This document shows positions 1 to 64,000 of a stretch of DNA of 64,000 bases, piece after piece (the stretch's first letter is position 1; every line of letters starts with the position of its first letter). Made by a program: the position numbers and the translations under genes. This DNA is from Candidatus Dadabacteria bacterium UBA1144 (GTDB lineage Bacteria; Desulfobacterota_D; UBA1144). The notes below the pieces were generated by a model. The model worked only from the letters and a program-made list of their open reading frames with translations, was not told the origin of the DNA and did not search any database. The DNA lies in NCBI GenBank assembly GCA_002311855.1, contig DCAB01000012.1:196112-260111 (forward strand), written 5' to 3'.

Positions 1-1184
1 AGGTTTTCATCTTTAATGCTTTGTATTAATTTATCGACAATTACAAATTTTTCATTCTCCGCGAAATCTATCCTAATCTCAGGTGTTGAATACATTTTTG
101 GAATATCTTTTAACATATTACTTATAGAGTCTTTTTGATTAGAAATTATTTCTATTAATCTGAGAGCCGCGTATAATGCATCATCATATCCATGGTGCCT
201 ATCAGAAAAGAATATATGGCCACTTAATTCTCCAGCAAGTGGTGCTTTTTCTTCTTTTATTTTTCTTTTAATATTCGAATGGCCCGTTTTCCACATTATG
301 GGTATACCACCATTTCGCCTAATATCATCAAATAAGTTTTTGGAACACTTTACTTCTCCTATTATCTTAGCTCCTGGGTTCTCTTTAACGACCGATCTCG
401 CCAGAAGGAGCAAAATCATATCGGAATATATCAAGACTCCTTTCTCGTTTATCACGCCTAGTCTGTCGGCATCCCCATCAAAAGCGATTCCAATATCTAA
501 TTTTTCTTCCTTTACCAGATTTATTAAATCCCTTAAATTATCCTCTACCGATGGGTCAGGATGATGGTTTGGGAAATTTCCATCTGGTTCAGGAAAAAGT
601 TCAAAAACTTCACATCCTGCTGATGTTAGAACATCTTTTGCAAAAAGACCTACAGGGGTATTAGCACAATCTACACCGACTCTTAGCTTTCTAGAAATTT
701 TTATGTTTTTGACAATGTCAGCCATATAGAGTTCGTAAATATCAAATTTTACTATTTGCCCTTTTGTTTCTGAAATTCTAAAAGACCTCCCAATAATTTT
801 ATCTTTAAGATCTTGAATTTGTTTAGATGAAAGTACATCCTTTCCGATAGCCGCTTTAAAGCCATTATAATTGGGAGGATTATGGCTTGCCGTAATCATT
901 ATTCCCCCATCAACATCTAAGCCGTATAATGAAAAATACAGAACCGGGGTAGTGACCAGTCCTAAATCTATAATATCAACTCCTGTTCTAATTATCCCTT
1001 TTGACAATGAGTCAAAAATCCAATCCGAACTTTTTCTACAGTCTCTTCCAATAGATATTTTTTTAAGTCCATTTTCTATAATCATTGATCCAAACGACAA
1101 GCCAATCATCTCTACAACTTCATGGTTCAAATCCTTACCCGCTATTCCCCTGATATCATATTCTCTAAATATTGAATTATTCAA
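1..1184 (-). CDS. phosphomannomutase/phosphoglucomutase (alpha-D-phosphohexomutase), 3' end truncated by window edge; start codon uncertain (possible TTG)
   Basis: Minus-strand translation gives NNSIFREYDIRGIAGKDLN near the N-terminus, the active-site loop GIMITASHNPPNYNGFK and the Mg site FDGDADR. It is not in the ORF track because it runs off the window. The plus-strand ORFs 298..564 and 871..1203 are its antisense. Confidence 0.8.
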   Translation of the reverse strand, partial: MNNSIFREYDIRGIAGKDLNHEVVEMIGLSFGSMIIENGLKKISIGRDCRKSSDWIFDSLSKGIIRTGVDIIDLGLVTTPVLYFSLYGLDVDGGIMITASHNPPNYNGFKAAIGKDVLSSKQIQDLKDKIIGRSFRISETKGQIVKFDIYELYMADIVKNIKISRKLRVGVDCANTPVGLFAKDVLTSAGCEVFELFPEPDGNFPNHHPDPSVEDNLRDLINLVKEEKLDIGIAFDGDADRLGVINEKGVLIYSDMILLLLARSVVKENPGAKIIGEVKCSKNLFDDIRRNGGIPIMWKTGHSNIKRKIKEEKAPLAGELSGHIFFSDRHHGYDDALYAALRLIEIISNQKDSISNMLKDIPKMYSTPEIRIDFAENEKFVIVDKLIQSIKDEN

Positions 1185-1243
1185 GGTGCACCAAATTAAA
1201 TAAACTTTGACAAAAGTTTTCAGTAATAATATATTGAATTTAC

Positions 1244-2725
1244 ATGATTTCTTTGAGTTTAGAAAATTTTAAAAGAGAATTGAAAGGTGCAAATTTAATA
1301 CCAATCTTTAAGGAAATCGAGCTAGATTATGATAATCCTCTATCAATCCTAAAAAAAATTAGCAAAAATAAGTATTGTTTTTTATTAGAAAGCTCTAGTG
1401 GTTCAGAAAAATGGTCCAGATTTAGCTTCATGGGGTTTAATCCGAAAATGATTTTTAGCTCGTATGATGAGAAGATTAAAATCATACATAATGGAAAGAA
1501 AGAAAAACAAGAATACGGTAATCCATTAGAGAAACTAAGGGCAATAATGTCTCAATTTAAAGCTGCTAAAGTTAAAAATTTGCCTAGATTTTATGGTGGC
1601 TTGGTAGGATTTTTTTCTTATGAGATAATAAGCCAGATTGAAAATCTTCCAAAGCCTCGGTACTACGATACAAAATTCCCCGATTGTTGCTTTATGCTAA
1701 CCGATTCTGTTGTTATCTTTGATAATATTTCTAAATCTGCAAAGATTGTCATTAATGTTCATATAAAGAATAAGAACAATTACAAAAAATATTATAACGA
1801 TGCTCTGAAAAATATTAATAAAATTGAAAAGCTATTAAAATCTTCTATTCAAAATCCATATCAAGAAAAAAAGGTTAAAAATAATGCCAAATACAATATC
1901 GAATCTAATTTTAAGCGTAGTGATTTTCTTAAATCAGTAAAAAAAATAAAAAAATATATTAAACAAGGGGATGTAATTCAAACTGTTATTTCTCAAAGGT
2001 GGTCCACCATCTATGAAGGAAATCCTATAAATCTCTATAGGGCTTTGCGGTTATTAAATCCATCACCTTATATGTTTTATATAAAAATGGATAAATCATA
2101 TATAATAGGGGCTTCTCCTGAAGTACTTGTCAGAGTTGAGAATAATCAAGTTGAATCTAGACCAATCGCAGGAACGAGGCCACGGGGGACAGACGAATTA
2201 CAGGATAAATTCTACGAAAAAGATCTATTAGCCGATCCTAAAGAATTAGCCGAACATATCATGTTAGTTGATCTGGCAAGAAACGATATTAGTAAAGTGT
2301 GTAACTTTGGTAGCGTAGAAGTTAGTGAAATGATGACAATTGAGCGATACTCCCATGTTATGCATATTGTTTCACACGTTAAAGGGCGATTGAAAGCGAA
2401 TAAAGATGCATTTGATGTTTTTAAGGCCTGTTTTCCTGCCGGCACATTGTCTGGAGCACCCAAAATTAGAGCAATGGAAATAATCAATGAACTGGAGCCT
2501 AATTCAAGAGGTCCATATGGTGGATCCGTTGGATACTTTGGTTTTTCAGGGAATATGGATATGAGTATAACTATTAGATCCTTTCATTTAGAGCATAAAA
2601 AATTATATTTTCAGGCTGGGGCTGGTATTGTTGCAGATTCCAAGCCTATCAATGAATTTTATGAAACAAAAAATAAATCACAAGCTATGCTTAATGCCAT
2701 TAAAAAAAGTGATATGAGTAGTTAA
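1244..2725 (+). CDS. trpE: anthranilate synthase component I (chorismate-binding enzyme; TrpE-type rather than PabB)
   Basis: 493 aa with an LLESSSGSEKWSRFSF allosteric-type N-terminal motif and a C-terminal chorismate-binding domain (GAGIVADS, SRGPYGG). It is followed immediately by an amidotransferase. Confidence 0.75.
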   Translation: MISLSLENFKRELKGANLIPIFKEIELDYDNPLSILKKISKNKYCFLLESSSGSEKWSRFSFMGFNPKMIFSSYDEKIKIIHNGKKEKQEYGNPLEKLRAIMSQFKAAKVKNLPRFYGGLVGFFSYEIISQIENLPKPRYYDTKFPDCCFMLTDSVVIFDNISKSAKIVINVHIKNKNNYKKYYNDALKNINKIEKLLKSSIQNPYQEKKVKNNAKYNIESNFKRSDFLKSVKKIKKYIKQGDVIQTVISQRWSTIYEGNPINLYRALRLLNPSPYMFYIKMDKSYIIGASPEVLVRVENNQVESRPIAGTRPRGTDELQDKFYEKDLLADPKELAEHIMLVDLARNDISKVCNFGSVEVSEMMTIERYSHVMHIVSHVKGRLKANKDAFDVFKACFPAGTLSGAPKIRAMEIINELEPNSRGPYGGSVGYFGFSGNMDMSITIRSFHLEHKKLYFQAGAGIVADSKPINEFYETKNKSQAMLNAIKKSDMSS

Positions 2726-2727
2726 AA

Positions 2728-3300
2728 ATGAAAAAGAAAGTTTTAATGATAGATAACTATGATTCTTTTACCTACAACTTGGTTCATTATATAGAAGAAT
2801 TGGGCACCAAAGTTATAGTAAAAAGGAATGATGAGATAGAAATAAAACAAATAAAAAAAATTAATCCCGATATTATATTTATCTCACCTGGTCCTTGTAC
2901 ACCGAAAGAGGCAGGAATTTCTGTCGATCTAATAAAAGTTTTTTCAGGGGAAATTCCCATTTTTGGCGTATGTTTAGGTCATCAATCAATAGCTTATGCA
3001 TTTGGTTCGAAAATTATAAAAGCAAAATCTTTAGTCCACGGAAAGACTTCCAACATTTACCATAACGAAAAAGGTATTTATAAGAATCTTCCAAATCCTT
3101 TTAAGGCAACTCGATACCATTCTTTAATTGTTGATAAGAAAACTTTACCAAACGATTTTATCATTACATCAAAAACTCAGGATGGAACAATAATGGGGAT
3201 AAAACACAAAAAATTAGACTTAGAGGGAGTTCAGTTTCACCCAGAATCAATTCTTACTAAGGAAGGGAAGAATCTTATAAAAAACATCATTAAGAATTAA
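2728..3300 (+). CDS. trpG: glutamine amidotransferase class I, anthranilate/aminodeoxychorismate synthase component II
   Basis: 190 aa: MIDNYDSFTYNL, catalytic GVCLGHQ, and the His of HPES. There is a 2-nt gap after trpE. Confidence 0.85.
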   Translation: MKKKVLMIDNYDSFTYNLVHYIEELGTKVIVKRNDEIEIKQIKKINPDIIFISPGPCTPKEAGISVDLIKVFSGEIPIFGVCLGHQSIAYAFGSKIIKAKSLVHGKTSNIYHNEKGIYKNLPNPFKATRYHSLIVDKKTLPNDFIITSKTQDGTIMGIKHKKLDLEGVQFHPESILTKEGKNLIKNIIKN

Positions 3301-3302
3301 TT

Positions 3303-3722
3303 ATGACTAAAGACGAGATAAAAAAATTTATCAATCTTGCGTTTCTTGAAGCTCAGAAGGCATTGGACATTGGTGAAGTACCAATAGGATCGATAATAAT
3401 CAACAAAAATAAAAAGATTGTTGGTAGAGGTTACAACAAAACAGAAAAACTCTCAGACCCCACAGCTCATGCTGAAATAATTGCCATACGATCCGCGACA
3501 AAAAGAATAAAAGATTGGAGACTTGATAATCATATTATTTTTACAACAATCCAGCCATGTGAAATGTGTATGAGTGCAATTATTGAAGCAAGGATGCAAC
3601 AAGTTTTCTATGGTTCAAAAAACACCAAGAGAAGGAATAAGACCAAACAAATCAAATCTCGACTATCACGAAATCTCAAATGCGAAGATTTATTAAAAAA
3701 ATTTTTCAAAAGCTTAAGATAA
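3303..3722 (+). CDS. tadA: tRNA-specific adenosine deaminase
   Basis: 139 aa with the CDA zinc motifs HAEIIAIR and PCEMC. Confidence 0.85.
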   Translation: MTKDEIKKFINLAFLEAQKALDIGEVPIGSIIINKNKKIVGRGYNKTEKLSDPTAHAEIIAIRSATKRIKDWRLDNHIIFTTIQPCEMCMSAIIEARMQQVFYGSKNTKRRNKTKQIKSRLSRNLKCEDLLKKFFKSLR

Positions 3723-4400
3723 ATTTGTATCTAGTTTTTTTGGGAATATAGTTATTTTCTTTAAATGACCATATTCTTTGGTTGTATAAGTAACTTCATT
3801 ATTTTGCTCTATAATCAAATAAGAAATTCTTCTCTCATATGAGTTCATTGGATTTAGGCTTAATGGTCGATTAATGGAAACAACTTTCTCAACCATAGAT
3901 TGAACTTTTTCCTTAAGTTGATCATTCTTTCTTTCTCTGTAGGAGTTTATATCTATTCCAACCAACACACTTTGTGATTGTTGTTTACTCGCAATTCTGG
4001 AAAGTAAAAATTCTAAATTTTTGATCATATCTCCCTTCTTACCAATAAGAAATCCTAAATCAGCACTGCTTTTCATTTTTAATAATATGTTTCTATTTTG
4101 AACTTCTACTTCTATTTCGCTTTCTTCTACAAAATGATCAACAATGTGTCGAAAAATCTTTTCAATTTTCTCTGTATCCATAGGAACAGCATCCAATTCA
4201 TTTTTTTGAATGTCATTATTCCCGGATTCTACATCCCTGACCTTAATAATAGCGTTTCTGCTACCAATACCTAATACCCCCGAAGACCCTTCCCGTATTA
4301 CTTCAAAATTCAATTCATCTCTAGTAATACCAAGCTCTTTGCAAGCTTCTATAGTTGCGTCTGTTACAGTTTTTCCCTCAAATTCTCTTTCTATTGACAT
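3714..4400 (-). CDS. jag: Jag/KhpB RNA-binding protein (KH + R3H domains)
   Basis: 228 aa; conserved N-terminal Jag_N region and a C-terminal KH/R3H region, directly downstream of yidC as in the rpmH-rnpA-yidC-jag cluster. Confidence 0.75.
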   Translation of the reverse strand: MSIEREFEGKTVTDATIEACKELGITRDELNFEVIREGSSGVLGIGSRNAIIKVRDVESGNNDIQKNELDAVPMDTEKIEKIFRHIVDHFVEESEIEVEVQNRNILLKMKSSADLGFLIGKKGDMIKNLEFLLSRIASKQQSQSVLVGIDINSYRERKNDQLKEKVQSMVEKVVSINRPLSLNPMNSYERRISYLIIEQNNEVTYTTKEYGHLKKITIFPKKLDTNLS

Positions 4401-4403
4401 AAT

Positions 4404-6044
4404 TTATGCTCCTTGCATTTTATTGAATTTATTATTTATATATAATTGTTGAAAAATAGAAATTACATTACTTACAGTCCAATAAAGGATTAAGCCTGAG
4501 GGCAATCCCCAAAACATTACCGTAAATATAATTGGCATATATTGAAACATCTTAGTTTGAAACTCGTCAGCTCCGGGGTTGGGAGGAGTTAGTTTCTGAG
4601 TTAAAAACCATGAGGCACCCATTAAAAGAGGTAGAACTCTAAAAGGAATTCCAATACCAGGAATATCAAATAAGTTCTCAGGTGATGATAAATCTGACAT
4701 CCAAAGGAACGCTGTATGTCTCAGATCTATTGAATACAGTAATACATAGTAAAGTGCTACGAATACTGGTAGTTGAATCAACATGGGGAGGCATCCACTA
4801 AGGCTTGAAAGGGGGTTCATACCTTCTTTTGAGTAAACTTTCATCGTTTCACTATTTTGAGTTGTTTTGTCATCTTTGTATTTTTCTTTAATCGCATCTA
4901 TCTGGGGTTTAATAATCGCCATTTTGGCTTGCATCTTTTTCATTGACATCATACTTTTAACAGTAAGTGGCAAAAACAACAATCTTATTAAGATTGTGAT
5001 AAAAATTATTGATAACCCATAATTATTTATAAATTTGTTTGAAAATTTTAAAAGTTGTTCAAGAGGTACCGCTAGCCACTCGACCCATCCAAGATCTTGT
5101 GCCTTTTCAAAATTGTTTCCGAATTTTTTTAATATCCCTCTATCTTTTGGTCCGAGAAAAATTGTTGAAGAAATCGTGTACTGAGAGCCTGGTTTGAGAT
5201 TAATTCCTCTATAACTTAGAACCGATCTCATATAATTTTTCGAACTCTTACCGTATTTAAGTGTTTTGTCGCCTTCTAAATTAATAATATTGAAAGCTAA
5301 AAAATACTTCTTAGCAAAGCCGTACCAGTTTATACCCCCTATTATTTTTTCCGCTTCCGACGGGTTAGAATCTACGCTTTCCATTTCATCGTCCACATAA
5401 TAATTAAATAGTGAATATTCTTTTTGTTTTATTAAACCGATTGATTCTTCAAAAACTCTAAATTTTAAGTTTGTGTTTGAATTATTTGTAACAATAATTC
5501 TTTGTTCAATACCATGAGAGTCCGGTTTGAATAAATAATTCTTTTCCAATTTTATATCTCCAATTTTAGATATTAATGAAATACTCTTTTCCCGACTAGA
5601 TACAACTATATTGTTCGTATTGGGAACAAATTTTATATCTTTTGGGATTTCAACATCTTTTGCTTTAATTATCGTATTAGATAAGAACTCTCTTTTTTGG
5701 AGAAGTTTAACAAAAAAAGTAGATTCCGGATCCTCAAAATAGGTTTTTAAATTAACATCTAAAATCTTCCCACCTATTGTAGAAATTTTTCCCTCATACA
5801 AAGGGGTTGAAAACGAAACGTACCGTTCGTAGCTTAATCTTTCTTCGTCTAATATATTTTCTTCCGGAAGGGCGTATGATTCTTCTTCAACGGAAAACTC
5901 CTCGTCAACTTTTTCCTGAGTTATGGCTCTATCGTCCTTAGTTTTCGAACTTAACTTATCATCTTTTGGGGGGACAATAAAAAACTGGCTAACAACAATA
6001 ACGAGAAAGGCACCTATTAAAAAAGTAACGTAATTTCTATTCAT
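4404..6044 (-). CDS. yidC: membrane protein insertase YidC
   Basis: 546 aa with an N-terminal TM segment, a large periplasmic domain and a C-terminal 5-TM 60-kDa insertase core (LPMLIQLPVFVALYYVL). Confidence 0.9.
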   Translation of the reverse strand: MNRNYVTFLIGAFLVIVVSQFFIVPPKDDKLSSKTKDDRAITQEKVDEEFSVEEESYALPEENILDEERLSYERYVSFSTPLYEGKISTIGGKILDVNLKTYFEDPESTFFVKLLQKREFLSNTIIKAKDVEIPKDIKFVPNTNNIVVSSREKSISLISKIGDIKLEKNYLFKPDSHGIEQRIIVTNNSNTNLKFRVFEESIGLIKQKEYSLFNYYVDDEMESVDSNPSEAEKIIGGINWYGFAKKYFLAFNIINLEGDKTLKYGKSSKNYMRSVLSYRGINLKPGSQYTISSTIFLGPKDRGILKKFGNNFEKAQDLGWVEWLAVPLEQLLKFSNKFINNYGLSIIFITILIRLLFLPLTVKSMMSMKKMQAKMAIIKPQIDAIKEKYKDDKTTQNSETMKVYSKEGMNPLSSLSGCLPMLIQLPVFVALYYVLLYSIDLRHTAFLWMSDLSSPENLFDIPGIGIPFRVLPLLMGASWFLTQKLTPPNPGADEFQTKMFQYMPIIFTVMFWGLPSGLILYWTVSNVISIFQQLYINNKFNKMQGA

Positions 6045-6277
6045 TTCTTGTCCCCAATGGGAACTTTATCTATGCCAGCTTCAAATAATGGATTGCACTT
6101 AAAAATCCTAATTAAGGCAAGTCTCAATCCCTTAAATGGGCCATGAATACTAATTGCTTCTATAGCATATTGAGAGCAACTTGGGTGAAACCTACAAGCC
6201 GGTGGCAACACTCTCGAAAAGGATAATCTGTAAACTTTTATAAATGATATCAGAATTGACTGAACTATTGTTCCCAT
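6041..6277 (-). CDS. yidD: membrane protein insertion efficiency factor YidD
   Basis: 78 aa with CRFHPSCSQYAIEAI..HG..KG..L...RI.KCNP; 4-nt overlap with yidC. Confidence 0.85.
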   Translation of the reverse strand: MGTIVQSILISFIKVYRLSFSRVLPPACRFHPSCSQYAIEAISIHGPFKGLRLALIRIFKCNPLFEAGIDKVPIGDKK

Positions 6278-6612
6278 TTAGTAATATGCTTTCTTATTAA
6301 TGAAAGCTCTTTTCGTATCCTATTGAAGTCTAAGTCTAAAATGTTTTTATTTGCTAAAAAAATGACTTCTTTATTTTTTAAACTTTTAAAATCTAATCTA
6401 AAAACCTCTTTGATTCTTCGTCTATACTTGTTCCTTACCACAGCCAGGTTGCTAATTTTTTTAGATATTATAACACCTGGTTTCGAGCTTGAAATATTTT
6501 TATTTTCAACAACAATAACATCCATCCCCTTGACTTTAAATCTTTTCCCCATTTTTAGTTTTTTTTTGAAGCTAATCTTGTTACCTTTGGGAATATATTT
6601 AAGTAAGTTCAT
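6265..6612 (-). CDS. rnpA: ribonuclease P protein component
   Basis: 115 aa basic protein. Its start overlaps the rpmH stop (ATGA) and its end overlaps yidD. Confidence 0.8.
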
Positions 6613-6758
6613 TTAGAATAGCGTGAAACAGTCAGGTTCGCTCTGCCTTTTGCTCTTCTTTGGGCTAAAATCTTTCTTCCCGCCTTAGTCTCTTTTCTTA
6701 ATCTAAAGCCATGAGTTCTAACTCTTTTTTTTTCACTAGGCTGGTAAGTTCGTTTCAT
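6609..6758 (-). CDS. rpmH: 50S ribosomal protein L34
   Basis: Not in the ORF track (49 aa). The minus-strand translation is [49 protein letters not shown], and its stop overlaps the rnpA start. Confidence 0.9.
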
Positions 6759-6800
6759 AAAGGCTTAAATCTAACATCAAATATATAAAAATCAATCAAT

Positions 6801-7598
6801 TCACTGTAGGTCGCTAGGAACGATTTTCTTTGAGTCGGAAAATTGCCGCGTACTTAAACATTTTTGAGAAATTTCATTCCATTTTTGTTTATATATTTTT
6901 AAATTCGTATAGGCCTCATCGTATTTATTTGCTCCAATAAGATTAATAAATTCCCATAGATCTCTAACAGAGTTTTCGTTTTTTAAGGCAAACTGATGAA
7001 TTACACTATTCAACTCAGCATAATTAAGGACTAAAATATTGTCTTCTGGGAAATTCGAAATCCAGATAGAAATCTCTGAAATACCAAAAGATAATTCTTC
7101 CATAAAGATTTTTAATTCTTTTGAAATATTATTATCTTGTAGACTTTCTAAAATCTTTTGTACTTCCTGTAGCCTTTTTTTAGAATTGGCTAAATTAGTA
7201 TTGTAAAAAATTCCAGCTGGTTGAACAGCGCCATCACCAGCATGAGAATATAAAAACCTTTTTTCAGAATCATCGAAAAGAAGAAACCATTCGGGAAGAA
7301 TAAAATTTTCGTGTTCTAAAATATATTCATTAGAATTGACCCCGAGTGGAACAAGATAATACCGGCCGTTTTCGTGTTTTGTGAAAAGACAATCTTCGAT
7401 TTGACTAATTTCTATTTCAAGATATTTGGAAAGAGATTCTTTATATTCCTCATACTCTCTACCATAAAAAATGCTCCGCGATGTGGCAGGACCATCCCAA
7501 TAAAGCTCATGAAATTTTATGTATCTCTCCCAATAGGATTTATTTTCCTCGATATAATCAAGACCGCGATAAAGAATTAAAGCCGATTTTTTAGACAT
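6801..7598 (-). CDS. hypothetical protein (265 aa), no recognisable motif
   Basis: Long clean ORF co-directional with and tightly spaced between ilvB and rpmH. The translation is acidic and Tyr/Glu-rich (HAGDGAVQPAGIFYNT) and I recognise no family. Confidence 0.5.
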   Translation of the reverse strand: MSKKSALILYRGLDYIEENKSYWERYIKFHELYWDGPATSRSIFYGREYEEYKESLSKYLEIEISQIEDCLFTKHENGRYYLVPLGVNSNEYILEHENFILPEWFLLFDDSEKRFLYSHAGDGAVQPAGIFYNTNLANSKKRLQEVQKILESLQDNNISKELKIFMEELSFGISEISIWISNFPEDNILVLNYAELNSVIHQFALKNENSVRDLWEFINLIGANKYDEAYTNLKIYKQKWNEISQKCLSTRQFSDSKKIVPSDLQ

Positions 7599-7629
7599 GA
7601 ATCCAATTTACCAGAAAAGATTTTTTTAT

Positions 7630-9369
7630 CTAGGCCATATCCGGAACGGGCCCATCAGGTACTTGGTCTTCAGGGCTGAGTAACATTTCATCCATGGTTC
7701 CTCCTGGACTTAGCATTGGGTAAACCATTTCAGTAGGGTCAACTATTACTTCCATGAGTACAACACCTTTGGTAGATAGCCCTTCTCTAAAAGACGCCTC
7801 CAAATCTTTCGGAGAATCAATCCTAAAAGCTTTTGCTCCATACGATTGAGCAAGTTTTACATAATCAGGACTTAATTCAAACTCAGAACACGAGTAATTA
7901 CTTTCGAAAAAGAGCGTTTGCCATTGTCTAACCATTCCATGGGCTCCGTTATTAATTAAAATTATTTTTAAATCTAAATTGTTTCCTACCGCGGTAGAAA
8001 ATTCCTGCATATTCATTTGGAAGCTTCCGTCTCCACATATAGCTAAAACCCTTTCGTTTGGTCTTCCAAGTTTAGCACCTATGGCGGCTGGGAACCCAAA
8101 GCCCATAGTGCCAAGGCCTCCGGACGTTATCTGGTTTCTTGGACTTTTAAATCGATAGTATTGCGCTACCCACATTTGGTGTTGACCAACATCAGTAACA
8201 ACAACGTCTTTTCCGTCAGTTATTTTTGATATGATATCAACAGCATAGCTAGTTTGTATCATTTTACCTTTTTGAATAGCGACCGTAGGGTGTTCGTTCT
8301 CCCATTGATTAATTTGATCAAACCAATCATCCCTTGCGATTTTATCCGGCTTGAAATTTGGTGGAATTAAAGAATCAATTTGTTCAATGACCGTTTTAGC
8401 ATCTCCCACAATAGGGCAATGTACTTTTATGTTTTTATTCAGTGTTGATGGGTCAATATCTATATGGATAACATTTGCGTTAGGAGCAAATTTGTCGAAG
8501 ACTCCACCAGTAGATCTGTCATCAAATCTGGCGCCAATGGATATAACCAAATCACTATGATGAACAGCCATATTAGCAAAATAAAAACCATGCATTCCAA
8601 TCCAACCAACCCTCATTGGGTCATCAGGAGGATAACCCCCTAACCCCATTAAAGTAAGAGTCACAGGAATCTTAAGTCTATTCGCAAATTTTTGTAAAGC
8701 TTTGGTAGCATTTGAAATTACAATTCCCCCACCACCAAAAACAATTGGTCTTTTTGAATTCATGATTAATTTAACGGCTTTATTAACATCTTTGCTGGGT
8801 CCTTTTGTTGGAACTTTATAGCCAGCAACCTTTTTTATTTCTGGAAAACTAAATTTGCATTCTGAATCTAAAACATTTTTTGAGATATCAACAAGAATTG
8901 TTCCGGGTCTTCCGGAAGTAGCTAAATACAAAGCCTCCCTAATGGTTCTGGAAAGATCGGAAATTTTTCGAACCAAAAAATTATGCTTGGTGCAAGACCT
9001 AGAGAGTCCTACATGGTCAATCTGATTAAAAATATTTGTTAAATGCCTACTTTCACTAAAATGGCAAACAAAAACAACCAAGGGTGCCGAATCCATATTG
9101 GCGGTTTGAAGACCGGTGATAGTACTTGTTCCACTAGTATCTGAGTCACATATTACAACCCCAGGATTCCCAGTTGCTCTTGCGTAACCATCAGCTATAT
9201 GAGTTGCACCTTGCTCATTCCCAGAAACAATTTTTTTTAAAAAATTGGATTTAGAAAATTTTTCCTTGTAAATCTTATCGGCAAATTCTCCAAATCGATT
9301 TAGTGGGGTAAAAATGTAATCTACTTTTTCTTTTTCAAGTGTTTTAAAAAAAATCTCCGCGCCCTGCAT
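7630..9369 (-). CDS. ilvB: acetolactate synthase large subunit (ThDP-dependent)
   Basis: 579 aa with TPP-enzyme N, central and C-terminal domains (GGGIVISNATKAL, GLGTMGFGFPAAIGAKLG). No small subunit follows; the 265-aa orphan does instead. Confidence 0.9.
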   Translation of the reverse strand: MQGAEIFFKTLEKEKVDYIFTPLNRFGEFADKIYKEKFSKSNFLKKIVSGNEQGATHIADGYARATGNPGVVICDSDTSGTSTITGLQTANMDSAPLVVFVCHFSESRHLTNIFNQIDHVGLSRSCTKHNFLVRKISDLSRTIREALYLATSGRPGTILVDISKNVLDSECKFSFPEIKKVAGYKVPTKGPSKDVNKAVKLIMNSKRPIVFGGGGIVISNATKALQKFANRLKIPVTLTLMGLGGYPPDDPMRVGWIGMHGFYFANMAVHHSDLVISIGARFDDRSTGGVFDKFAPNANVIHIDIDPSTLNKNIKVHCPIVGDAKTVIEQIDSLIPPNFKPDKIARDDWFDQINQWENEHPTVAIQKGKMIQTSYAVDIISKITDGKDVVVTDVGQHQMWVAQYYRFKSPRNQITSGGLGTMGFGFPAAIGAKLGRPNERVLAICGDGSFQMNMQEFSTAVGNNLDLKIILINNGAHGMVRQWQTLFFESNYSCSEFELSPDYVKLAQSYGAKAFRIDSPKDLEASFREGLSTKGVVLMEVIVDPTEMVYPMLSPGGTMDEMLLSPEDQVPDGPVPDMA

Positions 9370-9701
9370 TTCTTAATTCTAAATTAATTATCAATAAAAT
9401 AAAACTCAATATTTTTAATTTGACCCCTTTTGTTTTTTAATTAATATGATAGTAGTGTCACCTATTATTATTCAGAATTGTCCGTGCGATGATAAAAGAA
9501 GAATTTATATAAGTATTCCAAGAGAAATCTATTTTAATGAAAGAATATCGAGCAACGAATGGCAACTGGAGTATTCAAAAAGAGTGAGGGAGGAAAAACA
9601 TAGATTCTATAAAGAAAATGTTATCTCATCCGGTGAACAGTGGGCAGAATACGACAATAAACCAATTAAATGTGATAAATGTGGAAAAACGATACACATA
9701 T

Positions 9702-9732
9702 AAAAAAAGAGAGGCACTGCTAAATACCTCTC
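9702..9732 (-). terminator. rho-independent terminator candidate downstream of leuA
   Basis: On the minus strand a hairpin GAGAGG-12 nt-CCTCTC (9709-9732) is followed by a TTTTTTT run (9702-9708), 90 bp past the leuA stop. Confidence 0.45.
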
Positions 9733-9823
9733 AGAGTGTTCACAGGGATGTTTCCATCCTAACTACGCCTATTGATTGTAACACATTAGAGTTTTCAATT
9801 TCAACAATTTTTTAACAATTTTT

Positions 9824-11365
9824 TCAAACTCCTTTAGGAGCTGTTATCTTAGGGTGATTTTTTCTCCATCTAAGGTTATTAAGTGCATTAACAAAGGCTC
9901 TTGCACTGGCAACTATGACATCGGTACTTGACCCTTTTCCTCTTGCTAAAAAGCCTTGGTCTTTTATCGTTACACTAACTTCAGCCTGAGCATCCATACC
10001 TCCAGTTATTGAAGCTACTGAATATGAATCAAGCATAGGGAAAACATCAACAGCTTTAGAAATCGCTTTAAATACAGAGTCAATTGGTCCATCGCCAAAT
10101 TCTTCAACTTTTTTCTCAGATCCATCAATTATTATCTTTACGGTAGCCCTTGGTTTTTTTTCTGTACCGGATAAGCACTCTAAAGAGCCTAGTTTGTAAA
10201 AATCTCCTGATCTCACAAATTCCTCATTTATCAAAGCCTCTATGTCTTCATCAAAAACGTATTTTTTCTTGTCACAAAGTTCTTTAAATTTGATAAAAGC
10301 AATTTCAAAGTTTTCATCTGACAATTTGTATCCAAACTCCGTTAATTTGTCCTTAAATGCATGTCTTCCGGAATGTTTTCCAAGGACGATACGATTTGAA
10401 GGTATGCCAACCTCAGAAGGCTTCATAATCTCATACGTTATGCTTTCTTTTAATACGCCATCTTGGTGAATACCGGCTTCATGAGCAAAAGCATTAGCGC
10501 CAACTATAGCTTTATTTGGTTGAACAAGTACTCCCGTAACATTACTTACAAGTCTGCTCGTTGGATAAATTTGCTTTGTTTTAATTCGCGTTTTGAAAGG
10601 ATTGCGATCATTTCTTACCTTTAAAGCCATTACTATTTCTTCTAGGGAAGCATTACCAGCTCTTTCTCCTAGTCCATTAATTGTACATTCTACTTGTCTC
10701 GCCCCTTCTTTAATTGCGACAAGTGAGTTTGCCACCGCTAATCCAAGATCGTTATGGCAATGAACACTAATTGTGACATTATTTATCGCGTCAACATTTT
10801 CTCTAAGATTCCTAATAATACTTCCAAATTCAGATGGCACAGTATATCCAACCGTATCAGGAATATTTATAGTCGTTGCTCCAGATTGAATAGCTATACT
10901 TATTGCTCTACATAAGAAATCAATTTCTGTCCTGGTTGCATCCTCACATGAAAATTCAACATTGCTTGTATATCTAGCTGAATGCTTAACGGCTTGGCTT
11001 ATAATTTCTAACACCTCATCCCTAGTTTTTTTTAATTTGTGCTTTAAATGAATATCTGATGTCGCAATAAAAGTATGAATTCTGGGATTTTTTGCATATT
11101 TAATTGCTTCCCAGGCTCTATCAATATCTTGGATATTGGCCCTACATAATCCTGCAACTTCACATTTCTTGATTTCTTTAGATATCAATTTGACCGAGTT
11201 GAAATCTCCCTCCGATGCAATAGGAAACCCAGCTTCGATAATATTCACCCCGAGTTTTTCAAGTTGATGAGCCACCTTTAGTTTTTCTTCAACATTCATG
11301 CTGCATCCAGGTGCTTGCTCCCCATCTCGTAAAGTCGTATCAAATATTTTTACAACATTGCTCAT
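9824..11365 (-). CDS. leuA: 2-isopropylmalate synthase
   Basis: 513 aa with an N-terminal IFDTTLRDGEQAPG, a HMGL-like TIM barrel and a C-terminal LeuA dimerisation domain. Confidence 0.9.
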   Translation of the reverse strand: MSNVVKIFDTTLRDGEQAPGCSMNVEEKLKVAHQLEKLGVNIIEAGFPIASEGDFNSVKLISKEIKKCEVAGLCRANIQDIDRAWEAIKYAKNPRIHTFIATSDIHLKHKLKKTRDEVLEIISQAVKHSARYTSNVEFSCEDATRTEIDFLCRAISIAIQSGATTINIPDTVGYTVPSEFGSIIRNLRENVDAINNVTISVHCHNDLGLAVANSLVAIKEGARQVECTINGLGERAGNASLEEIVMALKVRNDRNPFKTRIKTKQIYPTSRLVSNVTGVLVQPNKAIVGANAFAHEAGIHQDGVLKESITYEIMKPSEVGIPSNRIVLGKHSGRHAFKDKLTEFGYKLSDENFEIAFIKFKELCDKKKYVFDEDIEALINEEFVRSGDFYKLGSLECLSGTEKKPRATVKIIIDGSEKKVEEFGDGPIDSVFKAISKAVDVFPMLDSYSVASITGGMDAQAEVSVTIKDQGFLARGKGSSTDVIVASARAFVNALNNLRWRKNHPKITAPKGV

Positions 11366-11383
11366 AGATTACAAAAATATAAG

Positions 11384-12922
11384 TTAACTCAATTTTTTGT
11401 CAATTTTAGGGAACAGTAAATCTATTTTTTCTATGGGGGAACCGTCAGATAAAAAATTGATATTTTTTAACGATTCATAACTAAGATTTTCATCCCCATC
11501 AAAACAAGACAGAGATTTTAAAACTTTTACGGATGCTAACGGCATAATAGGGTATGTCATTGTACACACTATCCTAATAGTCTCTAGCATTAATCTAAGA
11601 ATTGTTGACAATCTCTCGGTTTGGTTTTCTTTTGCAAGAGACCATGGTTGCATAGTATCAATATACTTATTCCCAGCTGAAACAAGTTCAATCATTGCCC
11701 CAAGGGCCTTGCTAAATTCTACGTTAAGAAAATAATATTTGTATTGTTCAACAGTTTCTAAAATCTTTAATTCTATTTTTTTTTCACTTTCAAGAAATTG
11801 ACCATAGCGTGGAATTTGATTCCCAAAATTGCTGGTACTCATTGCATAGACCCTGTTAATGAAGTTCCCAATATTGTTTGAAAGTTCAGAATTAATTCTC
11901 GAAATGATAGCATGTTTTGAAAAATCTCCGTCGTTTCCAAAAGGAACTTCCCTTAGTAAAAAATATCTGAAAGAATCCAATCCGATTCTATCAATAATAT
12001 CTATGGGGTCTACAACATTTCCAATTGATTTGGACATTTTTTCTTTTTCGACAGTCCACCATCCGTGTGCAATTATTTGAGAAGGGAGTCGCATTTCTGC
12101 TGCCATTAAAAAAGCAGGCCAGTATATTGCATGAAATCTAAGTATATCTTTCCCTACAATATGATAATTGGCGGGCCAGTTTTTTTTTAATTTTTCTGAT
12201 GAATTATCCGGATATCCTAATGCCGTTATATAATTGGTTAAAGCATCCAACCACACATACATTACATGACCTTTTTTACTCGGAATATCAACCCCCCAGG
12301 TAAAACTCGTCCTCGATATTGATAAGTCTTTCAATCCTCTCTCGACAAATTTTATAACCTCATTGAATCTTGATTGAGGATATACAAAATTTGGATTCTT
12401 AGAATAAAAATCAAGCAAAGGTTTTTGATATTTTGATAATCTGAAAAAGTAGCTTGGCTCTTCCACCCAATCGACCGAACCACCAGTCGGAGCTTTGCCA
12501 TCTATCAATTCATCTTCTTGATAATAGGCCTCATCCCTAATCGAATACCATCCCGAATATTTATCAAGATAAATTTCACCTTTTTCTTCTAAAGAGCTCC
12601 AAAATTGTCTCGCCCCTTCCTTGTGTTTTTCAGAAGTAGTTCTTATGAAGTCGTCATTGGTTAACATCAAAACACTTGTCAAATCATGAAATTTTTTACT
12701 CATTAGGTCTACAAACGATTGAGTGTCGATATTTTTTTCTTTAGCTGATTGTTGAATTTTAAGCCCATGTTCATCGGTACCTGTTAAAAAAAATACTTTT
12801 TTCCCCAGCATTTTGTAGAATCTAGCAAGCGAATCACATGCAATACTCGTATAAGCATGCCCAACATGTGGTTTGTCGTTTACATAATAGATTGGAGTAG
12901 TTATATATATGTTCTTCTCCAT
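11384..12922 (-). CDS. metG: methionine--tRNA ligase (short form; ORF extends to 12958 but the likely start is MEKNIYITTPIYY)
   Basis: Class I HIGH motif (PHVGHAY) and KMSKS. Confidence 0.9.
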   Translation of the reverse strand: MEKNIYITTPIYYVNDKPHVGHAYTSIACDSLARFYKMLGKKVFFLTGTDEHGLKIQQSAKEKNIDTQSFVDLMSKKFHDLTSVLMLTNDDFIRTTSEKHKEGARQFWSSLEEKGEIYLDKYSGWYSIRDEAYYQEDELIDGKAPTGGSVDWVEEPSYFFRLSKYQKPLLDFYSKNPNFVYPQSRFNEVIKFVERGLKDLSISRTSFTWGVDIPSKKGHVMYVWLDALTNYITALGYPDNSSEKLKKNWPANYHIVGKDILRFHAIYWPAFLMAAEMRLPSQIIAHGWWTVEKEKMSKSIGNVVDPIDIIDRIGLDSFRYFLLREVPFGNDGDFSKHAIISRINSELSNNIGNFINRVYAMSTSNFGNQIPRYGQFLESEKKIELKILETVEQYKYYFLNVEFSKALGAMIELVSAGNKYIDTMQPWSLAKENQTERLSTILRLMLETIRIVCTMTYPIMPLASVKVLKSLSCFDGDENLSYESLKNINFLSDGSPIEKIDLLFPKIDKKLS

Positions 12923-12926
12923 GAAA

Positions 12927-13880
12927 TCAAACCACCTTTGATCTCCATGAATCCTCATCTAAAATAAAATCGAAAAGAATCTCCTCAATGCCCATCCTAA
13001 AATTAAAATTAGACCATTTTAAATTAGAGCTAAGATTTGTCATTTTTGAAATAAGCTCAATTAAAGAAATGCTTGAAGTTTGTTCAATTAGGTCCCGATT
13101 AAAAATAGAAAATTTTTGGTAATTATCTAAATGTTTCAATTTGAGAACATAATTGAATATGCCTATCAACAGATTAACAAAAAAAGATTGGTTAAAATCT
13201 TTTTTTGTTATTTCATCCATTTTTTTTAAGATTAAATCCATTTCAGTTGGCTCTTTCTTTAGAATCGAAAAAACAAAATCTACCATTTCTTCTAAATTAT
13301 CTTGATAATAAAATTCAATATTATTCACTGAGCCGTTCAATAAGAAAATCGATAAGTCCATAAATTCTGGTTGATTCAATCTGCCTTCTAAGGCCTCTAA
13401 TAAAAATTCATTAGGTAGTGGCTGAAAATCTATATTTATACACCGAGATCTAACTGTAGGAAGCAACATCGATGGTACTGAAGAAATCAAGAAAAAAAAT
13501 ACATAACCTGGTGGCTCTTCTAATATCTTAAGTAGTTTATTTTGTGCTTCTACGTTCATCGTTTCAGCTTTTGAAATAACAATTATCTTTCTCGTAGATT
13601 CAAAAGGAGGATATAAAATCCATTTCTCTATATCTTTTGTATCTTGAACCAATATTTTATCGTTTTCATTAGATAAATAAAAAAAGTCCGGGTGAATATT
13701 CTTTTCTATTTTGTGGGAATTTGTCAATATCTTACTACTTAGAAAGAAAACAAAATCCTTTTTCCCAGTTCCCTTAAGGCCGGTAAACAAATACGAGCCA
13801 AAGGAATCTTGGTTTGTTAAAAATTTGAAAAATGATTCTTTGGATTTTAAATGAAATTCTACAACTTTTTTATTTATCAT
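12927..13880 (-). CDS. holB: DNA polymerase III delta' subunit
   Basis: 317 aa with an AAA-like clamp-loader N-terminus (GTGKKDFVFFLSSKIL); its start overlaps tmk by 4 nt. Confidence 0.75.
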   Translation of the reverse strand: MINKKVVEFHLKSKESFFKFLTNQDSFGSYLFTGLKGTGKKDFVFFLSSKILTNSHKIEKNIHPDFFYLSNENDKILVQDTKDIEKWILYPPFESTRKIIVISKAETMNVEAQNKLLKILEEPPGYVFFFLISSVPSMLLPTVRSRCINIDFQPLPNEFLLEALEGRLNQPEFMDLSIFLLNGSVNNIEFYYQDNLEEMVDFVFSILKKEPTEMDLILKKMDEITKKDFNQSFFVNLLIGIFNYVLKLKHLDNYQKFSIFNRDLIEQTSSISLIELISKMTNLSSNLKWSNFNFRMGIEEILFDFILDEDSWRSKVV

Positions 13881-14512
13881 TTTTTTCTAAGCCGTGAAAA
13901 TATACTATAATTTTTTGAAAGAATTTCTTTAATCTGTTCATGAACAGCTTCTATGTCTTCTTCTCCACTGATTAGGTGTACTCTATTGGATGAATTTCGT
14001 GCAATTTCCAAGTAGGCACTTTTTACTCTGGAGTGAAAATCAAATGATTCATCATCTATCCTGTTTCTTCCCGGCCTTTCTACAATTCTACTCAATGCCG
14101 TATTGACCGAGATATCGAACAAAAAAGTTGTGTTAGGGCAAAGTCCCAGTGCAGAATTAATTGCTGTTTGTTTCACAAATTCTGGGTTAAGCTCTCTTCC
14201 AAAACCTTGATAGGCAATTGTAGAATCATAAAATCTATCACACAGAACAATTTTTCCTTGATTTAGCATTGGTCTAATGAAATCTTTAACATGCTGTGCA
14301 CGATCAGCACAAAAGAGTGATAGTTCTGCCAATGGCTCTAAATCTAAATCGGGATTTTCAAGAATTATTTTCCTAATAAGGTTCCCTATAGCGCCCCAGC
14401 CAGGTTCTCTTGTAATTTCTACATCAAAGTGAACTTTCTCTAAAGCTTTATGCAGAAGATTAATCTGAGTGGATTTCCCTGAGCCCTCAATACCTTCAAA
14501 AGTTATAAACAA
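13877..14512 (-). CDS. tmk: thymidylate kinase
   Basis: 211 aa with MFITFEGIEGSGKSTQ P-loop and DRF..S motifs. Confidence 0.9.
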   Translation of the reverse strand: MFITFEGIEGSGKSTQINLLHKALEKVHFDVEITREPGWGAIGNLIRKIILENPDLDLEPLAELSLFCADRAQHVKDFIRPMLNQGKIVLCDRFYDSTIAYQGFGRELNPEFVKQTAINSALGLCPNTTFLFDISVNTALSRIVERPGRNRIDDESFDFHSRVKSAYLEIARNSSNRVHLISGEEDIEAVHEQIKEILSKNYSIFSRLRKK

Positions 14513-14521
14513 ATCTTTTTC

Positions 14522-15241
14522 CTAAAGAGCCACCAATTTTTGGAGTGCCTCTTGTTCATTATAATCTAATTTTGTGATTTTTCCTGACTCTAATTCGCCT
14601 AATTCAATTGGACCTACAGCTATTCTTTTAAGCTTCTTTACCGATTTGCCAAAAAATTTGAAAAAGTTTTTAACTACATGGTTTCGGCCTTCATGGATTT
14701 GAATCTTAATTAAGGTTTCACCGTTAGACGAATTGAGTAAATCAATTTTTTCTGGGATTAGAGAACCATCCCTAAGCTGAGCACCTTTTCGCATTTTTGA
14801 AATTAACACCTGATTAATTTTCCCTCGTATATGTGCCAAGTAAATCTTTCTAACAAGAAAACTTGGGTGAGATATTCTATGTGCCATTTCCCCATCATTT
14901 GTAAAAAGCAATAGGCCTTCCGTATCGTAATCTAGTCGTCCTACAGGGAAAAGCTTTACGCGGGATTTCGGTAGAAGCTCTTCGACTGTCCTTTTGTTTT
15001 CTTTCGTAGACATAGTCGTAAGACAAAATCTAGGCTTATTCATTTTGTAATATTCGTGTTTTTGTGTAGAAATTCTTATTCCATCAAACAGAACCGTATC
15101 TAATTCTGTATCTATTAATGTTTGCAGCTCAGTTCTTATCTCACCGTTAACTTTGATTTTTTTTGATTTTATTAAATCTTCTGATTTTCTACGAGAGGTT
15201 ACACCACAGATAGACAAATATCTGTTGAGTCTAATTTTCAT
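14522..15241 (-). CDS. rRNA pseudouridine synthase (RsuA/RluB family) with N-terminal S4 domain
   Basis: 239 aa with an S4-type N-terminus (RLNRYLSICGVTSRRKSEDLI) and the catalytic region PVGRLDYDTEGLLLFTNDG. Confidence 0.8.
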   Translation of the reverse strand: MKIRLNRYLSICGVTSRRKSEDLIKSKKIKVNGEIRTELQTLIDTELDTVLFDGIRISTQKHEYYKMNKPRFCLTTMSTKENKRTVEELLPKSRVKLFPVGRLDYDTEGLLLFTNDGEMAHRISHPSFLVRKIYLAHIRGKINQVLISKMRKGAQLRDGSLIPEKIDLLNSSNGETLIKIQIHEGRNHVVKNFFKFFGKSVKKLKRIAVGPIELGELESGKITKLDYNEQEALQKLVAL

Positions 15242-15262
15242 GTTCTCAATTTTTGTACAAAA

Positions 15263-15973
15263 TTATTTTTTATCTTTTGCACCAAATTTATCGGCTGTTT
15301 CCATTGAGATTCCTGCGTGTGCCCAGCAGGCCCCCGCACTCATAACCATTGCCACATTTATGGCTTCCGTAATCTCTTCTTTTGTTACTCCCTCTTTAAG
15401 TCCGTCTCTTATGCAACTCCTTATACACCAAGGGCATTTAGCCAAAAGAGCACAGGCTAATCCCATTAATCCCTTTTTTAGTTTTTTTGATAAGTGACCA
15501 TCAGCATAAACCATTTCATGGAAAGCCGAAAATTTCTCATGTGTTTCCCCGCTTAGCTTGTGAAATTCTTGTATTTGAGGAGTTATATTTTTACTAATAA
15601 AATATCCCTCCGTTACGTCTTTTTTGTCTTTCATCAAATCATAATTTTCAAAGGCAATGCTACCAAAAGCATAGGGTTGGCCCATTGCGAGTCTCATGGC
15701 AATAAAAATTCCTTCAGCAATCTGCTCATCTGTGGCACCTTCTGCCTTGGCTAGTTTCGTTCTTGATCTTATACAATACGGGCATCCCGTTATATGTGCA
15801 CACGCCATCGCAATTAGTTGTTTGTCCCTTAAGCTAATTAGCCCTTCTTTAAAGACCTCGTTTTGATATCCCATCCATGTATCATTCAATTCCGGTACAA
15901 GATTTTTAAGCTTAATCATGTATTCGGATATATTATCTTTATATATACTTTCACTCATAATAAACCCCCTCAA
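15263..15973 (-). CDS. carboxymuconolactone decarboxylase (AhpD-like) family protein, two tandem CMD domains
   Basis: 236 aa with two CxxC-type motifs (TGCPYCIRS and AKCPWCIRS) typical of AhpD/CMD. Confidence 0.7.
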   Translation of the reverse strand: MRGFIMSESIYKDNISEYMIKLKNLVPELNDTWMGYQNEVFKEGLISLRDKQLIAMACAHITGCPYCIRSRTKLAKAEGATDEQIAEGIFIAMRLAMGQPYAFGSIAFENYDLMKDKKDVTEGYFISKNITPQIQEFHKLSGETHEKFSAFHEMVYADGHLSKKLKKGLMGLACALLAKCPWCIRSCIRDGLKEGVTKEEITEAINVAMVMSAGACWAHAGISMETADKFGAKDKK

Positions 15974-15996
15974 TTTGGTAATATAAGTATTATAGT

Positions 15997-17010
15997 ATGA
16001 ACAGAGATAAACTTATACAGAAATTTTTATCAGCAAATAATCTTGCGAACTGTACGTTAATTCCGATTAATAATGATGCGTCATTTAGAAAATATTTTAG
16101 AATAAAAGATAAAGGATTAATTTTGATGGACGCGCCATCCGAGCTAGGAGAATCGATAGAATCATTTATTAAAGTTGACGGAATACTCTTAGGTCTTGAT
16201 TTGAATGTTCCAAGAATTCTTGCTGTCGAACCCAATGATGGTTTTTTATTATTGGAAGATTTTGGAGAGAATGTCTTTTCAAAAATTTTATCCACAAATA
16301 ATGAGGAAGGGCTGTACAAAAAAGCAATCGAAGTAATAGCCCATATACAAAGTAGCAATATTCACCCCGATTTAAATGAATACTCGATAGAAGAATTGCT
16401 TAAAGAGTCCAGGCTTTTTATTGATTGGTACTTAATCAAACACAAACAAATCAAAATTAATCCTAGTGATATTTTAGAATTTGAATCTATAATTTCAGCT
16501 TTGTTCCAAAGTATCTCGCCTGCTTTTGATACCATCGTCTTGAGAGACTATCACGTAGACAATTTGTTTTATTTAGGCGACATAAGGGAATTGACCATTA
16601 TGAACTACCGGAGAAATCTGGTTGCACCTGTAGGACTAATTGATTTCCAGGATGCTCTAATCGGCTCACCAAGTTACGATTTAGCCTCTTTAATTGAAGA
16701 TGTAAGAAGACCAATAGGCTTAGAACTTAAAGAGAGTCTTCTTAATCATTTTCTTTTGCATACAGATCTAGATTACGAAGAAACCGAGAGAGAGATTTCA
16801 TTTTTTTCTGTTCAAAGAAATCTCAAGATTCTCGGAATTTTTTGTCGACTAAAATACAGAGACAAGAAAGAAGATTATATGAAATATTTAAACAACGGCA
16901 TAGATTTCTTATCAAAACACTTAGAAGATTCATCGATGAAAGACTTAAATCGGTGGATGAAAAAGTTTGCTCCAGAAATAAGTCCTCTACGAATTAATAT
17001 TTTGAATTAG
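15997..17010 (+). CDS. phosphotransferase enzyme (APH/choline-kinase-like) family protein
   Basis: 337 aa with a kinase-like fold: a Brenner-type HxDxxxxN (RDYHVDNL) and IDFQD; resembles AmgK-like sugar kinases. The antisense ORF 15990..16358 is spurious. Confidence 0.65.
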   Translation: MNRDKLIQKFLSANNLANCTLIPINNDASFRKYFRIKDKGLILMDAPSELGESIESFIKVDGILLGLDLNVPRILAVEPNDGFLLLEDFGENVFSKILSTNNEEGLYKKAIEVIAHIQSSNIHPDLNEYSIEELLKESRLFIDWYLIKHKQIKINPSDILEFESIISALFQSISPAFDTIVLRDYHVDNLFYLGDIRELTIMNYRRNLVAPVGLIDFQDALIGSPSYDLASLIEDVRRPIGLELKESLLNHFLLHTDLDYEETEREISFFSVQRNLKILGIFCRLKYRDKKEDYMKYLNNGIDFLSKHLEDSSMKDLNRWMKKFAPEISPLRINILN

Positions 17011-18372
17011 TTTATCCAACTTTGTGCTTTTCACAGAAATACCTATAGAGTTTTCTTGATAGGTCTTCAATCTTAGCGAAGAATTTATATTGACTCCGTG
17101 TATGTGAAAAATTTTTCCTTCGGATTCAAAGACTGGCAATCTGGCCCTAATAAACCTGGGAATCTTGTTGTCTATAAAAATATCTTGTAATTTTTTTGGA
17201 GATCTCATTCCTTTTAATTTCATTCTATCCCCGTCTTGAAAATTCCTGACACTAATAGGAAATTTCATCTTCGACAAATCAAAAAAAACATAATTTAAAT
17301 TATCGTCAAAGTTTTCCTTTGTAATTTTTATCTCTAAATTGTCATTCTCCCATACCCCTTCGCAAAGAATATTCAAGTCTAAGACCGGATCCATATATTT
17401 TTGAGTTTTTATACAAAGGAAATTATACCCCTTCTCTATTTTTATATTATTTGTAAGAAGAAATTCCCAGGAAGCGCTACTTGATTTAATCAATCTTAAA
17501 ATATCATCAATGTTCCTAAAGCTAATAAAATCCTTGGGGCCTATCTTCGTAAGAAAAAAACGGTACAAAATTTCCTTGATTTCAAAATCACTTAGATTCA
17601 AGATATCTTGAATTGAAGCGACAAACTCATAATCTGAGACCTCTTTAATCAAAGAAGGTTCGAGACCACTCAAACGTTCATCTATATATTTATTTTGCTC
17701 CGCAATCATTTGTAAAGTATTTGAAATAATAGAGTTTAAATTTGGATTAAATTGTTTTAATAATGGTATTAAGTTTTCTCTAATATTGTTTCTCGTATAT
17801 TTAATATCAGAATTTGATTCATCTTCTATCCAATCAAGATTTTCTGAGATAAGAAAATCAGTTATCTGATTTTTTGTAAAACTTATCATTGGGCGAAAAT
17901 AAGGACCTTCTAAAATCTTAATGCTTTGTAGGCCCTTTAAAGAAGAACCTCTTAATAATCTCATAAAAAAAGTTTCTATCTGATCATCTGAGTGGTGAGC
18001 CAGTAAAATATGTTTCGAGCCAGTACTCATTTGGATATTTTCTAGAAATTTTCTTCTAAATACTCTTCCTGTTTCTTCAATTCCTTTATTTAAATGCCTC
18101 GAAGCTCGTTTTATATCGAGTTTTTTTACATATAAGGGTATTTTGTTTGCCCTACATAAGCTTTCGACAAATTTTTGATCTGTTTCGGAATTCTTTCTCA
18201 AATAGTGGTTAAAGTGACATGCAAAAATCGATAAAGCTAACGGTGAACGGATGAGTGTATGAAGCAAGGCGACAGAGTCTCGCCCTCCAGATAAACCTAT
18301 TACGACCTTATCCCCTTTCTTTAAATATTTTTCTAGCTCAGAACTTATACTTTGAAATAGATTCCGCCTCAT
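16987..18372 (-). CDS. tilS: tRNA(Ile)-lysidine synthetase
   Basis: 461 aa with the PP-loop GLSGGRDSVAL. Confidence 0.85.
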   Translation of the reverse strand: MRRNLFQSISSELEKYLKKGDKVVIGLSGGRDSVALLHTLIRSPLALSIFACHFNHYLRKNSETDQKFVESLCRANKIPLYVKKLDIKRASRHLNKGIEETGRVFRRKFLENIQMSTGSKHILLAHHSDDQIETFFMRLLRGSSLKGLQSIKILEGPYFRPMISFTKNQITDFLISENLDWIEDESNSDIKYTRNNIRENLIPLLKQFNPNLNSIISNTLQMIAEQNKYIDERLSGLEPSLIKEVSDYEFVASIQDILNLSDFEIKEILYRFFLTKIGPKDFISFRNIDDILRLIKSSSASWEFLLTNNIKIEKGYNFLCIKTQKYMDPVLDLNILCEGVWENDNLEIKITKENFDDNLNYVFFDLSKMKFPISVRNFQDGDRMKLKGMRSPKKLQDIFIDNKIPRFIRARLPVFESEGKIFHIHGVNINSSLRLKTYQENSIGISVKSTKLDKLIQNINS

Positions 18373-18982
18373 TTAAAGAAAGTCCTCCTGAAATTATCAA
18401 CTTGAATGCAGCCTCTGGTGAGATAGCTAATTCTTTGATTTCGTTTTTCTCAAAAAAGACGAGAAAGCCTGAGCTCGGATTGGGGCACGTTGGAACAAAA
18501 ACGGGAATTTTGTCTAATTCTTTTGAATCTAATGGCTGAGTAGCAAAACCCAAACAGTATGCTCCTTTCCGTGGATATTCTACCAATACAACTTTTTGAT
18601 TCTTCCCCCCTTCTGAGAAAACTATTTTTGAAATCTGTTTGGTTGCGGAAAAAATTGAATTAGCAAGGGGGATTTTTGATATCGTCCTTTCACCTATTTT
18701 CAATAAAAATTTACCTAATAGATTTTTAGTTGCCACTCCCAGTAGGGTGACAAGAAAAACAAAACAAAAAATAGCTATCAGGAACAATATGGCGTCAGTT
18801 ACAGCTGGGGAAATATAAATTGGTAATATTTCTAAATTCACAAACCTCGCAGGAGTAAAATGAACTAAGGAATTTAACCATGTCCCTATCTGTATTACCA
18901 AATAAATGGTAATTATAAAGGGTATAAAAACTGCTAATCCTGAAAGAAAGTTCAATCTAATAAAATTAATTAATTTTTTCAT
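18338..18982 (-). CDS. DUF502-family membrane protein
   Basis: 214 aa with two N-terminal TM helices and a conserved soluble C-terminal domain typical of DUF502. Confidence 0.55.
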   Translation of the reverse strand: MKKLINFIRLNFLSGLAVFIPFIITIYLVIQIGTWLNSLVHFTPARFVNLEILPIYISPAVTDAILFLIAIFCFVFLVTLLGVATKNLLGKFLLKIGERTISKIPLANSIFSATKQISKIVFSEGGKNQKVVLVEYPRKGAYCLGFATQPLDSKELDKIPVFVPTCPNPSSGFLVFFEKNEIKELAISPEAAFKLIISGGLSLNEAESISKYKF

Positions 18983-18988
18983 TGAGCA

Positions 18989-19279
18989 TCAATCCAAATT
19001 CGAAGACTCGCTTAGCTTTTTTCTAAGTGATTTGCTCGGACGAAAAGCAATCGCTTTTCTTCGGGAAATCTGAATTGTTTCACCAGTGGTAGGATTTCTC
19101 CCTAGCCTAGGCTCCCTATCTTGTATTTTTAATGAGCCAAACTTAGGAAGTTTAACATCATTATGGGCAGCCAAGTTGTCAATAATAATGTGGAAAAATT
19201 TATCAACTATTCGTGCGGACTCCTTAAGGTTGAACCCCAATGATTTATGTAAAATGTTTGTTAAGTCTTTTCTTGTCAT
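18989..19279 (-). CDS. HU/IHF-family DNA-binding protein (IHF-alpha-like position after pheT)
   Basis: 96 aa with the beta-arm motif GRNPTTGETIQISRRKAIAFRPSK. Confidence 0.8.
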   Translation of the reverse strand: MTRKDLTNILHKSLGFNLKESARIVDKFFHIIIDNLAAHNDVKLPKFGSLKIQDREPRLGRNPTTGETIQISRRKAIAFRPSKSLRKKLSESSNLD

Positions 19280-19282
19280 TTT

Positions 19283-21706
19283 TTACTCTCTAATCTCCGC
19301 ATTAATTTCTTTTTGTAAATTAATTACTAATTGCTCGAATATCGATGAAACCTCATCATCTTGAAGGGTTCTATCGTCTGAGCCAAAAACTACAGATAAA
19401 GATAAACTTTTTTTATTTTTTCCTAATTTCGAGTCCTCAAATAAATCAAAAACAAAAGTATCTTTAATTATAGGAGAAGGGAAAGAACTTATAGTTTCAA
19501 GTATCTTTTGAGATTGAATATCTTTGTCAACAACGATTGACAAATCTCGTTGAGTGAAAGGAAAGTTACCAAAAGGACGCATAATTTTTTTGGGATTGAT
19601 AAAATTAGGAATTTTATCCACAAAAATGGTAGATAAAACTAATCCCTTTTTTATTTCATACTGACGTGAGACCTCAGGATGCAATTCTCCAATGTAACCA
19701 ATTAAATATTTATTAAAATAAATCATTGACGATTTTGCAGGGTGTAGAATATCATTATAAATTTTTGATAGTTCAGATTTAAAAACAATTTGCTTAATAT
19801 CTAATCCTAAAGATTGAAAAAACTTAAATAGTGAATTTTTTAAATCAAAAAAATCATCCTGTGATTTTTTCCAAAAAGGGTCGGAGGATTTATAGGAGCA
19901 GATAATTCCAATTTGCATACGTTGGCTAGGACCTAAATTATCATCAATGAAAATATTACCTATCTCAAAGAGCTTAAATGCTTCAAGGTTGTGATTAAAA
20001 TTATACAAAGCATTTTGTATTAAGGATGGGATCAAGCTCGTTCTTAAAAATTTTGCATCTTGTGAATGTGGATTTAAAATTTCGAATTTCTTCAATTTGG
20101 GAAATGAAGTTCGATCATTAGTGAAACTAAAGTTTATTACTTCAGAGAAACCTTCAAGAGGGAAAACCTCCCTTCCTTTTGTAGCAATATTTCGTAAATC
20201 AATTGTGGGATTAAATATCTTCTCTCGTAAAGGAATTCTGGGTAGCACCGGTGGTATCGAATCCAGGCCAATGATTCTTGCAATTTCTTCAATAAGATCG
20301 CAATCATTTAACAAATCAAATCTATAGGGCGGTAAATTAAACTTATAAAAATCATCTTTATTGGATATACAATCAATAGATAAAGATGAAAGGGTTTGAA
20401 TAATTTTGTTCTTTTTTAGTGATAAACCAAGGGTATTAAAAACTTTACTTAAATCAAGAGTGATAAAACGGCTATCTTTAATTCTAGGATTTGTATCTAT
20501 ATATTTTTTAACAATCGTTCCCCCACAAATAGTCGTTATTAAGTGTGCAGCATAAATCAAAGCGTTTGGTATTAAATGTTCTGATACTCTTCTTTCAAAT
20601 CTAAACGATGATTCAGTAGAAATGTTGAGACTCTTTGAGCTTAGACGAATAGTTGTTGGATTGAAGGATGCACACTCCAATAAAATATTTTTTGTTTTTT
20701 TATTAATGCACGATCTTTTGCCGCCAATAACACCAGCAAAAGCTATAGGTCCTTTAGAATCTGAAATTGTTATATGGCCTTCAGAATTTTTAAGATTATC
20801 ATCTAGTGTTTCAAAAGTATCTTTAACCTTTTTCGAAATATGAATACGATTTCCAATTATTTCATCAAAATCAAAAGCATGGATTGGATGACCAGTTAAA
20901 AACATAAATAGATTAGTTGAATCAACGATATTATTTACCGTATTAATGTTTAGTTTAGCCAATAAATTTCTAAGCCAAAATGGAGATTCTTGAATAAATA
21001 TATTTTCAATTTTTATTAATGAATACCGAATTGCATCTTTAGTATTAATATGAACAGAAATACCATCAATATCATCTGTTAATTTATAATGTTTTGTTTT
21101 TGTGTTTAATAATTTATCTGTAAAATTTATATTTAAAACTGCAGCAAGTTCTCTTGCAATGCCAACGAAACTTAAACAATCTCCTCTATTCGGTGCTACG
21201 GAAATGTCAAAAATGAAATCCTCTAATTGTGAAAGATTATTAATCTTAGTACCAATTTTAGTTTTAGGAGGAAGTATAAATATTTTATCTTTCTCAGAAT
21301 ATCCGACACTGAGTTCATCAAGAGAACAAAGCATTCCGTGCGATTCAAGTCCTCGGATTTTAGTTTTTTTAATCTTTATGCTATCTAGAGATTTGTCTAA
21401 GTTATTAAGTTGTGATCCAATTTGGGCAAGTGGTACTAAATCATTTATCTTGATATTTTGCGCTCCACAAACTACTTGTAACAAGTTCTCCCCCGTATCA
21501 ACAGTACAAATTGTTAATTTATCGGCATTAGGATGGGGGTCTATTGTTAAGATTTTTGCTGCAATTACCATAGGGTCAATTTGACTTAAATTGGAATGGG
21601 TTACGGATTCGACTTCAAATCCAATCTTTGTTAAAGTTTTCTCAATCTTTTGTGGATCAAGTTTTCTATTAAATATTTTTTCTAATTCGCTTAATGGAAC
21701 AATCAT
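19283..21706 (-). CDS. pheT: phenylalanine--tRNA ligase beta subunit
   Basis: 807 aa with tRNA-binding, B3/B4, B5 and FDX-ACB domains. Nothing in this window resembles pheS. Confidence 0.9.
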   Translation of the reverse strand: MIVPLSELEKIFNRKLDPQKIEKTLTKIGFEVESVTHSNLSQIDPMVIAAKILTIDPHPNADKLTICTVDTGENLLQVVCGAQNIKINDLVPLAQIGSQLNNLDKSLDSIKIKKTKIRGLESHGMLCSLDELSVGYSEKDKIFILPPKTKIGTKINNLSQLEDFIFDISVAPNRGDCLSFVGIARELAAVLNINFTDKLLNTKTKHYKLTDDIDGISVHINTKDAIRYSLIKIENIFIQESPFWLRNLLAKLNINTVNNIVDSTNLFMFLTGHPIHAFDFDEIIGNRIHISKKVKDTFETLDDNLKNSEGHITISDSKGPIAFAGVIGGKRSCINKKTKNILLECASFNPTTIRLSSKSLNISTESSFRFERRVSEHLIPNALIYAAHLITTICGGTIVKKYIDTNPRIKDSRFITLDLSKVFNTLGLSLKKNKIIQTLSSLSIDCISNKDDFYKFNLPPYRFDLLNDCDLIEEIARIIGLDSIPPVLPRIPLREKIFNPTIDLRNIATKGREVFPLEGFSEVINFSFTNDRTSFPKLKKFEILNPHSQDAKFLRTSLIPSLIQNALYNFNHNLEAFKLFEIGNIFIDDNLGPSQRMQIGIICSYKSSDPFWKKSQDDFFDLKNSLFKFFQSLGLDIKQIVFKSELSKIYNDILHPAKSSMIYFNKYLIGYIGELHPEVSRQYEIKKGLVLSTIFVDKIPNFINPKKIMRPFGNFPFTQRDLSIVVDKDIQSQKILETISSFPSPIIKDTFVFDLFEDSKLGKNKKSLSLSVVFGSDDRTLQDDEVSSIFEQLVINLQKEINAEIRE

Positions 21707-21872
21707 GTTATACCTAACTATGCTATTATACTACATTTTTTTTATTACATTCTCACTCTTTTTTTTACTAAATAATGAAACTAAGATATCAACATATTGT
21801 GGAAACATGTTGATAACGATTTCTTTAATGTATCTAATCCCCTGAAATCATTAAATAATTTAATTTTCATAC

Positions 21873-23264
21873 CTACTTCCCGATACAGAATTTGGAAAAT
21901 AATGCATCATAAATATCTTCGTTAGATACTTCCCCTGTTATTTTTCCTATTTCATTTAGAAACTCTCTAATCTCAAAAGATACAATCTCCATTGGACTCC
22001 CATCGTTAAATAATTTTAATGAATTTTGAATTGACATAATCCCCTTTCTTAGGTGTCTCACTTGTCTTTCAGTTGTTAATAGAGCCTCGTCAGAATCTAA
22101 ATTGTCTCCCATTTTTGATAATTCTGGTAATTTTTCAACCAATAAGTCCACATTTATGTTCTTTTTTGCAGAAATCTTTATATATTCGACACCTTCCTCA
22201 ATTAATTCATTTTCAATCTTCCATTTTTTGTCAAATCCATATATATCGCACTTATTTAATATATATATTTTTTTTCCACGTGGAATAAAGTCAAATTTTT
22301 GATCAACTAATTTTATATTGATGTCCGAATCCATTACGATAAGTACCAAATCAGAATAATCAACTTGGTCTTTGGCTTTTTGAATTCCAATATTCTCAAT
22401 TTCATTTGTAGTAATTCTCATCCCAGCTGTATCAGAAAAAACTATTTTTTTTCCATCAACGATTATTTGAGCATCTAACAAATCTCTAGTGGTTCCGGGG
22501 GTAGATGTAACGATGGCTTTTTCCTCGTTAATTATAGAATTCAATAGGGTTGATTTGCCAACATTTGGTTCACCTAAAATTAGCACCCTTAGCCCGTCTA
22601 TAATAAGTCTCCCTCTACGATATGTTTGCATTAGAAGATTAGATTGATTGATTAGATTCTGAAATTCTTCTTCAATAGAATTCTTGTCGAATTGAGGAAT
22701 TTCTTCTTCTGGAAAATCGACTCTAGCTTCAATTTCAGATAAAAGATTGATACCTAACTGCCTAAGATTATTGAATTTTTTTGTAATTGCTCCTGAAATA
22801 TTCTTAGTTGAACAACGTGCGGATGCTTCAGACTGAGAGGCGATTAATGTCGATATAGCTTCAGCTTTTAACAAATCAATTTTACCGTTTATGAATGATC
22901 TATAAGAAAACTCACCTGGTTCTGCTATTCTTGCTCCAAGATCTACAATGGTGTTTAAAACTGTGTTGGGAACAACAAATCCTCCATGTGTATGAAATTC
23001 TATTACATCTTGTCCTGTTAATGAATTTGGTGAGCTAAAAAAAATGCAAATTGATTCGTCAATAATTTCTCCTCGATGTACCAAATTCCCAAAATAGACC
23101 ATTCTATGTTTAAGGTCTTCGCTATTACAACTAGCTTTAAATAGTTTTAATGCAATTTTTTTGGAATCAGAGCCACTTATTCTAATAACCGAAATTGAAC
23201 CAGCTCCGGATGGTGTGCAAATAGCGCAAATAGTGTCATTAAGTAATTGAATTTTATTTCTCAT
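21873..23264 (-). CDS. mnmE: tRNA modification GTPase MnmE
   Basis: 463 aa: N-terminal THF-binding domain, G domain (GEPNVGKSTLLN, DTAG), C-terminal CIGK. Confidence 0.9.
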   Translation of the reverse strand: MRNKIQLLNDTICAICTPSGAGSISVIRISGSDSKKIALKLFKASCNSEDLKHRMVYFGNLVHRGEIIDESICIFFSSPNSLTGQDVIEFHTHGGFVVPNTVLNTIVDLGARIAEPGEFSYRSFINGKIDLLKAEAISTLIASQSEASARCSTKNISGAITKKFNNLRQLGINLLSEIEARVDFPEEEIPQFDKNSIEEEFQNLINQSNLLMQTYRRGRLIIDGLRVLILGEPNVGKSTLLNSIINEEKAIVTSTPGTTRDLLDAQIIVDGKKIVFSDTAGMRITTNEIENIGIQKAKDQVDYSDLVLIVMDSDINIKLVDQKFDFIPRGKKIYILNKCDIYGFDKKWKIENELIEEGVEYIKISAKKNINVDLLVEKLPELSKMGDNLDSDEALLTTERQVRHLRKGIMSIQNSLKLFNDGSPMEIVSFEIREFLNEIGKITGEVSNEDIYDALFSKFCIGK

Positions 23265-23326
23265 CTTAATCTAATAAGAATACGCTTTATTAATGTTAAC
23301 AACTAAAATTATATTAAATTTTTTTT

Positions 23327-23355
23327 TTGCGATATACTAGTCACTCTGCTATAAT
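23327..23355 (+). promoter_or_regulatory. sigma70-type promoter TTGCGA-17 bp-TATAAT upstream of the acyl-CoA dehydrogenase operon
   Basis: -35 at 23327-23332 and -10 at 23350-23355 with exact 17-bp spacing; a GGGAGGG RBS lies 7 nt before the ATG at 23400. Confidence 0.5.
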
Positions 23356-23399
23356 ACTTTGGTTTAATTACCCCCAATCACCACCTGGGAGGGCAACTA

Positions 23400-24545
23400 A
23401 TGGGTCTATGCTTTGATTTTTCTGAAGAACAAAATATGATGCGTGATGCAATTAAAACATTTTGCAAGGAAGAAGTTGAACCTCTCGTTGAAAATGCAGA
23501 AAAACAAGAATCTTTTCCTATCGAGTTGTATCCCAAGATGGCAGAGATGGGCTTATTAGGAATATGTTTCGATGAAAAATATGGTGGCTTGTCTCTTGAT
23601 AAGGTTACAGAGTGTATATTAGCCGAAGAATTGGGCAGAACATGCGCTGGGATAGCAAAAGGCGTAAATGCCCACGTTGACTTAGCATGCTTGCCCCTCT
23701 CTAAGTTTGGAACCGAGGAACAAAAAGAAAAGTATTTGGTCCCCTCAATATCCGGAGAACTGATTGGTGCACTCGCAATAACTGAACCAAATGCCGGTTC
23801 TGACGCAAGAGCAATAAAAACAAGTGCTACACAAGAAAAAGATAAGTGGATTTTAAATGGAACAAAGACATGGATTACAAATGGAGTAATTTGTAATTAT
23901 GTAGTTGTTGCAGCATATACAAACAAAGAAGATAGAAAAAATGGTATTAGTATTTTTCTAGTTGACAAGGATACTCCGGGGTTTTTAGTTTCAAGAAAAA
24001 TTGAAAAATTAGGACATAGGTCATCAGATGTAGCTGAATTGGTATTCGAAAATTGCGAACTTCCCAAAGATGCTCTTCTTGGAGGAGAAGAAGGAAAATT
24101 TCAAGCATTAATGGAGACATTGATAGCTGCAAGAATTTCACATTCCATAAAGAGCGTTGGCCTTGCAACTGCTGCATTTGAATATGCTTTAAGCTACTCA
24201 AAAGAAAGAGAAGCTTTTGGAAGAAAAATTAATAAGTTTCAAGGAATAAGTTTCAAATTAGCCCAGATGGCAACAAAAATTGAAACCGCAAGATTGCTTG
24301 GATATAAGGCCGCATGGCTCTACGATCAAGGTAGGCCTTGCGTTAAAGAGGCATCAATGGCCAAGCTTTACTCAGCCGAAGTGGTACAGTGGTGCGCCAC
24401 TGAAGGGGTTCAGGTTTTAGGTGGTTACGGATATGCAACTGAATATGCAGCTGAGAGATTTTATAGAGATGCCAAACTGGCATCCATCACTGAGGGCACA
24501 TCCGAGATTCAACAGATTATTATTGCTAGGGAGCTTGGAATTTAA
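23400..24545 (+). CDS. acyl-CoA dehydrogenase
   Basis: 381 aa with ACAD N, middle and C domains, a C-terminal catalytic-Glu region (ASITEGTSEIQQIIIAR) and a FAD site. Confidence 0.9.
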   Translation: MGLCFDFSEEQNMMRDAIKTFCKEEVEPLVENAEKQESFPIELYPKMAEMGLLGICFDEKYGGLSLDKVTECILAEELGRTCAGIAKGVNAHVDLACLPLSKFGTEEQKEKYLVPSISGELIGALAITEPNAGSDARAIKTSATQEKDKWILNGTKTWITNGVICNYVVVAAYTNKEDRKNGISIFLVDKDTPGFLVSRKIEKLGHRSSDVAELVFENCELPKDALLGGEEGKFQALMETLIAARISHSIKSVGLATAAFEYALSYSKEREAFGRKINKFQGISFKLAQMATKIETARLLGYKAAWLYDQGRPCVKEASMAKLYSAEVVQWCATEGVQVLGGYGYATEYAAERFYRDAKLASITEGTSEIQQIIIARELGI

Positions 24546-24591
24546 ATTATCTTTGTTAAGCTAAAAATAGAAAAGCAAAAGGAGATTTACA

Positions 24592-25803
24592 ATGGGAACA
24601 CAGATACCAAATGTTGATGACACTAGGGAATTACTTAAAAAAAATCAGATTGGGATTGTAGGAATAGGTGAAACAGAACAAGGAAAAATTCCAGGAAAAA
24701 GTTCTTTTGATTTTCTCTCCCATGCATCAAAGTTAGCAATAGAAGATGCCGGGATTCTCAAATCTGACGTGGATGGAATTATAACAGCCTTTTCTTTGGT
24801 TGAAGAAACTTTTATGCATTGTACAACTTTTGCAGACTACATAGGAATCAATCCTAAGTATTTTGAATCCATTGCTATAGGTGGGGCTACTGCTGTATGG
24901 ATGACAGCTGCGGCTGCGATGGCTATCAATTCTGGCCAAGCCGAAGTCGTCTTGTGTGCAAGAGGAGACAACACCCTTTCCGGAATTTCTTCTGCAGGAA
25001 TGATTGCCTTAATTAGAGAAATGTGTCATGGAGAATTTGAATATCCATTTGGTTTAACAACACCAGGGGGCTATGCTTTGCTGGCGCAAAGATATCTTTA
25101 CGAAACTAAAGGAAAGAGGGAACATTTGCACTCCGTTGCTGTAACAATGCGCCAACATGCCAAATTAAAGGAAAATGCTATGAATAAAGATGATTTATCT
25201 TTGGATGATATTTTAAACACAAGACTATTAGCTTCACCTCTAACAAAATATGATTGCTCAATTGTTACTGATGGGGGTGCTGCTTTTATCGTTACAACAA
25301 AGGCAAAAGCCAAAGAGCTTGGGATAAAAAGGGATCCCGTATATTTGCATGGAATGGGGCAAGGCTTTTCGCACCAATACTTAACCTCATGCGCAGATCT
25401 GAATCAAATTTATGGGGCAATAGAAACATCCGGAGAGAAAGCATTTAAAACAGCCGGCATGACAAATCAAAACGTAGACGTAACGTTTCTTTATGATTGC
25501 TTCACCATTACAACCCTACTAGAACTTGAAGGTCTTGGAATCGTTCCTAGGGGGCATGCGGGTGCTGCTGCACTTGAAGGAAGGCTCCACAAAGATGCGG
25601 ACATACCCCTGAACACTCATGGTGGACTGCTTTCGCAAGCTCACCTTGGAGCTATGCACCATGTTGTTGAAGCAGTTTTACAATTAAGGGGAGAAGCTGG
25701 GGAACGGCAAGTAAAGAGCCCTAGTACAGCCCTGGTTCACGGAAATGGAGGCATAGTTTCAGCGCATAGCACCATTCTTTTAGGGAACGAGCCACTAAGT
25801 TAA
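24592..25803 (+). CDS. thiolase-like protein of the SCP-x / lipid-transfer-protein (Ltp2) type
   Basis: 403 aa; thiolase fold lacking the classic biosynthetic-thiolase N-terminal motif, resembling non-specific lipid-transfer/DUF35-partner thiolases; followed by a DUF35 gene. Confidence 0.8.
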   Translation: MGTQIPNVDDTRELLKKNQIGIVGIGETEQGKIPGKSSFDFLSHASKLAIEDAGILKSDVDGIITAFSLVEETFMHCTTFADYIGINPKYFESIAIGGATAVWMTAAAAMAINSGQAEVVLCARGDNTLSGISSAGMIALIREMCHGEFEYPFGLTTPGGYALLAQRYLYETKGKREHLHSVAVTMRQHAKLKENAMNKDDLSLDDILNTRLLASPLTKYDCSIVTDGGAAFIVTTKAKAKELGIKRDPVYLHGMGQGFSHQYLTSCADLNQIYGAIETSGEKAFKTAGMTNQNVDVTFLYDCFTITTLLELEGLGIVPRGHAGAAALEGRLHKDADIPLNTHGGLLSQAHLGAMHHVVEAVLQLRGEAGERQVKSPSTALVHGNGGIVSAHSTILLGNEPLS

Positions 25804-25823
25804 TATTTCATAGGAGCTATAAA

Positions 25824-26249
25824 ATGTCAGAAGAGAAAATAGAATATCAAAAACCACTTCCTGATTTTAGACCTGAAACAAAACCATTTTGGGATGGAAC
25901 AAAGCAGCATAAATTGTTGTTGCCAAAATGCAAAGAAACAGGAAAGGTTTTTTTCTATCCAAGGGCTATTAGTCCCTTTCCTGAATCTGTTAACAGAGAT
26001 TTTGAATGGGTTGAATCAACAGGGAAGGGTAAAGTATGGACCTATTCTGTTCACTATATGGGACCAACAAGGGCCTACAAAGGTGAGGTTTACGTGGTAG
26101 CGCTCATTGAACTTCACGATGGAGTCAAGATGATGTCAAACATAGTAGAATGTGATCCAGAAAGTGTAACAATAGGAATGGAAGTAGAAGTAGTTTTTGA
26201 GGACGCGACAGAAGAAGTTACTTTTGCAAAGTTTAAACCAGTAAAGTAA
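25824..26249 (+). CDS. DUF35 OB-fold protein (ChsH2 C-terminal-like), rubredoxin cysteines absent
   Basis: 141 aa showing the expected DUF35 order of a short ribbon region followed by an OB fold (VWTYSVHYMG, VALIELHDGVKMMSNIVE). The N-terminal region has a single Cys instead of a Cys4 knuckle. Confidence 0.7.
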   Translation: MSEEKIEYQKPLPDFRPETKPFWDGTKQHKLLLPKCKETGKVFFYPRAISPFPESVNRDFEWVESTGKGKVWTYSVHYMGPTRAYKGEVYVVALIELHDGVKMMSNIVECDPESVTIGMEVEVVFEDATEEVTFAKFKPVK

Positions 26250-26259
26250 GGGGAAAACA

Positions 26260-26706
26260 ATGGATGACAAATTATTTTATGAAGATGTTGAAGATGGGGC
26301 GGAACATGAATCAAGTGGAAGAACCGTAACTGAGGCAGATGTAGTAAATTTTGCTGGGCTTTCCGCAGACTTTAACAATATGCATATCGATGAGGAGTTT
26401 GCTAAAAACACAGTCTTTAAAACCAGAGTTGCTCATGGGATGTGTGTATTATCAATAGCTACCGGGCTTTGGTTTACGATGCCAAGGTTAGCGACAGTTG
26501 CATTCATGGGATTGCAGGATTGGAGATTTTCTGGTGCTGTTAAGCCGGGAGATACAGTTAAAATAACCCGCAAACTGGTGGAAAAGAAAGAACACAAAAG
26601 GCCCAATATGGGATTTTTAAACTGGGAAGTCAACGTAGTTAATCAGACGGGGGATGTGGTTCAAAAGGGTATCTGGGTCATATTGGTGCAACGAAAAAAT
26701 GCTTAA
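26260..26706 (+). CDS. MaoC-like (R)-specific enoyl-CoA hydratase (hot-dog fold)
   Basis: 148 aa with VTEADVVNFAGLSADFNNMHIDEEFAKNTVFKTRVAHGM. Confidence 0.8.
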   Translation: MDDKLFYEDVEDGAEHESSGRTVTEADVVNFAGLSADFNNMHIDEEFAKNTVFKTRVAHGMCVLSIATGLWFTMPRLATVAFMGLQDWRFSGAVKPGDTVKITRKLVEKKEHKRPNMGFLNWEVNVVNQTGDVVQKGIWVILVQRKNA

Positions 26707-26849
26707 TGATAGTTTTCCCATATTATAATAAATCTAATGATTTAAATAAGTTAGGTGTAATCTACCTCCCTTTTTTTCTAAAAAAGTGTTGACTTTACTA
26801 AAGTAACTATGTTAAAAAGGTTAATAACCTTATAAAAGGAGGTAGGTAT

Positions 26850-27344
26850 ATGTTAGGATATGTACTTTTACTTGTAGGTTTCGTATTCTTTTGCAACGGT
26901 ATGACACTGTTGGGCAAGACTGGCGGAAAAGAAGTCGGTATGCTTAACGGTGCTGTAGCTATTCTAATTCTAGTCGCTGCATTTACGGGAGCTGGGCTTG
27001 GTCCAGATGGTGCAGCAACAACCGCACTTGTTTCCGTTTTTGCTTTGATTTACGTCATGGCATTTGCTGTTTTCACGCTAGGACATGATGGTAAAGGCCT
27101 TGGCTGGTATTGTCTTTTCGCTACCATAGTTTTCTTATGGTACGGGCAATTCTTCCTAAGTGTTGGAGCAATGGAATTAGGCCTGTTTAACATTGCATGG
27201 GCTGTCCTTACTCTTGTTGCATTCTTAGTTCTTGCACAAGGTAAAGCACTTGGAACTCTGTTAGCATATTTATTTATTGCAGAATCATTTGTAACACTAT
27301 TGATTCCTGGAATGAACATGCTTACAAAAGGGGTCCTTTTCTAA
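26850..27344 (+). CDS. AmiS/UreI-family channel (putative small amide/urea transporter)
   Basis: 164 aa, 6 predicted TM segments; the N-terminus MLGYVLLLVGFVFFCNGMTLLGK...GMLNGAVAILILV closely resembles UreI/AmiS N-termini. A strong RBS AAAGGAGG precedes the ATG. Confidence 0.7.
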   Translation: MLGYVLLLVGFVFFCNGMTLLGKTGGKEVGMLNGAVAILILVAAFTGAGLGPDGAATTALVSVFALIYVMAFAVFTLGHDGKGLGWYCLFATIVFLWYGQFFLSVGAMELGLFNIAWAVLTLVAFLVLAQGKALGTLLAYLFIAESFVTLLIPGMNMLTKGVLF

Positions 27345-27377
27345 AAGAAAGGAAACTTACTATAAAATTTATATGAG

Positions 27378-27409
27378 GGGCCAGTTTACTAACTGGCCCT
27401 TTTCTTTTT
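27378..27409 (+). terminator. rho-independent terminator after the AmiS/UreI-like gene
   Basis: GGGCCAGT-ttacta-ACTGGCCC followed by TTTTCTTTTT. Confidence 0.65.
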
Positions 27410-27525
27410 AATCTTACTGACAATTAGAAGTTGATATTAGTTCTTATGAAAGAGAATGTTCTTACCGATCCCGATTGTTAGTCTCCGGTTTTCAACTTTT
27501 AAGGGACCAAATATCTAGGAAGTGG

Positions 27526-28983
27526 TTATTTTTTCCCATACCATTTAGGCGAGGATCCACCCGTGAATATGCTTACATTTTTTATTCTTAAGTATTCGTC
27601 TATTCCTTCCAAACCTAATTCCTTCCCAACGCCGCTTTGTTTGAACCCACCATAAGTTGTTTCAGGGACAATTCCACCATAGGTGTTAATCCACAAATAT
27701 CCAGCGTCAATTCGTTTTGACACTCTTATTGCTCTGGAAATATCTTGAGTCCATATTCCTCCAGCCAAACCATAATCAGTATCATTAGCTAAATTAATCG
27801 CTTCGTCCTCATCATCAAAAGGTATCATAGCCACAACGGGGCCAAAAACTTCCTCTTTGAATAAGATGTTTTTGTTAGAATTAATTTCGATTAGGGTAGG
27901 TAAAAAATAGTAGCCCTTTAATTTTTTATTTTCCTCCCCCCCAAACAAAACTTTTCCGCCTTCTCTGATTCCAGCTTCAACATAGTGATGCACTTTATCA
28001 AAATGAGTCTTAGACACTAAAGATCCTATTTCTGTTTTTTTATTTTTTGGATCACCTTGGACAATCTGTGCTATTTTTTCAACAAATTTTTTCTTAAATT
28101 TTTTATAAATTTTTCTATTCACGATTAATCTCGTTACCGCAGTACAATTTTCCCCCTGATTAAAAAATCCTCCCCTAAGATTTGCCTCTAAACATGATTC
28201 GATATCTGCGTCTTCAAAGATGATATTTGGGGCTTTCCCTCCTAGCTCCAAAGAAAGCCTAGAAAGGTTTGCTGAACTTTCCTGCACTATTAATTTGCCA
28301 ACAGGTGTTGAGCCTGTAAAAGAAATTTTTGAAACAAGGCGGTTTTTAACGAGTGCGGTTCCAGCATCTTCTCCTTTTCCAGGACAGACATTGATAACCC
28401 CTTTTGGGACCCCACATTCTTCGCAGATTTTTGCTAGTTCAAGTGTTCCGTGTGGCGTAAGCTCAGAAGGTTTAACCACCATTGTGCAGCCCGCTGCGAG
28501 AGCCGGGGCCATTTTCCATGACGCCAGCAGCATAGGGAAGTTCCAGGGAAGTATTAGAGCAACAATCCCTACTGGTTCTTTGATGGTCAATGAAAGAAGA
28601 TCCTTGTTCAATACTTGTGAGTCACCATGAATCTTAGATGCAAGGCCTGCATAATATTCAAAGGTTCTAGCAACTCCGGCTATTTCTACCAATATGCTTT
28701 CATTGATTGGTTTTCCCGTTTCTTCGGTATTAATCAATCCTAAGTAGTCGGCTCGCTCTCTTATTTTCTCGGCTATTTTAAATAATATATTTCCGCGAAT
28801 GCTTCCTGGAGTTACGGACCAGGCATCAAATGCCCTGTGAGCAGATTGACAGGCTCTATCAATTTCATTTTTTGAAGCTAACGAAATTTCTTCAAGGGGT
28901 TCAAGGGTTGCTGGATTTTCCCTGATATATGAATTCTCTAACTCTACAAGCTCTCCATCTATTAGAGCAACGGACTTGCGCAT
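27526..28983 (-). CDS. NAD(P)-dependent aldehyde dehydrogenase
   Basis: 485 aa with the catalytic Cys region (QGENCTA), a Glu active site (LELGGKAP) and a Rossmann-type GSTPVGK motif. Confidence 0.9.
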   Translation of the reverse strand: MRKSVALIDGELVELENSYIRENPATLEPLEEISLASKNEIDRACQSAHRAFDAWSVTPGSIRGNILFKIAEKIRERADYLGLINTEETGKPINESILVEIAGVARTFEYYAGLASKIHGDSQVLNKDLLSLTIKEPVGIVALILPWNFPMLLASWKMAPALAAGCTMVVKPSELTPHGTLELAKICEECGVPKGVINVCPGKGEDAGTALVKNRLVSKISFTGSTPVGKLIVQESSANLSRLSLELGGKAPNIIFEDADIESCLEANLRGGFFNQGENCTAVTRLIVNRKIYKKFKKKFVEKIAQIVQGDPKNKKTEIGSLVSKTHFDKVHHYVEAGIREGGKVLFGGEENKKLKGYYFLPTLIEINSNKNILFKEEVFGPVVAMIPFDDEDEAINLANDTDYGLAGGIWTQDISRAIRVSKRIDAGYLWINTYGGIVPETTYGGFKQSGVGKELGLEGIDEYLRIKNVSIFTGGSSPKWYGKK

Positions 28984-29250
28984 TGAATTAATTTATCATG
29001 GAATGTGGTTTTAAGAAACCATTACTCTATCGATTGAGTTGCAGGGGCAAGGGAAAGTATTATAACAGTTCTTTTGTAGGTAGAGAAAACCTATTCAACT
29101 AGTTCACCATTCTCCCATGTTCCAGGCTCAAACTTGCAATCTGGACTAAGCCCCTTGTGTCCTGGGACAAGTTCACAAATTGTTCACAGGTGATTTTCAA
29201 CCTTAGAAATGCATTAAAAATAAAAAGACTTAAATTGGGTATTCGCTTAG

Positions 29251-29283
29251 GGAAGAAAAGGGCCCTTCTCGTAAGAAGAGCCC
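29251..29283 (-). terminator. rho-independent terminator after the ADC-like gene pair
   Basis: Minus-strand hairpin GGGCTCTTC-ttacga-GAAGGGCCC (29260-29283) followed by TTTTCTTCC (29251-29259), 20-40 bp past the stop at 29302. Confidence 0.55.
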
Positions 29284-29301
29284 TAAAATTACCAGTTGTT
29301 C

Positions 29302-30276
29302 TTAGGCACCTGGATACATTGGGATCATGAATCTGTGTCTCATTGTATATTTAAATGGTGTTGAGAACAATAATGCTCCGAAATCTTTTTCAGGATCTCT
29401 TTCAACTGTTCTCTCCCATACAATTGACGCTGGTGGAATGATTAAGTTAAATGTGAACGAAATCAAGCCGTGAACTGTTACGTTGCCTAATTGACCTCCC
29501 ATGAAGTCAAAAGGCGTCCCAGCCATATACCATGATCTTACATCTTCTCCAGTACATGTTCTTACAGAGCTAGGATCCAATTGGAATCTGTGTCCTGTTC
29601 CGAACTGCGGTGGCAACTCAGAACCAAGATGTGTAACTTGGTGTCTGGTGCGTGTTATATCTGGATAAGTTGTAATTCTGTAATTTAATCTACCCCAGTC
29701 TGTTTTACCATAGAATGTTGGTTTGTGTGGGGTTGGTTTGTCTGAATAACGACCATTTGCTGAATGGAATACATAACCTCTTCTTTCCATTGTCATATTG
29801 AAGTAGTTATCGTTTGTTCCATGCTCAAAAGCTGCAATATAAGCGGCTTTTTTAGGGAATCCGAATGGTTCTCTACCAGCAAAAATTGGTGAGTCGTTTG
29901 AAAGGTACATATAAGGGTAATATCCACCCTTCGTTACGTGCCCGTCTTGACCTTTAACCGTTGAAGAGGCTGTTACGCCAAACTCCATGTATGGTCCAAG
30001 CATTGTGTTTCTGTGTATAACATACCAGAACTCAAGGATTGGATCATGAAGCTCAACCGGGTCAGGTATGATAGCATTCAAGTTAGCTTCGTCCGCTTCA
30101 ACTACAAAAGCCATCCAACGGCTTTCTGTATAAGTCAAAGGGATGATATCGTAGTCGAAAACAGGATCGGCAACACCCTGAGAGACAATATGAATTCTAT
30201 CTCTATCAAGTGGTAGCGGTGGAACTTCGCCTTCTTCTAACCACGGATAACTATATTCGTTTGCTTGTTTTCCCAT
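29302..30276 (-). CDS. acetoacetate decarboxylase-like (ADC superfamily) protein, paralog 1
   Basis: 324 aa. The core GYYPYMYLSNDSPIFAGREPFGFPKK aligns with the Clostridium ADC Schiff-base lysine region (YLHMMYLDNEPAIAVGRELSAYPKK), with about 90 aa of extra N-terminal sequence. Confidence 0.7.
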   Translation of the reverse strand: MGKQANEYSYPWLEEGEVPPLPLDRDRIHIVSQGVADPVFDYDIIPLTYTESRWMAFVVEADEANLNAIIPDPVELHDPILEFWYVIHRNTMLGPYMEFGVTASSTVKGQDGHVTKGGYYPYMYLSNDSPIFAGREPFGFPKKAAYIAAFEHGTNDNYFNMTMERRGYVFHSANGRYSDKPTPHKPTFYGKTDWGRLNYRITTYPDITRTRHQVTHLGSELPPQFGTGHRFQLDPSSVRTCTGEDVRSWYMAGTPFDFMGGQLGNVTVHGLISFTFNLIIPPASIVWERTVERDPEKDFGALLFSTPFKYTMRHRFMIPMYPGA

Positions 30277-30307
30277 GATTTATTTCCTCCTTAATTAATT
30301 GAGTTCC

Positions 30308-31315
30308 TTACGCACCTTGGTGAATTGGGAACTGTTGTCTTAAACCATACTGATATGGTGTTGCGTAGCCTCTGTAGCTGGCTGGTCTTTCATATGTTTC
30401 AGTCCAGACAACTTCAGGAACTGGGATGATTAGGTCAAAAGTAAATGAAATTAAACCTTTAATAGCATTAACTTTTATCTCTGCACCCATATTGTCAAAT
30501 GGTGTTGCTTGTGCGAACCAATTTATGGCATCGCCAGAAGCAGTTCTTGTGTGCTCAGGTTTGACTTGGAATCTGTGTCCTTCGATGTTAAACGCCGCTG
30601 GAAGTTTAGATGGTAGATATGTTAACTGCCATTCTGAACTTGCTACGTCACAACGTGTGTCAACCTTCATATTGAATTTGCCCCAGTCAGTTTTTCCATA
30701 GAAAAATGGTGGTTTGACGTCGGCATCATCATATTTGCCTTGCTGTGCGGTTAAAAGGTAACCATTTCTTGTCATTGAAAAGCCAAAATAGTCGTTTCCT
30801 TTTTCGCCACCATGCTCGGTGATTCTGATATAGGACATTTTTTTAGGGAATCCTAAAACACGGCCTGCATCAACAGGTGCATCACCTGTTAGGTACATAT
30901 ATGGATAGTAACCAGCTTTCCATGTGTTACCTTTTGGATCTGTATGCGTTGCGGAGATTGTTACTCCGAACTCAATATATGGTCCTAGCATTGTGTTATA
31001 GTGCATTACGTACCAATACTCGACAAGTTCTGCATCGTCACCGTCCCATATTGTTAATGGTGGGTTTGGACATAGTCTCTGTCTCGTATCAGCAGGTACA
31101 TCAATAACAAACGCGCTCCATCTTGAATCACTATAAGTTAGAGGAAGGACATCAATATCCCATAGAGGATCGGCAGGGTTGCCGACAATCCATGTATTAA
31201 TGTCTCTTTCCATCGGACTTGCAGGTATTTCGTCTGGAGCCATTTTCCAGTACTTATCGTCTACATTAAGATGACTTGGCATCGTTATAGACCTCCTTAG
31301 TTGGATTTTGCGCAA
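30308..31315 (-). CDS. acetoacetate decarboxylase-like (ADC superfamily) protein, paralog 2
   Basis: 335 aa collinear with paralog 1 throughout (LPLTYSDSRW, NTMLGPYIEFGVT, GYYPYMYLTGDAPVDAGRVLGFPKK, KGLISFTFDLIIP); both lysines of the FPKK motif are conserved. Confidence 0.7.
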   Translation of the reverse strand: MRKIQLRRSITMPSHLNVDDKYWKMAPDEIPASPMERDINTWIVGNPADPLWDIDVLPLTYSDSRWSAFVIDVPADTRQRLCPNPPLTIWDGDDAELVEYWYVMHYNTMLGPYIEFGVTISATHTDPKGNTWKAGYYPYMYLTGDAPVDAGRVLGFPKKMSYIRITEHGGEKGNDYFGFSMTRNGYLLTAQQGKYDDADVKPPFFYGKTDWGKFNMKVDTRCDVASSEWQLTYLPSKLPAAFNIEGHRFQVKPEHTRTASGDAINWFAQATPFDNMGAEIKVNAIKGLISFTFDLIIPVPEVVWTETYERPASYRGYATPYQYGLRQQFPIHQGA

Positions 31316-31514
31316 TTAAAAATAAGATACAGTAGTCAAGAAGCCCACTTGTAGCCTCTCCACACCCCGTTATTACAATTAAAGCAAATACAGCAGAAAT
31401 AGTCAACGAGTTTTTGTTAAAATTGGGTCAAGCGATCCAATTACTTCAAAATGTAGTCTTTTGTGATTTAGAAGACGTATTAAATTTAATAAAAGCACCG
31501 CAGGAGCTCCTCTC

Positions 31515-32294
31515 TTATAGTCCCATTTTTTTTTCCAGTAGCTCCGCTACCAAAACAGCCCTCTCGTTAATCAGCAAGGTGGCTCTTGAGTCAAAAGGGG
31601 TGTCCATTAAATCAATTATTACAAGCTCAGAGCCTGTTTTTAGAGCAACGTCGGGCAGGCTGTTTGCTGGTGAAACTTGCAAAGAAGAACCAACGACAAT
31701 CATAAGAGTGGTGTCTTTACACTTATCAACCGAGGAGTCCCATGGCACTTTTGGTAGGGCTTCTCCAAAAAATACAGCAGTAGGTTTTATCAAGCCTTGG
31801 CATGGCTGTCCTTCAAATTCTTCACAAATCGGGGGGTTTTCTCCTTTTTGGACTCTTTGTATGATATCGTCCATTGAATAAATTTGACCACACTGTAAAC
31901 AAGAAGCTCTTCTAAGAGATCCATGTAATTCATGGACATCGGAACTCCCAGCTTCCAAATGAAGTCCGTCGACATTTTGAGTTATTACACCTTTAATTAA
32001 ATCCTCTTTCTCTAGTTTGGCTACAAGCAAGTGGGCTTTGTTCGGTTTTGCAGATGACCTAATTGGATACATTTCAAGCGCGTAATTAAAATATTGCGTT
32101 GGATCGCTTAGGAATCCCTGTATTGATACTATTGACGAATCATATTTCTCCCATGATCCAGAGCCAGGAGTACGGTAATCAGGTATTCCTGAGTCGGTAC
32201 TAATGCCAGCTCCAGTAAACACGACGGCGCTTCTATTCCCCAGAATCATATCTGCTAATTTTTGAATTTGTTCGTCTAGCGTCATATTAAACAC
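31515..32294 (-). CDS. cobB: NAD-dependent protein deacylase (sirtuin, CobB-like)
   Basis: 259 aa with GAGISTDSGIPDYR, a Cys4 Zn module (CLQCG...CEEFEGQPC) and HG..R. Confidence 0.85.
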   Translation of the reverse strand: MFNMTLDEQIQKLADMILGNRSAVVFTGAGISTDSGIPDYRTPGSGSWEKYDSSIVSIQGFLSDPTQYFNYALEMYPIRSSAKPNKAHLLVAKLEKEDLIKGVITQNVDGLHLEAGSSDVHELHGSLRRASCLQCGQIYSMDDIIQRVQKGENPPICEEFEGQPCQGLIKPTAVFFGEALPKVPWDSSVDKCKDTTLMIVVGSSLQVSPANSLPDVALKTGSELVIIDLMDTPFDSRATLLINERAVLVAELLEKKMGL

Positions 32295-32332
32295 AGGAAG
32301 GATTATTTAAAATCCTTCCTGATAATCAATTT

Positions 32333-33148
32333 TTAGCCGTTTTCGTCGGTTCTTGTTGGCAAACCCATTTGTTCGGCAGCAGCATTGATGGCAGCTAATC
32401 TCTCTGGTGTAAGAGCAGACTCTGGTTGTAAAACACCTAGTTTTGTCAGTTCCTCGTCTACAGCAGGATCAGCAATGGCTGGTGTACCAAACTTTTCTTG
32501 ATAGATAATGTCCCCATAGGCTCTTCTTGGTCGCATTCCCATAGATTCAACGGTTTCTCCGGGATAACCAATGGCCATTGCCCATACGAACTGAGCAGTC
32601 TCTGGAAATCCTAGCAACTCACCAATTTTTGGTGGAACCCCCGCATAAGCACAACAACCTAGCCCTAGAGCTGTAGCCATTAGCTGAGCTTGAGCCATAG
32701 CCATTCCAGTTTCACAACTAAGCATATAGCTGACGACTGGATCAGGAAAGGTTGTAAGTCTTGGTAGAGTTGAATTTTCAATGTTGTCCAAGCTCCAACC
32801 ATGACTCGGGTTGATAGCGCCAAGTTTAAAAATCTTTGGGAGCATCTCTGGAAGGCCTTCGAACCACCATTTTCTGTCCAAAGCAAAAACTAAGCTTACC
32901 GGTGCCATTTGAGCCATCGGAATATTAAAACTAGATACTATTTTAGTAAAAGCATCCTTTGTTTCCTGCTTTGACACGATGGTAATTGTTACAGCATTAG
33001 CGTTTCCCATATGTGAAGCGGTTCTGGCAGCTTGACAAATAGCTTGTATCTTTTCCGGTTCTACCGGCCTATTGGGATCATAAAATCTACATGAACGTCT
33101 ATCCCCAATAACGTTCATAAAATCTTTTCCTTGATAATCTAAACCCAT
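32333..33148 (-). CDS. nitroreductase-family flavoprotein
   Basis: 271 aa with an N-terminal RRSCRFY FMN-binding signature and C-terminal LGLGCCAYAG; longer than classic NfsA/B. Confidence 0.6.
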   Translation of the reverse strand: MGLDYQGKDFMNVIGDRRSCRFYDPNRPVEPEKIQAICQAARTASHMGNANAVTITIVSKQETKDAFTKIVSSFNIPMAQMAPVSLVFALDRKWWFEGLPEMLPKIFKLGAINPSHGWSLDNIENSTLPRLTTFPDPVVSYMLSCETGMAMAQAQLMATALGLGCCAYAGVPPKIGELLGFPETAQFVWAMAIGYPGETVESMGMRPRRAYGDIIYQEKFGTPAIADPAVDEELTKLGVLQPESALTPERLAAINAAAEQMGLPTRTDENG

Positions 33149-33306
33149 TTTATTCCTCCTTTTTTGAATAATGTAATAGAAAAACTTCTACTTCTATAGT
33201 ACAGAATTTGGCATTTTTTTGCAATAACTTTAATAATTTGCTGGTAAAGGGGGTCTAAAAATTCCCGGTTTGCTGAAATAGGTCTAAAAACTCTTGTTTT
33301 GTTTCG

Positions 33307-33729
33307 TTATTTAATAGCTCTAAATTTGTAAGAATAGATATCGCTTCCGTCTTTCGCTTTTCTGACAATTCCTACAATTGTCTCAACTTCCATCTCTAGT
33401 TTTAAGTCGTTTTCTAAGTCGTCAGCCTCTACTTGGGCCATAACCCTTACTTCTTGTTCGGGAAAATCGACAAGGCCTAAACCAAAAGGGACCGGGAAAT
33501 CAGGAAGGCTCCTTCGGACAATAGTAAAAGAATGTAGAATTCCCCTTCTTGGAAGAAGAGTAGGTTCAACATCATCTTGGAAGCTCACGGGATCTGCTAA
33601 ATATGCAGGGAAGGTCCAATTCCCTGAGGACTTAGACTTACCCGCTATCAATCTTGGTTCGGGGTCTTCTGTAAATAAATCCGCGTGCAAAACTTTTCTG
33701 TCTTCAGGTTCACTCATAACAATCTCCAC
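33307..33729 (-). CDS. DUF35 OB-fold protein (second copy), no ribbon cysteines
   Basis: 140 aa, placed immediately downstream of a thiolase-like gene as in Ltp2/ChsH2-type pairs, with a DUF35-like OB-fold C-terminal half. Confidence 0.65.
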   Translation of the reverse strand: MEIVMSEPEDRKVLHADLFTEDPEPRLIAGKSKSSGNWTFPAYLADPVSFQDDVEPTLLPRRGILHSFTIVRRSLPDFPVPFGLGLVDFPEQEVRVMAQVEADDLENDLKLEMEVETIVGIVRKAKDGSDIYSYKFRAIK

Positions 33730-33742
33730 ATAACTGTAGTTG

Positions 33743-34909
33743 TTATTTGCCCAATATGCTTACCACACAGGTAATTCCGTCCATAGCAGGTTGGGCACCC
33801 CCCATAGTCTCAATCAAGCCAATTTTAGGGTTGGGCACTTGATATCCTGTTGCCTCTCCTCTTAATTGATTAACAATCTCAACAGTTTGAAGAATTCCGG
33901 TTGCACCAACTGGGTGGCCCCGTGAAAGGAGTCCTCCACTTGGATTGATTGCAATGTCACCATCATAATTAGATTTTTCTTCTTCTATTAGTGTCGCGCC
34001 TTCGCCTTTTTTTGCAAATCCCAGTGCTTCTGCGACTATCAGCTCTGCAATAGCAAATGCGTCATGAATTTCTGCAATGTCTATATCTTTGGGTCCAAGC
34101 CCTGCGTGTTCATATGCCATACCTGAGGTTCTTGTCACATTTTCTGAGGGATCACACGTCAGACCAGTAGCTGAGGAATAGCCCCCTGATTGGGCAGCGA
34201 TTCCAAGCACTTTAATGGGTAGCCTGTCTTTGTCCCGTTTGATTTTGTTTAGCATGTCACCGCCAACCAAAACTGTTGCCGCAGCAGAGTCTCCAATGGG
34301 ACAACACATGCTTCTTGTCAAGGGGTCGGCTATCATAGGATCCGCCATTACTTGTTCGACTGTAGTTTCTTTTCTAAACTGTGCTATTGGATTCATCGCG
34401 GCGTGTTTTCTGCTTTTCACAACTACCTTAGCCAAAGTCTCAGCGGAAACGCCATACTCGTCCATGTATCTTCTTGCCCTCATCGCATACAAACCAGGCA
34501 TGCTCATGCCCAATGCAACTTCAATGTCATCTTCCTCAAGAGGAAGTGGGCCACCTGACATAATTTTGGATAGGTTTTCTACCCCCCATGCCAAGGCTAA
34601 ATTATTTTGGCCATAAGCTATAGACCTCCACGCTTCCCAAAAAGATAACGTGCCGCTTCCACAGGCACCTTCAACGTTAATCACGGGTTGGCCGACTATT
34701 CCAATATCCTTAAGTGTTCTTTGACCAACGCCCATTCCTTGATAAACGTGGCCGCAGAATGCTATTTCGATATCTCTTGGGTGTATACCAGCGTCTTTAA
34801 TCGCCGCCCAAGTCACCTCTCTTCCAAGAACATGTGCGGCTTTCGTTGGGAACTTGCCACACGGATGTTGTCCCACGCCAATGATATAAACATCTCTTAA
34901 GCTAGCCAT
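33743..34909 (-). CDS. thiolase-like protein of the SCP-x/Ltp type (second copy)
   Basis: 388 aa with N-terminal VYIIGVGQHPCGKF and an active-site Cys region (EGACGSGTLSF); paired with a DUF35 gene. Confidence 0.8.
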   Translation of the reverse strand: MASLRDVYIIGVGQHPCGKFPTKAAHVLGREVTWAAIKDAGIHPRDIEIAFCGHVYQGMGVGQRTLKDIGIVGQPVINVEGACGSGTLSFWEAWRSIAYGQNNLALAWGVENLSKIMSGGPLPLEEDDIEVALGMSMPGLYAMRARRYMDEYGVSAETLAKVVVKSRKHAAMNPIAQFRKETTVEQVMADPMIADPLTRSMCCPIGDSAAATVLVGGDMLNKIKRDKDRLPIKVLGIAAQSGGYSSATGLTCDPSENVTRTSGMAYEHAGLGPKDIDIAEIHDAFAIAELIVAEALGFAKKGEGATLIEEEKSNYDGDIAINPSGGLLSRGHPVGATGILQTVEIVNQLRGEATGYQVPNPKIGLIETMGGAQPAMDGITCVVSILGK

Positions 34910-34994
34910 TTACAAAACCTCCCTTGAGTTTCAAATCCAATAAAAGTAGAAAGAAAATTGTAAATTGAAAAACGTAAAAAGGCAATAAGAACCC

Positions 34995-35810
34995 CTATGC
35001 CCAATTAAGTGCTTTGTATAAAGCATTCTTTATTATAGGAAAAATTTTCTGTGTTCTTGTGGGTCTAATTAAATTATCTATGTTCACGACCTCTACAATA
35101 CCTTTTGTTGCATTTGTAATGAATATAGCCTCAGGAAACAAAATTGACCCAAGCTCATATTTCCCCTCCAAAATGTTTAGTCCTTTTTCGTTGGATATAT
35201 CAATTATCAAGCTCCTTGTTATTCCGGGAAGTAGGCCGCAAGACAAAGATGGGGTAAACAGGTTGGAGCCTTTTATCCAGAATATGTTTCCTGATGTGGT
35301 TTCGGAGACTAAATTGTCTGGATTAAGAAAGAGAGCATCATCGAAACCTTTTTTGATTGCACTTCTTCTCTCTAAAACAGAAATAAGATAATTGGTTGTT
35401 TTGTGTTTAACCAAGTCATGAGAACAGTTTCTTGTTGCTTGTGCAATGGTTAATGAAATCTCATTTTTTACTGAATCATCCTCTTTAATTGAGACCATAA
35501 CAATTGTTTTGGTGGATTTCCCAAAATACACCCCCTCCCCAGATCCTAACAACGCGATTTTTATTACCAAGTCTTTAGAGTGGTGTCCTTTTACAAAAGT
35601 TTCAACAAGATTCTGTATATAAAAATCACCAGGATACTTAAGCAAAAGAAATTCCGCGGAGTGTTTAAGTCGCGCAAGGTGTCTATCAAAAAAAACCGGC
35701 AATTTCTCCTTGTACCTAAAGGTTTCAAACACTCCTTCGCCAAAGAGAAAAGCTCTATTAATCTCGCTTGCGTTTTTCAATTGCTTATCAAAATAAATTG
35801 ATTCTTTCAT
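34995..35810 (-). CDS. pabC: aminodeoxychorismate lyase / class IV aminotransferase
   Basis: 271 aa fold-type IV PLP enzyme (FGEGVFET, a nearby K) placed directly after pabB with a 4-nt overlap. Confidence 0.7.
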   Translation of the reverse strand: MKESIYFDKQLKNASEINRAFLFGEGVFETFRYKEKLPVFFDRHLARLKHSAEFLLLKYPGDFYIQNLVETFVKGHHSKDLVIKIALLGSGEGVYFGKSTKTIVMVSIKEDDSVKNEISLTIAQATRNCSHDLVKHKTTNYLISVLERRSAIKKGFDDALFLNPDNLVSETTSGNIFWIKGSNLFTPSLSCGLLPGITRSLIIDISNEKGLNILEGKYELGSILFPEAIFITNATKGIVEVVNIDNLIRPTRTQKIFPIIKNALYKALNWA

Positions 35811-36943
35811 CGTTTCTCTAGCGCCAACTTAAATGCCCTTGCTTTTAAGATGGTTTCTGAATTTTCTTTTTTTGGAATCGAATCCCAAACAATTCCCGCC
35901 CCAGTAAAAAATTTTGAATTTTTTTTCTCAATTTTACAAATTCTTATCCCTACGGAAAAACAAAAATCACCATTGGGTTCAAATAGGCCTATCGCACCAC
36001 AGTATGGTCCCCTATGATGGTTTTCTATCTCCTTTATAATTTCAATAGCTCTTGATTTCGGAGCTCCAGTTACGGACCCGGGAGGCATAATGTTGGTAAA
36101 AATTTTTTCATTGTTTGTATCTTTTTTTAAAATCCCTTCTATTTCTGATTCTAGTTGGTAAAGTGTTGAATATCTCTTTTTTCTAAACAATTTCTTTGAT
36201 ACAACAGAGCCCGTTCGGCAAATTCGTGATAAATCATTTCGCATCAAATCTACTATCATTAAATTTTCTGCCAACTCTTTTTTATCATAATTAATTTTGT
36301 CCCGAGTTCCAAGTATGGTAGGAGAGGTTCCTTTAATCGGTTTTGTGGTTATTTTGTTTGCTGATTTTTCTATAAAAAGTTCCATTGAGCCACTTATTAT
36401 TGTATGGTCAGGGAACTCTAAAAACGAAGCATAGTCTACCGGTTGTTGAGAATAGTATTTCATAAATAATTTGTAGGGGTTTTTTGGTGAATCAAAGCTA
36501 AATTCTCTAGTTAAATTTATTTGGTAGATGTCTCCTTCTTTGATATATCGTTTGGCTCTAACAATTCCATTTAGGAATTTTTTATCGGGCTGGGTTCTGT
36601 TGAGCTTGTTCGGTTTGTTTGAAACAGAAGGAGTGACAAGTCTTTTCCCGAGAGTGTCTTGATCGTAAATGTTAAAAATGGCCTTATAATGAGGGGGTTT
36701 GACTTTTTTTTCCAAAAACTCAAATGAAAAATATCCGCACACATAATGACCTTTTTTTAAAATTGTCTCTATCGATTTTATGAAAGATTTTTTCTTGATT
36801 ACCTGTTTTTTTCCTTTATAAATAAGCCTAATCCCGCTCGAATTCTCATAAATACACCCTACAGGGTTAGAAAATTTTATATTAGACCATTTGGTTTTTT
36901 TAAGTTGCCAGCTTGCGTTTCTAGACCTAAGATGTGTCGTCAT
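35807..36943 (-). CDS. pabB: aminodeoxychorismate synthase component I (short chorismate-binding enzyme)
   Basis: 378 aa with only the chorismate-binding C-terminal domain (PPGSVTGAPK, GPYCGAIG, TGAGIVWDS); followed by pabC. Confidence 0.7.
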   Translation of the reverse strand: MTTHLRSRNASWQLKKTKWSNIKFSNPVGCIYENSSGIRLIYKGKKQVIKKKSFIKSIETILKKGHYVCGYFSFEFLEKKVKPPHYKAIFNIYDQDTLGKRLVTPSVSNKPNKLNRTQPDKKFLNGIVRAKRYIKEGDIYQINLTREFSFDSPKNPYKLFMKYYSQQPVDYASFLEFPDHTIISGSMELFIEKSANKITTKPIKGTSPTILGTRDKINYDKKELAENLMIVDLMRNDLSRICRTGSVVSKKLFRKKRYSTLYQLESEIEGILKKDTNNEKIFTNIMPPGSVTGAPKSRAIEIIKEIENHHRGPYCGAIGLFEPNGDFCFSVGIRICKIEKKNSKFFTGAGIVWDSIPKKENSETILKARAFKLALEKR

Positions 36944-38981
36944 TTTTTTCTAATTCTGATGAATCGACCGTTAGTTTTTCAAAATTGGAGTTGTTAACCG
37001 GTAAATCAAGAGAATCTCTTAATATTTCGGCAACATCTTTAATTTTGATTGTTTCGTTGTCATGATGTTTTGCGGCATCCTCGAACATGGTGCTACAAAA
37101 AGGACAGGCAACAGCAGCGGTTTTGACTCCGAGGTTTTGAATCTCATCAAACCTGTTCCAGCTAACTCTCGGTGCCTCTTCCTCCATCCAGACCTTTCCT
37201 CCCCCAGCTCCACAGCAAAAGCTGTTTTCCCTACTCCTGTCTAGCTCCTTAATTTCTAATCCGGGTATTGAGGTTAGTATTTCTCTGGGCTCATCAAAAA
37301 TCCTATTGTGCCTCCCTAAATAGCAAGGGTCATGATAAGTTATTTCTTCGTCAATATTTTTTGTGGGAGAGAGTTTTCCTTCTTTGATTAAATTATTTAG
37401 AAACTCGGAATGGCTTACGACCTCAACATCAGAGCCAAAATCAGGGTATTCGTTTTTTAATGTATTAAAACAGTGTGGGCAGTTTGCCACAACCTTTTTT
37501 ACGTTAAACCTTTTCATGGTTTCTATGTTTGTCATCGCTAATTCTTGATAAAGAGCCTCATCGCCCAATCTTCTCGCGGGGTCTCCAGAGCAAGTTTCGC
37601 TGGGTCCCATAATAGCAAATTTTACGCCCGCCTCTTTAAGTAGTTGGGCAATCGTTGATGCAACTTCCTGTCCACGAGGGTCATATGCGCCAAAACAACC
37701 AGTCCAAAAAATTACGTCATAGCTTTCCGCGCTGTCACCTCCTCCGTTTCCAAGAACGGGTGTTCCTTCGGCTTTGGCCCAAGGCGCCCTATCAGATGCC
37801 TCAAACCCCCATGGGTTGCCATAACTTTGAAGTTTTTGAAGTGTCCTAACTGATGGTCCGGTAAGTTTGCCTTCCATGGTAAGGTAGCGCCTCATCTCAA
37901 GTATTTTCCCCATCTGATCAATCAACAGAGGGCACTGTTCAACACATGCGCCACATGTTGTACAAGCATAAAGCTCCTCGGGTGTCACCCATTTTTGGTC
38001 AGGCAAATACTCGGTTTTCATTTGTTCTTTGTTCGCATTTTCGGTAGCAAAATGTCTTAATTTGATTACAATATCTCGGGGAGAAAGGGGCTTGTCGGTT
38101 GCCCAGGCAGGGCAAACGTCGGTGCATCTCCCACACTCAGTACACGTGTATGCATCCAGGACGTCTTTCCAGCTAAAGTCCTCAAATTTCCCGCTTCCAA
38201 AATGTTCTATGTCTTCAGGAATGTTTTCAAAATCTAATTTGGTCATTTTTCCTGTGGGTTCAAGATTTTGAAAAAATACATTAGGAACAGCTGTAAGAAC
38301 ATGGCTGTGTTTTGAATAAGGCAGATAGTTTAAAAAAGCTAAAAGTATACATACGTGGAACCACCAAAAAAACTCTGCTGTAAATGCAATCGTTGTAAGG
38401 TTCGCGTTGGCCAGAAAGAAAGAGGCCCATATAGATGAGATTGGAAGCCAGGACTCCCTCTCTGTTCCCATTGCAATCTCCGATGCTCTAAATCCAAAAT
38501 CAGAAACCATTAAGGCAAAAATTAGGCCCAAAATTACCGCCGCATCGATACTGTTTACCTCTCTTCTTTTGCCGCTCGGGATAACGGTTCTGTTAAGGAC
38601 TCCCATAACAAGTGCAATGAGCACCAAGGCTTCAACTATGTCTAGTATGAGCAAAAAAACTCCCTGTGCGTTTCCTCCTAAAAAGGAGAACATCTCGAAG
38701 TTGGGAACAAACCCCAAAATCAATACCTCCACGGATCCAAATGTAATAATCATAAATCCCCAAAAAAGCATAAAATGCTCAATACCAGCCCAGGCATAGT
38801 TCTTTAAGATTCTTTTTTGACCAAAAACATAAATAAAGATTCCCTTTGTTCTGTCCATCATGCGATCCATTCTGAACGAGGGCCTTTTTGCAGAGAACAT
38901 TATGCGTAAAAAACCATAAACATTTCTTAGTAAAAGCAAAACTGCAAAAAGGATTAAAAGGGATAAAATTGCTGCCTTCAT
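36927..38981 (-). CDS. membrane-anchored Fe-S oxidoreductase: NarI-like multi-TM N-terminal domain fused to an HdrD/GlpC-like domain (2 x 4Fe-4S ferredoxin motifs + 2 CCG domains); EtfD/DsrMK-fusion-like
   Basis: 684 aa with about 230 aa of TM helices, then CTECGRCTDVCP and CTTCGACVEQCP, then cysteine-rich CCG repeats (CFGAYDPRG, CPHCFNTL, DPCYLGRHN, CCGAGGG, CPFCSTM). Confidence 0.75.
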   Translation of the reverse strand: MKAAILSLLILFAVLLLLRNVYGFLRIMFSAKRPSFRMDRMMDRTKGIFIYVFGQKRILKNYAWAGIEHFMLFWGFMIITFGSVEVLILGFVPNFEMFSFLGGNAQGVFLLILDIVEALVLIALVMGVLNRTVIPSGKRREVNSIDAAVILGLIFALMVSDFGFRASEIAMGTERESWLPISSIWASFFLANANLTTIAFTAEFFWWFHVCILLAFLNYLPYSKHSHVLTAVPNVFFQNLEPTGKMTKLDFENIPEDIEHFGSGKFEDFSWKDVLDAYTCTECGRCTDVCPAWATDKPLSPRDIVIKLRHFATENANKEQMKTEYLPDQKWVTPEELYACTTCGACVEQCPLLIDQMGKILEMRRYLTMEGKLTGPSVRTLQKLQSYGNPWGFEASDRAPWAKAEGTPVLGNGGGDSAESYDVIFWTGCFGAYDPRGQEVASTIAQLLKEAGVKFAIMGPSETCSGDPARRLGDEALYQELAMTNIETMKRFNVKKVVANCPHCFNTLKNEYPDFGSDVEVVSHSEFLNNLIKEGKLSPTKNIDEEITYHDPCYLGRHNRIFDEPREILTSIPGLEIKELDRSRENSFCCGAGGGKVWMEEEAPRVSWNRFDEIQNLGVKTAAVACPFCSTMFEDAAKHHDNETIKIKDVAEILRDSLDLPVNNSNFEKLTVDSSELEKNDDTS

Positions 38982-39048
38982 TTAAATCTCAACTTCTGGG
39001 ATTGGACCAACGAAGTTAGTAGTAATACTAATTTGCATACCTTAAAAA

Positions 39049-39912
39049 TCAAGCTCTCGCAGCTTTTGATTTTATTGCGCTAATGATTTTTGGTTTAGAT
39101 TCTTTGGTTAGTGCGTCCTCTAGCTGAGTAAGGTACGTTTTGAAAGACTTAATATTGTTGAGCAAATTGTTTTGATTGGAAAGGAATATCTCGGACCAGA
39201 GACTTTTTGAGCTCGCAGATATTCTGGAATAGTCCTTATAGCTTGTTCCCCCGTAACTTCTTATGGTTTTTCTGGATAGGTGGTAAGTTGTTAGCTTGTC
39301 TAATCCAAAAGATAAGACATGGGGCAGGTGGCTTAAGTATGAAAAAATTCTATCGTGTTCTTTTGGGGAGACCGTAACCACATTGCACCCAAGCTTTTTC
39401 CAGATTTTCTCTATCGTTTTTGAGGATTTTTTTGATCCCACAATCCCTGATATAACAAAAATCCTGCCATAAAAAAGACTAGGGTTGGCGTTCTCGAATC
39501 CACTTTTTTCTGTGCCCGCTATCGGGTGGCCTCCAACAAAATTCACGCCTTTGGGCAGGATTTTTTTCGCCTCCTCAAAAATCGTGTGCTTTGTGCTTCC
39601 TGTGTCCGTAACTATGGATCCCTTCCTCAGTTTAAGTTTGGACAAGCTCGCTAGAATCTTGGGTATTTGGTCAATTGTGACACAAACGAAAACTATGTCG
39701 CTTTTTTCTACTTTATTGTTTTTGTCGTTCTTGCCAAGATAAGTAAAGATTTTGGTTTTTCTGGCCTTTGTTAAAGTTTTTTTGTCTTTATCTATGCCAA
39801 TTATTTGGATACGTTTTTTAAAGACCTTTTTCAATGATAGCGCCAGGGACCCACCTATAAGACCCAGCCCTACAATGGCAACAACCAAAGATTTCTTTTC
39901 TCCGGGCATCAC
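39049..39912 (-). CDS. tyrA: prephenate/arogenate dehydrogenase
   Basis: 287 aa with Rossmann VAIVGLGLIGGSLA and a PDH core; its start shares 1 nt with the hisC stop. Confidence 0.8.
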   Translation of the reverse strand: MMPGEKKSLVVAIVGLGLIGGSLALSLKKVFKKRIQIIGIDKDKKTLTKARKTKIFTYLGKNDKNNKVEKSDIVFVCVTIDQIPKILASLSKLKLRKGSIVTDTGSTKHTIFEEAKKILPKGVNFVGGHPIAGTEKSGFENANPSLFYGRIFVISGIVGSKKSSKTIEKIWKKLGCNVVTVSPKEHDRIFSYLSHLPHVLSFGLDKLTTYHLSRKTIRSYGGTSYKDYSRISASSKSLWSEIFLSNQNNLLNNIKSFKTYLTQLEDALTKESKPKIISAIKSKAARA

Positions 39913-40994
39913 TATATGCTCCCTCGCAGGGATTTGATAAATATCTCGTTTTCTTCTACCGTACCAATTGTAACTCTTAAATAATTTTTTAAACCATAGT
40001 TTTCTAGTGGCCTTGTTATTACTCCTTTTTTTAAAAGTTCCTCATAAATTATTCTTCCTTCTGACTTAAACTCTAAAAGTAGGAAATTTGCATATGAGGG
40101 GTAGGTTTTTATGGAAATTTTATTAAGTTCTGACTTTAAGTAAATCATCCCTTTTCGATTTAGTTCGACGCTGTTTGTTACGTGTTCTTGGTCGGCTAAT
40201 GCCTCAATGGCAGCAGCCTGGGCTAAGGAGTTTACATTAAACGGCTCTCGGGGACGGTTTAGAAAATCAATAATTGTTTTGTTTGCAACGCCGTAACCAA
40301 TTCTTAATCCGGCCAAACCATAAGCTTTAGAAAACGTCTTTAACAAAACAAGGTTTGGGTGGCCTCGAATTTCTTCTGATGAAACAAGGCGATCTTCGGG
40401 GTTCATGTATTGGTGGTAAGCCTCGTCTATCACAATTAAAATCCTGGCCGGTACCCGTTCAAAAAAATTCTTAAGTTTTTCGGTTGAAACCTTTGTTCCG
40501 GTGGGATTGTTTGGATTAGCAAGAAAAATTATTTTGGTTCTATTCGTAATTTTATTCAAGATATCATCTAAGTCGTGGGTCATCTCGGGCATTTCGCTTC
40601 TAACAATAGTGGCCCGTGAAAGCGTGGCAACTATCGGATAAACAATAAAGCAATATTCGCCCATAATTGCCTCATCGTCTTTGTCTAAATAAGCGTGGGC
40701 TATAAGTTCTAGTATTTCATTCGATCCATTTCCTATCAGTAGTTCATTTGGTAAAACATTTTCATGAATAGATATTTGTTTTTTTAAATAAAAACAGTCT
40801 CCGTCTGGATAGAGAGACACCTGGTCAGCAATGCTTCTAATTCTTTCTGTCACTTTTTTAGAGGGGCCCAGGGGATTTTCGTTGGAAGCCAATTTTACCA
40901 CCTTCTGAATTCCTAGTTCTCTTTGTAGTTCTTCGATAGGTTTTCCGGGGCTGTAAATAGGAAGATCGCTTATTCTAATTGATGGGTTGACCAT
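39912..40994 (-). CDS. hisC: histidinol-phosphate aminotransferase (may also serve aromatic aminotransferase role)
   Basis: 360 aa class-II aminotransferase (KLASNENPLGPS, a PLP Lys region KTFSKAYGLAGLRIGY). Confidence 0.85.
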   Translation of the reverse strand: MVNPSIRISDLPIYSPGKPIEELQRELGIQKVVKLASNENPLGPSKKVTERIRSIADQVSLYPDGDCFYLKKQISIHENVLPNELLIGNGSNEILELIAHAYLDKDDEAIMGEYCFIVYPIVATLSRATIVRSEMPEMTHDLDDILNKITNRTKIIFLANPNNPTGTKVSTEKLKNFFERVPARILIVIDEAYHQYMNPEDRLVSSEEIRGHPNLVLLKTFSKAYGLAGLRIGYGVANKTIIDFLNRPREPFNVNSLAQAAAIEALADQEHVTNSVELNRKGMIYLKSELNKISIKTYPSYANFLLLEFKSEGRIIYEELLKKGVITRPLENYGLKNYLRVTIGTVEENEIFIKSLRGSI

Positions 40995-40997
40995 AAA

Positions 40998-42062
40998 TTA
41001 GAATGCTCCAAGTATTTTAAAGTAGGACGTTGCTTTTCTAAGTTTTTCCACGCACCTAGCGGCTTCCTTGTGCTTTTTCCCTACCAAGAAATCTATAAAG
41101 AACAAGTAGTCCCATTGAAGTTTTCTCGATGGCCTAGACTGGATTTTGGTCAGGTTTATCTTTGCATTCTTAAATGGCTGTAGGCATTCGTAGAGGGTGC
41201 CCGGTTTGTGGTCTAGAGAAAAAGCCAGCGAAATTTTTGCTGCAGATGAAAGATTAACACCTTGTTCTTCGTGCTTTATCACAATAAAAATAGTTGTGTT
41301 GTTCTTTTCGTCTTGAATATTGCTTTTTAATAAGTGCAGAGAGTACAGTTTGGCGCAGGCTTTTGGGGCTATCGCGGCTACGTTTTTTAGTTTTGATGCT
41401 GTTAATGCGGCGCTAGAAGTGCTGGTTGTCTCTTTTATTTGGACGTGGGGCAGGTTTCTTTGAATCCACCGCCTGCTTTGTGCTAATGCTTGGGGGTGAG
41501 AGTAAAGAGTTTTAATTTTCTGTAGGCTTTTTTCCTTTGAGACCAGGTTGTGAGTAATCGTTTGTGATCTCTCTGAGATTATTACCACATTTTTATCTGT
41601 TAACCTGTCCAGGGTTTCTCCAATCGGACCTTCTAGTGAATTTTCAATGGGAATCACCCCGAAGTTCGTTTCTCCCCTTTCTACGGATATAAAAATATCT
41701 GAGATGGACGCCTGAGGCAGAAGGGTGGTTGCGCCACCAAAAGTTTTGATTGTTGCCTCGTTTGTGTTGCTGCCTTCTGGGCCAAGATATGAAACCTGGA
41801 CGGGCATTTGAATCTCTCTGCAAACGGAAAGAATTTCCCTGTAGATTTGCTCAAGTCCAGTGTTTGTTATCGGGCCATTGTTTTTTGATTTTATTTTTTT
41901 TAAAATCTTTCCTTCTCTAGTCAGATCTAAAATTGTGTTTGGCTTAAGTTTCGTTGTTTGCTTAGCAAGGGTCGCCCTTTTATTAAGCAGTGTGGTTAGC
42001 TCGTCGTCTACTTTGTCTATTCTGTTTCTGGTTATTATTAGCTTGTCATTTTTGCTCGACAT
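40998..42062 (-). CDS. pheA: bifunctional chorismate mutase / prephenate dehydratase (P-protein); start taken at internal Met (ORF extends to 42134 and would overlap dnaN)
   Basis: CM region RNRIDKVDDELTTLLNKRATLAKQ, a PDT domain with TKIQSRPS (ESRP-type motif) and a C-terminal ACT. Confidence 0.8.
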   Translation of the reverse strand: MSSKNDKLIITRNRIDKVDDELTTLLNKRATLAKQTTKLKPNTILDLTREGKILKKIKSKNNGPITNTGLEQIYREILSVCREIQMPVQVSYLGPEGSNTNEATIKTFGGATTLLPQASISDIFISVERGETNFGVIPIENSLEGPIGETLDRLTDKNVVIISERSQTITHNLVSKEKSLQKIKTLYSHPQALAQSRRWIQRNLPHVQIKETTSTSSAALTASKLKNVAAIAPKACAKLYSLHLLKSNIQDEKNNTTIFIVIKHEEQGVNLSSAAKISLAFSLDHKPGTLYECLQPFKNAKINLTKIQSRPSRKLQWDYLFFIDFLVGKKHKEAARCVEKLRKATSYFKILGAF

Positions 42063-42067
42063 ACTTT

Positions 42068-43198
42068 TTACACTCTCATTGGCATAACAACAGATAGTTG
42101 TTTGTGTGTGTTGTCTTTGTTTGAATATATGCACGCTGGGCTAACTTCGTCAGTAACACAAAAAAAGACCTCTTCTTCTTCAAAAGAGCTTAGCGCCTCT
42201 ATTAGGTATTTAACATTAAAGCCTGCCTCTGTGTTGTTTTGGGCCTCGCTAATTTGGATTGTTTCTGTCGTTTCTCCTTCGTCTGAGGTGCTTCTGATTT
42301 CGATTTCGTTTTTATTTATAAGCATTCGTGCGCCCCTGGCCTTGTCTGACAAAACGACGGAGACCCTCTGTAGGGACTCGAGTAGTTTTTTTCTCTCAAC
42401 TTTAAATGTGTTTGATAAATCGCGTGGTAACACTTGGTTGTACTCTGGAAAATCTACGTCAATTAGCCTGGAAAGAATTGATGTTTGCCCATTGTCGCAA
42501 ACAAAAAAACTTTTTCCAATTCCTATTTGAACGATCTCTGTGTCTTTTATAAACTTTTTCAGCTCGTTTGCCGCTTTTTTTGATAAAACAAAGGACTCCT
42601 GTGTGTTGTTTTCGAGTTCTTCCTCTGCAATACTCATCCTGTGGCCATCTGTTGCGACGAGCCTTATCTTCCCCGGGGTCGTCATGTCAAAAAAAACACC
42701 TGTCAGGTTTTTTCTTAAGTTGTCTCCCCCTACTGCGTAGGCAGTCTTTTGAATTAGCGAGCTTAAGGTGGCGCTTTTGGTTGCCACATAGGTAAAATCC
42801 TCTGGTTTTGGTATTTGTGGAAAATCTTCCGCTGGGAGAGTTTTTATTTTTGTTGTTCCTGTCGTGTGAACAACCTCTAGTTGGTTTGTCTTGTTGGTTG
42901 ATATTTTAACGTCTTCATCTGTTATTTTTTCTGTTATTTCAAGTATTTTTTTTGCTGGTAGGCAAACCGCGCCGTCCTCTTCCGCGTTAATCGGCAGCGA
43001 GGTATAGCTCGTTGATTCTAGGTCCGTAGAGGATAAAAAAAGTCTTCCATCTTTTACTAAAAATAGGACATGTGAGAGTATTAGCATCGTTGATCTTGTA
43101 TCTATAACACCTTGTACATAAAACAAATGTTTAAGTAGCAGTGATTTATTAACAGAGAACCTCATCTCTTCTCCTATTGTAATATTAATATAATACAA
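42068..43198 (-). CDS. dnaN: DNA polymerase III beta sliding clamp
   Basis: 376 aa with three clamp domains, directly downstream of dnaA. Confidence 0.9.
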   Translation of the reverse strand: MYYINITIGEEMRFSVNKSLLLKHLFYVQGVIDTRSTMLILSHVLFLVKDGRLFLSSTDLESTSYTSLPINAEEDGAVCLPAKKILEITEKITDEDVKISTNKTNQLEVVHTTGTTKIKTLPAEDFPQIPKPEDFTYVATKSATLSSLIQKTAYAVGGDNLRKNLTGVFFDMTTPGKIRLVATDGHRMSIAEEELENNTQESFVLSKKAANELKKFIKDTEIVQIGIGKSFFVCDNGQTSILSRLIDVDFPEYNQVLPRDLSNTFKVERKKLLESLQRVSVVLSDKARGARMLINKNEIEIRSTSDEGETTETIQISEAQNNTEAGFNVKYLIEALSSFEEEEVFFCVTDEVSPACIYSNKDNTHKQLSVVMPMRV

Positions 43199-43323
43199 AC
43201 AGTAGTAGTAGTATGTATGTTAATATGTTAAGTAACAAAAAAAAGGGGAAAAACAAACGAGAAACAGCCCACATCTTTTAACGGTAATCAACAAAAAAAA
43301 CAACCACCAAAAAAAAGTCAACA

Positions 43324-44760
43324 TTAATCATCTAGTTTTCCACCGGATATCTTCCTAAGTTTGCTATGAAGAACGCGGATTGGGTTTTCCAGAGAGGGGT
43401 TGTTTGCTAAAACACCTTCAACAGTAGCAACAGAATGAAGAACAGTTGAATGGTCCCTCCCCCCAAACTTTCTGCCAATCTCCAGAAGGGAATCGTCTGT
43501 AAAAATACGAGAAAGATAAATAGCAACCTGCCGAGGCCTTACGACACCCCGTGTTCTTTTTTTCGAGCACATATCTTGAACCGTCGTTCCATAAAAAGAG
43601 GCAACCTCTTTTTGTATAAGTTCTACATTGATTAAGTCAACACTAGAGACAGACGACAACCTAGACGCGACATCAAGAACAAGCCTTTTATTTAGAGGAA
43701 CATTTAGCATGGTAGCCTGGCCGACAACGTTATTAAAAAACCCCTCCAGCTCCCTAATGGATCCACCGGACTTTTCTGCTACAACGAACAACACGTCCTC
43801 GTCGATTCTTAGACCCAAAGAGCGAGCTTTGATTTGAAGTATAGCAACCCTGTGTTCTACGTCGGGGGGCAGGACCTCAACAGAAAAACCCCACTCAAAC
43901 CGCCCTACGAGCCTTTCTTGAATACCCGAAAGACGGTGGGGAGGCTTGTCGCTCGTTATAACAATTTGCTTCCCTGATTCATAAAGAGCATTGAAAGTAT
44001 GAAAAAACTCTTGTTGAGTCCCATCTTTCCCTGAAATAAACTGGATGTCGTCAATTAAAAGGACATCACAATCGAAGCGAAAGGCATCTCGGAGCTCCTT
44101 TTGTTTTCCCCCCCTTATAGAAGAGATAACCCTGTTGGTAAAATGCTCCGCCGTAAGTGAACAAATTTTAAAGTCCTCATTATAAAAATCATAAATCGTG
44201 TTGCCAACCGCATTTAAAAGATGTGTTTTTCCAAGACCCGTCCTTCCATAAATAAAAAGGGGGTTGTAGGATTGACCAGGTTTCTCCGCAACCCTTTCAG
44301 CTGCAATTGCTGCTAACGTGTTTGATGCACCCTTAACAAAACTGGAGAAAGTCTGTGTCCCGTTTAGATGACCTTCTTTGACCCTGGTTAGTCCTCTTTG
44401 TTTTTTTGTGGACGCTTTCTTGATTTTAATTGTAGGCACAGGAGAAATAGCTTCAGATTCAACAATTACTTTCCTCGAACCAAGGTCCTCTTTGGATTCC
44501 TCCTTAAATACTTTGTCGAGAATATGTAGGTAGTGATTGTTTATCCACTCCGCAGTCATCATATCAGAAACAACAAATTTTGCCTCGGTTTCGTTTAAAC
44601 CAACAAGTTTTAAAGTGTAAAAGAAATGCTTTATGCCGGGGTAGTTTTCCGAGATGTTGTCTACGACCATGGCCCCGAGAATATTTTTATCTATTAAATC
44701 AACGTCACCATGTTCTTGTTGCGTCAGACGGGTAGACGAGAAGTCGGCAGCCTTGACCAT
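43324..44760 (-). CDS. dnaA: chromosomal replication initiator DnaA
   Basis: 478 aa with AAA+ Walker A GRTGLGKTHLL, box VII and a C-terminal DNA-binding HTH (RVIAMYL-type region VAIYLSRIFTD). Confidence 0.95.
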   Translation of the reverse strand: MVKAADFSSTRLTQQEHGDVDLIDKNILGAMVVDNISENYPGIKHFFYTLKLVGLNETEAKFVVSDMMTAEWINNHYLHILDKVFKEESKEDLGSRKVIVESEAISPVPTIKIKKASTKKQRGLTRVKEGHLNGTQTFSSFVKGASNTLAAIAAERVAEKPGQSYNPLFIYGRTGLGKTHLLNAVGNTIYDFYNEDFKICSLTAEHFTNRVISSIRGGKQKELRDAFRFDCDVLLIDDIQFISGKDGTQQEFFHTFNALYESGKQIVITSDKPPHRLSGIQERLVGRFEWGFSVEVLPPDVEHRVAILQIKARSLGLRIDEDVLFVVAEKSGGSIRELEGFFNNVVGQATMLNVPLNKRLVLDVASRLSSVSSVDLINVELIQKEVASFYGTTVQDMCSKKRTRGVVRPRQVAIYLSRIFTDDSLLEIGRKFGGRDHSTVLHSVATVEGVLANNPSLENPIRVLHSKLRKISGGKLDD

Positions 44761-44775
44761 TTTGCACCCCCTAGG

Positions 44776-44806
44776 TTGTCCACATTGTGTGGAGAAATGT
44801 GGATAA
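44776..44806. promoter_or_regulatory. cluster of three DnaA boxes immediately upstream of dnaA (autoregulatory site / part of oriC)
   Basis: TTgTCCACA (44776-84), TGTGGAgAA (44788-96) and a perfect TGTGGATAA (44798-806); the first two form a head-to-head TCCACAttgTGTGGA. An AT-rich tract follows at 44880-44980. Confidence 0.6.
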
Positions 44807-44979
44807 AAATGTTAATAATTTAAGCCAGTTAAGTATCACCAGAAAATTATTTTCTCCAGACTTTTCATATTAACAAACAATTAACATTGCGTCTAGAAAT
44901 ATTTATAAAAAATTTTTTTTTCTTAATAATTTGAACTGATTAAAATCAAAATATTTTTATATCAAACTAAGGGGGCTAT

Positions 44980-45603
44980 TTATTTTAACAAGGAAGATAT
45001 AAAAAACCTTATTTCTTTTCCAACTGTTTTTTGACTCGTTTTATTCACCACCAACTTGCAGCAAACTTCTTTTACCACATCAACAACTTTCAAGTTGTTT
45101 TTTTTTATTGTCTCACCTGTTTCGGTTATGTCTACAATAGCATCGGCCAATCCAACCAAGGGTGCCAGCTCAACGGATCCATTAAGGTATACAATTTCCG
45201 GGGATATTTTTTTCTTTGCAAAATATTCTTTTGTAATGTTTGGATATTTTGTACCTATAGTTAAGATTGAGCCAGCCAAAAGTTTCAATTTTTTGTTCTT
45301 TAAACAAGCAAGGACCATTTTGCACTTACCAATAGGCAGCTCGTGTGGCTCGTATATGTCGCAACCTGCCTCTGCAATGCAGTCAGAACCGACGAGACCA
45401 CAATCAGCGGCCCCCAGCTCAACATACTTAGGAACATCCGCTGGTTTACAAATTAAAACTCTAATATTATCTATATCGAAAACTAGCTCCCGAGTATTTT
45501 TTCGAATAGTTTTTGTTGCGTATCCACAATTTTTCATAAGCCGCAGCACTTCTCCAAGTATTCTGCCTTTAGCGATAGCGACTTTTATTCGTTTTTTCTC
45601 CAA
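44980..45603 (-). CDS. hisG: ATP phosphoribosyltransferase (short form)
   Basis: 207 aa with N-terminal IAIAKGRI and a PRPP-binding region (GLADAIVDITETGETI). Confidence 0.85.
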   Translation of the reverse strand: MEKKRIKVAIAKGRILGEVLRLMKNCGYATKTIRKNTRELVFDIDNIRVLICKPADVPKYVELGAADCGLVGSDCIAEAGCDIYEPHELPIGKCKMVLACLKNKKLKLLAGSILTIGTKYPNITKEYFAKKKISPEIVYLNGSVELAPLVGLADAIVDITETGETIKKNNLKVVDVVKEVCCKLVVNKTSQKTVGKEIRFFISSLLK

Positions 45604-46841
45604 ATCTTTGCTCCTAGGCTTTCTAGTTTATTGTCAATTGATTCGTAGCCTCTATCAAGATGATACACTCTATGAATCTCACTTCTTCCACTTGCTGACA
45701 AGGCACCTATCAGCAGAGATGCGCTGGCCCTTAAGTCACTAGCCTGCATGCTTGCCCTAGTTAACCCCCTTACTCCAACGATTGAAGCGATGTTTGCGTC
45801 CAACGATATCTTCGCCCCTAATTTTCTAAGCTCAGCAACATGGATAAATCTGTTTGGAAAGACATTCTCAACAATTTTAGAAGTTCCTCCTGCCAAAATC
45901 AAAACCGACATGAATTGAGCCTGTAAATCGGTCGGGAAAAGAGGGTAGGGACCGGTATCTAGACTTATAGAATTTAAATCATCAGCAGGATGCGTGGAGA
46001 TGGAATTATCTCCTAGCTTGACCACAGAGCCTACACTCTCGGCTGCCTCGATGGCGGAGACAAGGTCATCTGGAGCACACTTGGTAATTTCAATATCATT
46101 TCCCGGAAGACTTGCTAAAGCCAAAAAGGTTCCAGCTTCAATTCTATCAGGTATTACACAATATGGTTCGTTTTGCTTTGACAACGAACTAACGGGAACA
46201 ATTTTAATCGTCCCCCCAGTCTTTGTTATTTTTGCGCCCAACGATGACAGGAAGTTTATTAAGTCCAAAACCTCTGGCTCGCTTGCACAATTGTAAAGAA
46301 CGGTTTCAGATTTAGCGAAAATGGATGCAAGAATAAGATTTTCTGTACCCGTGACTGTTTTGATTTCAAAACGATATGAACCACCGGTATTATTGGAAGT
46401 AAAAGACTCTAGGTACCCCGAAACAATTTCTGTATCGTGCCCTAAAGCTCTAAAGCCTTTCAAGTGTTGATCAACAGGCCTGTCTCCTATGGCACACCCA
46501 CCAGGGAGGGAGATTTTTGCTTTCCCAAACCTGCCAAGCAAAGCACCCCAAATTACAACGGATGCCCGCATCGTTTTTACAAGGTCATACGGGGCCTCCC
46601 ATTTGGAAATTTTCCTGGTATCTATATGAACATCATTTGAATAGAAAGAAAACTCGGCCCCAAGCGTTTCAAGCAGGAGAAGCATCGTGTGTACATCGCT
46701 GATTCTTGGGACGTTCTTTATTGTATACTCTTCTCCAAATAGAGCTGTGGCAGCTAGAATTGGCAACGAGGAATTTTTAGAGCCGGATATTTCTACTGTT
46801 CCTTTTAATTTTGACGGACCTTCAATAATTAGTTTTTCCAT
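45585..46841 (-). CDS. murA: UDP-N-acetylglucosamine 1-carboxyvinyltransferase
   Basis: 418 aa EPSP-synthase-fold protein with an active-site Cys in GGCAIGDRPVDQH. Confidence 0.9.
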   Translation of the reverse strand: MEKLIIEGPSKLKGTVEISGSKNSSLPILAATALFGEEYTIKNVPRISDVHTMLLLLETLGAEFSFYSNDVHIDTRKISKWEAPYDLVKTMRASVVIWGALLGRFGKAKISLPGGCAIGDRPVDQHLKGFRALGHDTEIVSGYLESFTSNNTGGSYRFEIKTVTGTENLILASIFAKSETVLYNCASEPEVLDLINFLSSLGAKITKTGGTIKIVPVSSLSKQNEPYCVIPDRIEAGTFLALASLPGNDIEITKCAPDDLVSAIEAAESVGSVVKLGDNSISTHPADDLNSISLDTGPYPLFPTDLQAQFMSVLILAGGTSKIVENVFPNRFIHVAELRKLGAKISLDANIASIVGVRGLTRASMQASDLRASASLLIGALSASGRSEIHRVYHLDRGYESIDNKLESLGAKIWRKNE

Positions 46842-47743
46842 GTTCCACTAATTACTCTATCAATTTTATTTAAATCCCGATAGGATTTAATGTTTTCATA
46901 TCCAGTCGCTTCAAGCAACTGTTTTACGTCGCCTGCTTGGCGGTACCCGACTTCAAGAAAAATCATCCCCCCCTTTTTTAAAGCCTTAGCCCCCCCTAGG
47001 GCAATTTTTCTTATATGAGTTAAGCCATTAGATTTTGAGAAAAGAGCACCTTTCGGCTCATATTTTTTAATTGAAAGGTCCAGCTTTCTATATTCTTCTT
47101 CTGTTACATAGGGAGGGTTTGAAACAATGTAATCAAATTCAATTTTAGGAACATTTTGAAACAAGTTGGAAGAAATTATTTTAGTTTTAGTTTTTAGCCC
47201 CATATTTTTTTGATTCTTCCTGCAGCAATCAAGAGCCTTCTTGCTATTATCGACCAAGAAAATTCTTTTTATATTGGGCGCCTCACCTACAATTGTGAGG
47301 CCAACACAACCACCTCCCGTGCACATGTCTAAACAAACTACCCCGGCAGAAAGATTTTTTTTAATTTCCGCAACCGCAATTTCTACTAATAGTTCGGTAT
47401 CTGGGCGGGGAATAAAAACCCCCCTGGTTATGAAGTAGCTCTTTGAGTAAAAATAACTTGTCTGGCGAACATAGGACATGGGCTCACCATTAAGCCTTCT
47501 TTGTACAAGGAGAAGAAATTTGTCTTTTATGTTTTTTGACACATGGTATTCTGGATGGGCAACCATGCGCTCCAGAGGCATGTCGGAGCAATGCTCTAGC
47601 AACATACTGGCTTCTAGTAGATGGCTTTTGATGCCACCTTTTTTTAGTATGTCTTGGCCTAATTTCAAAACCTGGTTGGTAGCAACACCCATTGTGTGAT
47701 TATATACTATACTGTTTTTTAAAGTTATGAATTTAAATCTCAA
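46829..47743 (-). CDS. prmC: release factor glutamine N5-methyltransferase (PrmC/HemK); true start possibly internal Met at ~47692
   Basis: SAM methyltransferase fold with NPPY (VSNPPYV) and DMCTGGGCVG. Confidence 0.8.
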   Translation of the reverse strand: MRFKFITLKNSIVYNHTMGVATNQVLKLGQDILKKGGIKSHLLEASMLLEHCSDMPLERMVAHPEYHVSKNIKDKFLLLVQRRLNGEPMSYVRQTSYFYSKSYFITRGVFIPRPDTELLVEIAVAEIKKNLSAGVVCLDMCTGGGCVGLTIVGEAPNIKRIFLVDNSKKALDCCRKNQKNMGLKTKTKIISSNLFQNVPKIEFDYIVSNPPYVTEEEYRKLDLSIKKYEPKGALFSKSNGLTHIRKIALGGAKALKKGGMIFLEVGYRQAGDVKQLLEATGYENIKSYRDLNKIDRVISGTWKN

Positions 47744-48422
47744 AAGGAATTTTCAAACCTTCAATAAGGAATTCGAAGAGTATTGTGAGTCAAAAAAAAC
47801 CACAGCGAAATTGATTGCTGTGTCCAAAACAAAACCCTTATCGCAAATCATCGAACTTTATCATCTTGGACAGAGAAGTTTCGCAGAAAACTACGCGCAA
47901 GAATTACGAGATAAAAATATTGACAACTTGAGCGATATAAACGCGGAGTTAGCTTGGCACTTTATCGGACAAATCCAAAAGAATAAAATTAAACATATTG
48001 TTGGCACGGCAACCCTTATTCACACGGTTGATAGCTATGAAAAAGCTGCTTTAATTAATTCCCTTTGTGAACAAAGAAAAATAAAGCAAAATATTTTGTT
48101 ACAAATTAATATTTCTAACGACAAGAAAAAGGCGGGAATTAAAGCGGAAGAAACAAAAACACTAATTAGAAAAATTGCAAATTTAACCGAGATACAGATT
48201 AGGGGGCTTATGACAATAACAGAGTTTTTTGAGGACCCAGAGGAATCTAGGGATTTTTATAAAAATCTAAAATCACTCTCGTTGGAGGTAGAAAGCGAAC
48301 TCCTTTCCAGGCCAGAGCTATCAATGGGAATGAGCAATGATTATAAGGTTGCCATAGATGAGGGGGCAACGATTGTTAGGGTAGGAAGTAAGATTTTTGG
48401 AGAAAGGAAAAAAATATTATAA
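47727..48422 (+). CDS. yggS: YggS-family pyridoxal phosphate homeostasis protein
   Basis: 231 aa alanine-racemase-N-like barrel with a PLP Lys in LIAVSKTKP. Confidence 0.85.
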   Translation: MNLNLKRNFQTFNKEFEEYCESKKTTAKLIAVSKTKPLSQIIELYHLGQRSFAENYAQELRDKNIDNLSDINAELAWHFIGQIQKNKIKHIVGTATLIHTVDSYEKAALINSLCEQRKIKQNILLQINISNDKKKAGIKAEETKTLIRKIANLTEIQIRGLMTITEFFEDPEESRDFYKNLKSLSLEVESELLSRPELSMGMSNDYKVAIDEGATIVRVGSKIFGERKKIL

Positions 48423-48429
48423 TTCAACA

Positions 48430-49260
48430 ATGAGGATAGGAATAATAGGAGCGGGGAACATAGCGACGGCTATCCTGTCGGGCATCTCCTCGACTGACAA
48501 GAATGTTAATATTTGTTGCTCTGATGTAGACCAAAAACAGCTATCAAAAATAAAAAAATCAAAACAGATTTCAACAACACGGAACAATCTTGTTGCGGTC
48601 ACCAAAAGTGATTTGGTGTTTTTGTGTGTTAAGCCAAATGTCATTGAAAAAGTCATGCGAGAAATAAAACCAATCTTTCAGCCCAAACAAATTTTAATAT
48701 CTGTTGCTGCGGGGATTTCCCTGAAAACCCTAGAGAGTTTTTTGGGCAAGGAAAGAAAAATCATCAGGACAATGCCTAACCTTCCATGCCTAGTTGCACG
48801 AGGCGTAATTGGGATGAAAGCAAACAAAAACTGCACCGCCAAAGACAAAAAGATTGCAGAAAAACTAATCTCATCAGTAGGAAAGATTGTTCAGGTAAGA
48901 AGCGACAAAGCCTTTGATTACATAACTGCCATAAGTGGTTCTGGGCCGGCATTTCTTGCTGAGTACATACGAGCTAACATGTCTTTCGCAAAATCAAAAC
49001 GACTAGGCGAAAAAACAAGCAAGGATTTAGTCTTTGAAACCATATCCGGAACGATTGAATTTTTGAAGTATAATGATATAAAGATAGAAAAATTTATATC
49101 GATGGTTGCTTCCCCTGGTGGCACGACGGAAGAGGGATTAAAAAGTTTAAGGAGGAACAATTACACGAAGATAGTTAAAGAGTCCCTTAGGGTGGCAGCA
49201 AAAAGGTCATCAGCAATTAGCAAGAAAGTTGCATCGAAAAGGAAAAAAATAAATGGATAA
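48430..49260 (+). CDS. proC: pyrroline-5-carboxylate reductase (ORF opens at 48397; MRIGIIGAGNIA taken as start)
   Basis: Rossmann N-terminus and a P5CR dimerisation C-terminus (PGGTTEEGL). Confidence 0.85.
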   Translation: MRIGIIGAGNIATAILSGISSTDKNVNICCSDVDQKQLSKIKKSKQISTTRNNLVAVTKSDLVFLCVKPNVIEKVMREIKPIFQPKQILISVAAGISLKTLESFLGKERKIIRTMPNLPCLVARGVIGMKANKNCTAKDKKIAEKLISSVGKIVQVRSDKAFDYITAISGSGPAFLAEYIRANMSFAKSKRLGEKTSKDLVFETISGTIEFLKYNDIKIEKFISMVASPGGTTEEGLKSLRRNNYTKIVKESLRVAAKRSSAISKKVASKRKKING

Positions 49261-49540
49261 TTTTTTATTTGCAATTGCAGGAATTTTGAATTCAATATTC
49301 GATATTTTGTTTTGGTTGATTTTGTTTCGCAGTATTATTTCGTGGGTCAATCCTGATCCATACAACCAAATAGTCCAATTCTTAATAAGAATTACTGAGC
49401 CTGTGCTTGCGCCCATAAGAAATGCAATGCCATACATAGGGGGGGTTGATGTGTCCCCAATTGTCGCAGTTCTTGCTATACATTATTTAGGGAAGGTGTT
49501 TTTGGTCGAATCAATTCGCGATTTGGCTCTAAACTTCTAA
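49253..49540 (+). CDS. yggT: YggT-family membrane protein
   Basis: 95 aa with 2 TM segments, in the conserved yggS-proC-yggT-yggU order; 8-nt overlap with proC. Confidence 0.7.
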   Translation: MDNFLFAIAGILNSIFDILFWLILFRSIISWVNPDPYNQIVQFLIRITEPVLAPIRNAMPYIGGVDVSPIVAVLAIHYLGKVFLVESIRDLALNF

Positions 49541-49542
49541 AA

Positions 49543-49800
49543 TTGAACATATCAGTTCGAGTTAAGCCAAGAGCACGTAAATCCGAAGTGATTTCTTATG
49601 AAGACGACATACTTACTGTTAGAGTTGCGGCCATCCCGCACAAACAACAATCCAACAAAGAGCTCATCAGGGTGCTGTCTGATTTTTTTGATATACCAAA
49701 ATCGAGTATAAGCATAGCAGGTCGTAAATCAAAAATTAAGATTTTACATATTGATCGCAAGACAGAAGATATTACCGGACGCTTGAAAAAACTGTTATAA
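49543..49800 (+). CDS. yggU: DUF167 (YggU) family protein
   Basis: 85 aa with VRVKPRARKSEV...ELIRVLSDFFDIPKSSISI typical of DUF167. Confidence 0.7.
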   Translation: MNISVRVKPRARKSEVISYEDDILTVRVAAIPHKQQSNKELIRVLSDFFDIPKSSISIAGRKSKIKILHIDRKTEDITGRLKKLL

Positions 49801-49846
49801 TTAGGAACTAAAAATAGCAGCCAGTATTTAATAATAGGAGACGAAA

Positions 49847-50503
49847 ATGAAAATAAGTTTATTAGGTGGAACAGGGGCATTTGCCGAAGGCTTAGTTATT
49901 AGATGGTCACAGGCAGGGCATGATATTTTTATTGGTTCGAGAAGCGAGGAAAAAGCACAAGGCATAACAAACGACATGCTTGAAAAGGCTAAGTCAGTTG
50001 GCATCGATGCAAACATTACTGGTCTCGTTAACGCAGAAGCGGCGAAAGAAACCGAGATAGTTGTTGTTTGTTTGCCCCACGAACACACATCCTCAACACT
50101 TGAAGGAATTAAAGATTCGTTTACAAATCAAATTGTAATTTCACCAGTTGTACCGATGAAAAAAGAGGGCGATTTTTTCTTGTTTGATCAGCCACCTTTA
50201 GGCTCGGCAGTTGCGGAAATTAAAGCGGTCCTTCCTGATACGGTAAAAATTGTAAGCGCTTATCACAACATCCCAGCTAAGGGATTGGCCAATCTCGACA
50301 AACCCTTAGATTACGATGTGGCAATCTGTGGAGATGACGAAGAGTCGAAAAAGGTAGTAAAACAATTAACCGAACAAATGCCAAACTTAAGACCAATCGA
50401 TGCTGGACCACTCCAACTCTCAGGTATGATCGAGTCGATAACACCCTTGATTATAAACATGAACATCAAACACAAACATGAGTTCTCCATCAAATTTGTT
50501 TGA
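49847..50503 (+). CDS. NADPH-dependent F420 reductase (Fno/Npd-like) family oxidoreductase
   Basis: 218 aa; MKISLLGGTGAFAEGLVIRWSQAGHDIFIGSRSEEKAQ closely parallels the Fno N-terminus (MKIAVLGGTGDQG...IGSRDAEKA). Has a Rossmann fold plus an F420-binding-like C-terminal half. Confidence 0.65.
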   Translation: MKISLLGGTGAFAEGLVIRWSQAGHDIFIGSRSEEKAQGITNDMLEKAKSVGIDANITGLVNAEAAKETEIVVVCLPHEHTSSTLEGIKDSFTNQIVISPVVPMKKEGDFFLFDQPPLGSAVAEIKAVLPDTVKIVSAYHNIPAKGLANLDKPLDYDVAICGDDEESKKVVKQLTEQMPNLRPIDAGPLQLSGMIESITPLIINMNIKHKHEFSIKFV

Positions 50504-50667
50504 TGGCTTGTCGGATGGATCGGATATGATAAATAAAAAAACCACCTTGGAGAGGAAGCTAGACAACATAAATCACACAATAGAACCAATTCGAACAATT
50601 GTTCCAATTGCAATACTAATTATTCAGAGCATAATTTTGATTAAATTATTTAATCAAGGAGAATCAA

Positions 50668-50973
50668 ATGGCAAAATCAATTAGGCCCCTAGGGGATAAG
50701 GTTTTAGTAAAGAGAATGGATGTGGCGGAGAAAACGGAGGGGGGCATTATAATTCCTGAAAGTTCCACAGAAAAGCCCTTAGAAGGAACCGTTGTTGCCG
50801 TGGGCAAAGGAAGAGTGGACGAAAAAGGCAAAACTATTCCTTTGACTCTTAAAAAAGGGGACAAAATTCTTTTTAATAAATATGGAGAATCTGAAATTTC
50901 TTTTGAAAACGAAGAACTTCTAATACTCGAAGAAGCCGATGTTTTAGCGGTTCTTATAAATACTGCTAAGTAA
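50668..50973 (+). CDS. groES: co-chaperonin GroES (no groEL follows)
   Basis: 101 aa with IRPLGDKVLVKR...EGGIIIPESSTEKP mobile-loop and roof motifs, preceded by an AGGAG RBS. The 3' end overlaps the convergent cofC-like gene by about 30 nt. Confidence 0.9.
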   Translation: MAKSIRPLGDKVLVKRMDVAEKTEGGIIIPESSTEKPLEGTVVAVGKGRVDEKGKTIPLTLKKGDKILFNKYGESEISFENEELLILEEADVLAVLINTAK

Positions 50974-51588
50974 ATACTTGGTAGTCAGATTTCTTACTTT
51001 GGAAGATCTAAGTTTTGTTAGGTCATCTACGCAATCTATATCAAGAGCGATATTGCTATTTTTAATTACCGAGTACCGGGTCTTAGTTTCTTTGAAAGCC
51101 TCAATGTGTTTTTTTAGGCTATTAGAGCCGAAAAATGAGGGAATCACATTCGGGGGGCTTCGCAATATAGCATTTGTTCCTGTGCCGCTTATCGAAGGAA
51201 CGATGACACACGAATTGTTTGTTAGAGCAAAATTAAAAATTTCATCGATATCCTTAGATTGAACGAGAGGAATATCGCTAGGAATTCGTAATACTCTTTC
51301 TCCACCTAATGAGGCAAGGTGTTTGGATGCCCAGTCAACGGAAACATTCTCATTTACTTGGCTTGTTTCCACAAGAACCTCAATCCCAATCTTGTTTGCC
51401 ATTCTTATTGCCTCTTCGTCTTTTGTCACGATAAAATTTTTATCTGAAACTTTCGATTTTTTTACTTGCCATAAAACATCTTCGAGCATGCACCGTACGA
51501 GACTAAAGGTAGCTGTACCAGATAAATCTTCTCTTATGCGAGACTTTGCCTCTTTAAAGTTTTTAAAGGGAACGATAGTAAAATTCAT
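50944..51588 (-). CDS. cofC: 2-phospho-L-lactate guanylyltransferase-like (CofC/FbiD family) nucleotidyltransferase
   Basis: 214 aa; MNFTIVPFKNFKEAKSRI, IPSDIPLVQSKDIDEI, SGTGTNAIL and ALDIDCVDDL match the CofC pattern (IIPxK..., PADIP, GGGTN, DIDTPEDL). Confidence 0.6.
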   Translation of the reverse strand: MNFTIVPFKNFKEAKSRIREDLSGTATFSLVRCMLEDVLWQVKKSKVSDKNFIVTKDEEAIRMANKIGIEVLVETSQVNENVSVDWASKHLASLGGERVLRIPSDIPLVQSKDIDEIFNFALTNNSCVIVPSISGTGTNAILRSPPNVIPSFFGSNSLKKHIEAFKETKTRYSVIKNSNIALDIDCVDDLTKLRSSKVRNLTTKYLLSSIYKNR

Positions 51589-51719
51589 AACTATTATTAC
51601 TTCCCCCGCCGAAAATTTCCTTTTTAGTAGCCATAGTATTTAACCAAAAATAATTTAATAATTATCTAAAGCTGAGATTATTATAAACTAGTCATACACA
51701 GGTTTGATACAATAAAATT

Positions 51720-52478
51720 ATGAGAATATTTTCTTGGAACGTAAACGGAATTAGAGCGGCTAAGAAAAAGGGATTCCTGAAGTTTATTAAAAAATTCAAT
51801 CCCGATATTTTGTGTCTACAAGAAATCAAAGCAGAAGAGTCCCAGCTTCCTGAAGACTTGATCAACATACTAGGCTATTTTTCATATTTTAATTCAGCCA
51901 AAACTAAAAAAGGCTATTCAGGGGTTGCTATTTATTCGAAAATAAAACCGACTTCTTTCAGCACAAGCCTAGGTGCGGAGGAAGAGTTTGACCTGGAGGG
52001 AAGGAGCTTCATTTTGTACTACGAAGACTTCGTGCTTTTAAATTTTTATTTCCCTAATGGACAAATGAACGAAGAAAGATTGGATTACAAACTGAGATTT
52101 CATGAGGCAGTTTATAATTTTACTTCGAAGCTTAAACGGAAGAAAAAGAGTATAATTGTCTGCGGAGATTACAATATAGCTCACAATGAAATTGATTTAA
52201 AACACCCAAAAGCGAATGAAAGAACCTCGGGTTTTCTACGAATTGAAAGAGATTGGCTAGATCGATTTCAAGAAAAAGGCTTTGTTGATACTTTTCGGTA
52301 TTTTTATCCTGAAGAGATTAAATATTCCTGGTGGACATATATGCGAAACGCGAGACAAAACAACGTTGGTTGGAGGATAGATTATTTTTGGGTTTCTGAC
52401 ATTTCGAAAATCAAAGGAGCCAAAATTCACAACGAGATTCTTGGTTCGGATCATTGTCCCGTTTCCATTGAGCTTTAA
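51720..52478 (+). CDS. xth: exodeoxyribonuclease III
   Basis: 252 aa EEP nuclease with MRIFSWNVNGIRA, LCLQEIK and C-terminal SDHCPV. Confidence 0.9.
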   Translation: MRIFSWNVNGIRAAKKKGFLKFIKKFNPDILCLQEIKAEESQLPEDLINILGYFSYFNSAKTKKGYSGVAIYSKIKPTSFSTSLGAEEEFDLEGRSFILYYEDFVLLNFYFPNGQMNEERLDYKLRFHEAVYNFTSKLKRKKKSIIVCGDYNIAHNEIDLKHPKANERTSGFLRIERDWLDRFQEKGFVDTFRYFYPEEIKYSWWTYMRNARQNNVGWRIDYFWVSDISKIKGAKIHNEILGSDHCPVSIEL

Positions 52479-52487
52479 GGAAAAGAT

Positions 52488-53849
52488 TTATTGAGAATCA
52501 AAATTATCCAAATGGTCATCTGCAAGATTCTCAAAGCTAGGCACGCCTTGGCTGTCAAGAAATGCTAAAGAAACCGTCCCAGTGGGGCCATTTCTTTGTT
52601 TGCCAATTATAACTTCAGCAAGACCATCTCTTTCCTCAACGTTCCTCTTGTAAGCATCTGCCCTATGAAGAAACAAAACCATATCTGCATCCTGCTCTAA
52701 TGCCCCGCTTTCTCGTAAATCGGAGAGTTGTGGCTTTTTGTCTGTTCTTGATTCAGTTTGTCTGCTTAATTGAGAAATTGCTATGATTGGAATTTTAAGT
52801 TCTTTGGCTAAGGCCTTAAGGGAGGAAGATATGTCTGCAATTTCTCTTTCTCTGCTTTCCGACCCCTTAGCTCCTCTCATAAGCTGTAGGTAATCAACAA
52901 CTAAAAGGTCAATTCCTTTGTCGCTTTTAAGCCTTCTTGTTCTTGCTCTTAGCTCAAGTGCATTAATAGCTGGGGTGTCATCTATATAAATACTTGCTCC
53001 TTGCAATGTGGCCGCAGCATCAACTACTTTCTTAAATTCTGAGTCGGACAGAAAACCAGTTCTAATTTTTGAGAAATTTATTTTTGATTGTGCGGAAAGC
53101 ATTCTCATCATTAGCATCTCTTTTGTCATCTCTAGTGAAAAAAAAGCAATGTTTAAACCATGTATTAATCCAGCATGCATAAGAACGTTCAAACCAAAAG
53201 CGGTCTTTCCCATACCAGGTCTGGCGGCCAATATAATCAAATCTGCACTTTGGAAACCGGCAGTTTTTTGGTCCAATTTTTTAAAACCGCTTGCTATGCC
53301 AGTTATTGCCTCTTTTCTTTTAGTTAGCCCCTCAATGATTTTGATAGCCTCTGTAGCCAGCTCCCTTGTGGAAAAAAATCCTACCCTGTGCTTGTCTTGA
53401 GTTATATTAAATAATTTTTTCTCTGCCTGGTCTATAAAATCATCAACAACAATTTGATCCATTTGTCCTTCTCTTATGATTTCCAACGCGGTTTTAATCA
53501 TGCTGCGTAAAATTGATTTTTCTTTTACAGATTTTGCATAAAAAGCTACGTTTGAGGCACTAGGAACAATTTCAACGAGTTGAGTCAAATAAGAGCTACC
53601 ACCAACATCTTGCAGCAAGGACTTCTTTGATTTTAATTTTTCATATAAGGTCAAAACATCTATGGGTGTGTTTTCAAAATCCAAATCGACCATCGCTGAA
53701 AATATCTTTCTATGGTTGTCGTTATAAAAATCATTTACTGTAAGTTCTTCAAGCGCTAAATTTATAGCATGTTCGTCCAACAGTATGGATCCCAATACTG
53801 CTTGTTCTGCTTCTTTGTTTTGAGGCAATGATTTAATGTCGTTAGCCAT
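52488..53849 (-). CDS. dnaB: replicative DNA helicase DnaB
   Basis: 453 aa with an N-terminal DnaB domain, Walker A GARPGMGKTAF and Walker B/arginine finger motifs. Confidence 0.9.
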   Translation of the reverse strand: MANDIKSLPQNKEAEQAVLGSILLDEHAINLALEELTVNDFYNDNHRKIFSAMVDLDFENTPIDVLTLYEKLKSKKSLLQDVGGSSYLTQLVEIVPSASNVAFYAKSVKEKSILRSMIKTALEIIREGQMDQIVVDDFIDQAEKKLFNITQDKHRVGFFSTRELATEAIKIIEGLTKRKEAITGIASGFKKLDQKTAGFQSADLIILAARPGMGKTAFGLNVLMHAGLIHGLNIAFFSLEMTKEMLMMRMLSAQSKINFSKIRTGFLSDSEFKKVVDAAATLQGASIYIDDTPAINALELRARTRRLKSDKGIDLLVVDYLQLMRGAKGSESREREIADISSSLKALAKELKIPIIAISQLSRQTESRTDKKPQLSDLRESGALEQDADMVLFLHRADAYKRNVEERDGLAEVIIGKQRNGPTGTVSLAFLDSQGVPSFENLADDHLDNFDSQ

Positions 53850-53996
53850 ATATAAATCTTATAACAATTACTTTCCTAAATATACCCTCGTTATTTAACC
53901 CTTTATTATCAATACTTTTATGAGTTCTAAACCCCCACGAGGACGAAACGTAAACTTTTCTGTCTCGTAATCTTACATTTTTGATATGATTTATGT

Positions 53997-54230
53997 ATGG
54001 CAAAATTAACTGATAAAAATCGATTGTCATTAATTTATCCCGATATAGCAAAACAGTGGCATCCAACTAAAAATGGTGATTTAAGACCAGAGAATTTTAC
54101 TAAGAGATCAGGGAAAAAAGTATGGTGGAAATGTCCAAAAGGAGATGACCACGAATGGGACGCAACGATAAACAACAGAACAAATGGACAAGGATGTCCT
54201 TTGTGTATAGGACGGAAACCAGTCAATTAG
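53997..54230 (+). CDS. small orphan protein with treble-clef zinc-ribbon (DUF4379-like) motif
   Basis: 77 aa with WHPTKNG...VWWKCPKGDDHEW...RTNGQGCPLC, the W-x-C-x(2,3)-G-H-E-W...G-C-P-x-C pattern of the probable zinc-ribbon domain. Confidence 0.5.
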   Translation: MAKLTDKNRLSLIYPDIAKQWHPTKNGDLRPENFTKRSGKKVWWKCPKGDDHEWDATINNRTNGQGCPLCIGRKPVN

Positions 54231-54316
54231 TTTGTACACACTTTGACTGTTGTAATGCTTTCCCTTGCCCCTGTAACTCAATGGATAGAGTGAGTGTTTC
54301 CTAATCAAATACCGGG

Positions 54317-55633
54317 TTATTTATCAATCAAAATGATGGCAATGTCGTTTACATTCGTACCTGTTGGACCAGTAATTTTCAAATCCCCAGCTTTTTTAAA
54401 AAATCCGTAAGAATCATTGTTGAACAACGAGTCTTTTGCGCTTACACCATTTTCTCTAGCTTTTATTCTGCTCTTTCCGTTGCAATAAGCACCTGCTGCA
54501 TCAGTAGGACCATCTATTCCATCGGTACCAGCAAAAAGAGCATTTATTTTTGATTCGTTAGTGATGTCAATTGAAAAGGCTAAAGCAAGTTCCGTGTTCC
54601 TCCCCCCACTCCCACTTCCCTTAACGGTAACGGCTGTTTCCCCTCCGACGATTACACAAGCAGGCTTTGGAATCGGAATATTGGAGGTTTTTATCTCCAT
54701 TGCTATTGAAGCTAGAGTTTTTGCAACAATTCTTGCTTCACCTCTAATTTGAGAAGTCAGTATAATTGAATTATACCCAAGACTTTCAGCATGCTGTTTC
54801 GCGGCACTCAAACTAGAAAGGTTGTTGCCAACTACAATTGTATTATGCGAGGAATATTTTTTTTTCTTTCGGTCGTCTTTTAGTGGATTTTCTAAATTTA
54901 TAACAACTCTGGGCGGCAATTTGTTTTCGATTCCAAGTTCACAAATCTCCCTCCACGCATCGCTTGCTATAGATTTATCAGGAAGAGTAGGACCCGATGC
55001 TATTACACGAATTCGATCACCAACGACATCTGAAAGAATCAAAGTTATAACTTCAGAGGGGAAAGAAGCCTCAAGCAAGCCACCACCTTTGATTCTAGAA
55101 ATTTTTTTTCTTACGGTATTAAGAGTTTCTGTGTCCACACCTGATTTTAATAGAATACTCGTGGTGATTTTTTTATCTTCTAAGGACACGCCTCTGTCAG
55201 GGAGCGCGATAATGGAACTTCCCCCACCGGAAATTAAAAACAAAACTAAATCATTTTTTTTTGTTGTTGATAACAATTCCAATATAGCGTTAGCGGCCTT
55301 TACGCTTCTTTCGTCAGGAACGGGATGAGAAGACAAAATAAACTTAAAATTAGAGATATTTTTTTTTGGTCTAGTATTTGAAACAACAATCCCGCCAGTT
55401 ATTTTTTTCCCCAATGCCTTGTTGGCACCCCTTGCCATTTCAGTGGCCGCCTTTCCAAGGCTAATCAAAAGAATTCTTTTGTAAAAATCTAAATTATATT
55501 TTTTTTTACCCACGTGTAGAACGTTCTGTTCTACAATTAAATATTTTGACACACATTTAATTGGGTCTGCTGCCTCAAGCGCAGAAGAATAAATCTTATC
55601 AAGTTTGTTTTTGTAAAATTTAGAAACTATCAT
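54317..55633 (-). CDS. glycerate kinase, MOFRL family (GckA/TtuD-like)
   Basis: 438 aa with a DUF4147 N-terminal domain and a MOFRL C-terminal domain (LFLISGGGSS, GTDGIDGPTDAAGA). Confidence 0.8.
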   Translation of the reverse strand: MIVSKFYKNKLDKIYSSALEAADPIKCVSKYLIVEQNVLHVGKKKYNLDFYKRILLISLGKAATEMARGANKALGKKITGGIVVSNTRPKKNISNFKFILSSHPVPDERSVKAANAILELLSTTKKNDLVLFLISGGGSSIIALPDRGVSLEDKKITTSILLKSGVDTETLNTVRKKISRIKGGGLLEASFPSEVITLILSDVVGDRIRVIASGPTLPDKSIASDAWREICELGIENKLPPRVVINLENPLKDDRKKKKYSSHNTIVVGNNLSSLSAAKQHAESLGYNSIILTSQIRGEARIVAKTLASIAMEIKTSNIPIPKPACVIVGGETAVTVKGSGSGGRNTELALAFSIDITNESKINALFAGTDGIDGPTDAAGAYCNGKSRIKARENGVSAKDSLFNNDSYGFFKKAGDLKITGPTGTNVNDIAIILIDK

Positions 55634-56357
55634 CCCTGACCCCCAAATAGGGCTTTAGATATTTTACACCAATATAGAAGAATGGAGTATCAAAAAGAGC
55701 AAAGATAAACTTAAATATGTATGCGTATCCAATTAAAGCGAATAATCCCTCAACGACACTTTTTCCTTCTTGTAACGGAAGTGAGTGTGTTAAGAAATGT
55801 GAAATGAGTATCACGGAAATTGTATCAATTAATTGACTTGTCATCGTAGAGGCATTATTCCTTAGCCACAAATACCTACCTTTTGTTAGTTTTTTAAAAA
55901 AATGAAATATAAGCACATCAGAATACTGTGCGAGAAAATATGCAATCATTGAAGCGACTATAATTCCCAGCGATAATGCCCTTATTGTCATAAAAGCATT
56001 ATTTGATGTTTCACTTAGACTAGTTGATGTAAAACCAGGTAGGGCTCCGCCAATCCAGATGATAAAAGCAAGCCAAATATTTACAATTAACCCCGCCCAG
56101 ACAACACGAGATGCCTTTTCCCGGCCATATAGCTCAGATATGAAATCGGTGCACAAAAAAGTTATTGGATATGGCAGAACCCCAATAGCCACAATCATAG
56201 GAACGTTTGTTCCAAAAAAAACAAAACTAAGATCCAAGAACCTAGAAATTCCCAATATGTTCAGCATTGTCATGGATGAGATAAAGATTGATGAGAGTAT
56301 TACAAACACGAAAACCCGTCTTTTTTTGAACGTTGCTTGTGAGATCTGCGAACTCAT
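55620..56357 (-). CDS. yhhQ: queuosine-precursor transporter (YhhQ/DUF165, VUT family)
   Basis: 245 aa multi-TM protein with PYPITFLCTDFISELYG. Confidence 0.8.
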   Translation of the reverse strand: MSSQISQATFKKRRVFVFVILSSIFISSMTMLNILGISRFLDLSFVFFGTNVPMIVAIGVLPYPITFLCTDFISELYGREKASRVVWAGLIVNIWLAFIIWIGGALPGFTSTSLSETSNNAFMTIRALSLGIIVASMIAYFLAQYSDVLIFHFFKKLTKGRYLWLRNNASTMTSQLIDTISVILISHFLTHSLPLQEGKSVVEGLFALIGYAYIFKFIFALFDTPFFYIGVKYLKPYLGVRDDSF

Positions 56358-56417
56358 GGTCCCAATAGATTACCATTCTTGAAAGTCTTTTTTGACATGA
56401 TAAACTCAAAGTCCATT

Positions 56418-56489
56418 GACGGTGTAGCTCAGGGGTAGAGCGACGCTCTCATAAGGCGTAAGTCGGAGGTTCAAATCCTCCCACCGTCA
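56418..56489 (+). tRNA. tRNA with CAT anticodon (elongator Met or lysidine-modified Ile2; G1-C72 pair argues against initiator)
   Basis: GACGGTG ta GCTC aggggta GAGC g ACGCT ctCATaa GGCGT aagtc GGAGG ttcaaat CCTCC CACCGTC a folds as a cloverleaf; CCA is not encoded. Confidence 0.85.
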
Positions 56490-56490
56490 T

Positions 56491-57426
56491 TTACCCTATA
56501 CTGATCATTTTATGTATGGCTGATTTTGCCTTAGCTGCAATTTCTGGGGGGACTCGAACTTCAGGGGCCTCCTTTTCAAGGGCATGTAAAACTTTTTCAA
56601 CCGTAATCATTTTCATGTATTTGCACGTTGCCCCTTTGTTGATAGGAATAAAATTTTTATGAGGCGCGAGCTTCTTCATCTTGTGTATTATCCCGGTTTC
56701 TGTAGCAACGATTATGTTTTTATTAGCGGAGCTTGTAGCTTTAGTAATCATTGCTTCTGTAGATAAAAAATGGATATCTTTATCTTTGTTTTTTTCCGAA
56801 TAATACATTGCCTGAGAACCACAAGCGCATTCTGGATGAATTAACACTTCAGAGTCTGGAAACTCCTCCCGGAGATTTTTGATTTCTTCATAAGTCATTG
56901 CAGCGTGCACATGGCATTCACCAGGCCAAATATTAATTTTTCTGTTAGCCTTTTTTTGAACATATGCCCCCAGAAACATGTCGGGTAAAAATAAAATCTC
57001 TTTATTTTTATCAATGGACTCAACAATCTTCAAAGCATTTGAAGAGGTGCAACAATAATCACTTTCGGCTTTTATCTCCGCAGAAGTATTGACATACGAA
57101 ACAACTACTGCGTTTGGATTTTTCTTTTTCCACTCTTTAAGCTGATTTATGTTTATCGATTCAGCGAGCGAGCAACCTGCGTCTAGATCAGGCAACAAAA
57201 TTTTTTTTTCAGGGCATAGTATCGATGCTGTCTCAGCCATAAAATGGACACCACAGAAAACCATTATTTCAGCCTTAGTTTCCGCCGCCTTTTTAGATAA
57301 TCCTAGCGAATCACCTACAAAATCAGCTATGTCTTGAACTTCTGGGATTTGATAGTTATGAGCAACTATTATTGCGTTTTTAGCTTTTTTTAGTTCGTGA
57401 ATTTTATTTATCATAGACGGATTCAT
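56491..57426 (-). CDS. nadA: quinolinate synthase
   Basis: 311 aa with IIVAHNYQ and three Cys for the 4Fe-4S cluster. Confidence 0.9.
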   Translation of the reverse strand: MNPSMINKIHELKKAKNAIIVAHNYQIPEVQDIADFVGDSLGLSKKAAETKAEIMVFCGVHFMAETASILCPEKKILLPDLDAGCSLAESININQLKEWKKKNPNAVVVSYVNTSAEIKAESDYCCTSSNALKIVESIDKNKEILFLPDMFLGAYVQKKANRKINIWPGECHVHAAMTYEEIKNLREEFPDSEVLIHPECACGSQAMYYSEKNKDKDIHFLSTEAMITKATSSANKNIIVATETGIIHKMKKLAPHKNFIPINKGATCKYMKMITVEKVLHALEKEAPEVRVPPEIAAKAKSAIHKMISIG

Positions 57427-57432
57427 AAGTCT

Positions 57433-58281
57433 CTATTTTAACACATTGATTGAAATATTTAAGAATGGAGCTGAGTGTGTAATTCTACCAACGGAAACAT
57501 AATCGATGTCCAACTTCGAGATTGTCTTTATCTTTTTTAGATTAAGATTTCCTGAGAGCTCAATTTCTGCCCTACTGGAATTTCTAATAATTTTTATAGC
57601 TTTTGTGATTTCTTTAACATTAAAATTATCTAACATGATCCTATTTATTTTAAATTTTACTGCATCATTAATTTCGCTAATCTTTTTTACCTCTACTTCT
57701 ATTTTTTCTTTAGTGGGGGTTTTAGATATTTTTTCTAGTGTTTTTCTGATATTCCCACAAATTTTTATATGGTTATCTTTAATTAAAATTAGCTGCGACA
57801 AGTCCTTTCTGTGATTCTGACCCCCTCCGATTGTGACGGCATATTTTTCGAGATATCTCCAGCCCGGAGTAGTTTTTCTCGTGTCTAAAAGCTTAATTTT
57901 ACTTTTTTTCAATTGAGTGATATAGGTATTGGTCAAGGTCGCAATTCCACTAAGTTTTTGGAGAAAATTTAATATTATTCTCTCACAAGGAATAACTTTG
58001 CTTGCAGGTCCAGTAATAATAGCTACCCTCGCATTGTTTTTTATCTTGTCTCCTTCGTTATAATCCCACTTGATTTTTATTTTTTTGTCAATTTTTTTTG
58101 CCACGTAATTGATTACTTCTCTACCACATAAAATTCCAATTTCATTAAAATATATGCCTACTCGAACCCTTCTTGAATCAAGAAGTATTTTGCTCGTAAT
58201 ATCGCGGTGAATCTTGTCTTCGGCTAGAGCAAATTTCAGAATGCCGTCAATACTTTTTTTTAAAGCATTGTTCATCGGCAA
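57433..58281 (-). CDS. nadC: nicotinate-nucleotide pyrophosphorylase (carboxylating)
   Basis: 282 aa QPRTase with LDTRKTTPGWR. Confidence 0.85.
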   Translation of the reverse strand: MPMNNALKKSIDGILKFALAEDKIHRDITSKILLDSRRVRVGIYFNEIGILCGREVINYVAKKIDKKIKIKWDYNEGDKIKNNARVAIITGPASKVIPCERIILNFLQKLSGIATLTNTYITQLKKSKIKLLDTRKTTPGWRYLEKYAVTIGGGQNHRKDLSQLILIKDNHIKICGNIRKTLEKISKTPTKEKIEVEVKKISEINDAVKFKINRIMLDNFNVKEITKAIKIIRNSSRAEIELSGNLNLKKIKTISKLDIDYVSVGRITHSAPFLNISINVLK

Positions 58282-58282
58282 T

Positions 58283-59293
58283 TTATTTAACTTCCCAGGT
58301 TTCTCCGGAGGAAAGAAGCTTTTGCAAGTCAGGTGGGAATTTAGATTTTGCTAACTCAATTTGAGATTCCAAAGAATCTTCAAAGGTCGCCCTTAATGTT
58401 TTCTTCAGCACACCCATTGGAACTGGATATTCTGGAAACTTCATGTCAGTAACCATTCTAATTAGCACGGAATCAGTTTCATCATAGACCACGACATTAT
58501 CAGGAACGTTGCCGGGTTCAATATCTACTATGTCAAATTTTCCATATCCCACAACCAGCCCTTTGTCGAGATTCTTGCCAAAGACCAAAGGTTTTCCATG
58601 CTCAATTTTAATGTTGTTGTCATCACGGATGGATCTCTCGGTAAAATCATCAAAAGCATTGTCGTTATAAATATAGCAATTTTGATAGATGTGAAGGAAC
58701 GAGGTGCCTTTATGATTGTAGGCTTGAACAAGTAAGTCAACAAGTTCTTTAACGTACGAAGCAGAAATTTGAGCAATAAATGATGCACCACATTCTAAAG
58801 CTAAGCCAACGGGATCAGACGGTTCTTCAATGGTTCCATAGGGAGCGGTTTTGTTAATCATCCCTTTCTGGCTTGTTGGTGAATATTGACCTTTCGTTAA
58901 GCCATAAATCCTATTGTCAAAAAGAAGAATGTTCATATCGACATTTCTTCTAAAAGCATGGACAAAATGATTTCCTCCGATAGAAATAGCATCCCCATCG
59001 CCTGTTACAACCCAAACGGCCAATTCTGGATTAGAAATCTTTAGTCCGGTCGCGACCGGAATAGGTCTTCCATGAATGGTGTGGAAGCCATAAGTTCCCA
59101 TATAATAGGGGAGTCGTGATGAACAGCCAATTCCCGATACTACAGCATGCTCATTTTTTGGCCTACCGATTTGAGCCATGGCCATTTGAACAGCTTTCAA
59201 AATTGCATAATCTTCACAGCCCGGACACCATCTTGGTTCCGCATCAGATTTAAAATCGTCTGCCTTATATTCAGTTTGTTTTGTAGTACTCAT
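58283..59293 (-). CDS. korB: 2-oxoacid:ferredoxin oxidoreductase beta subunit (ThDP-binding)
   Basis: 336 aa with WCPGCEDYAIL and the ThDP motif GDGD..SIGGNH. Confidence 0.85.
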   Translation of the reverse strand: MSTTKQTEYKADDFKSDAEPRWCPGCEDYAILKAVQMAMAQIGRPKNEHAVVSGIGCSSRLPYYMGTYGFHTIHGRPIPVATGLKISNPELAVWVVTGDGDAISIGGNHFVHAFRRNVDMNILLFDNRIYGLTKGQYSPTSQKGMINKTAPYGTIEEPSDPVGLALECGASFIAQISASYVKELVDLLVQAYNHKGTSFLHIYQNCYIYNDNAFDDFTERSIRDDNNIKIEHGKPLVFGKNLDKGLVVGYGKFDIVDIEPGNVPDNVVVYDETDSVLIRMVTDMKFPEYPVPMGVLKKTLRATFEDSLESQIELAKSKFPPDLQKLLSSGETWEVK

Positions 59294-59307
59294 AATTTCT
59301 CTTTAGA

Positions 59308-61161
59308 TTAATGCTCCTTTAAAGACTCTAGCTCCCTATTAATAAAATTTGTTAGTTCAGAAACATAAATGGGTTGTCCCGTAACTCTACCGAGAAAAGA
59401 GGTATCAATTAAAAATTTTGATCTAATTATCGTATTTAATTGTCCTAAATTTAATTCTACAACCCCAACTTTTTTAAACTTTCTAAGAATATTTCCAAGA
59501 TTCCTAGGCAAGGGATTTAAATATCTGATGTTTATCATTGCAACTTTCTTGCCAGCACCGTTCACTGCTTCTATTGCGGCCCTCATGCTTCCAAGAGTGC
59601 TTCCCCAGCCGACAAGAAGCAAATCCGCATTCTTATCTCCAATAATTTCCAAATCTGGAATATCATTTACAACTCTTTGAACTTTTTCTGCTCTCAATCT
59701 GGTCATTAGATCATGATTGTCGGGGTCTTGTGTTACATCGCCAGTTTCATTAGTTTTTTCGAGGCCGCCGATGGTATGCTCCAACCCCTTGGTCCCAATT
59801 CTGACCCAGTCTCTGGCTAGTGTTTCCTTGTTTCTTTTATAGGGCAGATACCCCTTAGGATTAGTTCTAAAAGATGTCTTAATTTTAGGAATTTCTTTTA
59901 AATTGGGAATTTTCCATGGCTCAGACGAGCTAATTAAAAACCCCTCTGATAATACAACAACGGGAGTCATATATTTAGTCGCAAGCCTTACCGCTTCAAT
60001 GGAAATCCAAAAACAATCAGCAGCAGTTGAAGGAGCAAGCACTATAACGTGAGAGTCGGATGGTCTTCCAAACAAAGCCATTCCCAAATCTCCCTGCTCT
60101 GTCTTTGTTGGCATGCCAGTTGAGATTCCTGACCTCATATAATCAAAAACTACTAGTGGTAATTCTGTCATAACGGCGAGATTTAAAGCTTCTATTTTTA
60201 AAGCGAGTCCAGGGCCTGAGCTGCCTGTGATACCGAGGGACCCTCCGTAGGCAGCACCTAATGCCATGGTTATAGCGGCAATCTCATCCTCAGTTTGAAT
60301 TGTATAAACATTAAATTGTTTTAAAGCCGCAAGAACGTGTAGAATTTCACTCGCAGGCGTAATGGGGTAACCGGAATATACTATTGGTAAATCGATTTTT
60401 TCTGATGCCGCTAAGAGGCCATACGCAGTCGCCAAAGCTCCATTAATGTTTCTATAAGTACCTGGCTCTAGTTTTGCCGGGGGGACCGTGTACATAACTG
60501 GAAAAATTTCCATTGTATCGCAAATATTAAATCCTGTATGAAGGGCCTTGACATTTGCTTCGAGAATCATGGGTTTTTTTGAAAATTTTGATTTTAAAAA
60601 ACTCTCGATTGGTTCCAATGGTCTGGAAAACAGCCATGCTACTATACCAAGGGCCAAAAAATTTTTACATCTCAATTTGTCTTTATGCCCCATATCAAAA
60701 TCATCCAAAGCCTCTACTGTAAGTTTAGTTATTGGTATTTTATGAACTCTAAAGTCAGCTAGTGTTCTATCGTTCAGATCTAGAGGATTAGAATCAAACC
60801 CAGCTTTTTTTAAATTCTTGTCAGTAAACTCATCTTCGTTTACGACTATAATCCCACCCTTGTTAACCGTACTCAAATTAACTTTTAATGCGGCTGGGTT
60901 GAAGCAAACAAGTACATCGGGCGTATCTCCAGGAGTGTATATGTCCTTTGAAGCAAATTGAATTTGGTAAGACGACACACCGTACGTCGTTCCTTGTGGA
61001 GCTCGAATCTCCGAGGGAAAATCTGGAAAAGTTGCAAAATCGTTTCCGACAACAGCTGTTGTATTTCCAAATTGATCGCCAGTTAATTGTATTCCATCAC
61101 CAGAATCACCAGCAAATTTAACGGTGACCGTTTCAAGAATATCTTCTTTGTGGATGCCCAT
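59308..61161 (-). CDS. korA: 2-oxoacid:ferredoxin oxidoreductase alpha subunit (gamma-alpha fusion)
   Basis: 617 aa with an N-terminal gamma-like domain (KFAGDSGDGIQLTG, ATFPDFPSEIRAP) plus the alpha pyrimidine-binding and transketolase-C-like domains. Confidence 0.85.
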   Translation of the reverse strand: MGIHKEDILETVTVKFAGDSGDGIQLTGDQFGNTTAVVGNDFATFPDFPSEIRAPQGTTYGVSSYQIQFASKDIYTPGDTPDVLVCFNPAALKVNLSTVNKGGIIVVNEDEFTDKNLKKAGFDSNPLDLNDRTLADFRVHKIPITKLTVEALDDFDMGHKDKLRCKNFLALGIVAWLFSRPLEPIESFLKSKFSKKPMILEANVKALHTGFNICDTMEIFPVMYTVPPAKLEPGTYRNINGALATAYGLLAASEKIDLPIVYSGYPITPASEILHVLAALKQFNVYTIQTEDEIAAITMALGAAYGGSLGITGSSGPGLALKIEALNLAVMTELPLVVFDYMRSGISTGMPTKTEQGDLGMALFGRPSDSHVIVLAPSTAADCFWISIEAVRLATKYMTPVVVLSEGFLISSSEPWKIPNLKEIPKIKTSFRTNPKGYLPYKRNKETLARDWVRIGTKGLEHTIGGLEKTNETGDVTQDPDNHDLMTRLRAEKVQRVVNDIPDLEIIGDKNADLLLVGWGSTLGSMRAAIEAVNGAGKKVAMINIRYLNPLPRNLGNILRKFKKVGVVELNLGQLNTIIRSKFLIDTSFLGRVTGQPIYVSELTNFINRELESLKEH

Positions 61162-61185
61162 TATGTTTGCCCCGTAACACGAATG

Positions 61186-61228
61186 TGAATTGATTAGTTA
61201 ACATGAATTTGAATTGATTAGTTAACAT
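61186..61228. repeat. tandem direct repeat 2 x TGAATTGATTAGTTAACAT (24-bp period) in the korA 5' region
   Basis: Copy 1 at 61186-61204 and copy 2 at 61210-61228, 25-45 bp upstream of the korA start; each copy contains GTTAAC. Confidence 0.5.
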
Positions 61229-61285
61229 TAACAACGCGCAGGGATGATTATAGCATTGTTTTTTTCTAATACAATCCAATTGCCC

Positions 61286-62893
61286 TTATTGGTGCTCGGA
61301 ATATGTAAATCTCAATGTTTTATTAAAAATCTTCCAATTTATATGCTTAAGCCATTTGTCAGACTGAGATGAAAAATCTTCTCGTACATGGACACCTCTT
61401 GACTCTTCTCTAAGCAAGGCTGATTTTGTAATTAAATAGACTATTGTCTTTAAATTCATCAACCTGCTATCGATTAAATCAAAGGAATCAAGATCGTTCT
61501 TTTTTATAGTGGATATTTCGCTTAGCGCAAATAGAAGATCTTTTTTGTTTCTTAAAATGCCGACATAATTATTTACGACTTGGGACAAAGCTATCCTGTG
61601 GCTTAAATATCTTTCAACTTTTTTATCTGAAGAAACCAATGAGTATTTGATAGATTTTTTAATCAGAGAGGAAGGAATTTTCTCAAATTTTCTTGATAAT
61701 TCAACTGCGGAATCTATAGCGCGTTTTGCAAAAACTAAACATTCCAATAAGGAATTACTTGCAAGCCTATTTGCACCATGTACTCCAGAACAAGCTACTT
61801 CCCCACATGCGTAAAGATTCATTATGTTCGTACGAGAGAACAAATCAGTTTTTATTCCTCCAATCATGTAGTGTGCAGCTGGAGAAACAGGTATGTCATC
61901 TTTAGTTATATCTATACCTTCTCTCATACAAAGCTCGTATATATTTTTAAATCTCGTTTTTATTCTTGATGAATCTAAATGTTTTAGCGAAAGAAAAACA
62001 TTCTTTTCCCCATTGGCCCTCATTTCATTAAAAATCGCCCTAGCGACTATGTGCCTGGGAGCCAATTCCATCTGATCAGAATAGTTTTCCATAAATCGTT
62101 TTTTTGAATGATTAATTAGTTTTCCACCTTCTCCTCTTAATGCCTCTGATATCAAAAAACTTTGAGACCCGTTTTTTGAGAAAGCCGTTGGATGAAATTG
62201 AACAAACTCCATATCTGTAACAACCGCACCAGCATCAATTGCCATTGCAATGCCATCACCTGATGTGCTTGATGGATTTGTAGATTTATAATAAATTCCA
62301 CACCCTCCTCCCGTTGCCAAAATTGTAGCCTTGGAATGAATAGCAATTTTGTTTTTTTTGTTGTCGTCGAAGACCAAACAGCCAAAACATGATTTAGAGT
62401 TTGAAAAAAGATTCATAACATAAGCATCTTCCAAAATTTTTATATTTTTTCTTTTTTTAATTTCTTTCGAAAGAAGATCAACAATTGCCTTTCCCGTTTC
62501 ATTACCCAGGGCATGCAAAATTCTTCTTCTGCTATGCCCCCCTTCTATTCCAAAGTCGAGCCCTGTTTCACTTCCATCAAATTCCACGCCTTGCTCTATT
62601 AATTCGAGGACCCTTTGTAATCCTTCGTTTACCATTATATTCACACCTACCTCATTGTTAAGGCCACATCCAACCGAAATTGTGTCATCATAATGAAAAT
62701 CTACTGAGTCATAGTTATCAATTGCGACAGCGATACCCCCTTGGGCCCAATATGAATTACTTTCTTGAATGGAAGATTTGGTTAGAATCAAGACATTGCC
62801 AAAATTTGAAGCATATAAAGCCGAATAAAGACCAGATAGTCCTGATCCAACAATTAAAAAATCGGTTTTTATCTCTTTAACTTTGCTACTCAC
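61286..62893 (-). CDS. nadB: L-aspartate oxidase
   Basis: 535 aa with an FAD Rossmann fold (DFLIVGSGLSGL), a succinate-dehydrogenase-flavoprotein-like catalytic domain and a capping domain. Confidence 0.9.
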   Translation of the reverse strand: MSSKVKEIKTDFLIVGSGLSGLYSALYASNFGNVLILTKSSIQESNSYWAQGGIAVAIDNYDSVDFHYDDTISVGCGLNNEVGVNIMVNEGLQRVLELIEQGVEFDGSETGLDFGIEGGHSRRRILHALGNETGKAIVDLLSKEIKKRKNIKILEDAYVMNLFSNSKSCFGCLVFDDNKKNKIAIHSKATILATGGGCGIYYKSTNPSSTSGDGIAMAIDAGAVVTDMEFVQFHPTAFSKNGSQSFLISEALRGEGGKLINHSKKRFMENYSDQMELAPRHIVARAIFNEMRANGEKNVFLSLKHLDSSRIKTRFKNIYELCMREGIDITKDDIPVSPAAHYMIGGIKTDLFSRTNIMNLYACGEVACSGVHGANRLASNSLLECLVFAKRAIDSAVELSRKFEKIPSSLIKKSIKYSLVSSDKKVERYLSHRIALSQVVNNYVGILRNKKDLLFALSEISTIKKNDLDSFDLIDSRLMNLKTIVYLITKSALLREESRGVHVREDFSSQSDKWLKHINWKIFNKTLRFTYSEHQ

Positions 62894-64000
62894 GATGTAA
62901 CCACTTTTGTTAAACTGCTTTTCATGGCTTTTATCTCTTCAGTGTTAAGTAATTTTTTCCCGCCAATTGTTTTTACATAAAATGAATCATCGACGGAGCC
63001 TCGTTTCGTAGAAATTTTTACAAATCCAATAACTAAATCATGATTTTTTAAAGTCTTGGATATATCATATAAAATCCCCGGCCTATCAGTTGTACTTAAT
63101 TCAATTATTGTAAAATTTTTTGATGATAAATTATCTACATTGATTTTCGTCTTGATTTGTCTGCCATTTGAATTCATATACTTGCTTGAGATTAGTTCAG
63201 AAGCGGGCAAAGGTTTGTTTGATTCAAACTTGCTTTTCATAGAGTCCCATATACCTCTTTCACGGAAAGTAGATTGACCAAATCTATTTATTTCAAAAGT
63301 ATAAAGAACAAGATTGTTTTTTAATGAAGTAACTCTGCCTGAAAAAATATTTATGCTCGATGATGACAAAGCAGCACAAATTTCTACGAACCCAACATTG
63401 TGATTCTTGGACCATATCGTTAATTGGTCTATATGATTTTTTTGACTGTATTTTACACCCAGTGCTAGATTTTCGTTGCTTTCTAGAAGAAGTCGTACCT
63501 GGTAAATAAGTTCTTCAGATGAGTAATTATTGAAATATGATGATAATTTTTTACCACAAACTTTTTCAAGCTCATTTCTGTCAATTTGTTTAAAAACTTG
63601 ACCTTCTTTTCTGTTTCTAGAGGACAACTTTGACATCTTAATGATTCCTTCTTTTCTTTTAGACATCAGATTTATTGTTTTTTTAAAAATTGTTGACAAT
63701 AAATTTCCTTTCCAAGTTGACCAAACATCAGGCGCTACACTTCTGAGATCACAAAATGTCAGAATAAAAAGAAAGCTAAGTCTTTCAATGGTTTTTACTT
63801 TATTTTTGAACTCTTTGATGAGTCGAGAATCATCTAAATCTCTCTTTTGTGAACATGATGACATCGATAAATGTTCATCAACTAAAAACTCTACGGATTC
63901 AATAACTTCTTTATCGACAAATAGCCTTCCGCATATTTTTCGAACCATGCCTGCCCCGCGTTGAGCATGATTATCACCGTATCCTTTGCCGATATCGTGC
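62890..64000 (-). CDS. glnD: [protein-PII] uridylyltransferase/uridylyl-removing enzyme GlnD, C-terminal part (N-terminus beyond window)
   Basis: The reading frame stays open past 63948 to the window end and encodes the HD motif HDIGKG. Two ACT domains at the C-terminus (GILYDISKTL, VKISTKRGSVDDSFYV). Confidence 0.8.
   Translation of the reverse strand, partial: HDIGKGYGDNHAQRGAGMVRKICGRLFVDKEVIESVEFLVDEHLSMSSCSQKRDLDDSRLIKEFKNKVKTIERLSFLFILTFCDLRSVAPDVWSTWKGNLLSTIFKKTINLMSKRKEGIIKMSKLSSRNRKEGQVFKQIDRNELEKVCGKKLSSYFNNYSSEELIYQVRLLLESNENLALGVKYSQKNHIDQLTIWSKNHNVGFVEICAALSSSSINIFSGRVTSLKNNLVLYTFEINRFGQSTFRERGIWDSMKSKFESNKPLPASELISSKYMNSNGRQIKTKINVDNLSSKNFTIIELSTTDRPGILYDISKTLKNHDLVIGFVKISTKRGSVDDSFYVKTIGGKKLLNTEEIKAMKSSLTKVVTS

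Follow-up and report, generated by a model that had tools for sequence, protein, structure and literature searches.

A vertically inherited gene cluster of Dadabacteria possibly linking aldolytic acyl-CoA cleavage to Schiff-base decarboxylation

The characterised aldolase CtSal carries a Gly at the position of the thiolase nucleophile and uses Tyr302 and Cys304 of a short conserved motif, and its C304S variant is inactive (PMC12329534). In aldolytic side-chain modules such as Scd-Shy-Sal-Sad and igr, an acyl-CoA dehydrogenase (ACAD), a MaoC hydratase, an aldolase with its DUF35 partner, and an aldehyde dehydrogenase (ALDH) occur together. The same domain set is found in Candidatus Dadabacteria bacterium UBA1144, within a 64,000-nucleotide stretch of contig DCAB01000012.1 (the window, in which all positions are given), as an earlier note on this DNA had rightly pointed out. 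Here, the predicted steroid-type module, in which an aldolase would take the place of a thiolase in the cleavage step, is joined to a pair of acetoacetate-decarboxylase-like (ADC) enzymes; a literature search found no link among these families. We tentatively read the locus, with a probability of about 0.4, as a vertically inherited Dadabacteria cluster for the aldolytic processing of a small (about C4-C6) acyl-CoA, coupled to Schiff-base decarboxylation of a β-keto acid.

Gene content and layout

A profile search of the window genes confirmed all 12 gene calls and the convergent two-strand layout, each gene lying where the earlier note had placed it, and the family assignments all hold according to Pfam domain matches. 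The cluster is flanked by mnmE and pheT to the left and by pabC and pabB to the right, and has the following features:

23327..23355, plus strand: sigma70-like promoter, TTGCGA-17-TATAAT with extended -10 TG (10 of 12 consensus positions)
23400..24545, plus strand: ACAD, short-chain (butyryl-CoA/SCAD-type), one gene (three ACAD domains, E 4e-47 to 3e-29)
24592..25803, plus strand: T1, Cys-less SCP2-thiolase-like protein, predicted retro-aldolase of Sal/SLP type (Thiolase_C_1, 3e-46)
25824..26249, plus strand: DUF35/OB-fold partner of T1 (OB_ChsH2_C 1e-20, zf-ChsH2 5e-7)
26260..26706, plus strand: MaoC (R)-specific enoyl-CoA hydratase (MaoC domain 6e-29)
26850..27344, plus strand: AmiS/UreI-family six-helix channel (1e-25; six hydrophobic segments)
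27375..27402, plus strand: intrinsic terminator 3' of AmiS, 12-bp stem, closing the plus-strand operon
27526..28983, minus strand: ALDH, NAD(P)-dependent, betaine-/aminobutyraldehyde-dehydrogenase-like class (2.5e-163)
29259..29284, minus strand: terminator 3' of ADC_A
29302..30276, minus strand: ADC_A, ADC superfamily, GREPFGFPKK type (ADC domain 6e-25)
30308..31282, minus strand: ADC_B, its paralog, GR-VLGFPKK type (ADC domain 2e-14)
31515..32294, minus strand: Sir2/CobB-type NAD-dependent protein deacylase (SIR2 4e-47)
32333..33148, minus strand: NTR, nitroreductase-superfamily flavoprotein (1.5e-16)
33307..33729, minus strand: DUF35/OB-fold partner of T2 (7e-10)
33743..34909, minus strand: T2, SCP2-type thiolase, a true one by its residues (nucleophile in ACGSG; HDAF motif)
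36927..38981, minus strand: membrane Fe-S/CCG oxidoreductase, outside the cluster and probably an accessory part (five hydrophobic segments, 2x[4Fe-4S], 2x CCG)

All signals described earlier were recovered, namely promoter, AmiS ribosome-binding site, and terminator. The promoter is situated within the 135 bp that separate mnmE from ACAD, about 45 nt 5' of the ACAD start; promoter-like matches number 15 in the region vs 28.9 in its shuffles, and one promoter match alone is not statistically assessable. The ATG of AmiS is preceded by its own ribosome-binding site, AAAGGAGGT, and the ALDH gene forms a separate transcription unit. ADC_B was called as 30308-31315, its likely true start being the ATG at 31282 behind AGGAGG.

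Conservation within and beyond Dadabacteria

In marine Dadabacteria the entire cluster is syntenic together with its flanks, and in terrestrial members the core is syntenic without the ALDH and the flanks, the shared order being T2, DUF35, NTR, SIR2, ADC_B, ADC_A, (ALDH), AmiS, MaoC, DUF35, T1, ACAD. Like a PNPOx-like gene, the ALDH gene is variably present between relatives, occurring in the marine lineage and in three other relatives. The cluster proteins are 73-95% identical to those of the two closest relatives, vs 50-54% for the flanking pheT and mnmE, indicating strong constraint. The distance of the cluster to dnaN and dnaA is ~8-10 kb, and its neighbours include biosynthetic genes (pabBC, tyrA, pheA, and hisC).

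An orthologous set (ADC pair, ACAD, Cys-less thiolase with DUF35, MaoC, Sir2, and thiolase with DUF35) recurs in Desulfofundulus-type Firmicutes and on a 46.6-kb replicon of the cultured Miltoncostaea oceani, where it stands beside F420 biosynthesis genes. The Firmicutes clusters contain ACAD, an HMGCS-like protein, thiolase, DUF35, ETF alpha/beta, an Fe-S/CCG protein, and the ADC pair. On the M. oceani replicon, ACAD, T1, DUF35, MaoC, and both ADCs are found at 47-60% identity, along with more distant Sir2 (29%) and thiolase (34%) homologues and ALDHs. In Desulfofundulus as well as on the Miltoncostaea replicon, the ADC pair is immediately followed by a class I/II aminotransferase; its top NCBIfam match, enduracididine-type GntC, is below the cut-off (298 bits) and barely above generic aspartate-aminotransferase scores. 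In M. oceani and in 16 of 27 long high-GC contigs, the ADC pair is divergent from cofD-cofC-cofE, beside fbiC or cofGH; genes for CofC and an Fno-like protein also occur in the window. Across three phyla, the Sir2 gene is linked with the ADC pair. One contig holds only T1-like, DUF35, and ADC-pair genes together. The core that is conserved most widely is formed by the ADC pair rather than the aldolase, a point missed earlier.

Catalytic residues and partner proteins

T1 has IGGATA where thiolases have ACxSG, i.e., Gly instead of the nucleophilic Cys, and its LYDCF aligns with YDCY of 9myr, YDHF of Ltp2 (6ok1), and Y302-D-C304-Y of CtSal, in an alignment that also included 4u4e. These two features back the earlier proposal that this plus-strand protein would act as a retro-aldolase. 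However, the Cys of YDCF is Ser in 4u4e, the closest solved homolog, and in the Miltoncostaea orthologue; given the inactivity of CtSal C304S, T1 may use another catalytic acid, or may catalyse something other than a Sal-type aldol cleavage. T2 retains the Cys and His of thiolases and matches BbsB (benzoylsuccinyl-CoA thiolase; E 7e-81); to judge from these residues it belongs to the true thiolases, is BbsB-like, and does not represent another aldolase, which had been overlooked. The DUF35 of T1 retains just one of the four zinc-ribbon Cys residues, and that of T2 none.

The catalytic Glu of ACAD lies within ITEGTSEIQ; among solved structures, Bcd (4l1f and 5ol2) and SCAD (1jqi) are closest to it, and it is 52-60% identical to the ACADs of the Firmicutes and Miltoncostaea clusters. 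The D-x-N-x-x-H motif of MaoC is intact (SADFNNMH). The ALDH scores under every equivalog cut-off. Solved relatives of NTR include the nitroreductase-family enone reductase CLA-ER (4qlx), and NTR gave no match to the FbiB C-terminal model.

In the ADC pair, all of 26 A- and B-type sequences share R53, E82, E98, K142, and K143, which align with R29, E61, E76, K115, and K116 of CaADC; the Schiff-base Lys pair and the other catalytic residues are thus kept in both paralogs, in agreement with the Schiff-base assignment of the earlier note. Sbi00515, an aldolase-dehydratase, also retains GFPKK and the Glu, so residue retention is no proof of decarboxylase activity. The family profile matched true ADCs at 4e-15 and Sbi00515 at only 0.015, and the AF2 model (pLDDT 79) best fitted true ADCs (TM 0.74-0.80 on target), other fold matches being 6eej, 4zbt, 4jmc, and 5upb (TM 0.64-0.73 for the aldolase-dehydratase type); both paralogs are most similar to true ADCs. 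Because ADC_B is the upstream partner in every pair with distinguishable types, in all three phyla, we infer that ADC_B and ADC_A form a heteromer.

The earlier note had regarded the pathway as self-contained, which does not hold, as the cluster lacks a CoA ligase or transferase, a 3-hydroxyacyl-CoA dehydrogenase, and ETF; in the orthologous Firmicutes and Actinomycetota clusters, a ligase, ETF, TRAP transporter, and aminotransferase are present. Nor does the window encode a CoA-transferase or thioesterase to release the β-keto acid for the ADC pair. Just beyond pabBC, the Fe-S/CCG protein, which the note had missed, is probably an ETF:quinone-type electron outlet for ACAD; it shares 35% identity along its entire length with the protein that separates ETF-alpha from the ADC pair in the Firmicutes clusters.

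Proposed reactions and competing readings

In the favoured scheme, the butyryl-CoA-dehydrogenase-type ACAD would form a 2-enoyl-CoA, its electrons probably reaching the membrane Fe-S/CCG protein through an ETF encoded elsewhere, and MaoC would hydrate the product to an (R)-3-hydroxyacyl-CoA. T1, held by its DUF35, would split this compound by retro-aldol cleavage into acetyl-CoA and a small aldehyde or ketone, an aldehyde being oxidised by ALDH in the marine lineage. T2 with its DUF35 could interconvert 3-oxoacyl-CoA and acyl-CoA plus acetyl-CoA, and the ADC_B/ADC_A heteromer would decarboxylate the corresponding free β-keto acid, most likely acetoacetate or a close analogue, via a Lys imine. 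Sir2 may strip acyl groups from reactive lysines, possibly the catalytic Lys of the ADCs, and AmiS may let a small uncharged solute through, either substrate or product. Several observations count against this scheme: decarboxylation of acetoacetate is carbon waste with no evident physiological reason, most terrestrial Dadabacteria clusters have no ALDH, no CoA ligase is present to make the ACAD substrate, and the link to F420 biosynthesis in Actinomycetota is left unexplained.

The ADC pair could instead be a Schiff-base aldolase-dehydratase (hydratase-aldolase) of the Sbi00515/MppR/Swit_4259 type, splitting a 4-hydroxy-2-oxo or 2-oxo-3-enoic acid to pyruvate and an aldehyde, or building it from them, the aldehyde being passed to ALDH and, once activated with CoA, to the ACAD/MaoC/T1 module. 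The proven aldolase-dehydratases of the superfamily among the fold matches share GFPKK and the Glu, the B-type loop is shorter by one residue, as it is in Sbi00515, ALDH or alcohol dehydrogenase genes adjoin ADC genes in several lineages, and MppR works with transaminases of the enduracididine type, to which the top match of the aminotransferase following the ADC pair belongs. We nevertheless consider this reading unlikely: profile and model are clearly nearer to true ADCs, the N-terminal equivalents of R29 and E61 are invariant, the GntC score is hardly specific, and the Dadabacteria cluster has no aminotransferase. Still less probable is operation in the synthetic direction, the product being a short branched acyl-CoA or else a building block related to a cofactor, perhaps in connection with F420; here, T2/DUF35 would condense acetyl-CoA units, the ADC pair would irreversibly yield a ketone or enamine, T1/DUF35 would add acetyl-CoA to the carbonyl, MaoC would dehydrate, and a reversed ACAD or NTR would saturate. 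The very high conservation, the biosynthetic neighbourhood near dnaN/dnaA, the cof genes, the relationship of NTR to CLA-ER, and the HMGCS-like/thiolase/DUF35 trios (condensing complexes in archaea) accompanying the pair in Firmicutes and Actinomycetota are consistent with such a role. But ACAD, ETF, and the Fe-S/CCG protein form a classic oxidative arrangement, catabolism is suggested by TRAP transporters, AMP-forming ligases, and sigma54 or IclR regulators that respond to inducers, NTR is not matched by the FbiB C-terminal model, and the F420 adjacency may be single-lineage synteny (Miltoncostaeales-like contigs).

Two unrelated operons adjacent by chance, an ordinary β-oxidation-like operon and miscellaneous genes, would fit the several transcription units with their own terminators and the variable ALDH and PNPOx-like genes. 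This is very improbable and already disfavoured, since synteny of the gene set extends across Dadabacteria and the set reappears in two further phyla, with the same families around the ADC pair and the minimal contig described above. The earlier note had suggested possible horizontal acquisition, to be abandoned on a flat compositional profile with synteny in relatives, and had estimated GC at 40-50% vs 25%. Mean gene GC is indeed higher in the cluster, albeit by less (0.415 vs 0.355 for the other window genes, p = 2e-5; pheT, 0.297), and the ADC-pair family is patchy across phyla and located on a small replicon in M. oceani. The excess, however, lies in codon positions 1 and 2, GC3 being flat (0.328 vs 0.312, p = 0.25), gene order including the flanks is identical in marine relatives and the core is kept throughout the phylum, and neither an integrase nor a tRNA or repeat boundary stood out among the called genes of the region. 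Recent acquisition as a catabolic island is thereby contradicted and hardly credible; the cluster is inherited.

Among further neighbours, MimR_N-type sigma54 activators and alcohol dehydrogenases adjoin Firmicutes clusters, an Icm/Hcm-type split acyl-CoA mutase adjoins a lone ADC homolog, and in one streamlined Dadabacteria genome the ADC pair is immediately preceded by a 4HBT thioesterase. These neighbours hint at small C4 or carbonyl chemistry.

Gene content and a predicted retro-aldolase operon

All genes named in an earlier note, which was made from the sequence alone, are present in the 11.5-kb stretch exactly as it listed them, and the promoter, the ribosome-binding site of AmiS and the terminator that it had noticed were recovered as well.

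Features of the cluster (coordinates in the window, strand, description)
23327-23355, plus, promoter (TTGCGA-17-TG-TATAAT)
23400-24545, plus, acyl-CoA dehydrogenase (ACAD), a single gene
24592-25803, plus, Cys-less thiolase-like protein (T1)
25824-26249, plus, DUF35/OB-fold protein, partner of T1
26260-26706, plus, MaoC hydratase
26850-27344, plus, AmiS/UreI six-helix protein
27375-27402, plus, terminator after AmiS
27526-28983, minus, aldehyde dehydrogenase (ALDH), converging on the plus-strand set
29302-30276, minus, ADC_A
30308-31282, minus, ADC_B, start ATG at 31282
31515-32294, minus, Sir2 deacylase
32333-33148, minus, nitroreductase-superfamily protein (NTR)
33307-33729, minus, second DUF35 protein, partner of T2
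33743-34909, minus, thiolase (T2)

The ribosome-binding site 5' of AmiS is strong, and an additional terminator lies 3' of ADC_A. The start of ADC_B is most likely the ATG at 31282, behind AGGAGG, rather than the upstream TTG. An Rfam scan of positions 22800-35300 gave no credible riboswitch or leader match that could name a ligand. A hairpin with an 11-bp stem (32294-32321, minus strand) is located inside the 38-bp gap between NTR and sir2; without a clean T-tract, it may serve as an attenuator or as a site of RNA processing.

In T1, the sequence IGGATA stands where T2 and the Firmicutes thiolases carry (G/A)ACG(S/T)G, so that Gly replaces the nucleophile, and it aligns with GGASS of PDB entry 9myr and GGGAA of Ltp2. 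In the HMMER alignments, the motif LYDCF, which T1 has in common with its counterparts in two comparison loci (L088 and L091), matches YDCY of 9myr and YDHF of Ltp2 (6ok1). In the characterised retro-aldolase CtSal, studied in 2025, Tyr302 and Cys304 of Y-D-C-Y constitute the catalytic pair and Gly occupies the thiolase nucleophile position; the trypanosomal SLP (YDCF) has the same architecture, and the C304S variant of CtSal is dead (PMC12329534). T1 resembles CtSal in both this Gly and Y-D-C-[F/Y]. With Gly in place of the nucleophilic Cys and the YDCF motif, it passes the sequence tests for the Sal/SLP-type class and is predicted to be a retro-aldolase rather than a thiolase, which agrees with the earlier reading of this protein as an Ltp2-type aldolase. 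The closest solved homolog of T1 (4u4e, 232 bits) and the orthologue of Miltoncostaea oceani have YDSF, i.e. Ser instead of the catalytic Cys of the steroid enzyme. Ltp2 is more distant (164 bits) and, in addition to YDHF, has a second Tyr (Y344), whereas T1 carries at this position a conserved His (QAHLG) that may be the real acid in the T1 clade. Membership of the Sal/SLP class is also defined by a complex with a DUF35 domain bearing a zinc finger (C3H1 or C4), and the DUF35 protein adjacent to T1 keeps only one of the four zinc-ribbon Cys.

MaoC contains the D-x-N-x-x-H hydratase motif, and the best solved relatives of ACAD are butyryl-CoA dehydrogenases and SCAD (4l1f, 5ol2, 1jqi). Together with ALDH, the plus-strand operon shares its domain logic with Scd-Shy-Sal-Sad and igr, here in a non-steroid, short-chain setting. 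The former, which acts on the bile-acid C5 side chain in Comamonas testosteroni and Pseudomonas sp. Chol1, has the same order of chemistry (ACAD, MaoC, Cys-less aldolase with DUF35, ALDH). The igr operon of Mycobacterium tuberculosis (FadE28-FadE29, ChsH1-ChsH2, Ltp2) has the same inventory of ACAD, MaoC, DUF35 and SCP2-thiolase-like aldolase; it converts a C3 steroid side chain to a ketone and propionyl-CoA by retro-aldol cleavage of a 3-hydroxyacyl-CoA, a reaction predicted for T1 as well. However, the steroid ACADs are encoded by two genes, whereas the cluster has a single Bcd/SCAD-type gene, suggesting a small substrate. A heteromeric two-gene ACAD (FadE28/29, Scd) is absent from the cluster, no steroid gene, including steroid-ring genes, was found within the 64 kb, and the host has a streamlined genome of 36.5% GC. 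In contrast to Scd-Shy-Sal-Sad, DUF35 and MaoC are separate genes here, and the cluster adds an ADC pair, a Sir2 protein and a UreI-type channel, all absent from the steroid modules.

The ADC pair and other minus-strand enzymes

ADC_A and ADC_B, two paralogs of the acetoacetate decarboxylase (ADC) superfamily, share 43% identity. An alignment of 26 A- and B-type sequences shows no variation at R53, E82, E98, K142 and K143, which align with R29, E61, E76, K115 and K116 of the clostridial enzyme and with CvADC; the pair has these equivalents and the fold in common with the true ADCs of Clostridium acetobutylicum and Chromobacterium violaceum (PDB 3bh2, 3bgt). The family profile matched true ADCs at 4e-15, compared with 0.015 for the aldolase-dehydratase Sbi00515, and with the AlphaFold model (pLDDT 79) true ADCs were again the best matches (TM 0.74-0.80 on target), ahead of MppR, Sbi00515 and Swit_4259. 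These three aldolase-dehydratases also have the fold and the GFPKK Schiff-base loop, and because Sbi00515 keeps the Glu in addition to GFPKK, decarboxylase chemistry of the pair is likely rather than proven.

On sequence grounds, the pair represents a branch of the ADC superfamily that is closest to family I and differs from true ADCs in several respects. Identity is 15-20%; the proteins have ~324 aa instead of ~245 aa (~80 residues more) and a C-terminal extension; they occur as a fixed pair, whereas true ADC is a homo-oligomer; and their scores of 57 and 27 bits fall far below the cut-off of 150 bits of the curated ADC model (NCBIfam PRK02265). The gene order is B-then-A in all three phyla, wherever the types can be distinguished, which suggests an old duplication and a heteromer. 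As in the clostridial Thl-CtfAB-Adc system, a thiolase gene is nearby, but neither the cluster nor any of the related loci that we examined encodes a CoA-transferase, such as the acetoacetyl-CoA:acetate/butyrate CoA-transferase that lies next to adc in the acetone pathway.

By its motifs (ACGSG, GHPVGATG and HDAF), T2 reads as a true thiolase, and with the DUF35 gene that follows after a 13-bp gap it has the architecture of BbsAB or of archaeal thiolase/DUF35 pairs. Among solved structures, the best match to T2 is the BbsB subunit of benzoylsuccinyl-CoA thiolase (7pxp, E 7e-81), with which it shares HDAF and the two-subunit build. Unlike BbsAB, the DUF35 partner of T2 has no zinc ribbon, and no genes of the bbs pathway (CoA-transferase, SDR) occur in the window. 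The NCBIfam models for BbsB and BbsA, in a scan that covered the T1 pair only, gave 119 bits for T1 (cut-off 750) and 26 bits for its DUF35 protein (cut-off 250). The module shares with known systems the DUF35-scaffolded thiolase complex; in Firmicutes and Miltoncostaea it also has an HMGCS/PhlA-like third subunit, whereas the window has no HMGCS-like gene. The thiolase complex of PDB 9vbo/9vbt belongs to antibiotic biosynthesis and bears no relation to the cluster.

The Sir2 protein is predicted to be a CobB-type deacylase, presumably without the Tyr-x-x-Arg desuccinylase signature. Among the family and structure matches of NTR we found only generic relatives; these included no FbiB model or structure, and a role as dehydro-F420-0 reductase (FbiB C-terminal domain) was rejected.

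Conservation in Dadabacteria and occurrence in other phyla

The nearest relatives of the ADC genes are in marine Candidatus Dadabacteria MAGs (84-91% identity), which NCBI classes under Thermodesulfobacteriota, and the remaining Dadabacteria follow at 72-77%. We mapped the window proteins on 84 fetched loci by tblastn. In marine relatives the entire cluster is syntenic together with its flanks, HdrCCG-pabB-pabC and mnmE-pheT (L006, L010 and L090; left side only in L005), and in terrestrial Dadabacteria such as CSP1-2 a core of T2, DUF35, NTR, SIR2, ADC_B, ADC_A, AmiS, MaoC, DUF35, T1 and ACAD is syntenic. Cluster proteins are 73-95% identical to those of the closest relatives (L005, L006), compared with 50-54% for the flanking pheT and mnmE.

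The earlier note had proposed a possibly horizontally acquired module of elevated GC content. The cluster genes are indeed richer in GC (0.415 vs 0.355), and the excess lies in codon positions 1 (0.519 vs 0.420) and 2 (0.398 vs 0.334); synonymous composition does not deviate (GC3 0.328 vs 0.312, p = 0.25). Because GC3 is flat, we attribute the signal to constraint on the amino acids of slowly evolving enzymes, in a genome that drifts towards AT, and not to foreign DNA. With flat GC3 and phylum-wide synteny, a recent horizontal transfer or genomic island is rejected; a flat profile with the cluster conserved in relatives is what the note itself had named as speaking against acquisition. Along the window, gene GC3 steps from ~0.20-0.30 left of the cluster to ~0.30-0.43 right of it. 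The genes dnaN and dnaA (42068-44760, minus strand) are located ~8-10 kb from the cluster, indicating that the region adjoins a likely replication origin.

Some variants of the locus were also observed. Six marine relatives (L005, L006, L009, L010, L014 and L090) have a PNPOx-like (Pyridox_oxase_2) gene of ~210 aa between ALDH and AmiS; this genome, whose cluster is otherwise identical, has only a 181-bp spacer there (27345-27525) and no tblastn trace of the gene, and so has lost it. In many complete chromosomes of terrestrial Dadabacteria there are two ADC_B-ADC_A pairs (L042/L043, L045/L046, L047/L048, L049/L050 and others), with equal identity to the window and mostly 100-190 kb apart (~400-500 kb in two cases); one lies beside ACAD-T1-DUF35-MaoC, and an AmiS gene is found a few kb from the other. 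In L049 and L050, where the N-termini were checked, they are identical, so the second pair may have arisen by recent duplication or reflect a repeat in the assembly. A 1.48-Mb Dadabacteria chromosome (L001, 8015-10987) has an ADC pair without the rest of the cluster, directly 3' of a 4HBT/DUF4442 thioesterase and among folate/purine genes (HPPK, FolD, PurH); 3.4 kb upstream there is an orphan DUF35 gene. Homologs labelled archaeal (Methanosuratincola, Bathyarchaeota, Thermoplasmatales; loci L037 and L088, proteins P0011 and P0125) are probably mis-binned Dadabacteria contigs; L088 has the full cluster plus sigma70 and TetR genes, and T2 and DUF35 of L037 are at the identity level of Dadabacteria.

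Outside Dadabacteria, recurring gene neighbourhoods suggest that the genes act together. Desulfofundulus thermocisternus and related contigs (Firmicutes) have an operon-like row of ACAD (52-54% identical to that of the window), HMGCS/PhlA-like protein, thiolase, DUF35, DctQ, ETF beta, ETF alpha, a membrane Fe-S/CCG protein of 680 aa and an ADC pair. Two alcohol dehydrogenases are encoded upstream, and 3' of the pair are DUF2148 proteins or an aminotransferase, DctP, an AMP-forming ligase, Sir2, a sigma54 activator (MimR_N) and a small nitroreductase. The minimal cluster, on one contig, consists of a T1-like gene, DUF35 and the ADC pair only. In the cultured Miltoncostaea oceani (Thermoleophilia, Actinomycetota), a 46.6-kb replicon with RepA and ParA (NZ_CP064358.1, plasmid unnamed2; L174/L175) carries orthologues of most cluster genes, among them the ADC pair (52-53% identity), MaoC (51%), ACAD (60%) and a T1-like protein (51%) with DUF35 (47%). 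It also encodes an aminotransferase 57% identical to that of Desulfofundulus, a TRAP transporter, two ALDHs, Sir2 and two SDRs, as well as DUF35, thiolase, an HMGCS-like protein and an AMP ligase. Further genes of this replicon are a lone ilvB-type TPP enzyme, a BadI/MenB-like crotonase, an MftG-like GMC oxidoreductase and a CbbQ/VWA pair. In a separate locus (L161, 6817-11318), a single ADC homolog stands in a row with a TetR regulator and a split B12-dependent acyl-CoA mutase (555 + 136 aa, Icm/Hcm size class).

The M. oceani replicon further contains complete F420 biosynthesis genes (cofD-cofC-cofE, FAD oxidoreductase, cofH-cofG). Among long high-GC metagenome contigs mapped by tblastn, 16 of 27 show the arrangement fbiC / oxidoreductase-cofE-cofC-cofD-(DMT)-(TRAP) / ADC_B-ADC_A, but since these contigs may all be one lineage, we treat the F420 link as no more than a lead. 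In the window, an Fno-like "NADP oxidoreductase coenzyme F420-dependent" protein (49847-50503, plus strand, 218 aa, ~15 kb from the cluster) and a CofC guanylyltransferase (50944-51588, minus strand) suggest that the Dadabacterium makes or uses cofactor F420.

Possible chemistry of the cluster

We tentatively favor, with a probability of about 0.4, a composite model in which a short acyl-CoA is cut aldolytically and this cleavage is coupled to ADC decarboxylation of a beta-keto acid. ACAD would desaturate the short acyl-CoA, MaoC would hydrate the product, and T1/DUF35 would split it into acetyl-CoA and a small carbonyl compound, which ALDH, where present, would oxidise; T2/DUF35 would act at the 3-oxoacyl-CoA level and the ADC heteromer would take CO2 off the cognate free beta-keto acid. 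Outside the region that the earlier note had considered, the Hdr-like membrane Fe-S/CCG protein at 36927-38981 (minus strand) probably serves ACAD as an electron outlet. The 5' end of its gene and the 3' end of pabB share 17 nt; the protein has five hydrophobic segments, is 74-81% conserved in marine relatives, and shows 35% full-length identity to the Firmicutes protein between ETF-alpha and the ADC pair.

C4 or small-carbonyl chemistry is suggested by several hints that are weak but converge: the Bcd-type ACAD, the similarity of the ADC pair to true ADCs, the MimR/AcxR-type regulators and alcohol dehydrogenases of the Firmicutes clusters, the Icm/Hcm-type mutase by the lone ADC homolog, and the 4HBT thioesterase upstream of the ADC pair in L001. 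As for individual substrates, a route from isovaleryl-CoA to acetone is disfavoured, as the catalytic Glu of ACAD (ITEGTSEIQ) is placed as in SCAD and MCAD, and the scores of ACAD are higher with Bcd/SCAD than with IVD, an enzyme whose catalytic base sits elsewhere. A route from glutaryl-CoA via malonate semialdehyde to acetaldehyde would tidily use ACAD, MaoC, T1, ADC and ALDH; it is not supported, since ACAD is closer to Bcd than to GDH and presumably lacks the Arg that binds the glutaryl carboxylate. Reversal of ADC as an acetone carboxylase is ruled out on thermodynamics: acetone carboxylation costs ~+17 kJ/mol, which by our estimate would keep acetoacetate no higher than nanomolar if substrates were at realistic concentrations. 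Sulfate reducers have a known acetone pathway that relies on a TDP enzyme and a B12 mutase instead of ADC.

In the main rival reading, the ADC pair would be an aldolase-dehydratase that acts on 2-oxo acids, like Sbi00515 or MppR. This would account for the aminotransferases and ALDHs neighbouring the pair, and MppR is itself associated with an aminotransferase, as are some ADC pairs; nevertheless, the aldolase-dehydratases are single proteins and match the pair less well than true ADCs do, in both sequence and structure, and we consider this reading unlikely. An extended form of the composite model, rather improbable as a whole, would operate without ATP, biotin or a hydroxyacyl-CoA dehydrogenase: a Sal-like aldolase and the heteromeric ADC would turn short acyl-CoA/beta-keto acids into acetyl-CoA, volatile carbonyls (acetaldehyde, acetone) and CO2, with the UreI-type channel passing the neutral carbonyl and F420- or flavin-dependent reduction in some lineages. 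Less likely than the main rival is a cluster that works in the synthetic direction or has an F420-related role.

To our knowledge, Sal and Ltp2 aldolases have so far been known only from steroid side-chain degradation, and our literature search found no paper connecting the aldolase module with the ADC pair, or linking ADC with Dadabacteria, DUF35/thiolase or F420. The cluster appears to be a non-steroid, short-chain aldolytic module joined in evolution to an uncharacterised, probably heteromeric ADC branch, and is conserved across three phyla. A Sal-type active site in a tiny marine genome, beside a short-chain ACAD, suggests that aldolytic cleavage may serve more generally in place of thiolysis. 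The two ADC-like proteins belong to a deeply conserved, probably heteromeric branch that in Dadabacteria has changed less than the flanking housekeeping genes pheT and mnmE. Should the products be small carbonyls, the module would bear on marine volatile-carbon cycling. In the extended form of the model, this would be the first non-steroid physiological role for Sal-type aldolases and, as Dadabacteria are widespread in ocean and soil, an unrecognised source or sink of marine acetone or acetaldehyde. If tied to F420, the pathway would extend F420-linked metabolism beyond the classic actinobacterial and methanogen cases. The presence of the gene set in Desulfofundulus (D. thermocisternus, D. luciae) and in the cultured M. 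oceani makes the function directly testable.

Elsewhere in the window, genes for a two-subunit 2-oxoacid:ferredoxin oxidoreductase (POR_N/POR/PFOR_II plus TPP_enzyme_C; 58283-61161, minus strand) adjoin nadA and nadC; the organism is usually described as an aerobic heterotroph, against which this enzyme stands out.

Follow-up and report, generated by a model that had tools for sequence, protein, structure and literature searches.

In the window (the whole 64-kb stretch of DNA that was analysed), the two adjacent, collinear open reading frames of the earlier note (29302-30276 and 30308-31315) were confirmed on the minus strand, and both encode proteins that resemble acetoacetate decarboxylase (ADC). 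The pair and its signals are as follows:

31378..31406, minus strand: possible sigma-70 promoter of the pair, TTGACT-17 nt-TTTAAT (tentative; read from the sequence)
31292..31297, minus strand: ribosome-binding site AGGAGG of ADC_A (read from the sequence)
30308..31282, minus strand: ADC_A, A-type long-form ADC-like protein, 324 aa (ORF, PF06314, AF2 model, A-type columns)
30286-30291, minus strand: second AGGAGG, for ADC_B (read from the sequence)
29302..30276, minus strand: ADC_B, B-type long-form ADC-like protein, 324 aa (ORF, PF06314, phmmer, AF2, hhalign)
29259..29284, minus strand: intrinsic-terminator-like hairpin 3' of ADC_B (11-pair stem, 6 G-C pairs, loop 4, tail TTTCTT)

The lengths had been given as 324 and 335 aa. 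The first holds for ADC_B, but the second does not hold for the upstream ADC_A, because an AGGAGG lies 9 nt before the ATG at 31282 and the orthologues with 98% identity are 324 aa long, so that ADC_A starts at this ATG, not at the TTG at 31315, and is also 324 aa. The two genes do not overlap, being separated by a 31-nt spacer, and each has its own strong ribosome-binding site. The consensus promoter scan missed the candidate at 31378..31406, since position 2 of its -10 hexamer is not A. Just past the ADC_B stop, the hairpin (29284-29259, T-rich tail) bears out the terminator that had been described after the pair, and an Rfam scan of positions 23000-35500 gave no riboswitch or leader.

Both proteins scored above the gathering score (29.8 bits) of Pfam PF06314 (ADC) when the proposed profile check was run, ADC_B with 88.6 bits (E 5.8e-25) and ADC_A with 54.3 bits (E 1.8e-14), and the pairwise alignment showed them to be alignable along their length, as claimed, with 44% identity over 316 residues (E 7e-88). 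The FPKK lysines of both proteins, which had been put forward as the Schiff-base pair, indeed aligned to K115/K116 of C. acetobutylicum ADC (CaADC, 3bh2) and to C. violaceum 3bgt, by phmmer and by profile-profile alignment. The active-site motif proposed with them fits the signature of ADC_A (AGR-VLGFPKK; candidate Schiff-base K147, codon 30844-30842, and K148) but not that of ADC_B (AGREPFGFPKK; candidate K142, codon 29853-29851, and K143), which is one residue longer (AGR-EPF-GFPKK). With ADC_B, phmmer retrieved 3bgt, 3bh2 and 3c8w at E 1e-8 to 1e-9, and no aldolase-dehydratase at E <= 1. In the hhalign comparison with canonical ADCs (probability 99.9 over 230 columns), K115/K116 corresponded to K142/K143, E76 to E98 and R108/E109 to R135/E136 of ADC_B. 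The equivalent of Glu76 is E104 in ADC_A; this residue and the lysine pair are invariant among 30-40 family members, and about 50 invariant positions are common to the ADC_A and ADC_B types. The loop glutamate that is invariant in canonical ADCs (E109) is lost in ADC_A, whereas ADC_B keeps the GRE...FPKK loop and has additional conserved arginines (R166, R200 and R247).

The AF2 models (pLDDT 77.9 for ADC_B and 79.6 for ADC_A) gave 24 PDB matches at E <= 0.001 with Foldseek, all of them to the ADC family, with TM up to 0.80 on the target. The top matches were true ADCs, 3bgt being matched with TM 0.80 (ADC_B) and 0.79 (ADC_A). Hence the expected fold was found, but not under the name that had been given to it, as the ADC fold is no double-psi beta-barrel. 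By profile match, ADC beta-cone fold and Schiff-base lysine, both proteins belong to the ADC-like superfamily (PF06314). Residue 8 of CaADC aligned to residue 29 of ADC_B and residue 241 to residue 288 in the profile-profile alignment, so that the proteins exceed canonical ADCs by about 21 residues at the N terminus, about 36 at the C terminus and some internal insertions, and not by the roughly 90 N-terminal residues that had been claimed. The AF2 monomer leaves both termini disordered, yet invariant residues fall there (R25, D37, P38, D41 and D43; Y310, R313 and F316), which suggests inter-subunit arms.

As judged from the sequences, ADC_A and ADC_B are not true acetoacetate decarboxylases, because their scores stay under the NCBIfam cut-off and the position of R29 is not kept. 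The scores against NF002614 (acetoacetate decarboxylase) were 57.0 and 26.6 bits for a cut-off of 150, with the N-terminal half alone aligned. R29 of CaADC aligned to the invariant S52, with the invariant R53 one position on, and E61 to F83 or W84, with an invariant glutamate (E82) 1-2 positions before; in both cases a register shift is possible, the comparison being a sequence alignment. Arg29 and Glu61 line the CaADC active site, and since neither aligned to Arg or Glu, the carboxylate site of true ADCs appears out of register. Annotation of long-form genes as acetoacetate decarboxylase (adc) would inflate the acetone-forming potential of metagenomes.

The alignments indicate that the pair belongs to a discrete long-form subfamily, sharply apart from canonical ADCs, that splits into A and B types, told apart by nine type-specific conserved columns, two of which are indels. 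Among 92 loci, which come from Dadabacteria, from Desulfofundulus-type Firmicutes and from other metagenome bins, there were 74 adjacent pairs with a type A gene followed by a type B gene. Across phyla, A-to-A and B-to-B identities (52-53%) exceeded A-to-B identity (47-48%), and in the four complete-genome locus pairs that were compared, A and B had been duplicated jointly as one 2.3-kb block with 99.4-100% nucleotide identity. The sampled Dadabacteria chromosomes, small at about 1.4-2.4 Mb, retain the pair, frequently as two copies. The two genes thus occur together, in a constant order and inherited as a unit, as subunit genes would be, except at four loci (L028, L029, L038 and L040), where a lone B gene has no A within 10 kb. 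The A-then-B order across phyla, the joint duplication and the nine type-specific columns make the two paralogs look like one functional unit. A recent tandem duplication was rejected, since the paralogs are only 44% identical and the two types are recognisable across phyla. The pair is an ancient, uncharacterised branch of the ADC family, in a conserved gene cluster of uncultured Dadabacteria. A literature search (ADC-like superfamily, Dadabacteria, ADC with DUF35/thiolase) found nothing on a long-form paired subfamily.

The neighbours of the pair in the window are the following:

23400-24545, plus strand: acyl-CoA dehydrogenase-type gene ACAD, short-chain/Bcd-like
24592-25803, plus strand: Thl1, thiolase-like protein without the nucleophile cysteine
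25824-26249, plus strand: DUF35_1
26260-26706, plus strand: MaoC hydratase
26850..27344, plus strand: AmiS/UreI-family channel, 164 aa (PF02293, 90.9 bits)
27375-27402: terminator-like hairpin after the AmiS/UreI gene
27526..28983, minus strand: aldehyde dehydrogenase, 485 aa, accessory member beyond the terminator (PF00171, 544 bits)
31515..32294, minus strand: Sir2-family NAD-dependent deacylase, directly upstream of the pair (PF02146, 161 bits)
32333..33148, minus strand: nitroreductase-family flavoprotein, 271 aa (PF00881)
33307-33729, minus strand: DUF35 partner of Thl2, BbsA-like OB fold
33743-34909, minus strand: Thl2, thiolase with the nucleophile cysteine (GACGSG), BbsB- and archaeal-thiolase-like
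36927..38981, minus strand: membrane Fe-S/CCG oxidoreductase, 684 aa

Neighbour frequencies were taken within 8 kb of the pair at 80 genome loci. The AmiS/UreI gene was the most frequent neighbour (61%) and is duplicated along with the pair, followed by Thl1, DUF35 and MaoC (46-50%), ACAD (34%) and Sir2 (28%), which recurs beside the pair in Dadabacteria and in the Desulfofundulus cluster. The marine clade conserves the nitroreductase-family gene, and so do some of the others. As had been stated, the pair lies upstream of an aldehyde dehydrogenase on the same strand (27526-28983), but its link to the pair is weak, because the gene sits behind the terminator and was near the pair at only 21% of the loci; the protein reached no NCBIfam equivalog cut-off. 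Thl1 carries GGATAV in place of the cysteine, and its best PDB matches were 4u4e and 6ok1, the latter being the Ltp2 aldolase. When Thl1 is aligned with 6ok1, LYDCFT keeps the first of the two catalytic tyrosines of Ltp2, and the second position appears to be a histidine (AHLGAM). With a thiolase-like fold without the cysteine, and with adjoining DUF35 and MaoC genes, Thl1/DUF35_1/MaoC resembles in these respects an Ltp2-type retro-aldolase module. The membrane oxidoreductase is possibly an electron outlet for ACAD, and its link to the cluster is uncertain here because folate genes intervene; in Firmicutes loci L088 and L091, a Fer4 and CCG protein of 678-681 aa, alike in domain make-up, lies between the ETF genes and the ADC pair.

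Elsewhere, the minimal locus (L092) consists of thiolase-like, DUF35, ADC and ADC genes, and in Desulfofundulus-type loci the pair is followed by an aminotransferase. In Firmicutes loci there is a sigma-54 activator that has a MimR_N domain, and alcohol dehydrogenase genes lie close by. In the clade of L001 the gene just upstream of the pair encodes a 4HBT thioesterase; the small ORF that precedes the pair in L060 has no relation to it. A mobile island was unsupported, as the GC step at about 24 kb is sustained over 40 kb, a span with housekeeping genes such as dnaA and dnaN.

The probable role of the pair is to form or process a small ketone or aldehyde. The reading that we tentatively prefer, while giving it less than even chances, is that ADC_A and ADC_B combine, as two kinds of subunit, into one hetero-oligomeric enzyme that decarboxylates a beta-keto or beta-formyl acid through a Schiff base. 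It is favoured by the match of ADC_B to true ADCs, by the paired inheritance and the terminal arms, by the double-ADC-domain fusions known elsewhere in the family, and by the setting of the pair, namely the AmiS/UreI gene, Thl1/DUF35/MaoC, the Bcd-like ACAD, the 4HBT thioesterase of the L001 clade and the minimal locus L092. In such an enzyme K147 (ADC_A) or K142 (ADC_B) would form an imine with the carbonyl of the acid, E104 or E98, respectively, would act as the acid/base in the manner of Glu76, and CO2 would be released, leaving an enamine whose protonation and hydrolysis would yield a small neutral ketone or aldehyde. ADC_B would be the better candidate for binding an anionic substrate, because of its canonical loop and its three extra conserved arginines, and ADC_A would have a modified site, with the loop glutamate lost. 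The substrate might come from the Thl2/DUF35 thiolase, as acetoacetate by way of acetoacetyl-CoA (no CoA-transferase to release acetoacetate was found in the 64-kb window), or from a retro-aldol module of ACAD, MaoC and the cysteine-less Thl1/DUF35, e.g., as malonate semialdehyde from glutaryl-CoA. What leaves the enzyme would be neutral, acetone or acetaldehyde, both similar in shape to urea and acetamide. It could then go through AmiS/UreI or become the substrate of the aldehyde dehydrogenase; neither compound needs a channel to get across a membrane, which counts against the channel role. The four loci with a lone B gene suggest that the heteromer is perhaps not obligatory, and the low NCBIfam scores, the displaced R29 and E61 and the ADC_A model, about equally near to MppR, Sbi00515 and true ADCs, count against a decarboxylase.

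The main rival, proposed in the earlier note, is that the pair acts as an aldolase-dehydratase or hydratase-aldolase like MppR, Sbi00515 and Swit_4259. Its lysine would form an imine with a 2-oxo acid (pyruvate), and the enzyme would build a 2-oxo-enoate or hydrate and cleave it to pyruvate and an aldehyde, the latter being oxidised by the aldehyde dehydrogenase downstream. Both models matched MppR (4jm3), Sbi00515 (4zbo, 6eej) and Swit_4259 (5upb) at E of about 1e-12 to 1e-14 (TM 0.64-0.71), for ADC_A nearly equal to the true ADCs, and the best PDB sequence match of ADC_A, apart from one to Nup133 (E 0.00047), was Sbi00515, at a marginal E of 0.1. The displaced R29 and E61 would also agree with this chemistry. 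MppR is an ADC-fold, non-decarboxylase member of the family that is accompanied by the aminotransferase MppQ, and the aminotransferase after the pair in Desulfofundulus-type loci recalls this arrangement (PMC10367076). Against it, the ADC_B sequence matched only true ADCs, with no match to this group at E <= 1, the aldehyde dehydrogenase is the weakly linked gene described above, and the neighbours that recur most are not 2-oxo-acid enzymes but enzymes of CoA esters and a small-neutral-molecule channel. We consider this reading unlikely, at about one chance in four.

The same low probability is given to A and B being separate homo-oligomers rather than a single heteromer, with consecutive or parallel reactions or with A as a largely non-catalytic scaffold. 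The lone B genes, the independent ribosome-binding sites with a 31-nt spacer and the lost loop glutamate of ADC_A would suit such an arrangement, as would the fact that the characterised ADC-family enzymes are, to our knowledge, homo-oligomers. It is opposed by the strict co-inheritance, fixed order and co-duplication of the genes, by the retention in both proteins of the Lys-Lys pair, E98/E104 and the invariant positions, and by the conserved terminal arms that are disordered in the monomer models.

A wider proposal, which we regard as quite improbable, is that an A/B heteromer with two different active sites lies at the centre of an as yet undescribed route that metabolises short branched acyl-CoA and ketones without biotin or ATP, a core trait of Dadabacteria, with AmiS/UreI repurposed for acetone/acetaldehyde. 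The route would lead from isovaleryl-CoA through 3-methylcrotonyl-CoA and 3-hydroxyisovaleryl-CoA to acetone and acetyl-CoA, or from glutaryl-CoA through 3-hydroxyglutaryl-CoA and malonate semialdehyde to acetaldehyde. Run in reverse, and if true, such a route would let marine acetone be assimilated in a new manner.

Least probable of all, in our view, is a pair that consumes ketones. Acetone or some other small ketone would come in by the AmiS/UreI-type channel, be bound on the lysine as an imine/enamine and be joined to a carbon electrophile, either acetyl-CoA through Thl1/DUF35, giving 3-hydroxyisovaleryl-CoA and, with MaoC, 3-methylcrotonyl-CoA, or CO2, in an ATP-independent assimilation. 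The frequent and co-duplicated AmiS/UreI gene speaks for it, as do the MimR_N activator and the alcohol dehydrogenases of the Firmicutes loci, MimR being the acetone-responsive regulator of mycobacterial mimABCD. Thiolase/DUF35 complexes do channel unfavourable condensations, as in the archaeal thiolase/HMG-CoA synthase complex with DUF35. However, ketone aldol addition and carboxylation are uphill without ATP, ACAD would have no role unless run as a reductase, and proteomic studies of anaerobic acetone degraders report no ADC-like protein, which is also why the cluster was rejected as the known 2-hydroxyisobutyryl-CoA route (PMC8084838, PMC7888143).

Only a handful of members of the ADC-like superfamily are, as far as we know, characterised, and every addition has brought a different chemistry (decarboxylase, cyclase, aldolase-dehydratase, hydratase-aldolase). 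We found no characterised member of the long-form paired subfamily, which is tied to a small-neutral-molecule channel and to a cysteine-less thiolase/DUF35 aldolase-like module. Working out what the pair does would explain a gene set that is conserved in an uncultured phylum. It could also show how Dadabacteria form or use up volatile ketones or aldehydes, acetone among them, compounds that matter in the marine carbon cycle.

Among known systems, double-ADC-domain fusion proteins (P0173, P0232 and P0241) likewise place two ADC domains side by side, but their domains are of canonical length, in one chain and outside the long-form subfamily. The steroid side-chain cleavage modules (Ltp2-ChsH2(DUF35)/ChsH1-H2 and Sal/Shy/Sad, which are aldolytic) have ACAD, MaoC, a cysteine-less thiolase-like protein, DUF35 and sometimes an aldehyde dehydrogenase in common with the cluster, but they lack an ADC partner, whereas the ACAD here is short-chain/Bcd-like and the proteins are small and stand-alone, in tiny genomes. 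MppR, Sbi00515 and Swit_4259 share with the pair the ADC fold and the catalytic lysine in an FPKK-type loop; unlike the pair, they are single genes of about 255-265 aa from antibiotic biosynthesis or aromatic degradation contexts. True ADC (EC 4.1.1.4; C. acetobutylicum 3bh2, C. violaceum 3bgt and Legionella 3c8w), the best sequence match of ADC_B, shares the fold (TM 0.74-0.80), the aligned K115/K116 and Glu76 in both proteins and the aligned GRE...PKK loop in ADC_B. The similarity in sequence is limited to the N-terminal half, R29 and E61 are not conserved in register, and true ADC is a single gene of about 245 aa, whereas the long form is an A/B gene pair of 324-aa proteins with extra terminal arms and insertions.

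Two adjacent, collinear genes of the acetoacetate decarboxylase (ADC) family, followed by a terminator and an aldehyde dehydrogenase gene, had been described in the earlier note, and the whole arrangement was recovered in our analysis:

30308-31315 as first called, true start ATG 31282, minus strand: upstream gene A (ADC_A), PF06314 54.3 bits, E 1.8e-14
29302-30276, minus strand: downstream gene B (ADC_B), PF06314 88.6 bits, E 5.8e-25
29284-29259, minus strand: terminator-like hairpin with an 11-bp stem, 3' of B
27526-28983, minus strand (as the pair): aldehyde dehydrogenase gene, start ~275 nt beyond the hairpin

Both proteins scored above the gathering score of the Pfam model PF06314 (ADC; 29.8 bits), and their pairwise alignment gave 44% identity across 316 residues (E 7e-88). 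Of the lengths proposed earlier, 324 aa held and 335 aa did not: the start of A was placed at ATG 31282, because an AGGAGG lies 9 nt upstream and the 98%- and 93%-identical orthologues have 324 aa, and therefore A and B are both of 324 aa. Each gene is preceded by its own AGGAGG site, with an intergenic spacer of 31 nt. Given further terminator-like hairpins, one at 32294-32321 (minus) that separates the nitroreductase gene from Sir2 and one at 27375-27402 (plus) that follows the AmiS/UreI-family channel gene (AmiS), the cluster may be transcribed as several units.

With phmmer, B matched the true ADCs 3bgt (C. violaceum), 3bh2 (C. acetobutylicum, CaADC) and 3c8w (Legionella) at E 1e-8 to 1e-9, and the FPKK lysines seen in the sequence fell on K115/K116. 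The long-form family was also aligned, profile against profile, with 40 canonical ADC-like sequences (probability 99.9, 230 columns), taking as reference CaADC, of which residues 23-123 were confirmed by the phmmer match of B. In this alignment K115/K116 again corresponded to the lysine pair (K142/K143 of B), E76 to E98, and R108/E109, invariant in the canonical set, to R135/E136 of B. CaADC R29 aligned with an invariant Ser (S52) adjoined by an invariant R53, and E61 with F83 (W84 by phmmer) beside an invariant E82. The ~90 extra N-terminal residues of the earlier note were not borne out, the surplus being dispersed as ~21 N-terminal and ~36 C-terminal residues plus insertions. The AlphaFold2 models (pLDDT 77.9 for B, 79.6 for A) had ADC-fold entries as their sole matches at E <= 0.001, so that the expected fold was found, though its name (double-psi beta barrel) needs correcting. 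The low-confidence termini of these monomer models hold invariant residues (R25, D37, P38, D41, D43; Y310, R313, F316), and may be arms that become ordered upon oligomer formation. With the NCBIfam acetoacetate decarboxylase model the pair scored 57 and 26.6 bits, below the cut-off of 150; A and B are therefore, judged by sequence, Schiff-base enzymes of the ADC superfamily outside the true ADC equivalog.

When 1.84 billion representative proteins were searched by profile, only 26, mostly fragments, were found at E <= 1e-30. Full-length long-form members scored 300-540 bits and canonical ADCs < 80 bits, the latter matching only across profile positions ~45-160. Metagenome fusions with two complete canonical ADC domains were also observed (P0173, 553 aa; P0232, 532 aa; P0241, 523 aa). 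The homologues are of two types, A with AGR-VLGFPKK and B with AGREPFGFPKK, and nine columns, two indels among them, are conserved within each type and differ between the two; the extra arginines of B (R166, R200, R247) belong to these columns. A is followed by B on the same strand (gap <= 400 nt) in 74 of the 92 loci fetched, the others being mostly contig ends; in L028, L029, L038 and L040 B stands alone, the 10 kb upstream of it containing no A. The pair provides two Schiff-base-type active sites whose genes are co-inherited as a unit. We regard non-heteromeric models of A and B, a question orthogonal to that of their chemistry, as rather unlikely. In L028 (8980-13543) the neighbours of the lone B are a TetR regulator and a methylmalonyl-CoA-mutase-like acyl-CoA mutase that is split into a large subunit of 557 aa and a B12-binding subunit of 136 aa.

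Between Dadabacteria and Firmicutes, A-A (52.7%) and B-B (52.2%) identities lie above A-B identity (47.5-48.4%). Inside Firmicute genomes A and B share 63% identity, and for this reason they are grouped in a neighbour-joining tree. We interpret these sequence relationships as a single ancient A/B duplication, after which the two copies diverged more slowly in Firmicutes or underwent gene conversion there; that the indels are shared makes independent duplications less plausible. Several complete Dadabacteria genomes from soil or freshwater have the pair doubled as a 2.3-kb block of 99.4-100% nucleotide identity, and AmiS is doubled too (~0.6 kb, 93-99% between copies); the recurrence of doubled blocks in several species suggests gene conversion or concerted evolution. 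The copies on two-copy chromosomes of complete Dadabacteria MAGs (L059/L060, L049/L050, L044/L045, L074/L077) lie 100-150 kb apart.

The plus strand of the window carries an acyl-CoA dehydrogenase (ACAD), the thiolase-like Thl1, DUF35, MaoC and AmiS/UreI, and the minus strand a second thiolase-like protein (Thl2), DUF35, a nitroreductase, Sir2, A, B, the terminator and the aldehyde dehydrogenase. Housekeeping genes flank the cluster: mnmE lies to its left, and to its right there are folate and aromatic amino-acid genes, dnaN and dnaA. Within 8 kb of B, across 80 genome loci, AmiS was present in 61%, DUF35_1 in 50%, Thl1 in 49%, MaoC in 46%, ACAD in 34%, Sir2 in 28% and aldehyde dehydrogenase in 21%. 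The closest loci, with the same gene order and B at 84-91% amino-acid identity, are marine MAGs labelled Thermodesulfobacteriota or unclassified 'bacterium', and in two other cases Spirochaetales and Nitrospinaceae; the next tier (72-77%) is labelled Candidatus Dadabacteria and Thermodesulfobacteriota. A marine Dadabacterium is therefore the most probable source of the window. Several near-identical clusters appear under the labels Spirochaetales, Nitrospinaceae, Ruegeria, Bathyarchaeota and Methanosuratincola (L007, L009, L034, L039, L005). Since they match Dadabacteria at 72-91% identity and in the same synteny, mis-binning or mislabelling, not transfer, is the probable explanation. G+C rises near 24000, being 30-33% over 1-24 kb and 37-41% over 24-64 kb; an island boundary there is unlikely, since housekeeping genes lie inside the higher-GC part. 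Because dnaN and dnaA are adjacent (42068-44760, minus), a replication origin is probably located near 45 kb; the sign of the GC skew switches at about 40-42 kb and 48-50 kb.

The Desulfofundulus-type order is ACAD, KASIII/HMGCS-like, thiolase, DUF35, DctQ, ETF beta, ETF alpha, in some loci Fe-S/CCG, A and B, followed 3' either by an aminotransferase, DctP, a radical-SAM protein, an AMP-ligase and Sir2, or by two DUF2148 proteins and a sigma-54 enhancer-binding activator (MimR_N, GAF, PAS; L088 15631-17583, L091 14384-16333). The DUF2148 proteins, which have ferredoxin domains, lie next to the activator, as does a protein of 430 aa without a Pfam match. A minimal metagenomic locus consists of thiolase-like, DUF35, A and B, and two other loci have the pair without thiolase-like/DUF35-type partners.

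Thl1 (24592-25803, plus), adjoined by its DUF35 and MaoC partners, carries GGATAV and lacks the thiolase nucleophile cysteine; its top solved relatives are 4u4e and the retro-aldolase Ltp2 (6ok1), and it is probably an aldolase rather than a thiolase. In Thl2, which is similar to BbsB and archaeal thiolases, the cysteine is present, and the ACAD is short-chain/Bcd/AcrC-like. The pair is linked to enzymes that cleave or form C-C bonds of CoA esters and to the AmiS-type channel family. The Sir2 deacylase (31515-32294, minus) recurs beside the pair or in the cluster (also L004, L005, L087), after an AMP-forming ligase in Desulfofundulus; as no ligase lies nearby in Dadabacteria, one idea is that Sir2 de-acylates the hyper-reactive catalytic lysine of the pair. 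An Fe-S/CCG membrane oxidoreductase of ~680 aa (36927-38981, minus), two genes past the cluster, is likely an ETF:quinone-type electron outlet; a putative Firmicutes counterpart, alike in domain make-up (Fer4 and CCG) and length, lies between the ETF genes and the pair (L088 7461-9497, L091 6521-8566).

Our best guess, a tentative one, is that A and B would assemble into a hetero-oligomer that decarboxylates a beta-keto or beta-formyl acid supplied by the neighbouring enzymes. The substrate could be acetoacetate, out of acetoacetyl-CoA made by Thl2 (a 4HBT thioesterase lies 5' of the pair in one clade), or else malonate semialdehyde or a similar compound, formed by an ACAD, MaoC and Thl1/DUF35 retro-aldol sequence. 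The small neutral carbonyl product would exit via the AmiS-type channel, whose AmiS/UreI family is known for urea and short amides, or be oxidised by the aldehyde dehydrogenase. An anionic substrate would more likely be bound by B, because it has kept the canonical loop and gained arginines, than by A, which is modified. The main rival, an MppR/Sbi00515-type hydratase-aldolase acting on 2-oxo acids, is a somewhat less likely alternative. The best PDB sequence match of A was Sbi00515 (E 0.1, a Nup133 match at E 0.00047 aside), and among the model matches true ADCs ranked top (TM 0.74-0.80 on target), followed by MppR, Sbi00515, Swit_4259 and 3cmb. A ketone-consuming direction is unlikely, and the known anaerobic acetone route, according to the literature on it, does not involve a long-form ADC pair. 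The function of the pair as a decarboxylase, or otherwise, is amenable to experiment, and the finding would gain high interest solely if the cluster encoded a new ketone or branched-acyl-CoA pathway. Nothing on a long-form paired subfamily was found in the accessible literature; A and B make up a new variant, a paired one, of an already known superfamily.

Follow-up and report, generated by a model that had tools for sequence, protein, structure and literature searches.

The three open reading frames at positions 49847 to 51588 of the stretch of DNA analysed here (64 kb, referred to as the window) very probably represent two orthodox cofactor F420 genes split by a second, intact groES. The host is a pelagic marine Candidatus Dadabacteria with a small genome, a label taken from a cluster member of that name and from the relative L002, which is assigned to Thermodesulfobacteriota, the phylum in which this class is now placed. 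The 218 aa product is predicted to be a genuine NADPH-dependent F420 reductase (Fno; EC 1.5.1.40) and the 214 aa product a genuine CofC guanylyltransferase. The gene between them, judged by its sequence, is a bona fide GroES gene that is a second copy and not an orphan. The bacterium likely makes or uses F420. Most of the locus is ordinary and correctly annotated, and the only unusual elements are the conserved extra groES in an otherwise paralog-poor genome and the scattered arrangement of the F420 genes.

Organisation and conservation of the locus

All three open reading frames listed in the original prediction were recovered at the same positions. They and the genes preceding them are as follows.

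47727-48422, + strand, yggS (TIGR00044, 196 bits)
48397-49260, + strand, proC (TIGR00112, 213.5 bits)
49253-49540, + strand, yggT (PF02325, 76 bits)
49543-49800, + strand, yggU/DUF167 (PF02594, 64.7 bits)
49847-50503, + strand, fno (npdG), predicted NADPH-dependent F420 reductase, 218 aa (TIGR01915, PF03807 and PDB matches)
50504-50667, fno-groES2 spacer, 164 nt
50668-50973, + strand, groES2, second co-chaperonin GroES paralog, 101 aa (PF00166, NF001531)
50944-50973, overlap of the convergent groES2 and cofC 3' ends, 30 nt
50944-51588, - strand, cofC (fbiD-type), predicted 2-phospho-L-lactate/PEP guanylyltransferase, 214 aa (TIGR03552, PF01983)

The next gene after cofC is xth, at 51720. The yggS-proC-yggT-yggU run (47727..49800) is co-directional with fno, with overlaps or gaps of no more than 46 nt, and the fno ATG is preceded by an AGGAG ribosome-binding site. 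We infer that this run shares a transcript with fno and groES2, which would form its end. Promoter and terminator scans were judged against a shuffled expectation. Promoter-like matches in the fno-groES2 spacer (10, with 7.1 +/- 2.5 expected) were not above chance, and neither was a weak hairpin at 50962-50985 in the groES2/cofC overlap. No CIRCE operator was found near groES2 or near the groES of the chaperonin operon described below.

The order fno, groES2 and convergent cofC is kept in relatives in which CofC is 72, 71, 54 and 47 % identical to the protein encoded in the window, and the yggS-proC-yggT-yggU order before fno was seen in all of the related loci. The overlap between groES2 and cofC is also kept but is variable in length (27 nt in L002, 11 nt in L013 and 8 nt in L017). 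In L002 and L017 the spacer between fno and groES2 measures only 62 nt, and in L013 it is 20 nt. The 68 aa ORF (50478-50684) that some gene callers place in this spacer was rejected because, with spacers of these lengths, it cannot be conserved.

Selection was measured using L001 and L002, because near-identical contigs carry too little variation. The dN/dS values were 0.027 for fno, 0.029 for groES2 and 0.108 for cofC, with dS of 0.38-0.58 (unsaturated), showing purifying selection on each of the three genes.

Predicted Fno and CofC proteins

Fno enzymes catalyse hydride exchange between NADPH and F420, a deazaflavin, and in bacteria the direction is usually towards F420H2. The 218 aa protein scored 229.6 bits (E 4e-68) against the TIGR01915 equivalog model, which is 80 bits above the cut-off of 149.8, and 61.7 bits against PF03807. 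Its residues 1-217 aligned with residues 1-211 of the crystallised A. fulgidus Fno (1JAX/1JAY; 173 bits, E 4.5e-50, ~50 % identity), an end-to-end match that includes the C-terminal F420-binding half. T. fusca FNO (5N2I) was matched with 106 bits. The motifs GGTGxxxxG, GSRSEEK and H-N-I-P (H133-T-I135-P in A. fulgidus) are kept. The HNIPA segment is the counterpart of HTIPA (H133-I135) in the A. fulgidus enzyme, residues with a functional role described in work on that protein.

The 214 aa protein contains the motifs IVPFK, PSDIP, GTGTN and DIDCVDDL that had suggested CofC originally. It scored 124.5 bits (E 4e-36) against the TIGR03552 equivalog model (cut-off 105) and 85 bits against PF01983. 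K9, K15, D105, T138, N139, S157, D183 and D185 are invariant in the seven Dadabacteria plus Acidobacteria orthologs compared. Of these, K9, D105, T138, S157, D183 and D185 align to K17, D116, T148, S166, D188 and D190 of Mtb-FbiD, namely the Mg2+-binding Asp triad and the substrate-binding Lys, Thr and Ser.

The best PDB match of this protein was 7P97 (E 2e-17), the CofC of Mycetohabitans, in which Ser162, with support from His145, Met91 and Cys95, enables the activation of 3-phosphoglycerate (PMC8764529). The equivalents in the window protein are G154, T136, E80 and V84. Despite the match to 7P97, assignment as a 3PG-F420-type CofC was rejected, as the diagnostic S162 and H145 are replaced by Gly and Thr, and the specificity residues predict 2-phospho-L-lactate or PEP as the substrate, not 3-phosphoglycerate. 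The residue at the position of Mtb L92 and Mycetohabitans M91 is Glu, as it also is in the Acidobacterial relatives.

JGI names already recorded for members of the same 90 % clusters are '2-phospho-L-lactate guanylyltransferase' and 'NADPH-dependent F420 reductase'.

Search for the remaining F420 genes

In the pathway proposed for this organism, CofC would activate a three-carbon phospho-acid with GTP to give a guanylylated intermediate, CofD would join this intermediate to FO to form F420-0 or dehydro-F420-0, and Fno would shuttle hydride between NADPH and F420. The original prediction had noted that cofD, cofE and cofGH are not in the window, and this was borne out. A Pfam scan of all ORFs of at least 110 aa in the 64-kb window found no CofD, CofE, CofG/H, luciferase-like or FDOR family protein, and tblastn searches of the window with CofD, CofE, FbiC, LLM and nitroreductase queries returned nothing at E<=0.01. 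With flanks of 6.3 kb and 8.9 kb included (~79 kb of contiguous sequence), no cofD, cofE, cofG/H, fbiC or F420-dependent oxidoreductase gene was found. A nitroreductase-family protein (32333-33148) is 24 % identical to a CofD-fused nitroreductase (E 8e-7). It was rejected as a dehydro-F420 reductase, having no specific NCBIfam match and no tblastn match to the cofC-linked nitroreductase of L025 (see below).

Protein databases were also searched. A concatenated CofD+CofC+CofE query against a word-index protein database gave only long fusion proteins among its matches. When an Acidobacterial CofD was used as the query in the same type of search, the 120 matches listed, of at least 8000, were all at least 70 % identical to it and Acidobacterial where named. 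A HMMER search with the same CofD against 50 % representatives yielded a best 150 that reach down to 239 bits. No Dadabacteria CofD was present among these best 150 representatives (>=239 bits) or among the 120 word-index matches listed. However, this absence is uninformative, because a CofD that had diverged to the same extent as CofC would be expected at ~220 bits, below the 239-bit floor, and the word-index search was saturated by the 8000 Acidobacterial matches.

CofD candidates from the best 150 were ranked by AT-rich amino acid composition. The AT-rich candidates L020, L023/L024 and L025 were excluded as they come from other organisms and each has its own cofC. Their gene orders are fno-cofE-cofD-cofC-LLM-fbiC (L020), cofD-cofC-LLM (L023/L024) and cofD-cofC-nitroreductase (L025), and the CofC of L020 and L023 are 23-27 % identical to the window CofC. 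L027 (cofE-cofD-radical SAM), also set aside, has tetranucleotide frequencies that correlate with those of the window at only ~0.5. This measure was dropped because it did not separate lineages: for L013, a true relative, the correlation was higher with L020, which is unrelated, than with the window. The accessible part of the supplement to the marine Dadabacteria paper contains no F420 entries.

A different reading of these results is that the pathway is a partial or salvage one, with Fno, CofC and possibly CofD and CofE but without FO synthase, and with FO imported from cyanobacteria or algae. In the extreme version, Fno would act on scavenged FO and CofC would have been recruited to another guanylylation. 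We consider a pathway of this type unlikely. It would be consistent with the ~79 kb lacking a further F420 gene, with the absence of a Dadabacteria CofD from the matches described above, with marine Dadabacteria genomes of ~1.2 Mb that have few or no paralogs or duplicates (PMC8115339), and with the FO-using photolyases of cyanobacteria and algae (PMC8498797). However, the database searches could have missed a CofD as divergent as CofC, and CofC activity is productive only when coupled to CofD (PMC8764529). The purifying selection on cofC also argues that a partner exists, and a 2021 review lists the Dadabacteria as one of the lineages in whose genomes genes for F420 biosynthesis are encoded (PMC8498797). 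It is very unlikely that pelagic Dadabacteria have dismantled a classical F420 cluster, keeping Fno, CofC and a dedicated groES2 co-expressed with fno, and scavenge FO from phytoplankton, having no FO synthase. If the FO-scavenging reading were true, it would reveal a cofactor-scavenging life-style for F420.

Under the preferred reading of two orthodox F420 genes, the predicted F420 users would gain an abundant, streamlined ocean heterotroph, provided that the remaining pathway genes are there. F420 metabolism in Dadabacteria is an idea already in the 2021 review and is not new (PMC8498797), and the addition made here is a modest extension of statements already made there for this group. The extra groES and the scattered F420 genes have no bearing on a long-standing open question.

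The second groES and comparison with known systems

The groES2 product scored 115.8 bits (E 1e-33) against PF00166 (Cpn10; cut-off 21.1) and 113.5 bits against NF001531 (cut-off 96). Its mobile loop is AEKTEGGIIIPESS, and it has GGIIIP with the hydrophobic tripeptide. The matches to the GroES of T. thermophilus (98 bits) and E. coli (78 bits) are equalled by those of the GroES from the chaperonin operon, to which it is 48 % identical. The groES2 product would form a normal-looking heptameric lid for GroEL.

As predicted, the 3' end of groES2 overlaps cofC and there is no groEL downstream, where cofC and then xth are found instead. However, the proposal of an orphan groES in a split chaperonin arrangement did not hold. 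A canonical operon, comprising a 96 aa groES followed by a 552 aa groEL (TIGR02348, 820.7 bits), is located upstream on the same contig (L018, 3124-5095). It ends 1.27 kb before the start of the window, ~54 kb from groES2. The junction of this contig with the window is 100 % identical across 400 nt, and a chimera is unlikely because the contig was assembled independently in several samples. With the canonical operon nearby, groES2 is a second paralog and there is no split chaperonin.

A functional link between groES2 and the F420 genes, in which its product would be a dedicated co-chaperonin that is co-expressed with Fno and modulates GroEL for particular clients, is improbable. The slot of groES2 between fno and cofC is kept down to 47 % CofC identity, the spacers in relatives are short (20-62 nt), and strong purifying selection (dN/dS 0.029) acts on it in genomes that reportedly contain few duplicates, if any. 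However, the entire nadB-to-dnaN neighbourhood is equally syntenic across the lineage, so the conserved position does not single out these genes. Further, groES2 resembles an ordinary groES, and none is present in the F420 clusters of Acidobacteria or in other marine F420 clusters. The adjacency of groES2, fno and cofC may simply reflect tight gene packing.

The possibility that the 214 aa protein is a MobA/MocA-like or sugar-nucleotide transferase and the 218 aa protein a generic ProC/STEAP-type NADP Rossmann reductase is extremely remote and is largely refuted by the profile evidence: there are weak secondary matches to CTP_transf_3 (29.6 bits), NTP_transf_3 (24.2, cut-off 27) and MocA (31.5, cut-off 186), and PF03807 also matches ProC and prephenate dehydrogenase in the window, but both equivalog cut-offs are exceeded, the alternative models fall 100-400 bits under theirs, the Fno match spans both the Rossmann part and the C-terminal F420-binding half, the substrate and Mg ligands of CofC are kept, and the nearest relatives are located in F420 clusters. 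For the 214 aa protein the CofC model outscored those for MobA, MocA, KdsB and GlmU. TIGR04282 gave 31 bits for CofC (cut-off 134), and the next best model for Fno gave at most 23 bits, with cut-offs >250. A better MobA score and a generic reductase were the outcomes that the original prediction had seen as counting against it, and the profile scores went against both.

The closest relatives of CofC outside the Dadabacteria lineage are 41 % identical and are found in fno-cofD-cofC-cofE clusters. These include L015 (Blastocatellia, GCA_035248905.1), with exactly this order, and L016, with LLM-fno-cofD-x-cofC-cofE, where LLM is a luciferase-like gene. The signature ES(A/V)SVDWAS is common to the CofC of these Acidobacterial clusters and of Dadabacteria. 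In contrast to these clusters, the Dadabacteria locus has no neighbouring cofD or cofE, and its cofC has the opposite orientation to fno and is separated from it by groES2. The predicted CofC resembles 7P97, M. tuberculosis FbiD (6BWG/6BWH) and M. mazei CofC (2I5E) in fold family and in the Lys, Asp triad, Thr-Asn and Ser ligands, but differs from 7P97 in the Gly and Thr at S162 and H145, as in 2-PL/PEP enzymes. As a further difference from these three, cofC here is apart from cofD and cofE and is convergent with a groES gene.

The predicted Fno is similar to the A. fulgidus enzyme in length (218 and 212 aa), and the GGTG loop, GSR(S/R)EEK and H-x-I-P are kept in the end-to-end alignment. Though from a bacterial host, it is nearer to this archaeal enzyme than to the actinobacterial one from T. 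fusca, and it shares only ~33 % identity with Fno proteins encoded in F420 clusters that are Acidobacterial or from other marine sources. As Fno is closer to the archaeal than to the Acidobacterial proteins, fno and cofC were probably inherited separately, and their proximity could be coincidental. Dadabacteria fno also adjoins neither cofD nor cofE, unlike fno in the classical clusters.

Extra chaperonin genes occur elsewhere, with multiple groESL operons in rhizobia and extra groEL genes in actinobacteria and cyanobacteria. As in those bacteria, the Dadabacteria genome has more than one gene for part of the chaperonin system and keeps one canonical groES-groEL operon. It differs from them in that only groES is duplicated, with no second groEL nearby, and in that this is found in a paralog-poor genome of ~1.2 Mb.

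Identity of the fno and cofC products

All three ORFs of the original prediction, and all of the motifs quoted for them, were borne out by the sequence. They are:

49847-50503, plus strand, fno, 218 aa
50668-50973, plus strand, groES2, 101 aa
50944-51588, minus strand, cofC, 214 aa

The fno gene is the fifth in a co-directional run (yggS, proC, yggT, yggU, fno, groES2), and AGGAG-type ribosome-binding sites were found upstream of fno and groES2. groES2 and cofC are convergent, with a 30-nt overlap of their 3' ends. The fno-groES2 spacer is 164 nt. It is crossed by an ORF of 68 aa that includes a hydrophobic stretch (50478-50684, plus strand) and that some assemblies annotate as a gene. As the corresponding spacers in relatives are just 20-62 nt, this ORF cannot be conserved and it is probably not a gene.

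Both enzyme assignments made in the original prediction, Fno and CofC, were upheld and the genes are genuine. On TIGR01915, the NCBIfam equivalog model for NADPH-dependent F420 reductase (cut-off 149.8), the 218-aa product reaches 229.6 bits, and no other Rossmann reductase model gives it more than 23 bits. Residues 1-217 align with the Fno of A. fulgidus, for which structures have been solved (1JAX/1JAY; 173 bits, E 4.5e-50, ~50 % identity), and the alignment extends past the nucleotide-binding fold into the C-terminal half, with the H-x-I-P segment included. The match to T. fusca FNO (5N2I) is 106 bits. For the 214-aa product, the CofC equivalog TIGR03552 gives 124.5 bits, above its cut-off of 105, and PF01983 gives 85 bits. 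A MobA/MocA-type transferase was largely ruled out, as scores on the rival models (score/cut-off) fall below their cut-offs, namely NTP_transf_3 (MobA-like; 24.2/27), MocA (31.5/186) and TIGR04282 (31/134).

The top PDB match of the window CofC is 7P97 (E 2e-17), a Mycetohabitans CofC that activates 3-phosphoglycerate; M. mazei CofC and M. tuberculosis FbiD come next. The residues of the window CofC were mapped by alignment onto those treated by Hasan et al. 2022 (PMC8764529). K9, K15, D105, T138, N139, S157, D183 and D185 are conserved, and are invariant in five marine and two Acidobacterial orthologs. However, S162 and H145, which are diagnostic of the 3-phosphoglycerate enzyme, are replaced by G154 and T136, and assignment to that type was rejected despite the top match. 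From these two replacements, the predicted substrate is 2-phospho-L-lactate or PEP, which would yield classical F420.

The second groES and the conserved gene order

The groES2 product is a full-length GroES (Cpn10, 115.8 bits; NF001531, 113.5 bits, cut-off 96). It had been described as an orphan in a split chaperonin arrangement, and this was wrong. The left edge of the window was extended on a 388-kb ENA contig (junction 100 % identical over 400 nt), which revealed a canonical groES-groEL operon whose end is 1.27 kb short of window position 1 (3124-5095 in the extended stretch, L018; groES 2.9-3.2 kb and groEL 1.27-2.9 kb upstream). Its GroES has 96 aa and its GroEL 552 aa, the latter with 820.7 bits on TIGR02348 against a cut-off of 582. 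Since the contig carries this operon a short way beyond the window edge, groES2 is a second copy. The two GroES are 48 % identical and match solved structures similarly (~98-99 bits for T. thermophilus, 78-79 bits for E. coli). No CIRCE operator was found at either groES copy.

Relatives retain the gene order xth, cofC (convergent), groES2, fno, yggU at loci L001, L002, L017 and L013/L014 (CofC identity 72, 71, 54 and 47 %, respectively). Between L001 and L002, dN/dS is 0.108 for cofC, 0.029 for groES2 and 0.027 for fno (dS 0.38-0.58), and selection maintains all three genes. Beyond this lineage, the next CofC homologs are 38-44 % identical and Acidobacterial where source names are given. Both of those inspected belong to clusters of the type fno-cofD-cofC-cofE, and one of these clusters also has a luciferase-like gene; this context supports the orthology of cofC. 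The window Fno is just ~33 % identical to the Fno of those clusters, and fno and cofC have probably had different histories.

An identical CofC was found on many marine metagenome contigs, the longest of 580-680 kb, and its 90 % cluster includes a fragment that bears the name Candidatus Dadabacteria. Among GTDB genomes, the relatives at species level are two MAGs, one assigned to Thermodesulfobacteriota and one carrying a Spirochaetales label; Candidatus Dadabacteria is a class within Thermodesulfobacteriota in the current NCBI taxonomy. L001 (CAJXCX010000041.1) is titled 'uncultured Spirochaetales bacterium', yet shares nadC-nadA-dnaB-xth-cofC-groES2-fno synteny with the Dadabacteria contigs, and the label is probably wrong. 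The GC content of the window (36.5 %) and its dense packing are consistent with pelagic marine Dadabacteria, whose genomes are described as paralog-poor, ~1.2 Mb in size and >96 % coding (PMC8115339).

Other genes in the window

In a Pfam scan of ORFs ≥110 aa, the gene content was housekeeping and catabolic, including trpEG, yidC, rnpA, metG, pheT, mnmE, dnaA, dnaN, dnaB, murA, hisG and nadABC, as well as 2-oxoacid:ferredoxin oxidoreductase and glycerate 2-kinase. GC content steps from ~0.30-0.36 (1-24000) to ~0.37-0.41 (24001-64000); both sides bear housekeeping genes and are contiguous in the independent 388-kb assembly. dnaA, dnaN, rnpA-yidC-jag and mnmE are adjacent in many bacteria. Here, dnaA and dnaN (42068-44760, minus strand) are ~37 kb from rnpA-yidC-jag (3714-6612, minus strand) and ~19 kb from mnmE, and dnaB is at 52488-53849. 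No replication origin was located in the window, where cumulative GC skew has no clear turn.

Further genes include:

15263-15973, minus strand, tandem AhpD-domain protein (TIGR04169 'arsenosugar biosynthesis-associated peroxidase-like protein', 128 bits, cut-off 120), with no radical-SAM ArsS partner seen beside it
23.4-34.9 kb, block with acyl-CoA dehydrogenase, thiolase-like, MaoC, aldehyde dehydrogenase and two acetoacetate-decarboxylase-like genes
32333-33148, minus strand, 271-aa nitroreductase-family protein (PF00881, PF14512) without a specific family match
36927-38981, minus strand, 684-aa HdrD/TfrB-like protein with a 4Fe-4S dicluster and two CCG domains, flanked by a pabB-like gene and tyrA; best match fumarate reductase (CoM/CoB) subunit TfrB (190.7 bits, under the cut-off of 385)

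The remaining F420 pathway and its known distribution

The absence of cofD, cofE and cofGH from the window was correctly predicted. The Pfam scan of all ORFs ≥110 aa revealed no CofD, CofE, CofG/H, luciferase-like or FDOR protein in the window, seven types of F420-pathway query run with tblastn against the window, the flanking sequence and the loci of relatives gave no match, and no F420 gene lies in the 6.3 kb and 8.9 kb past the window ends. The nitroreductase-family protein was rejected as F420-linked, being unrelated to the nitroreductases that elsewhere adjoin cofD/cofC or are fused to them. An Acidobacterial CofD query had at least 8000 closer matches, and the 120 listed were Acidobacteria-like. 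In a CofD scan of 50 % representatives, the best 150 reach down to 239 bits, and a CofD diverged like the window CofC would be expected at ~220 bits. Those AT-rich candidates among these 150 that were followed up were rejected as the Dadabacteria CofD; they are from other marine organisms, three with their own cofC adjoining cofD. The other AT-rich candidates, apart from a few, are by source name archaea, SAR202 or Pseudomonadota. Of the F420 metabolism originally proposed, fno and cofC stand and the rest of the pathway is absent from the window and flanks; judged from these two genes, F420 metabolism is likely in the UBA1144 genome.

Compact F420 clusters are present on three other AT-rich marine contigs (Tara/ENA):

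L020, 8582-14969, fno-cofE-cofD-cofC-LLM-fbiC
L023, 9599-12554, CofH_C fragment, then cofD-cofC-LLM
L025, 10001-12183, cofD-cofC-nitroreductase

From these, F420 genes seem common among low-GC marine bacterioplankton. A concatenated CofD+CofC+CofE query also recovered fusion proteins in several lineages (among them CofE-CofD, CofC-CofD, Fno-CofD, nitroreductase-CofD and radical-SAM-CofD).

F420 metabolism is not new for Dadabacteria. A 2021 FEMS review records F420 biosynthesis genes in multiple Dadabacteria genomes (PMC8498797). F420 goes unmentioned in a paper devoted to the marine Dadabacteria (PMC8115339). As the JGI annotation already names these very proteins CofC and F420 reductase, and F420 has been predicted for the group, we note that the enzyme assignments are routine. 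The feature undescribed so far is the dispersed arrangement of F420 genes with a conserved second groES.
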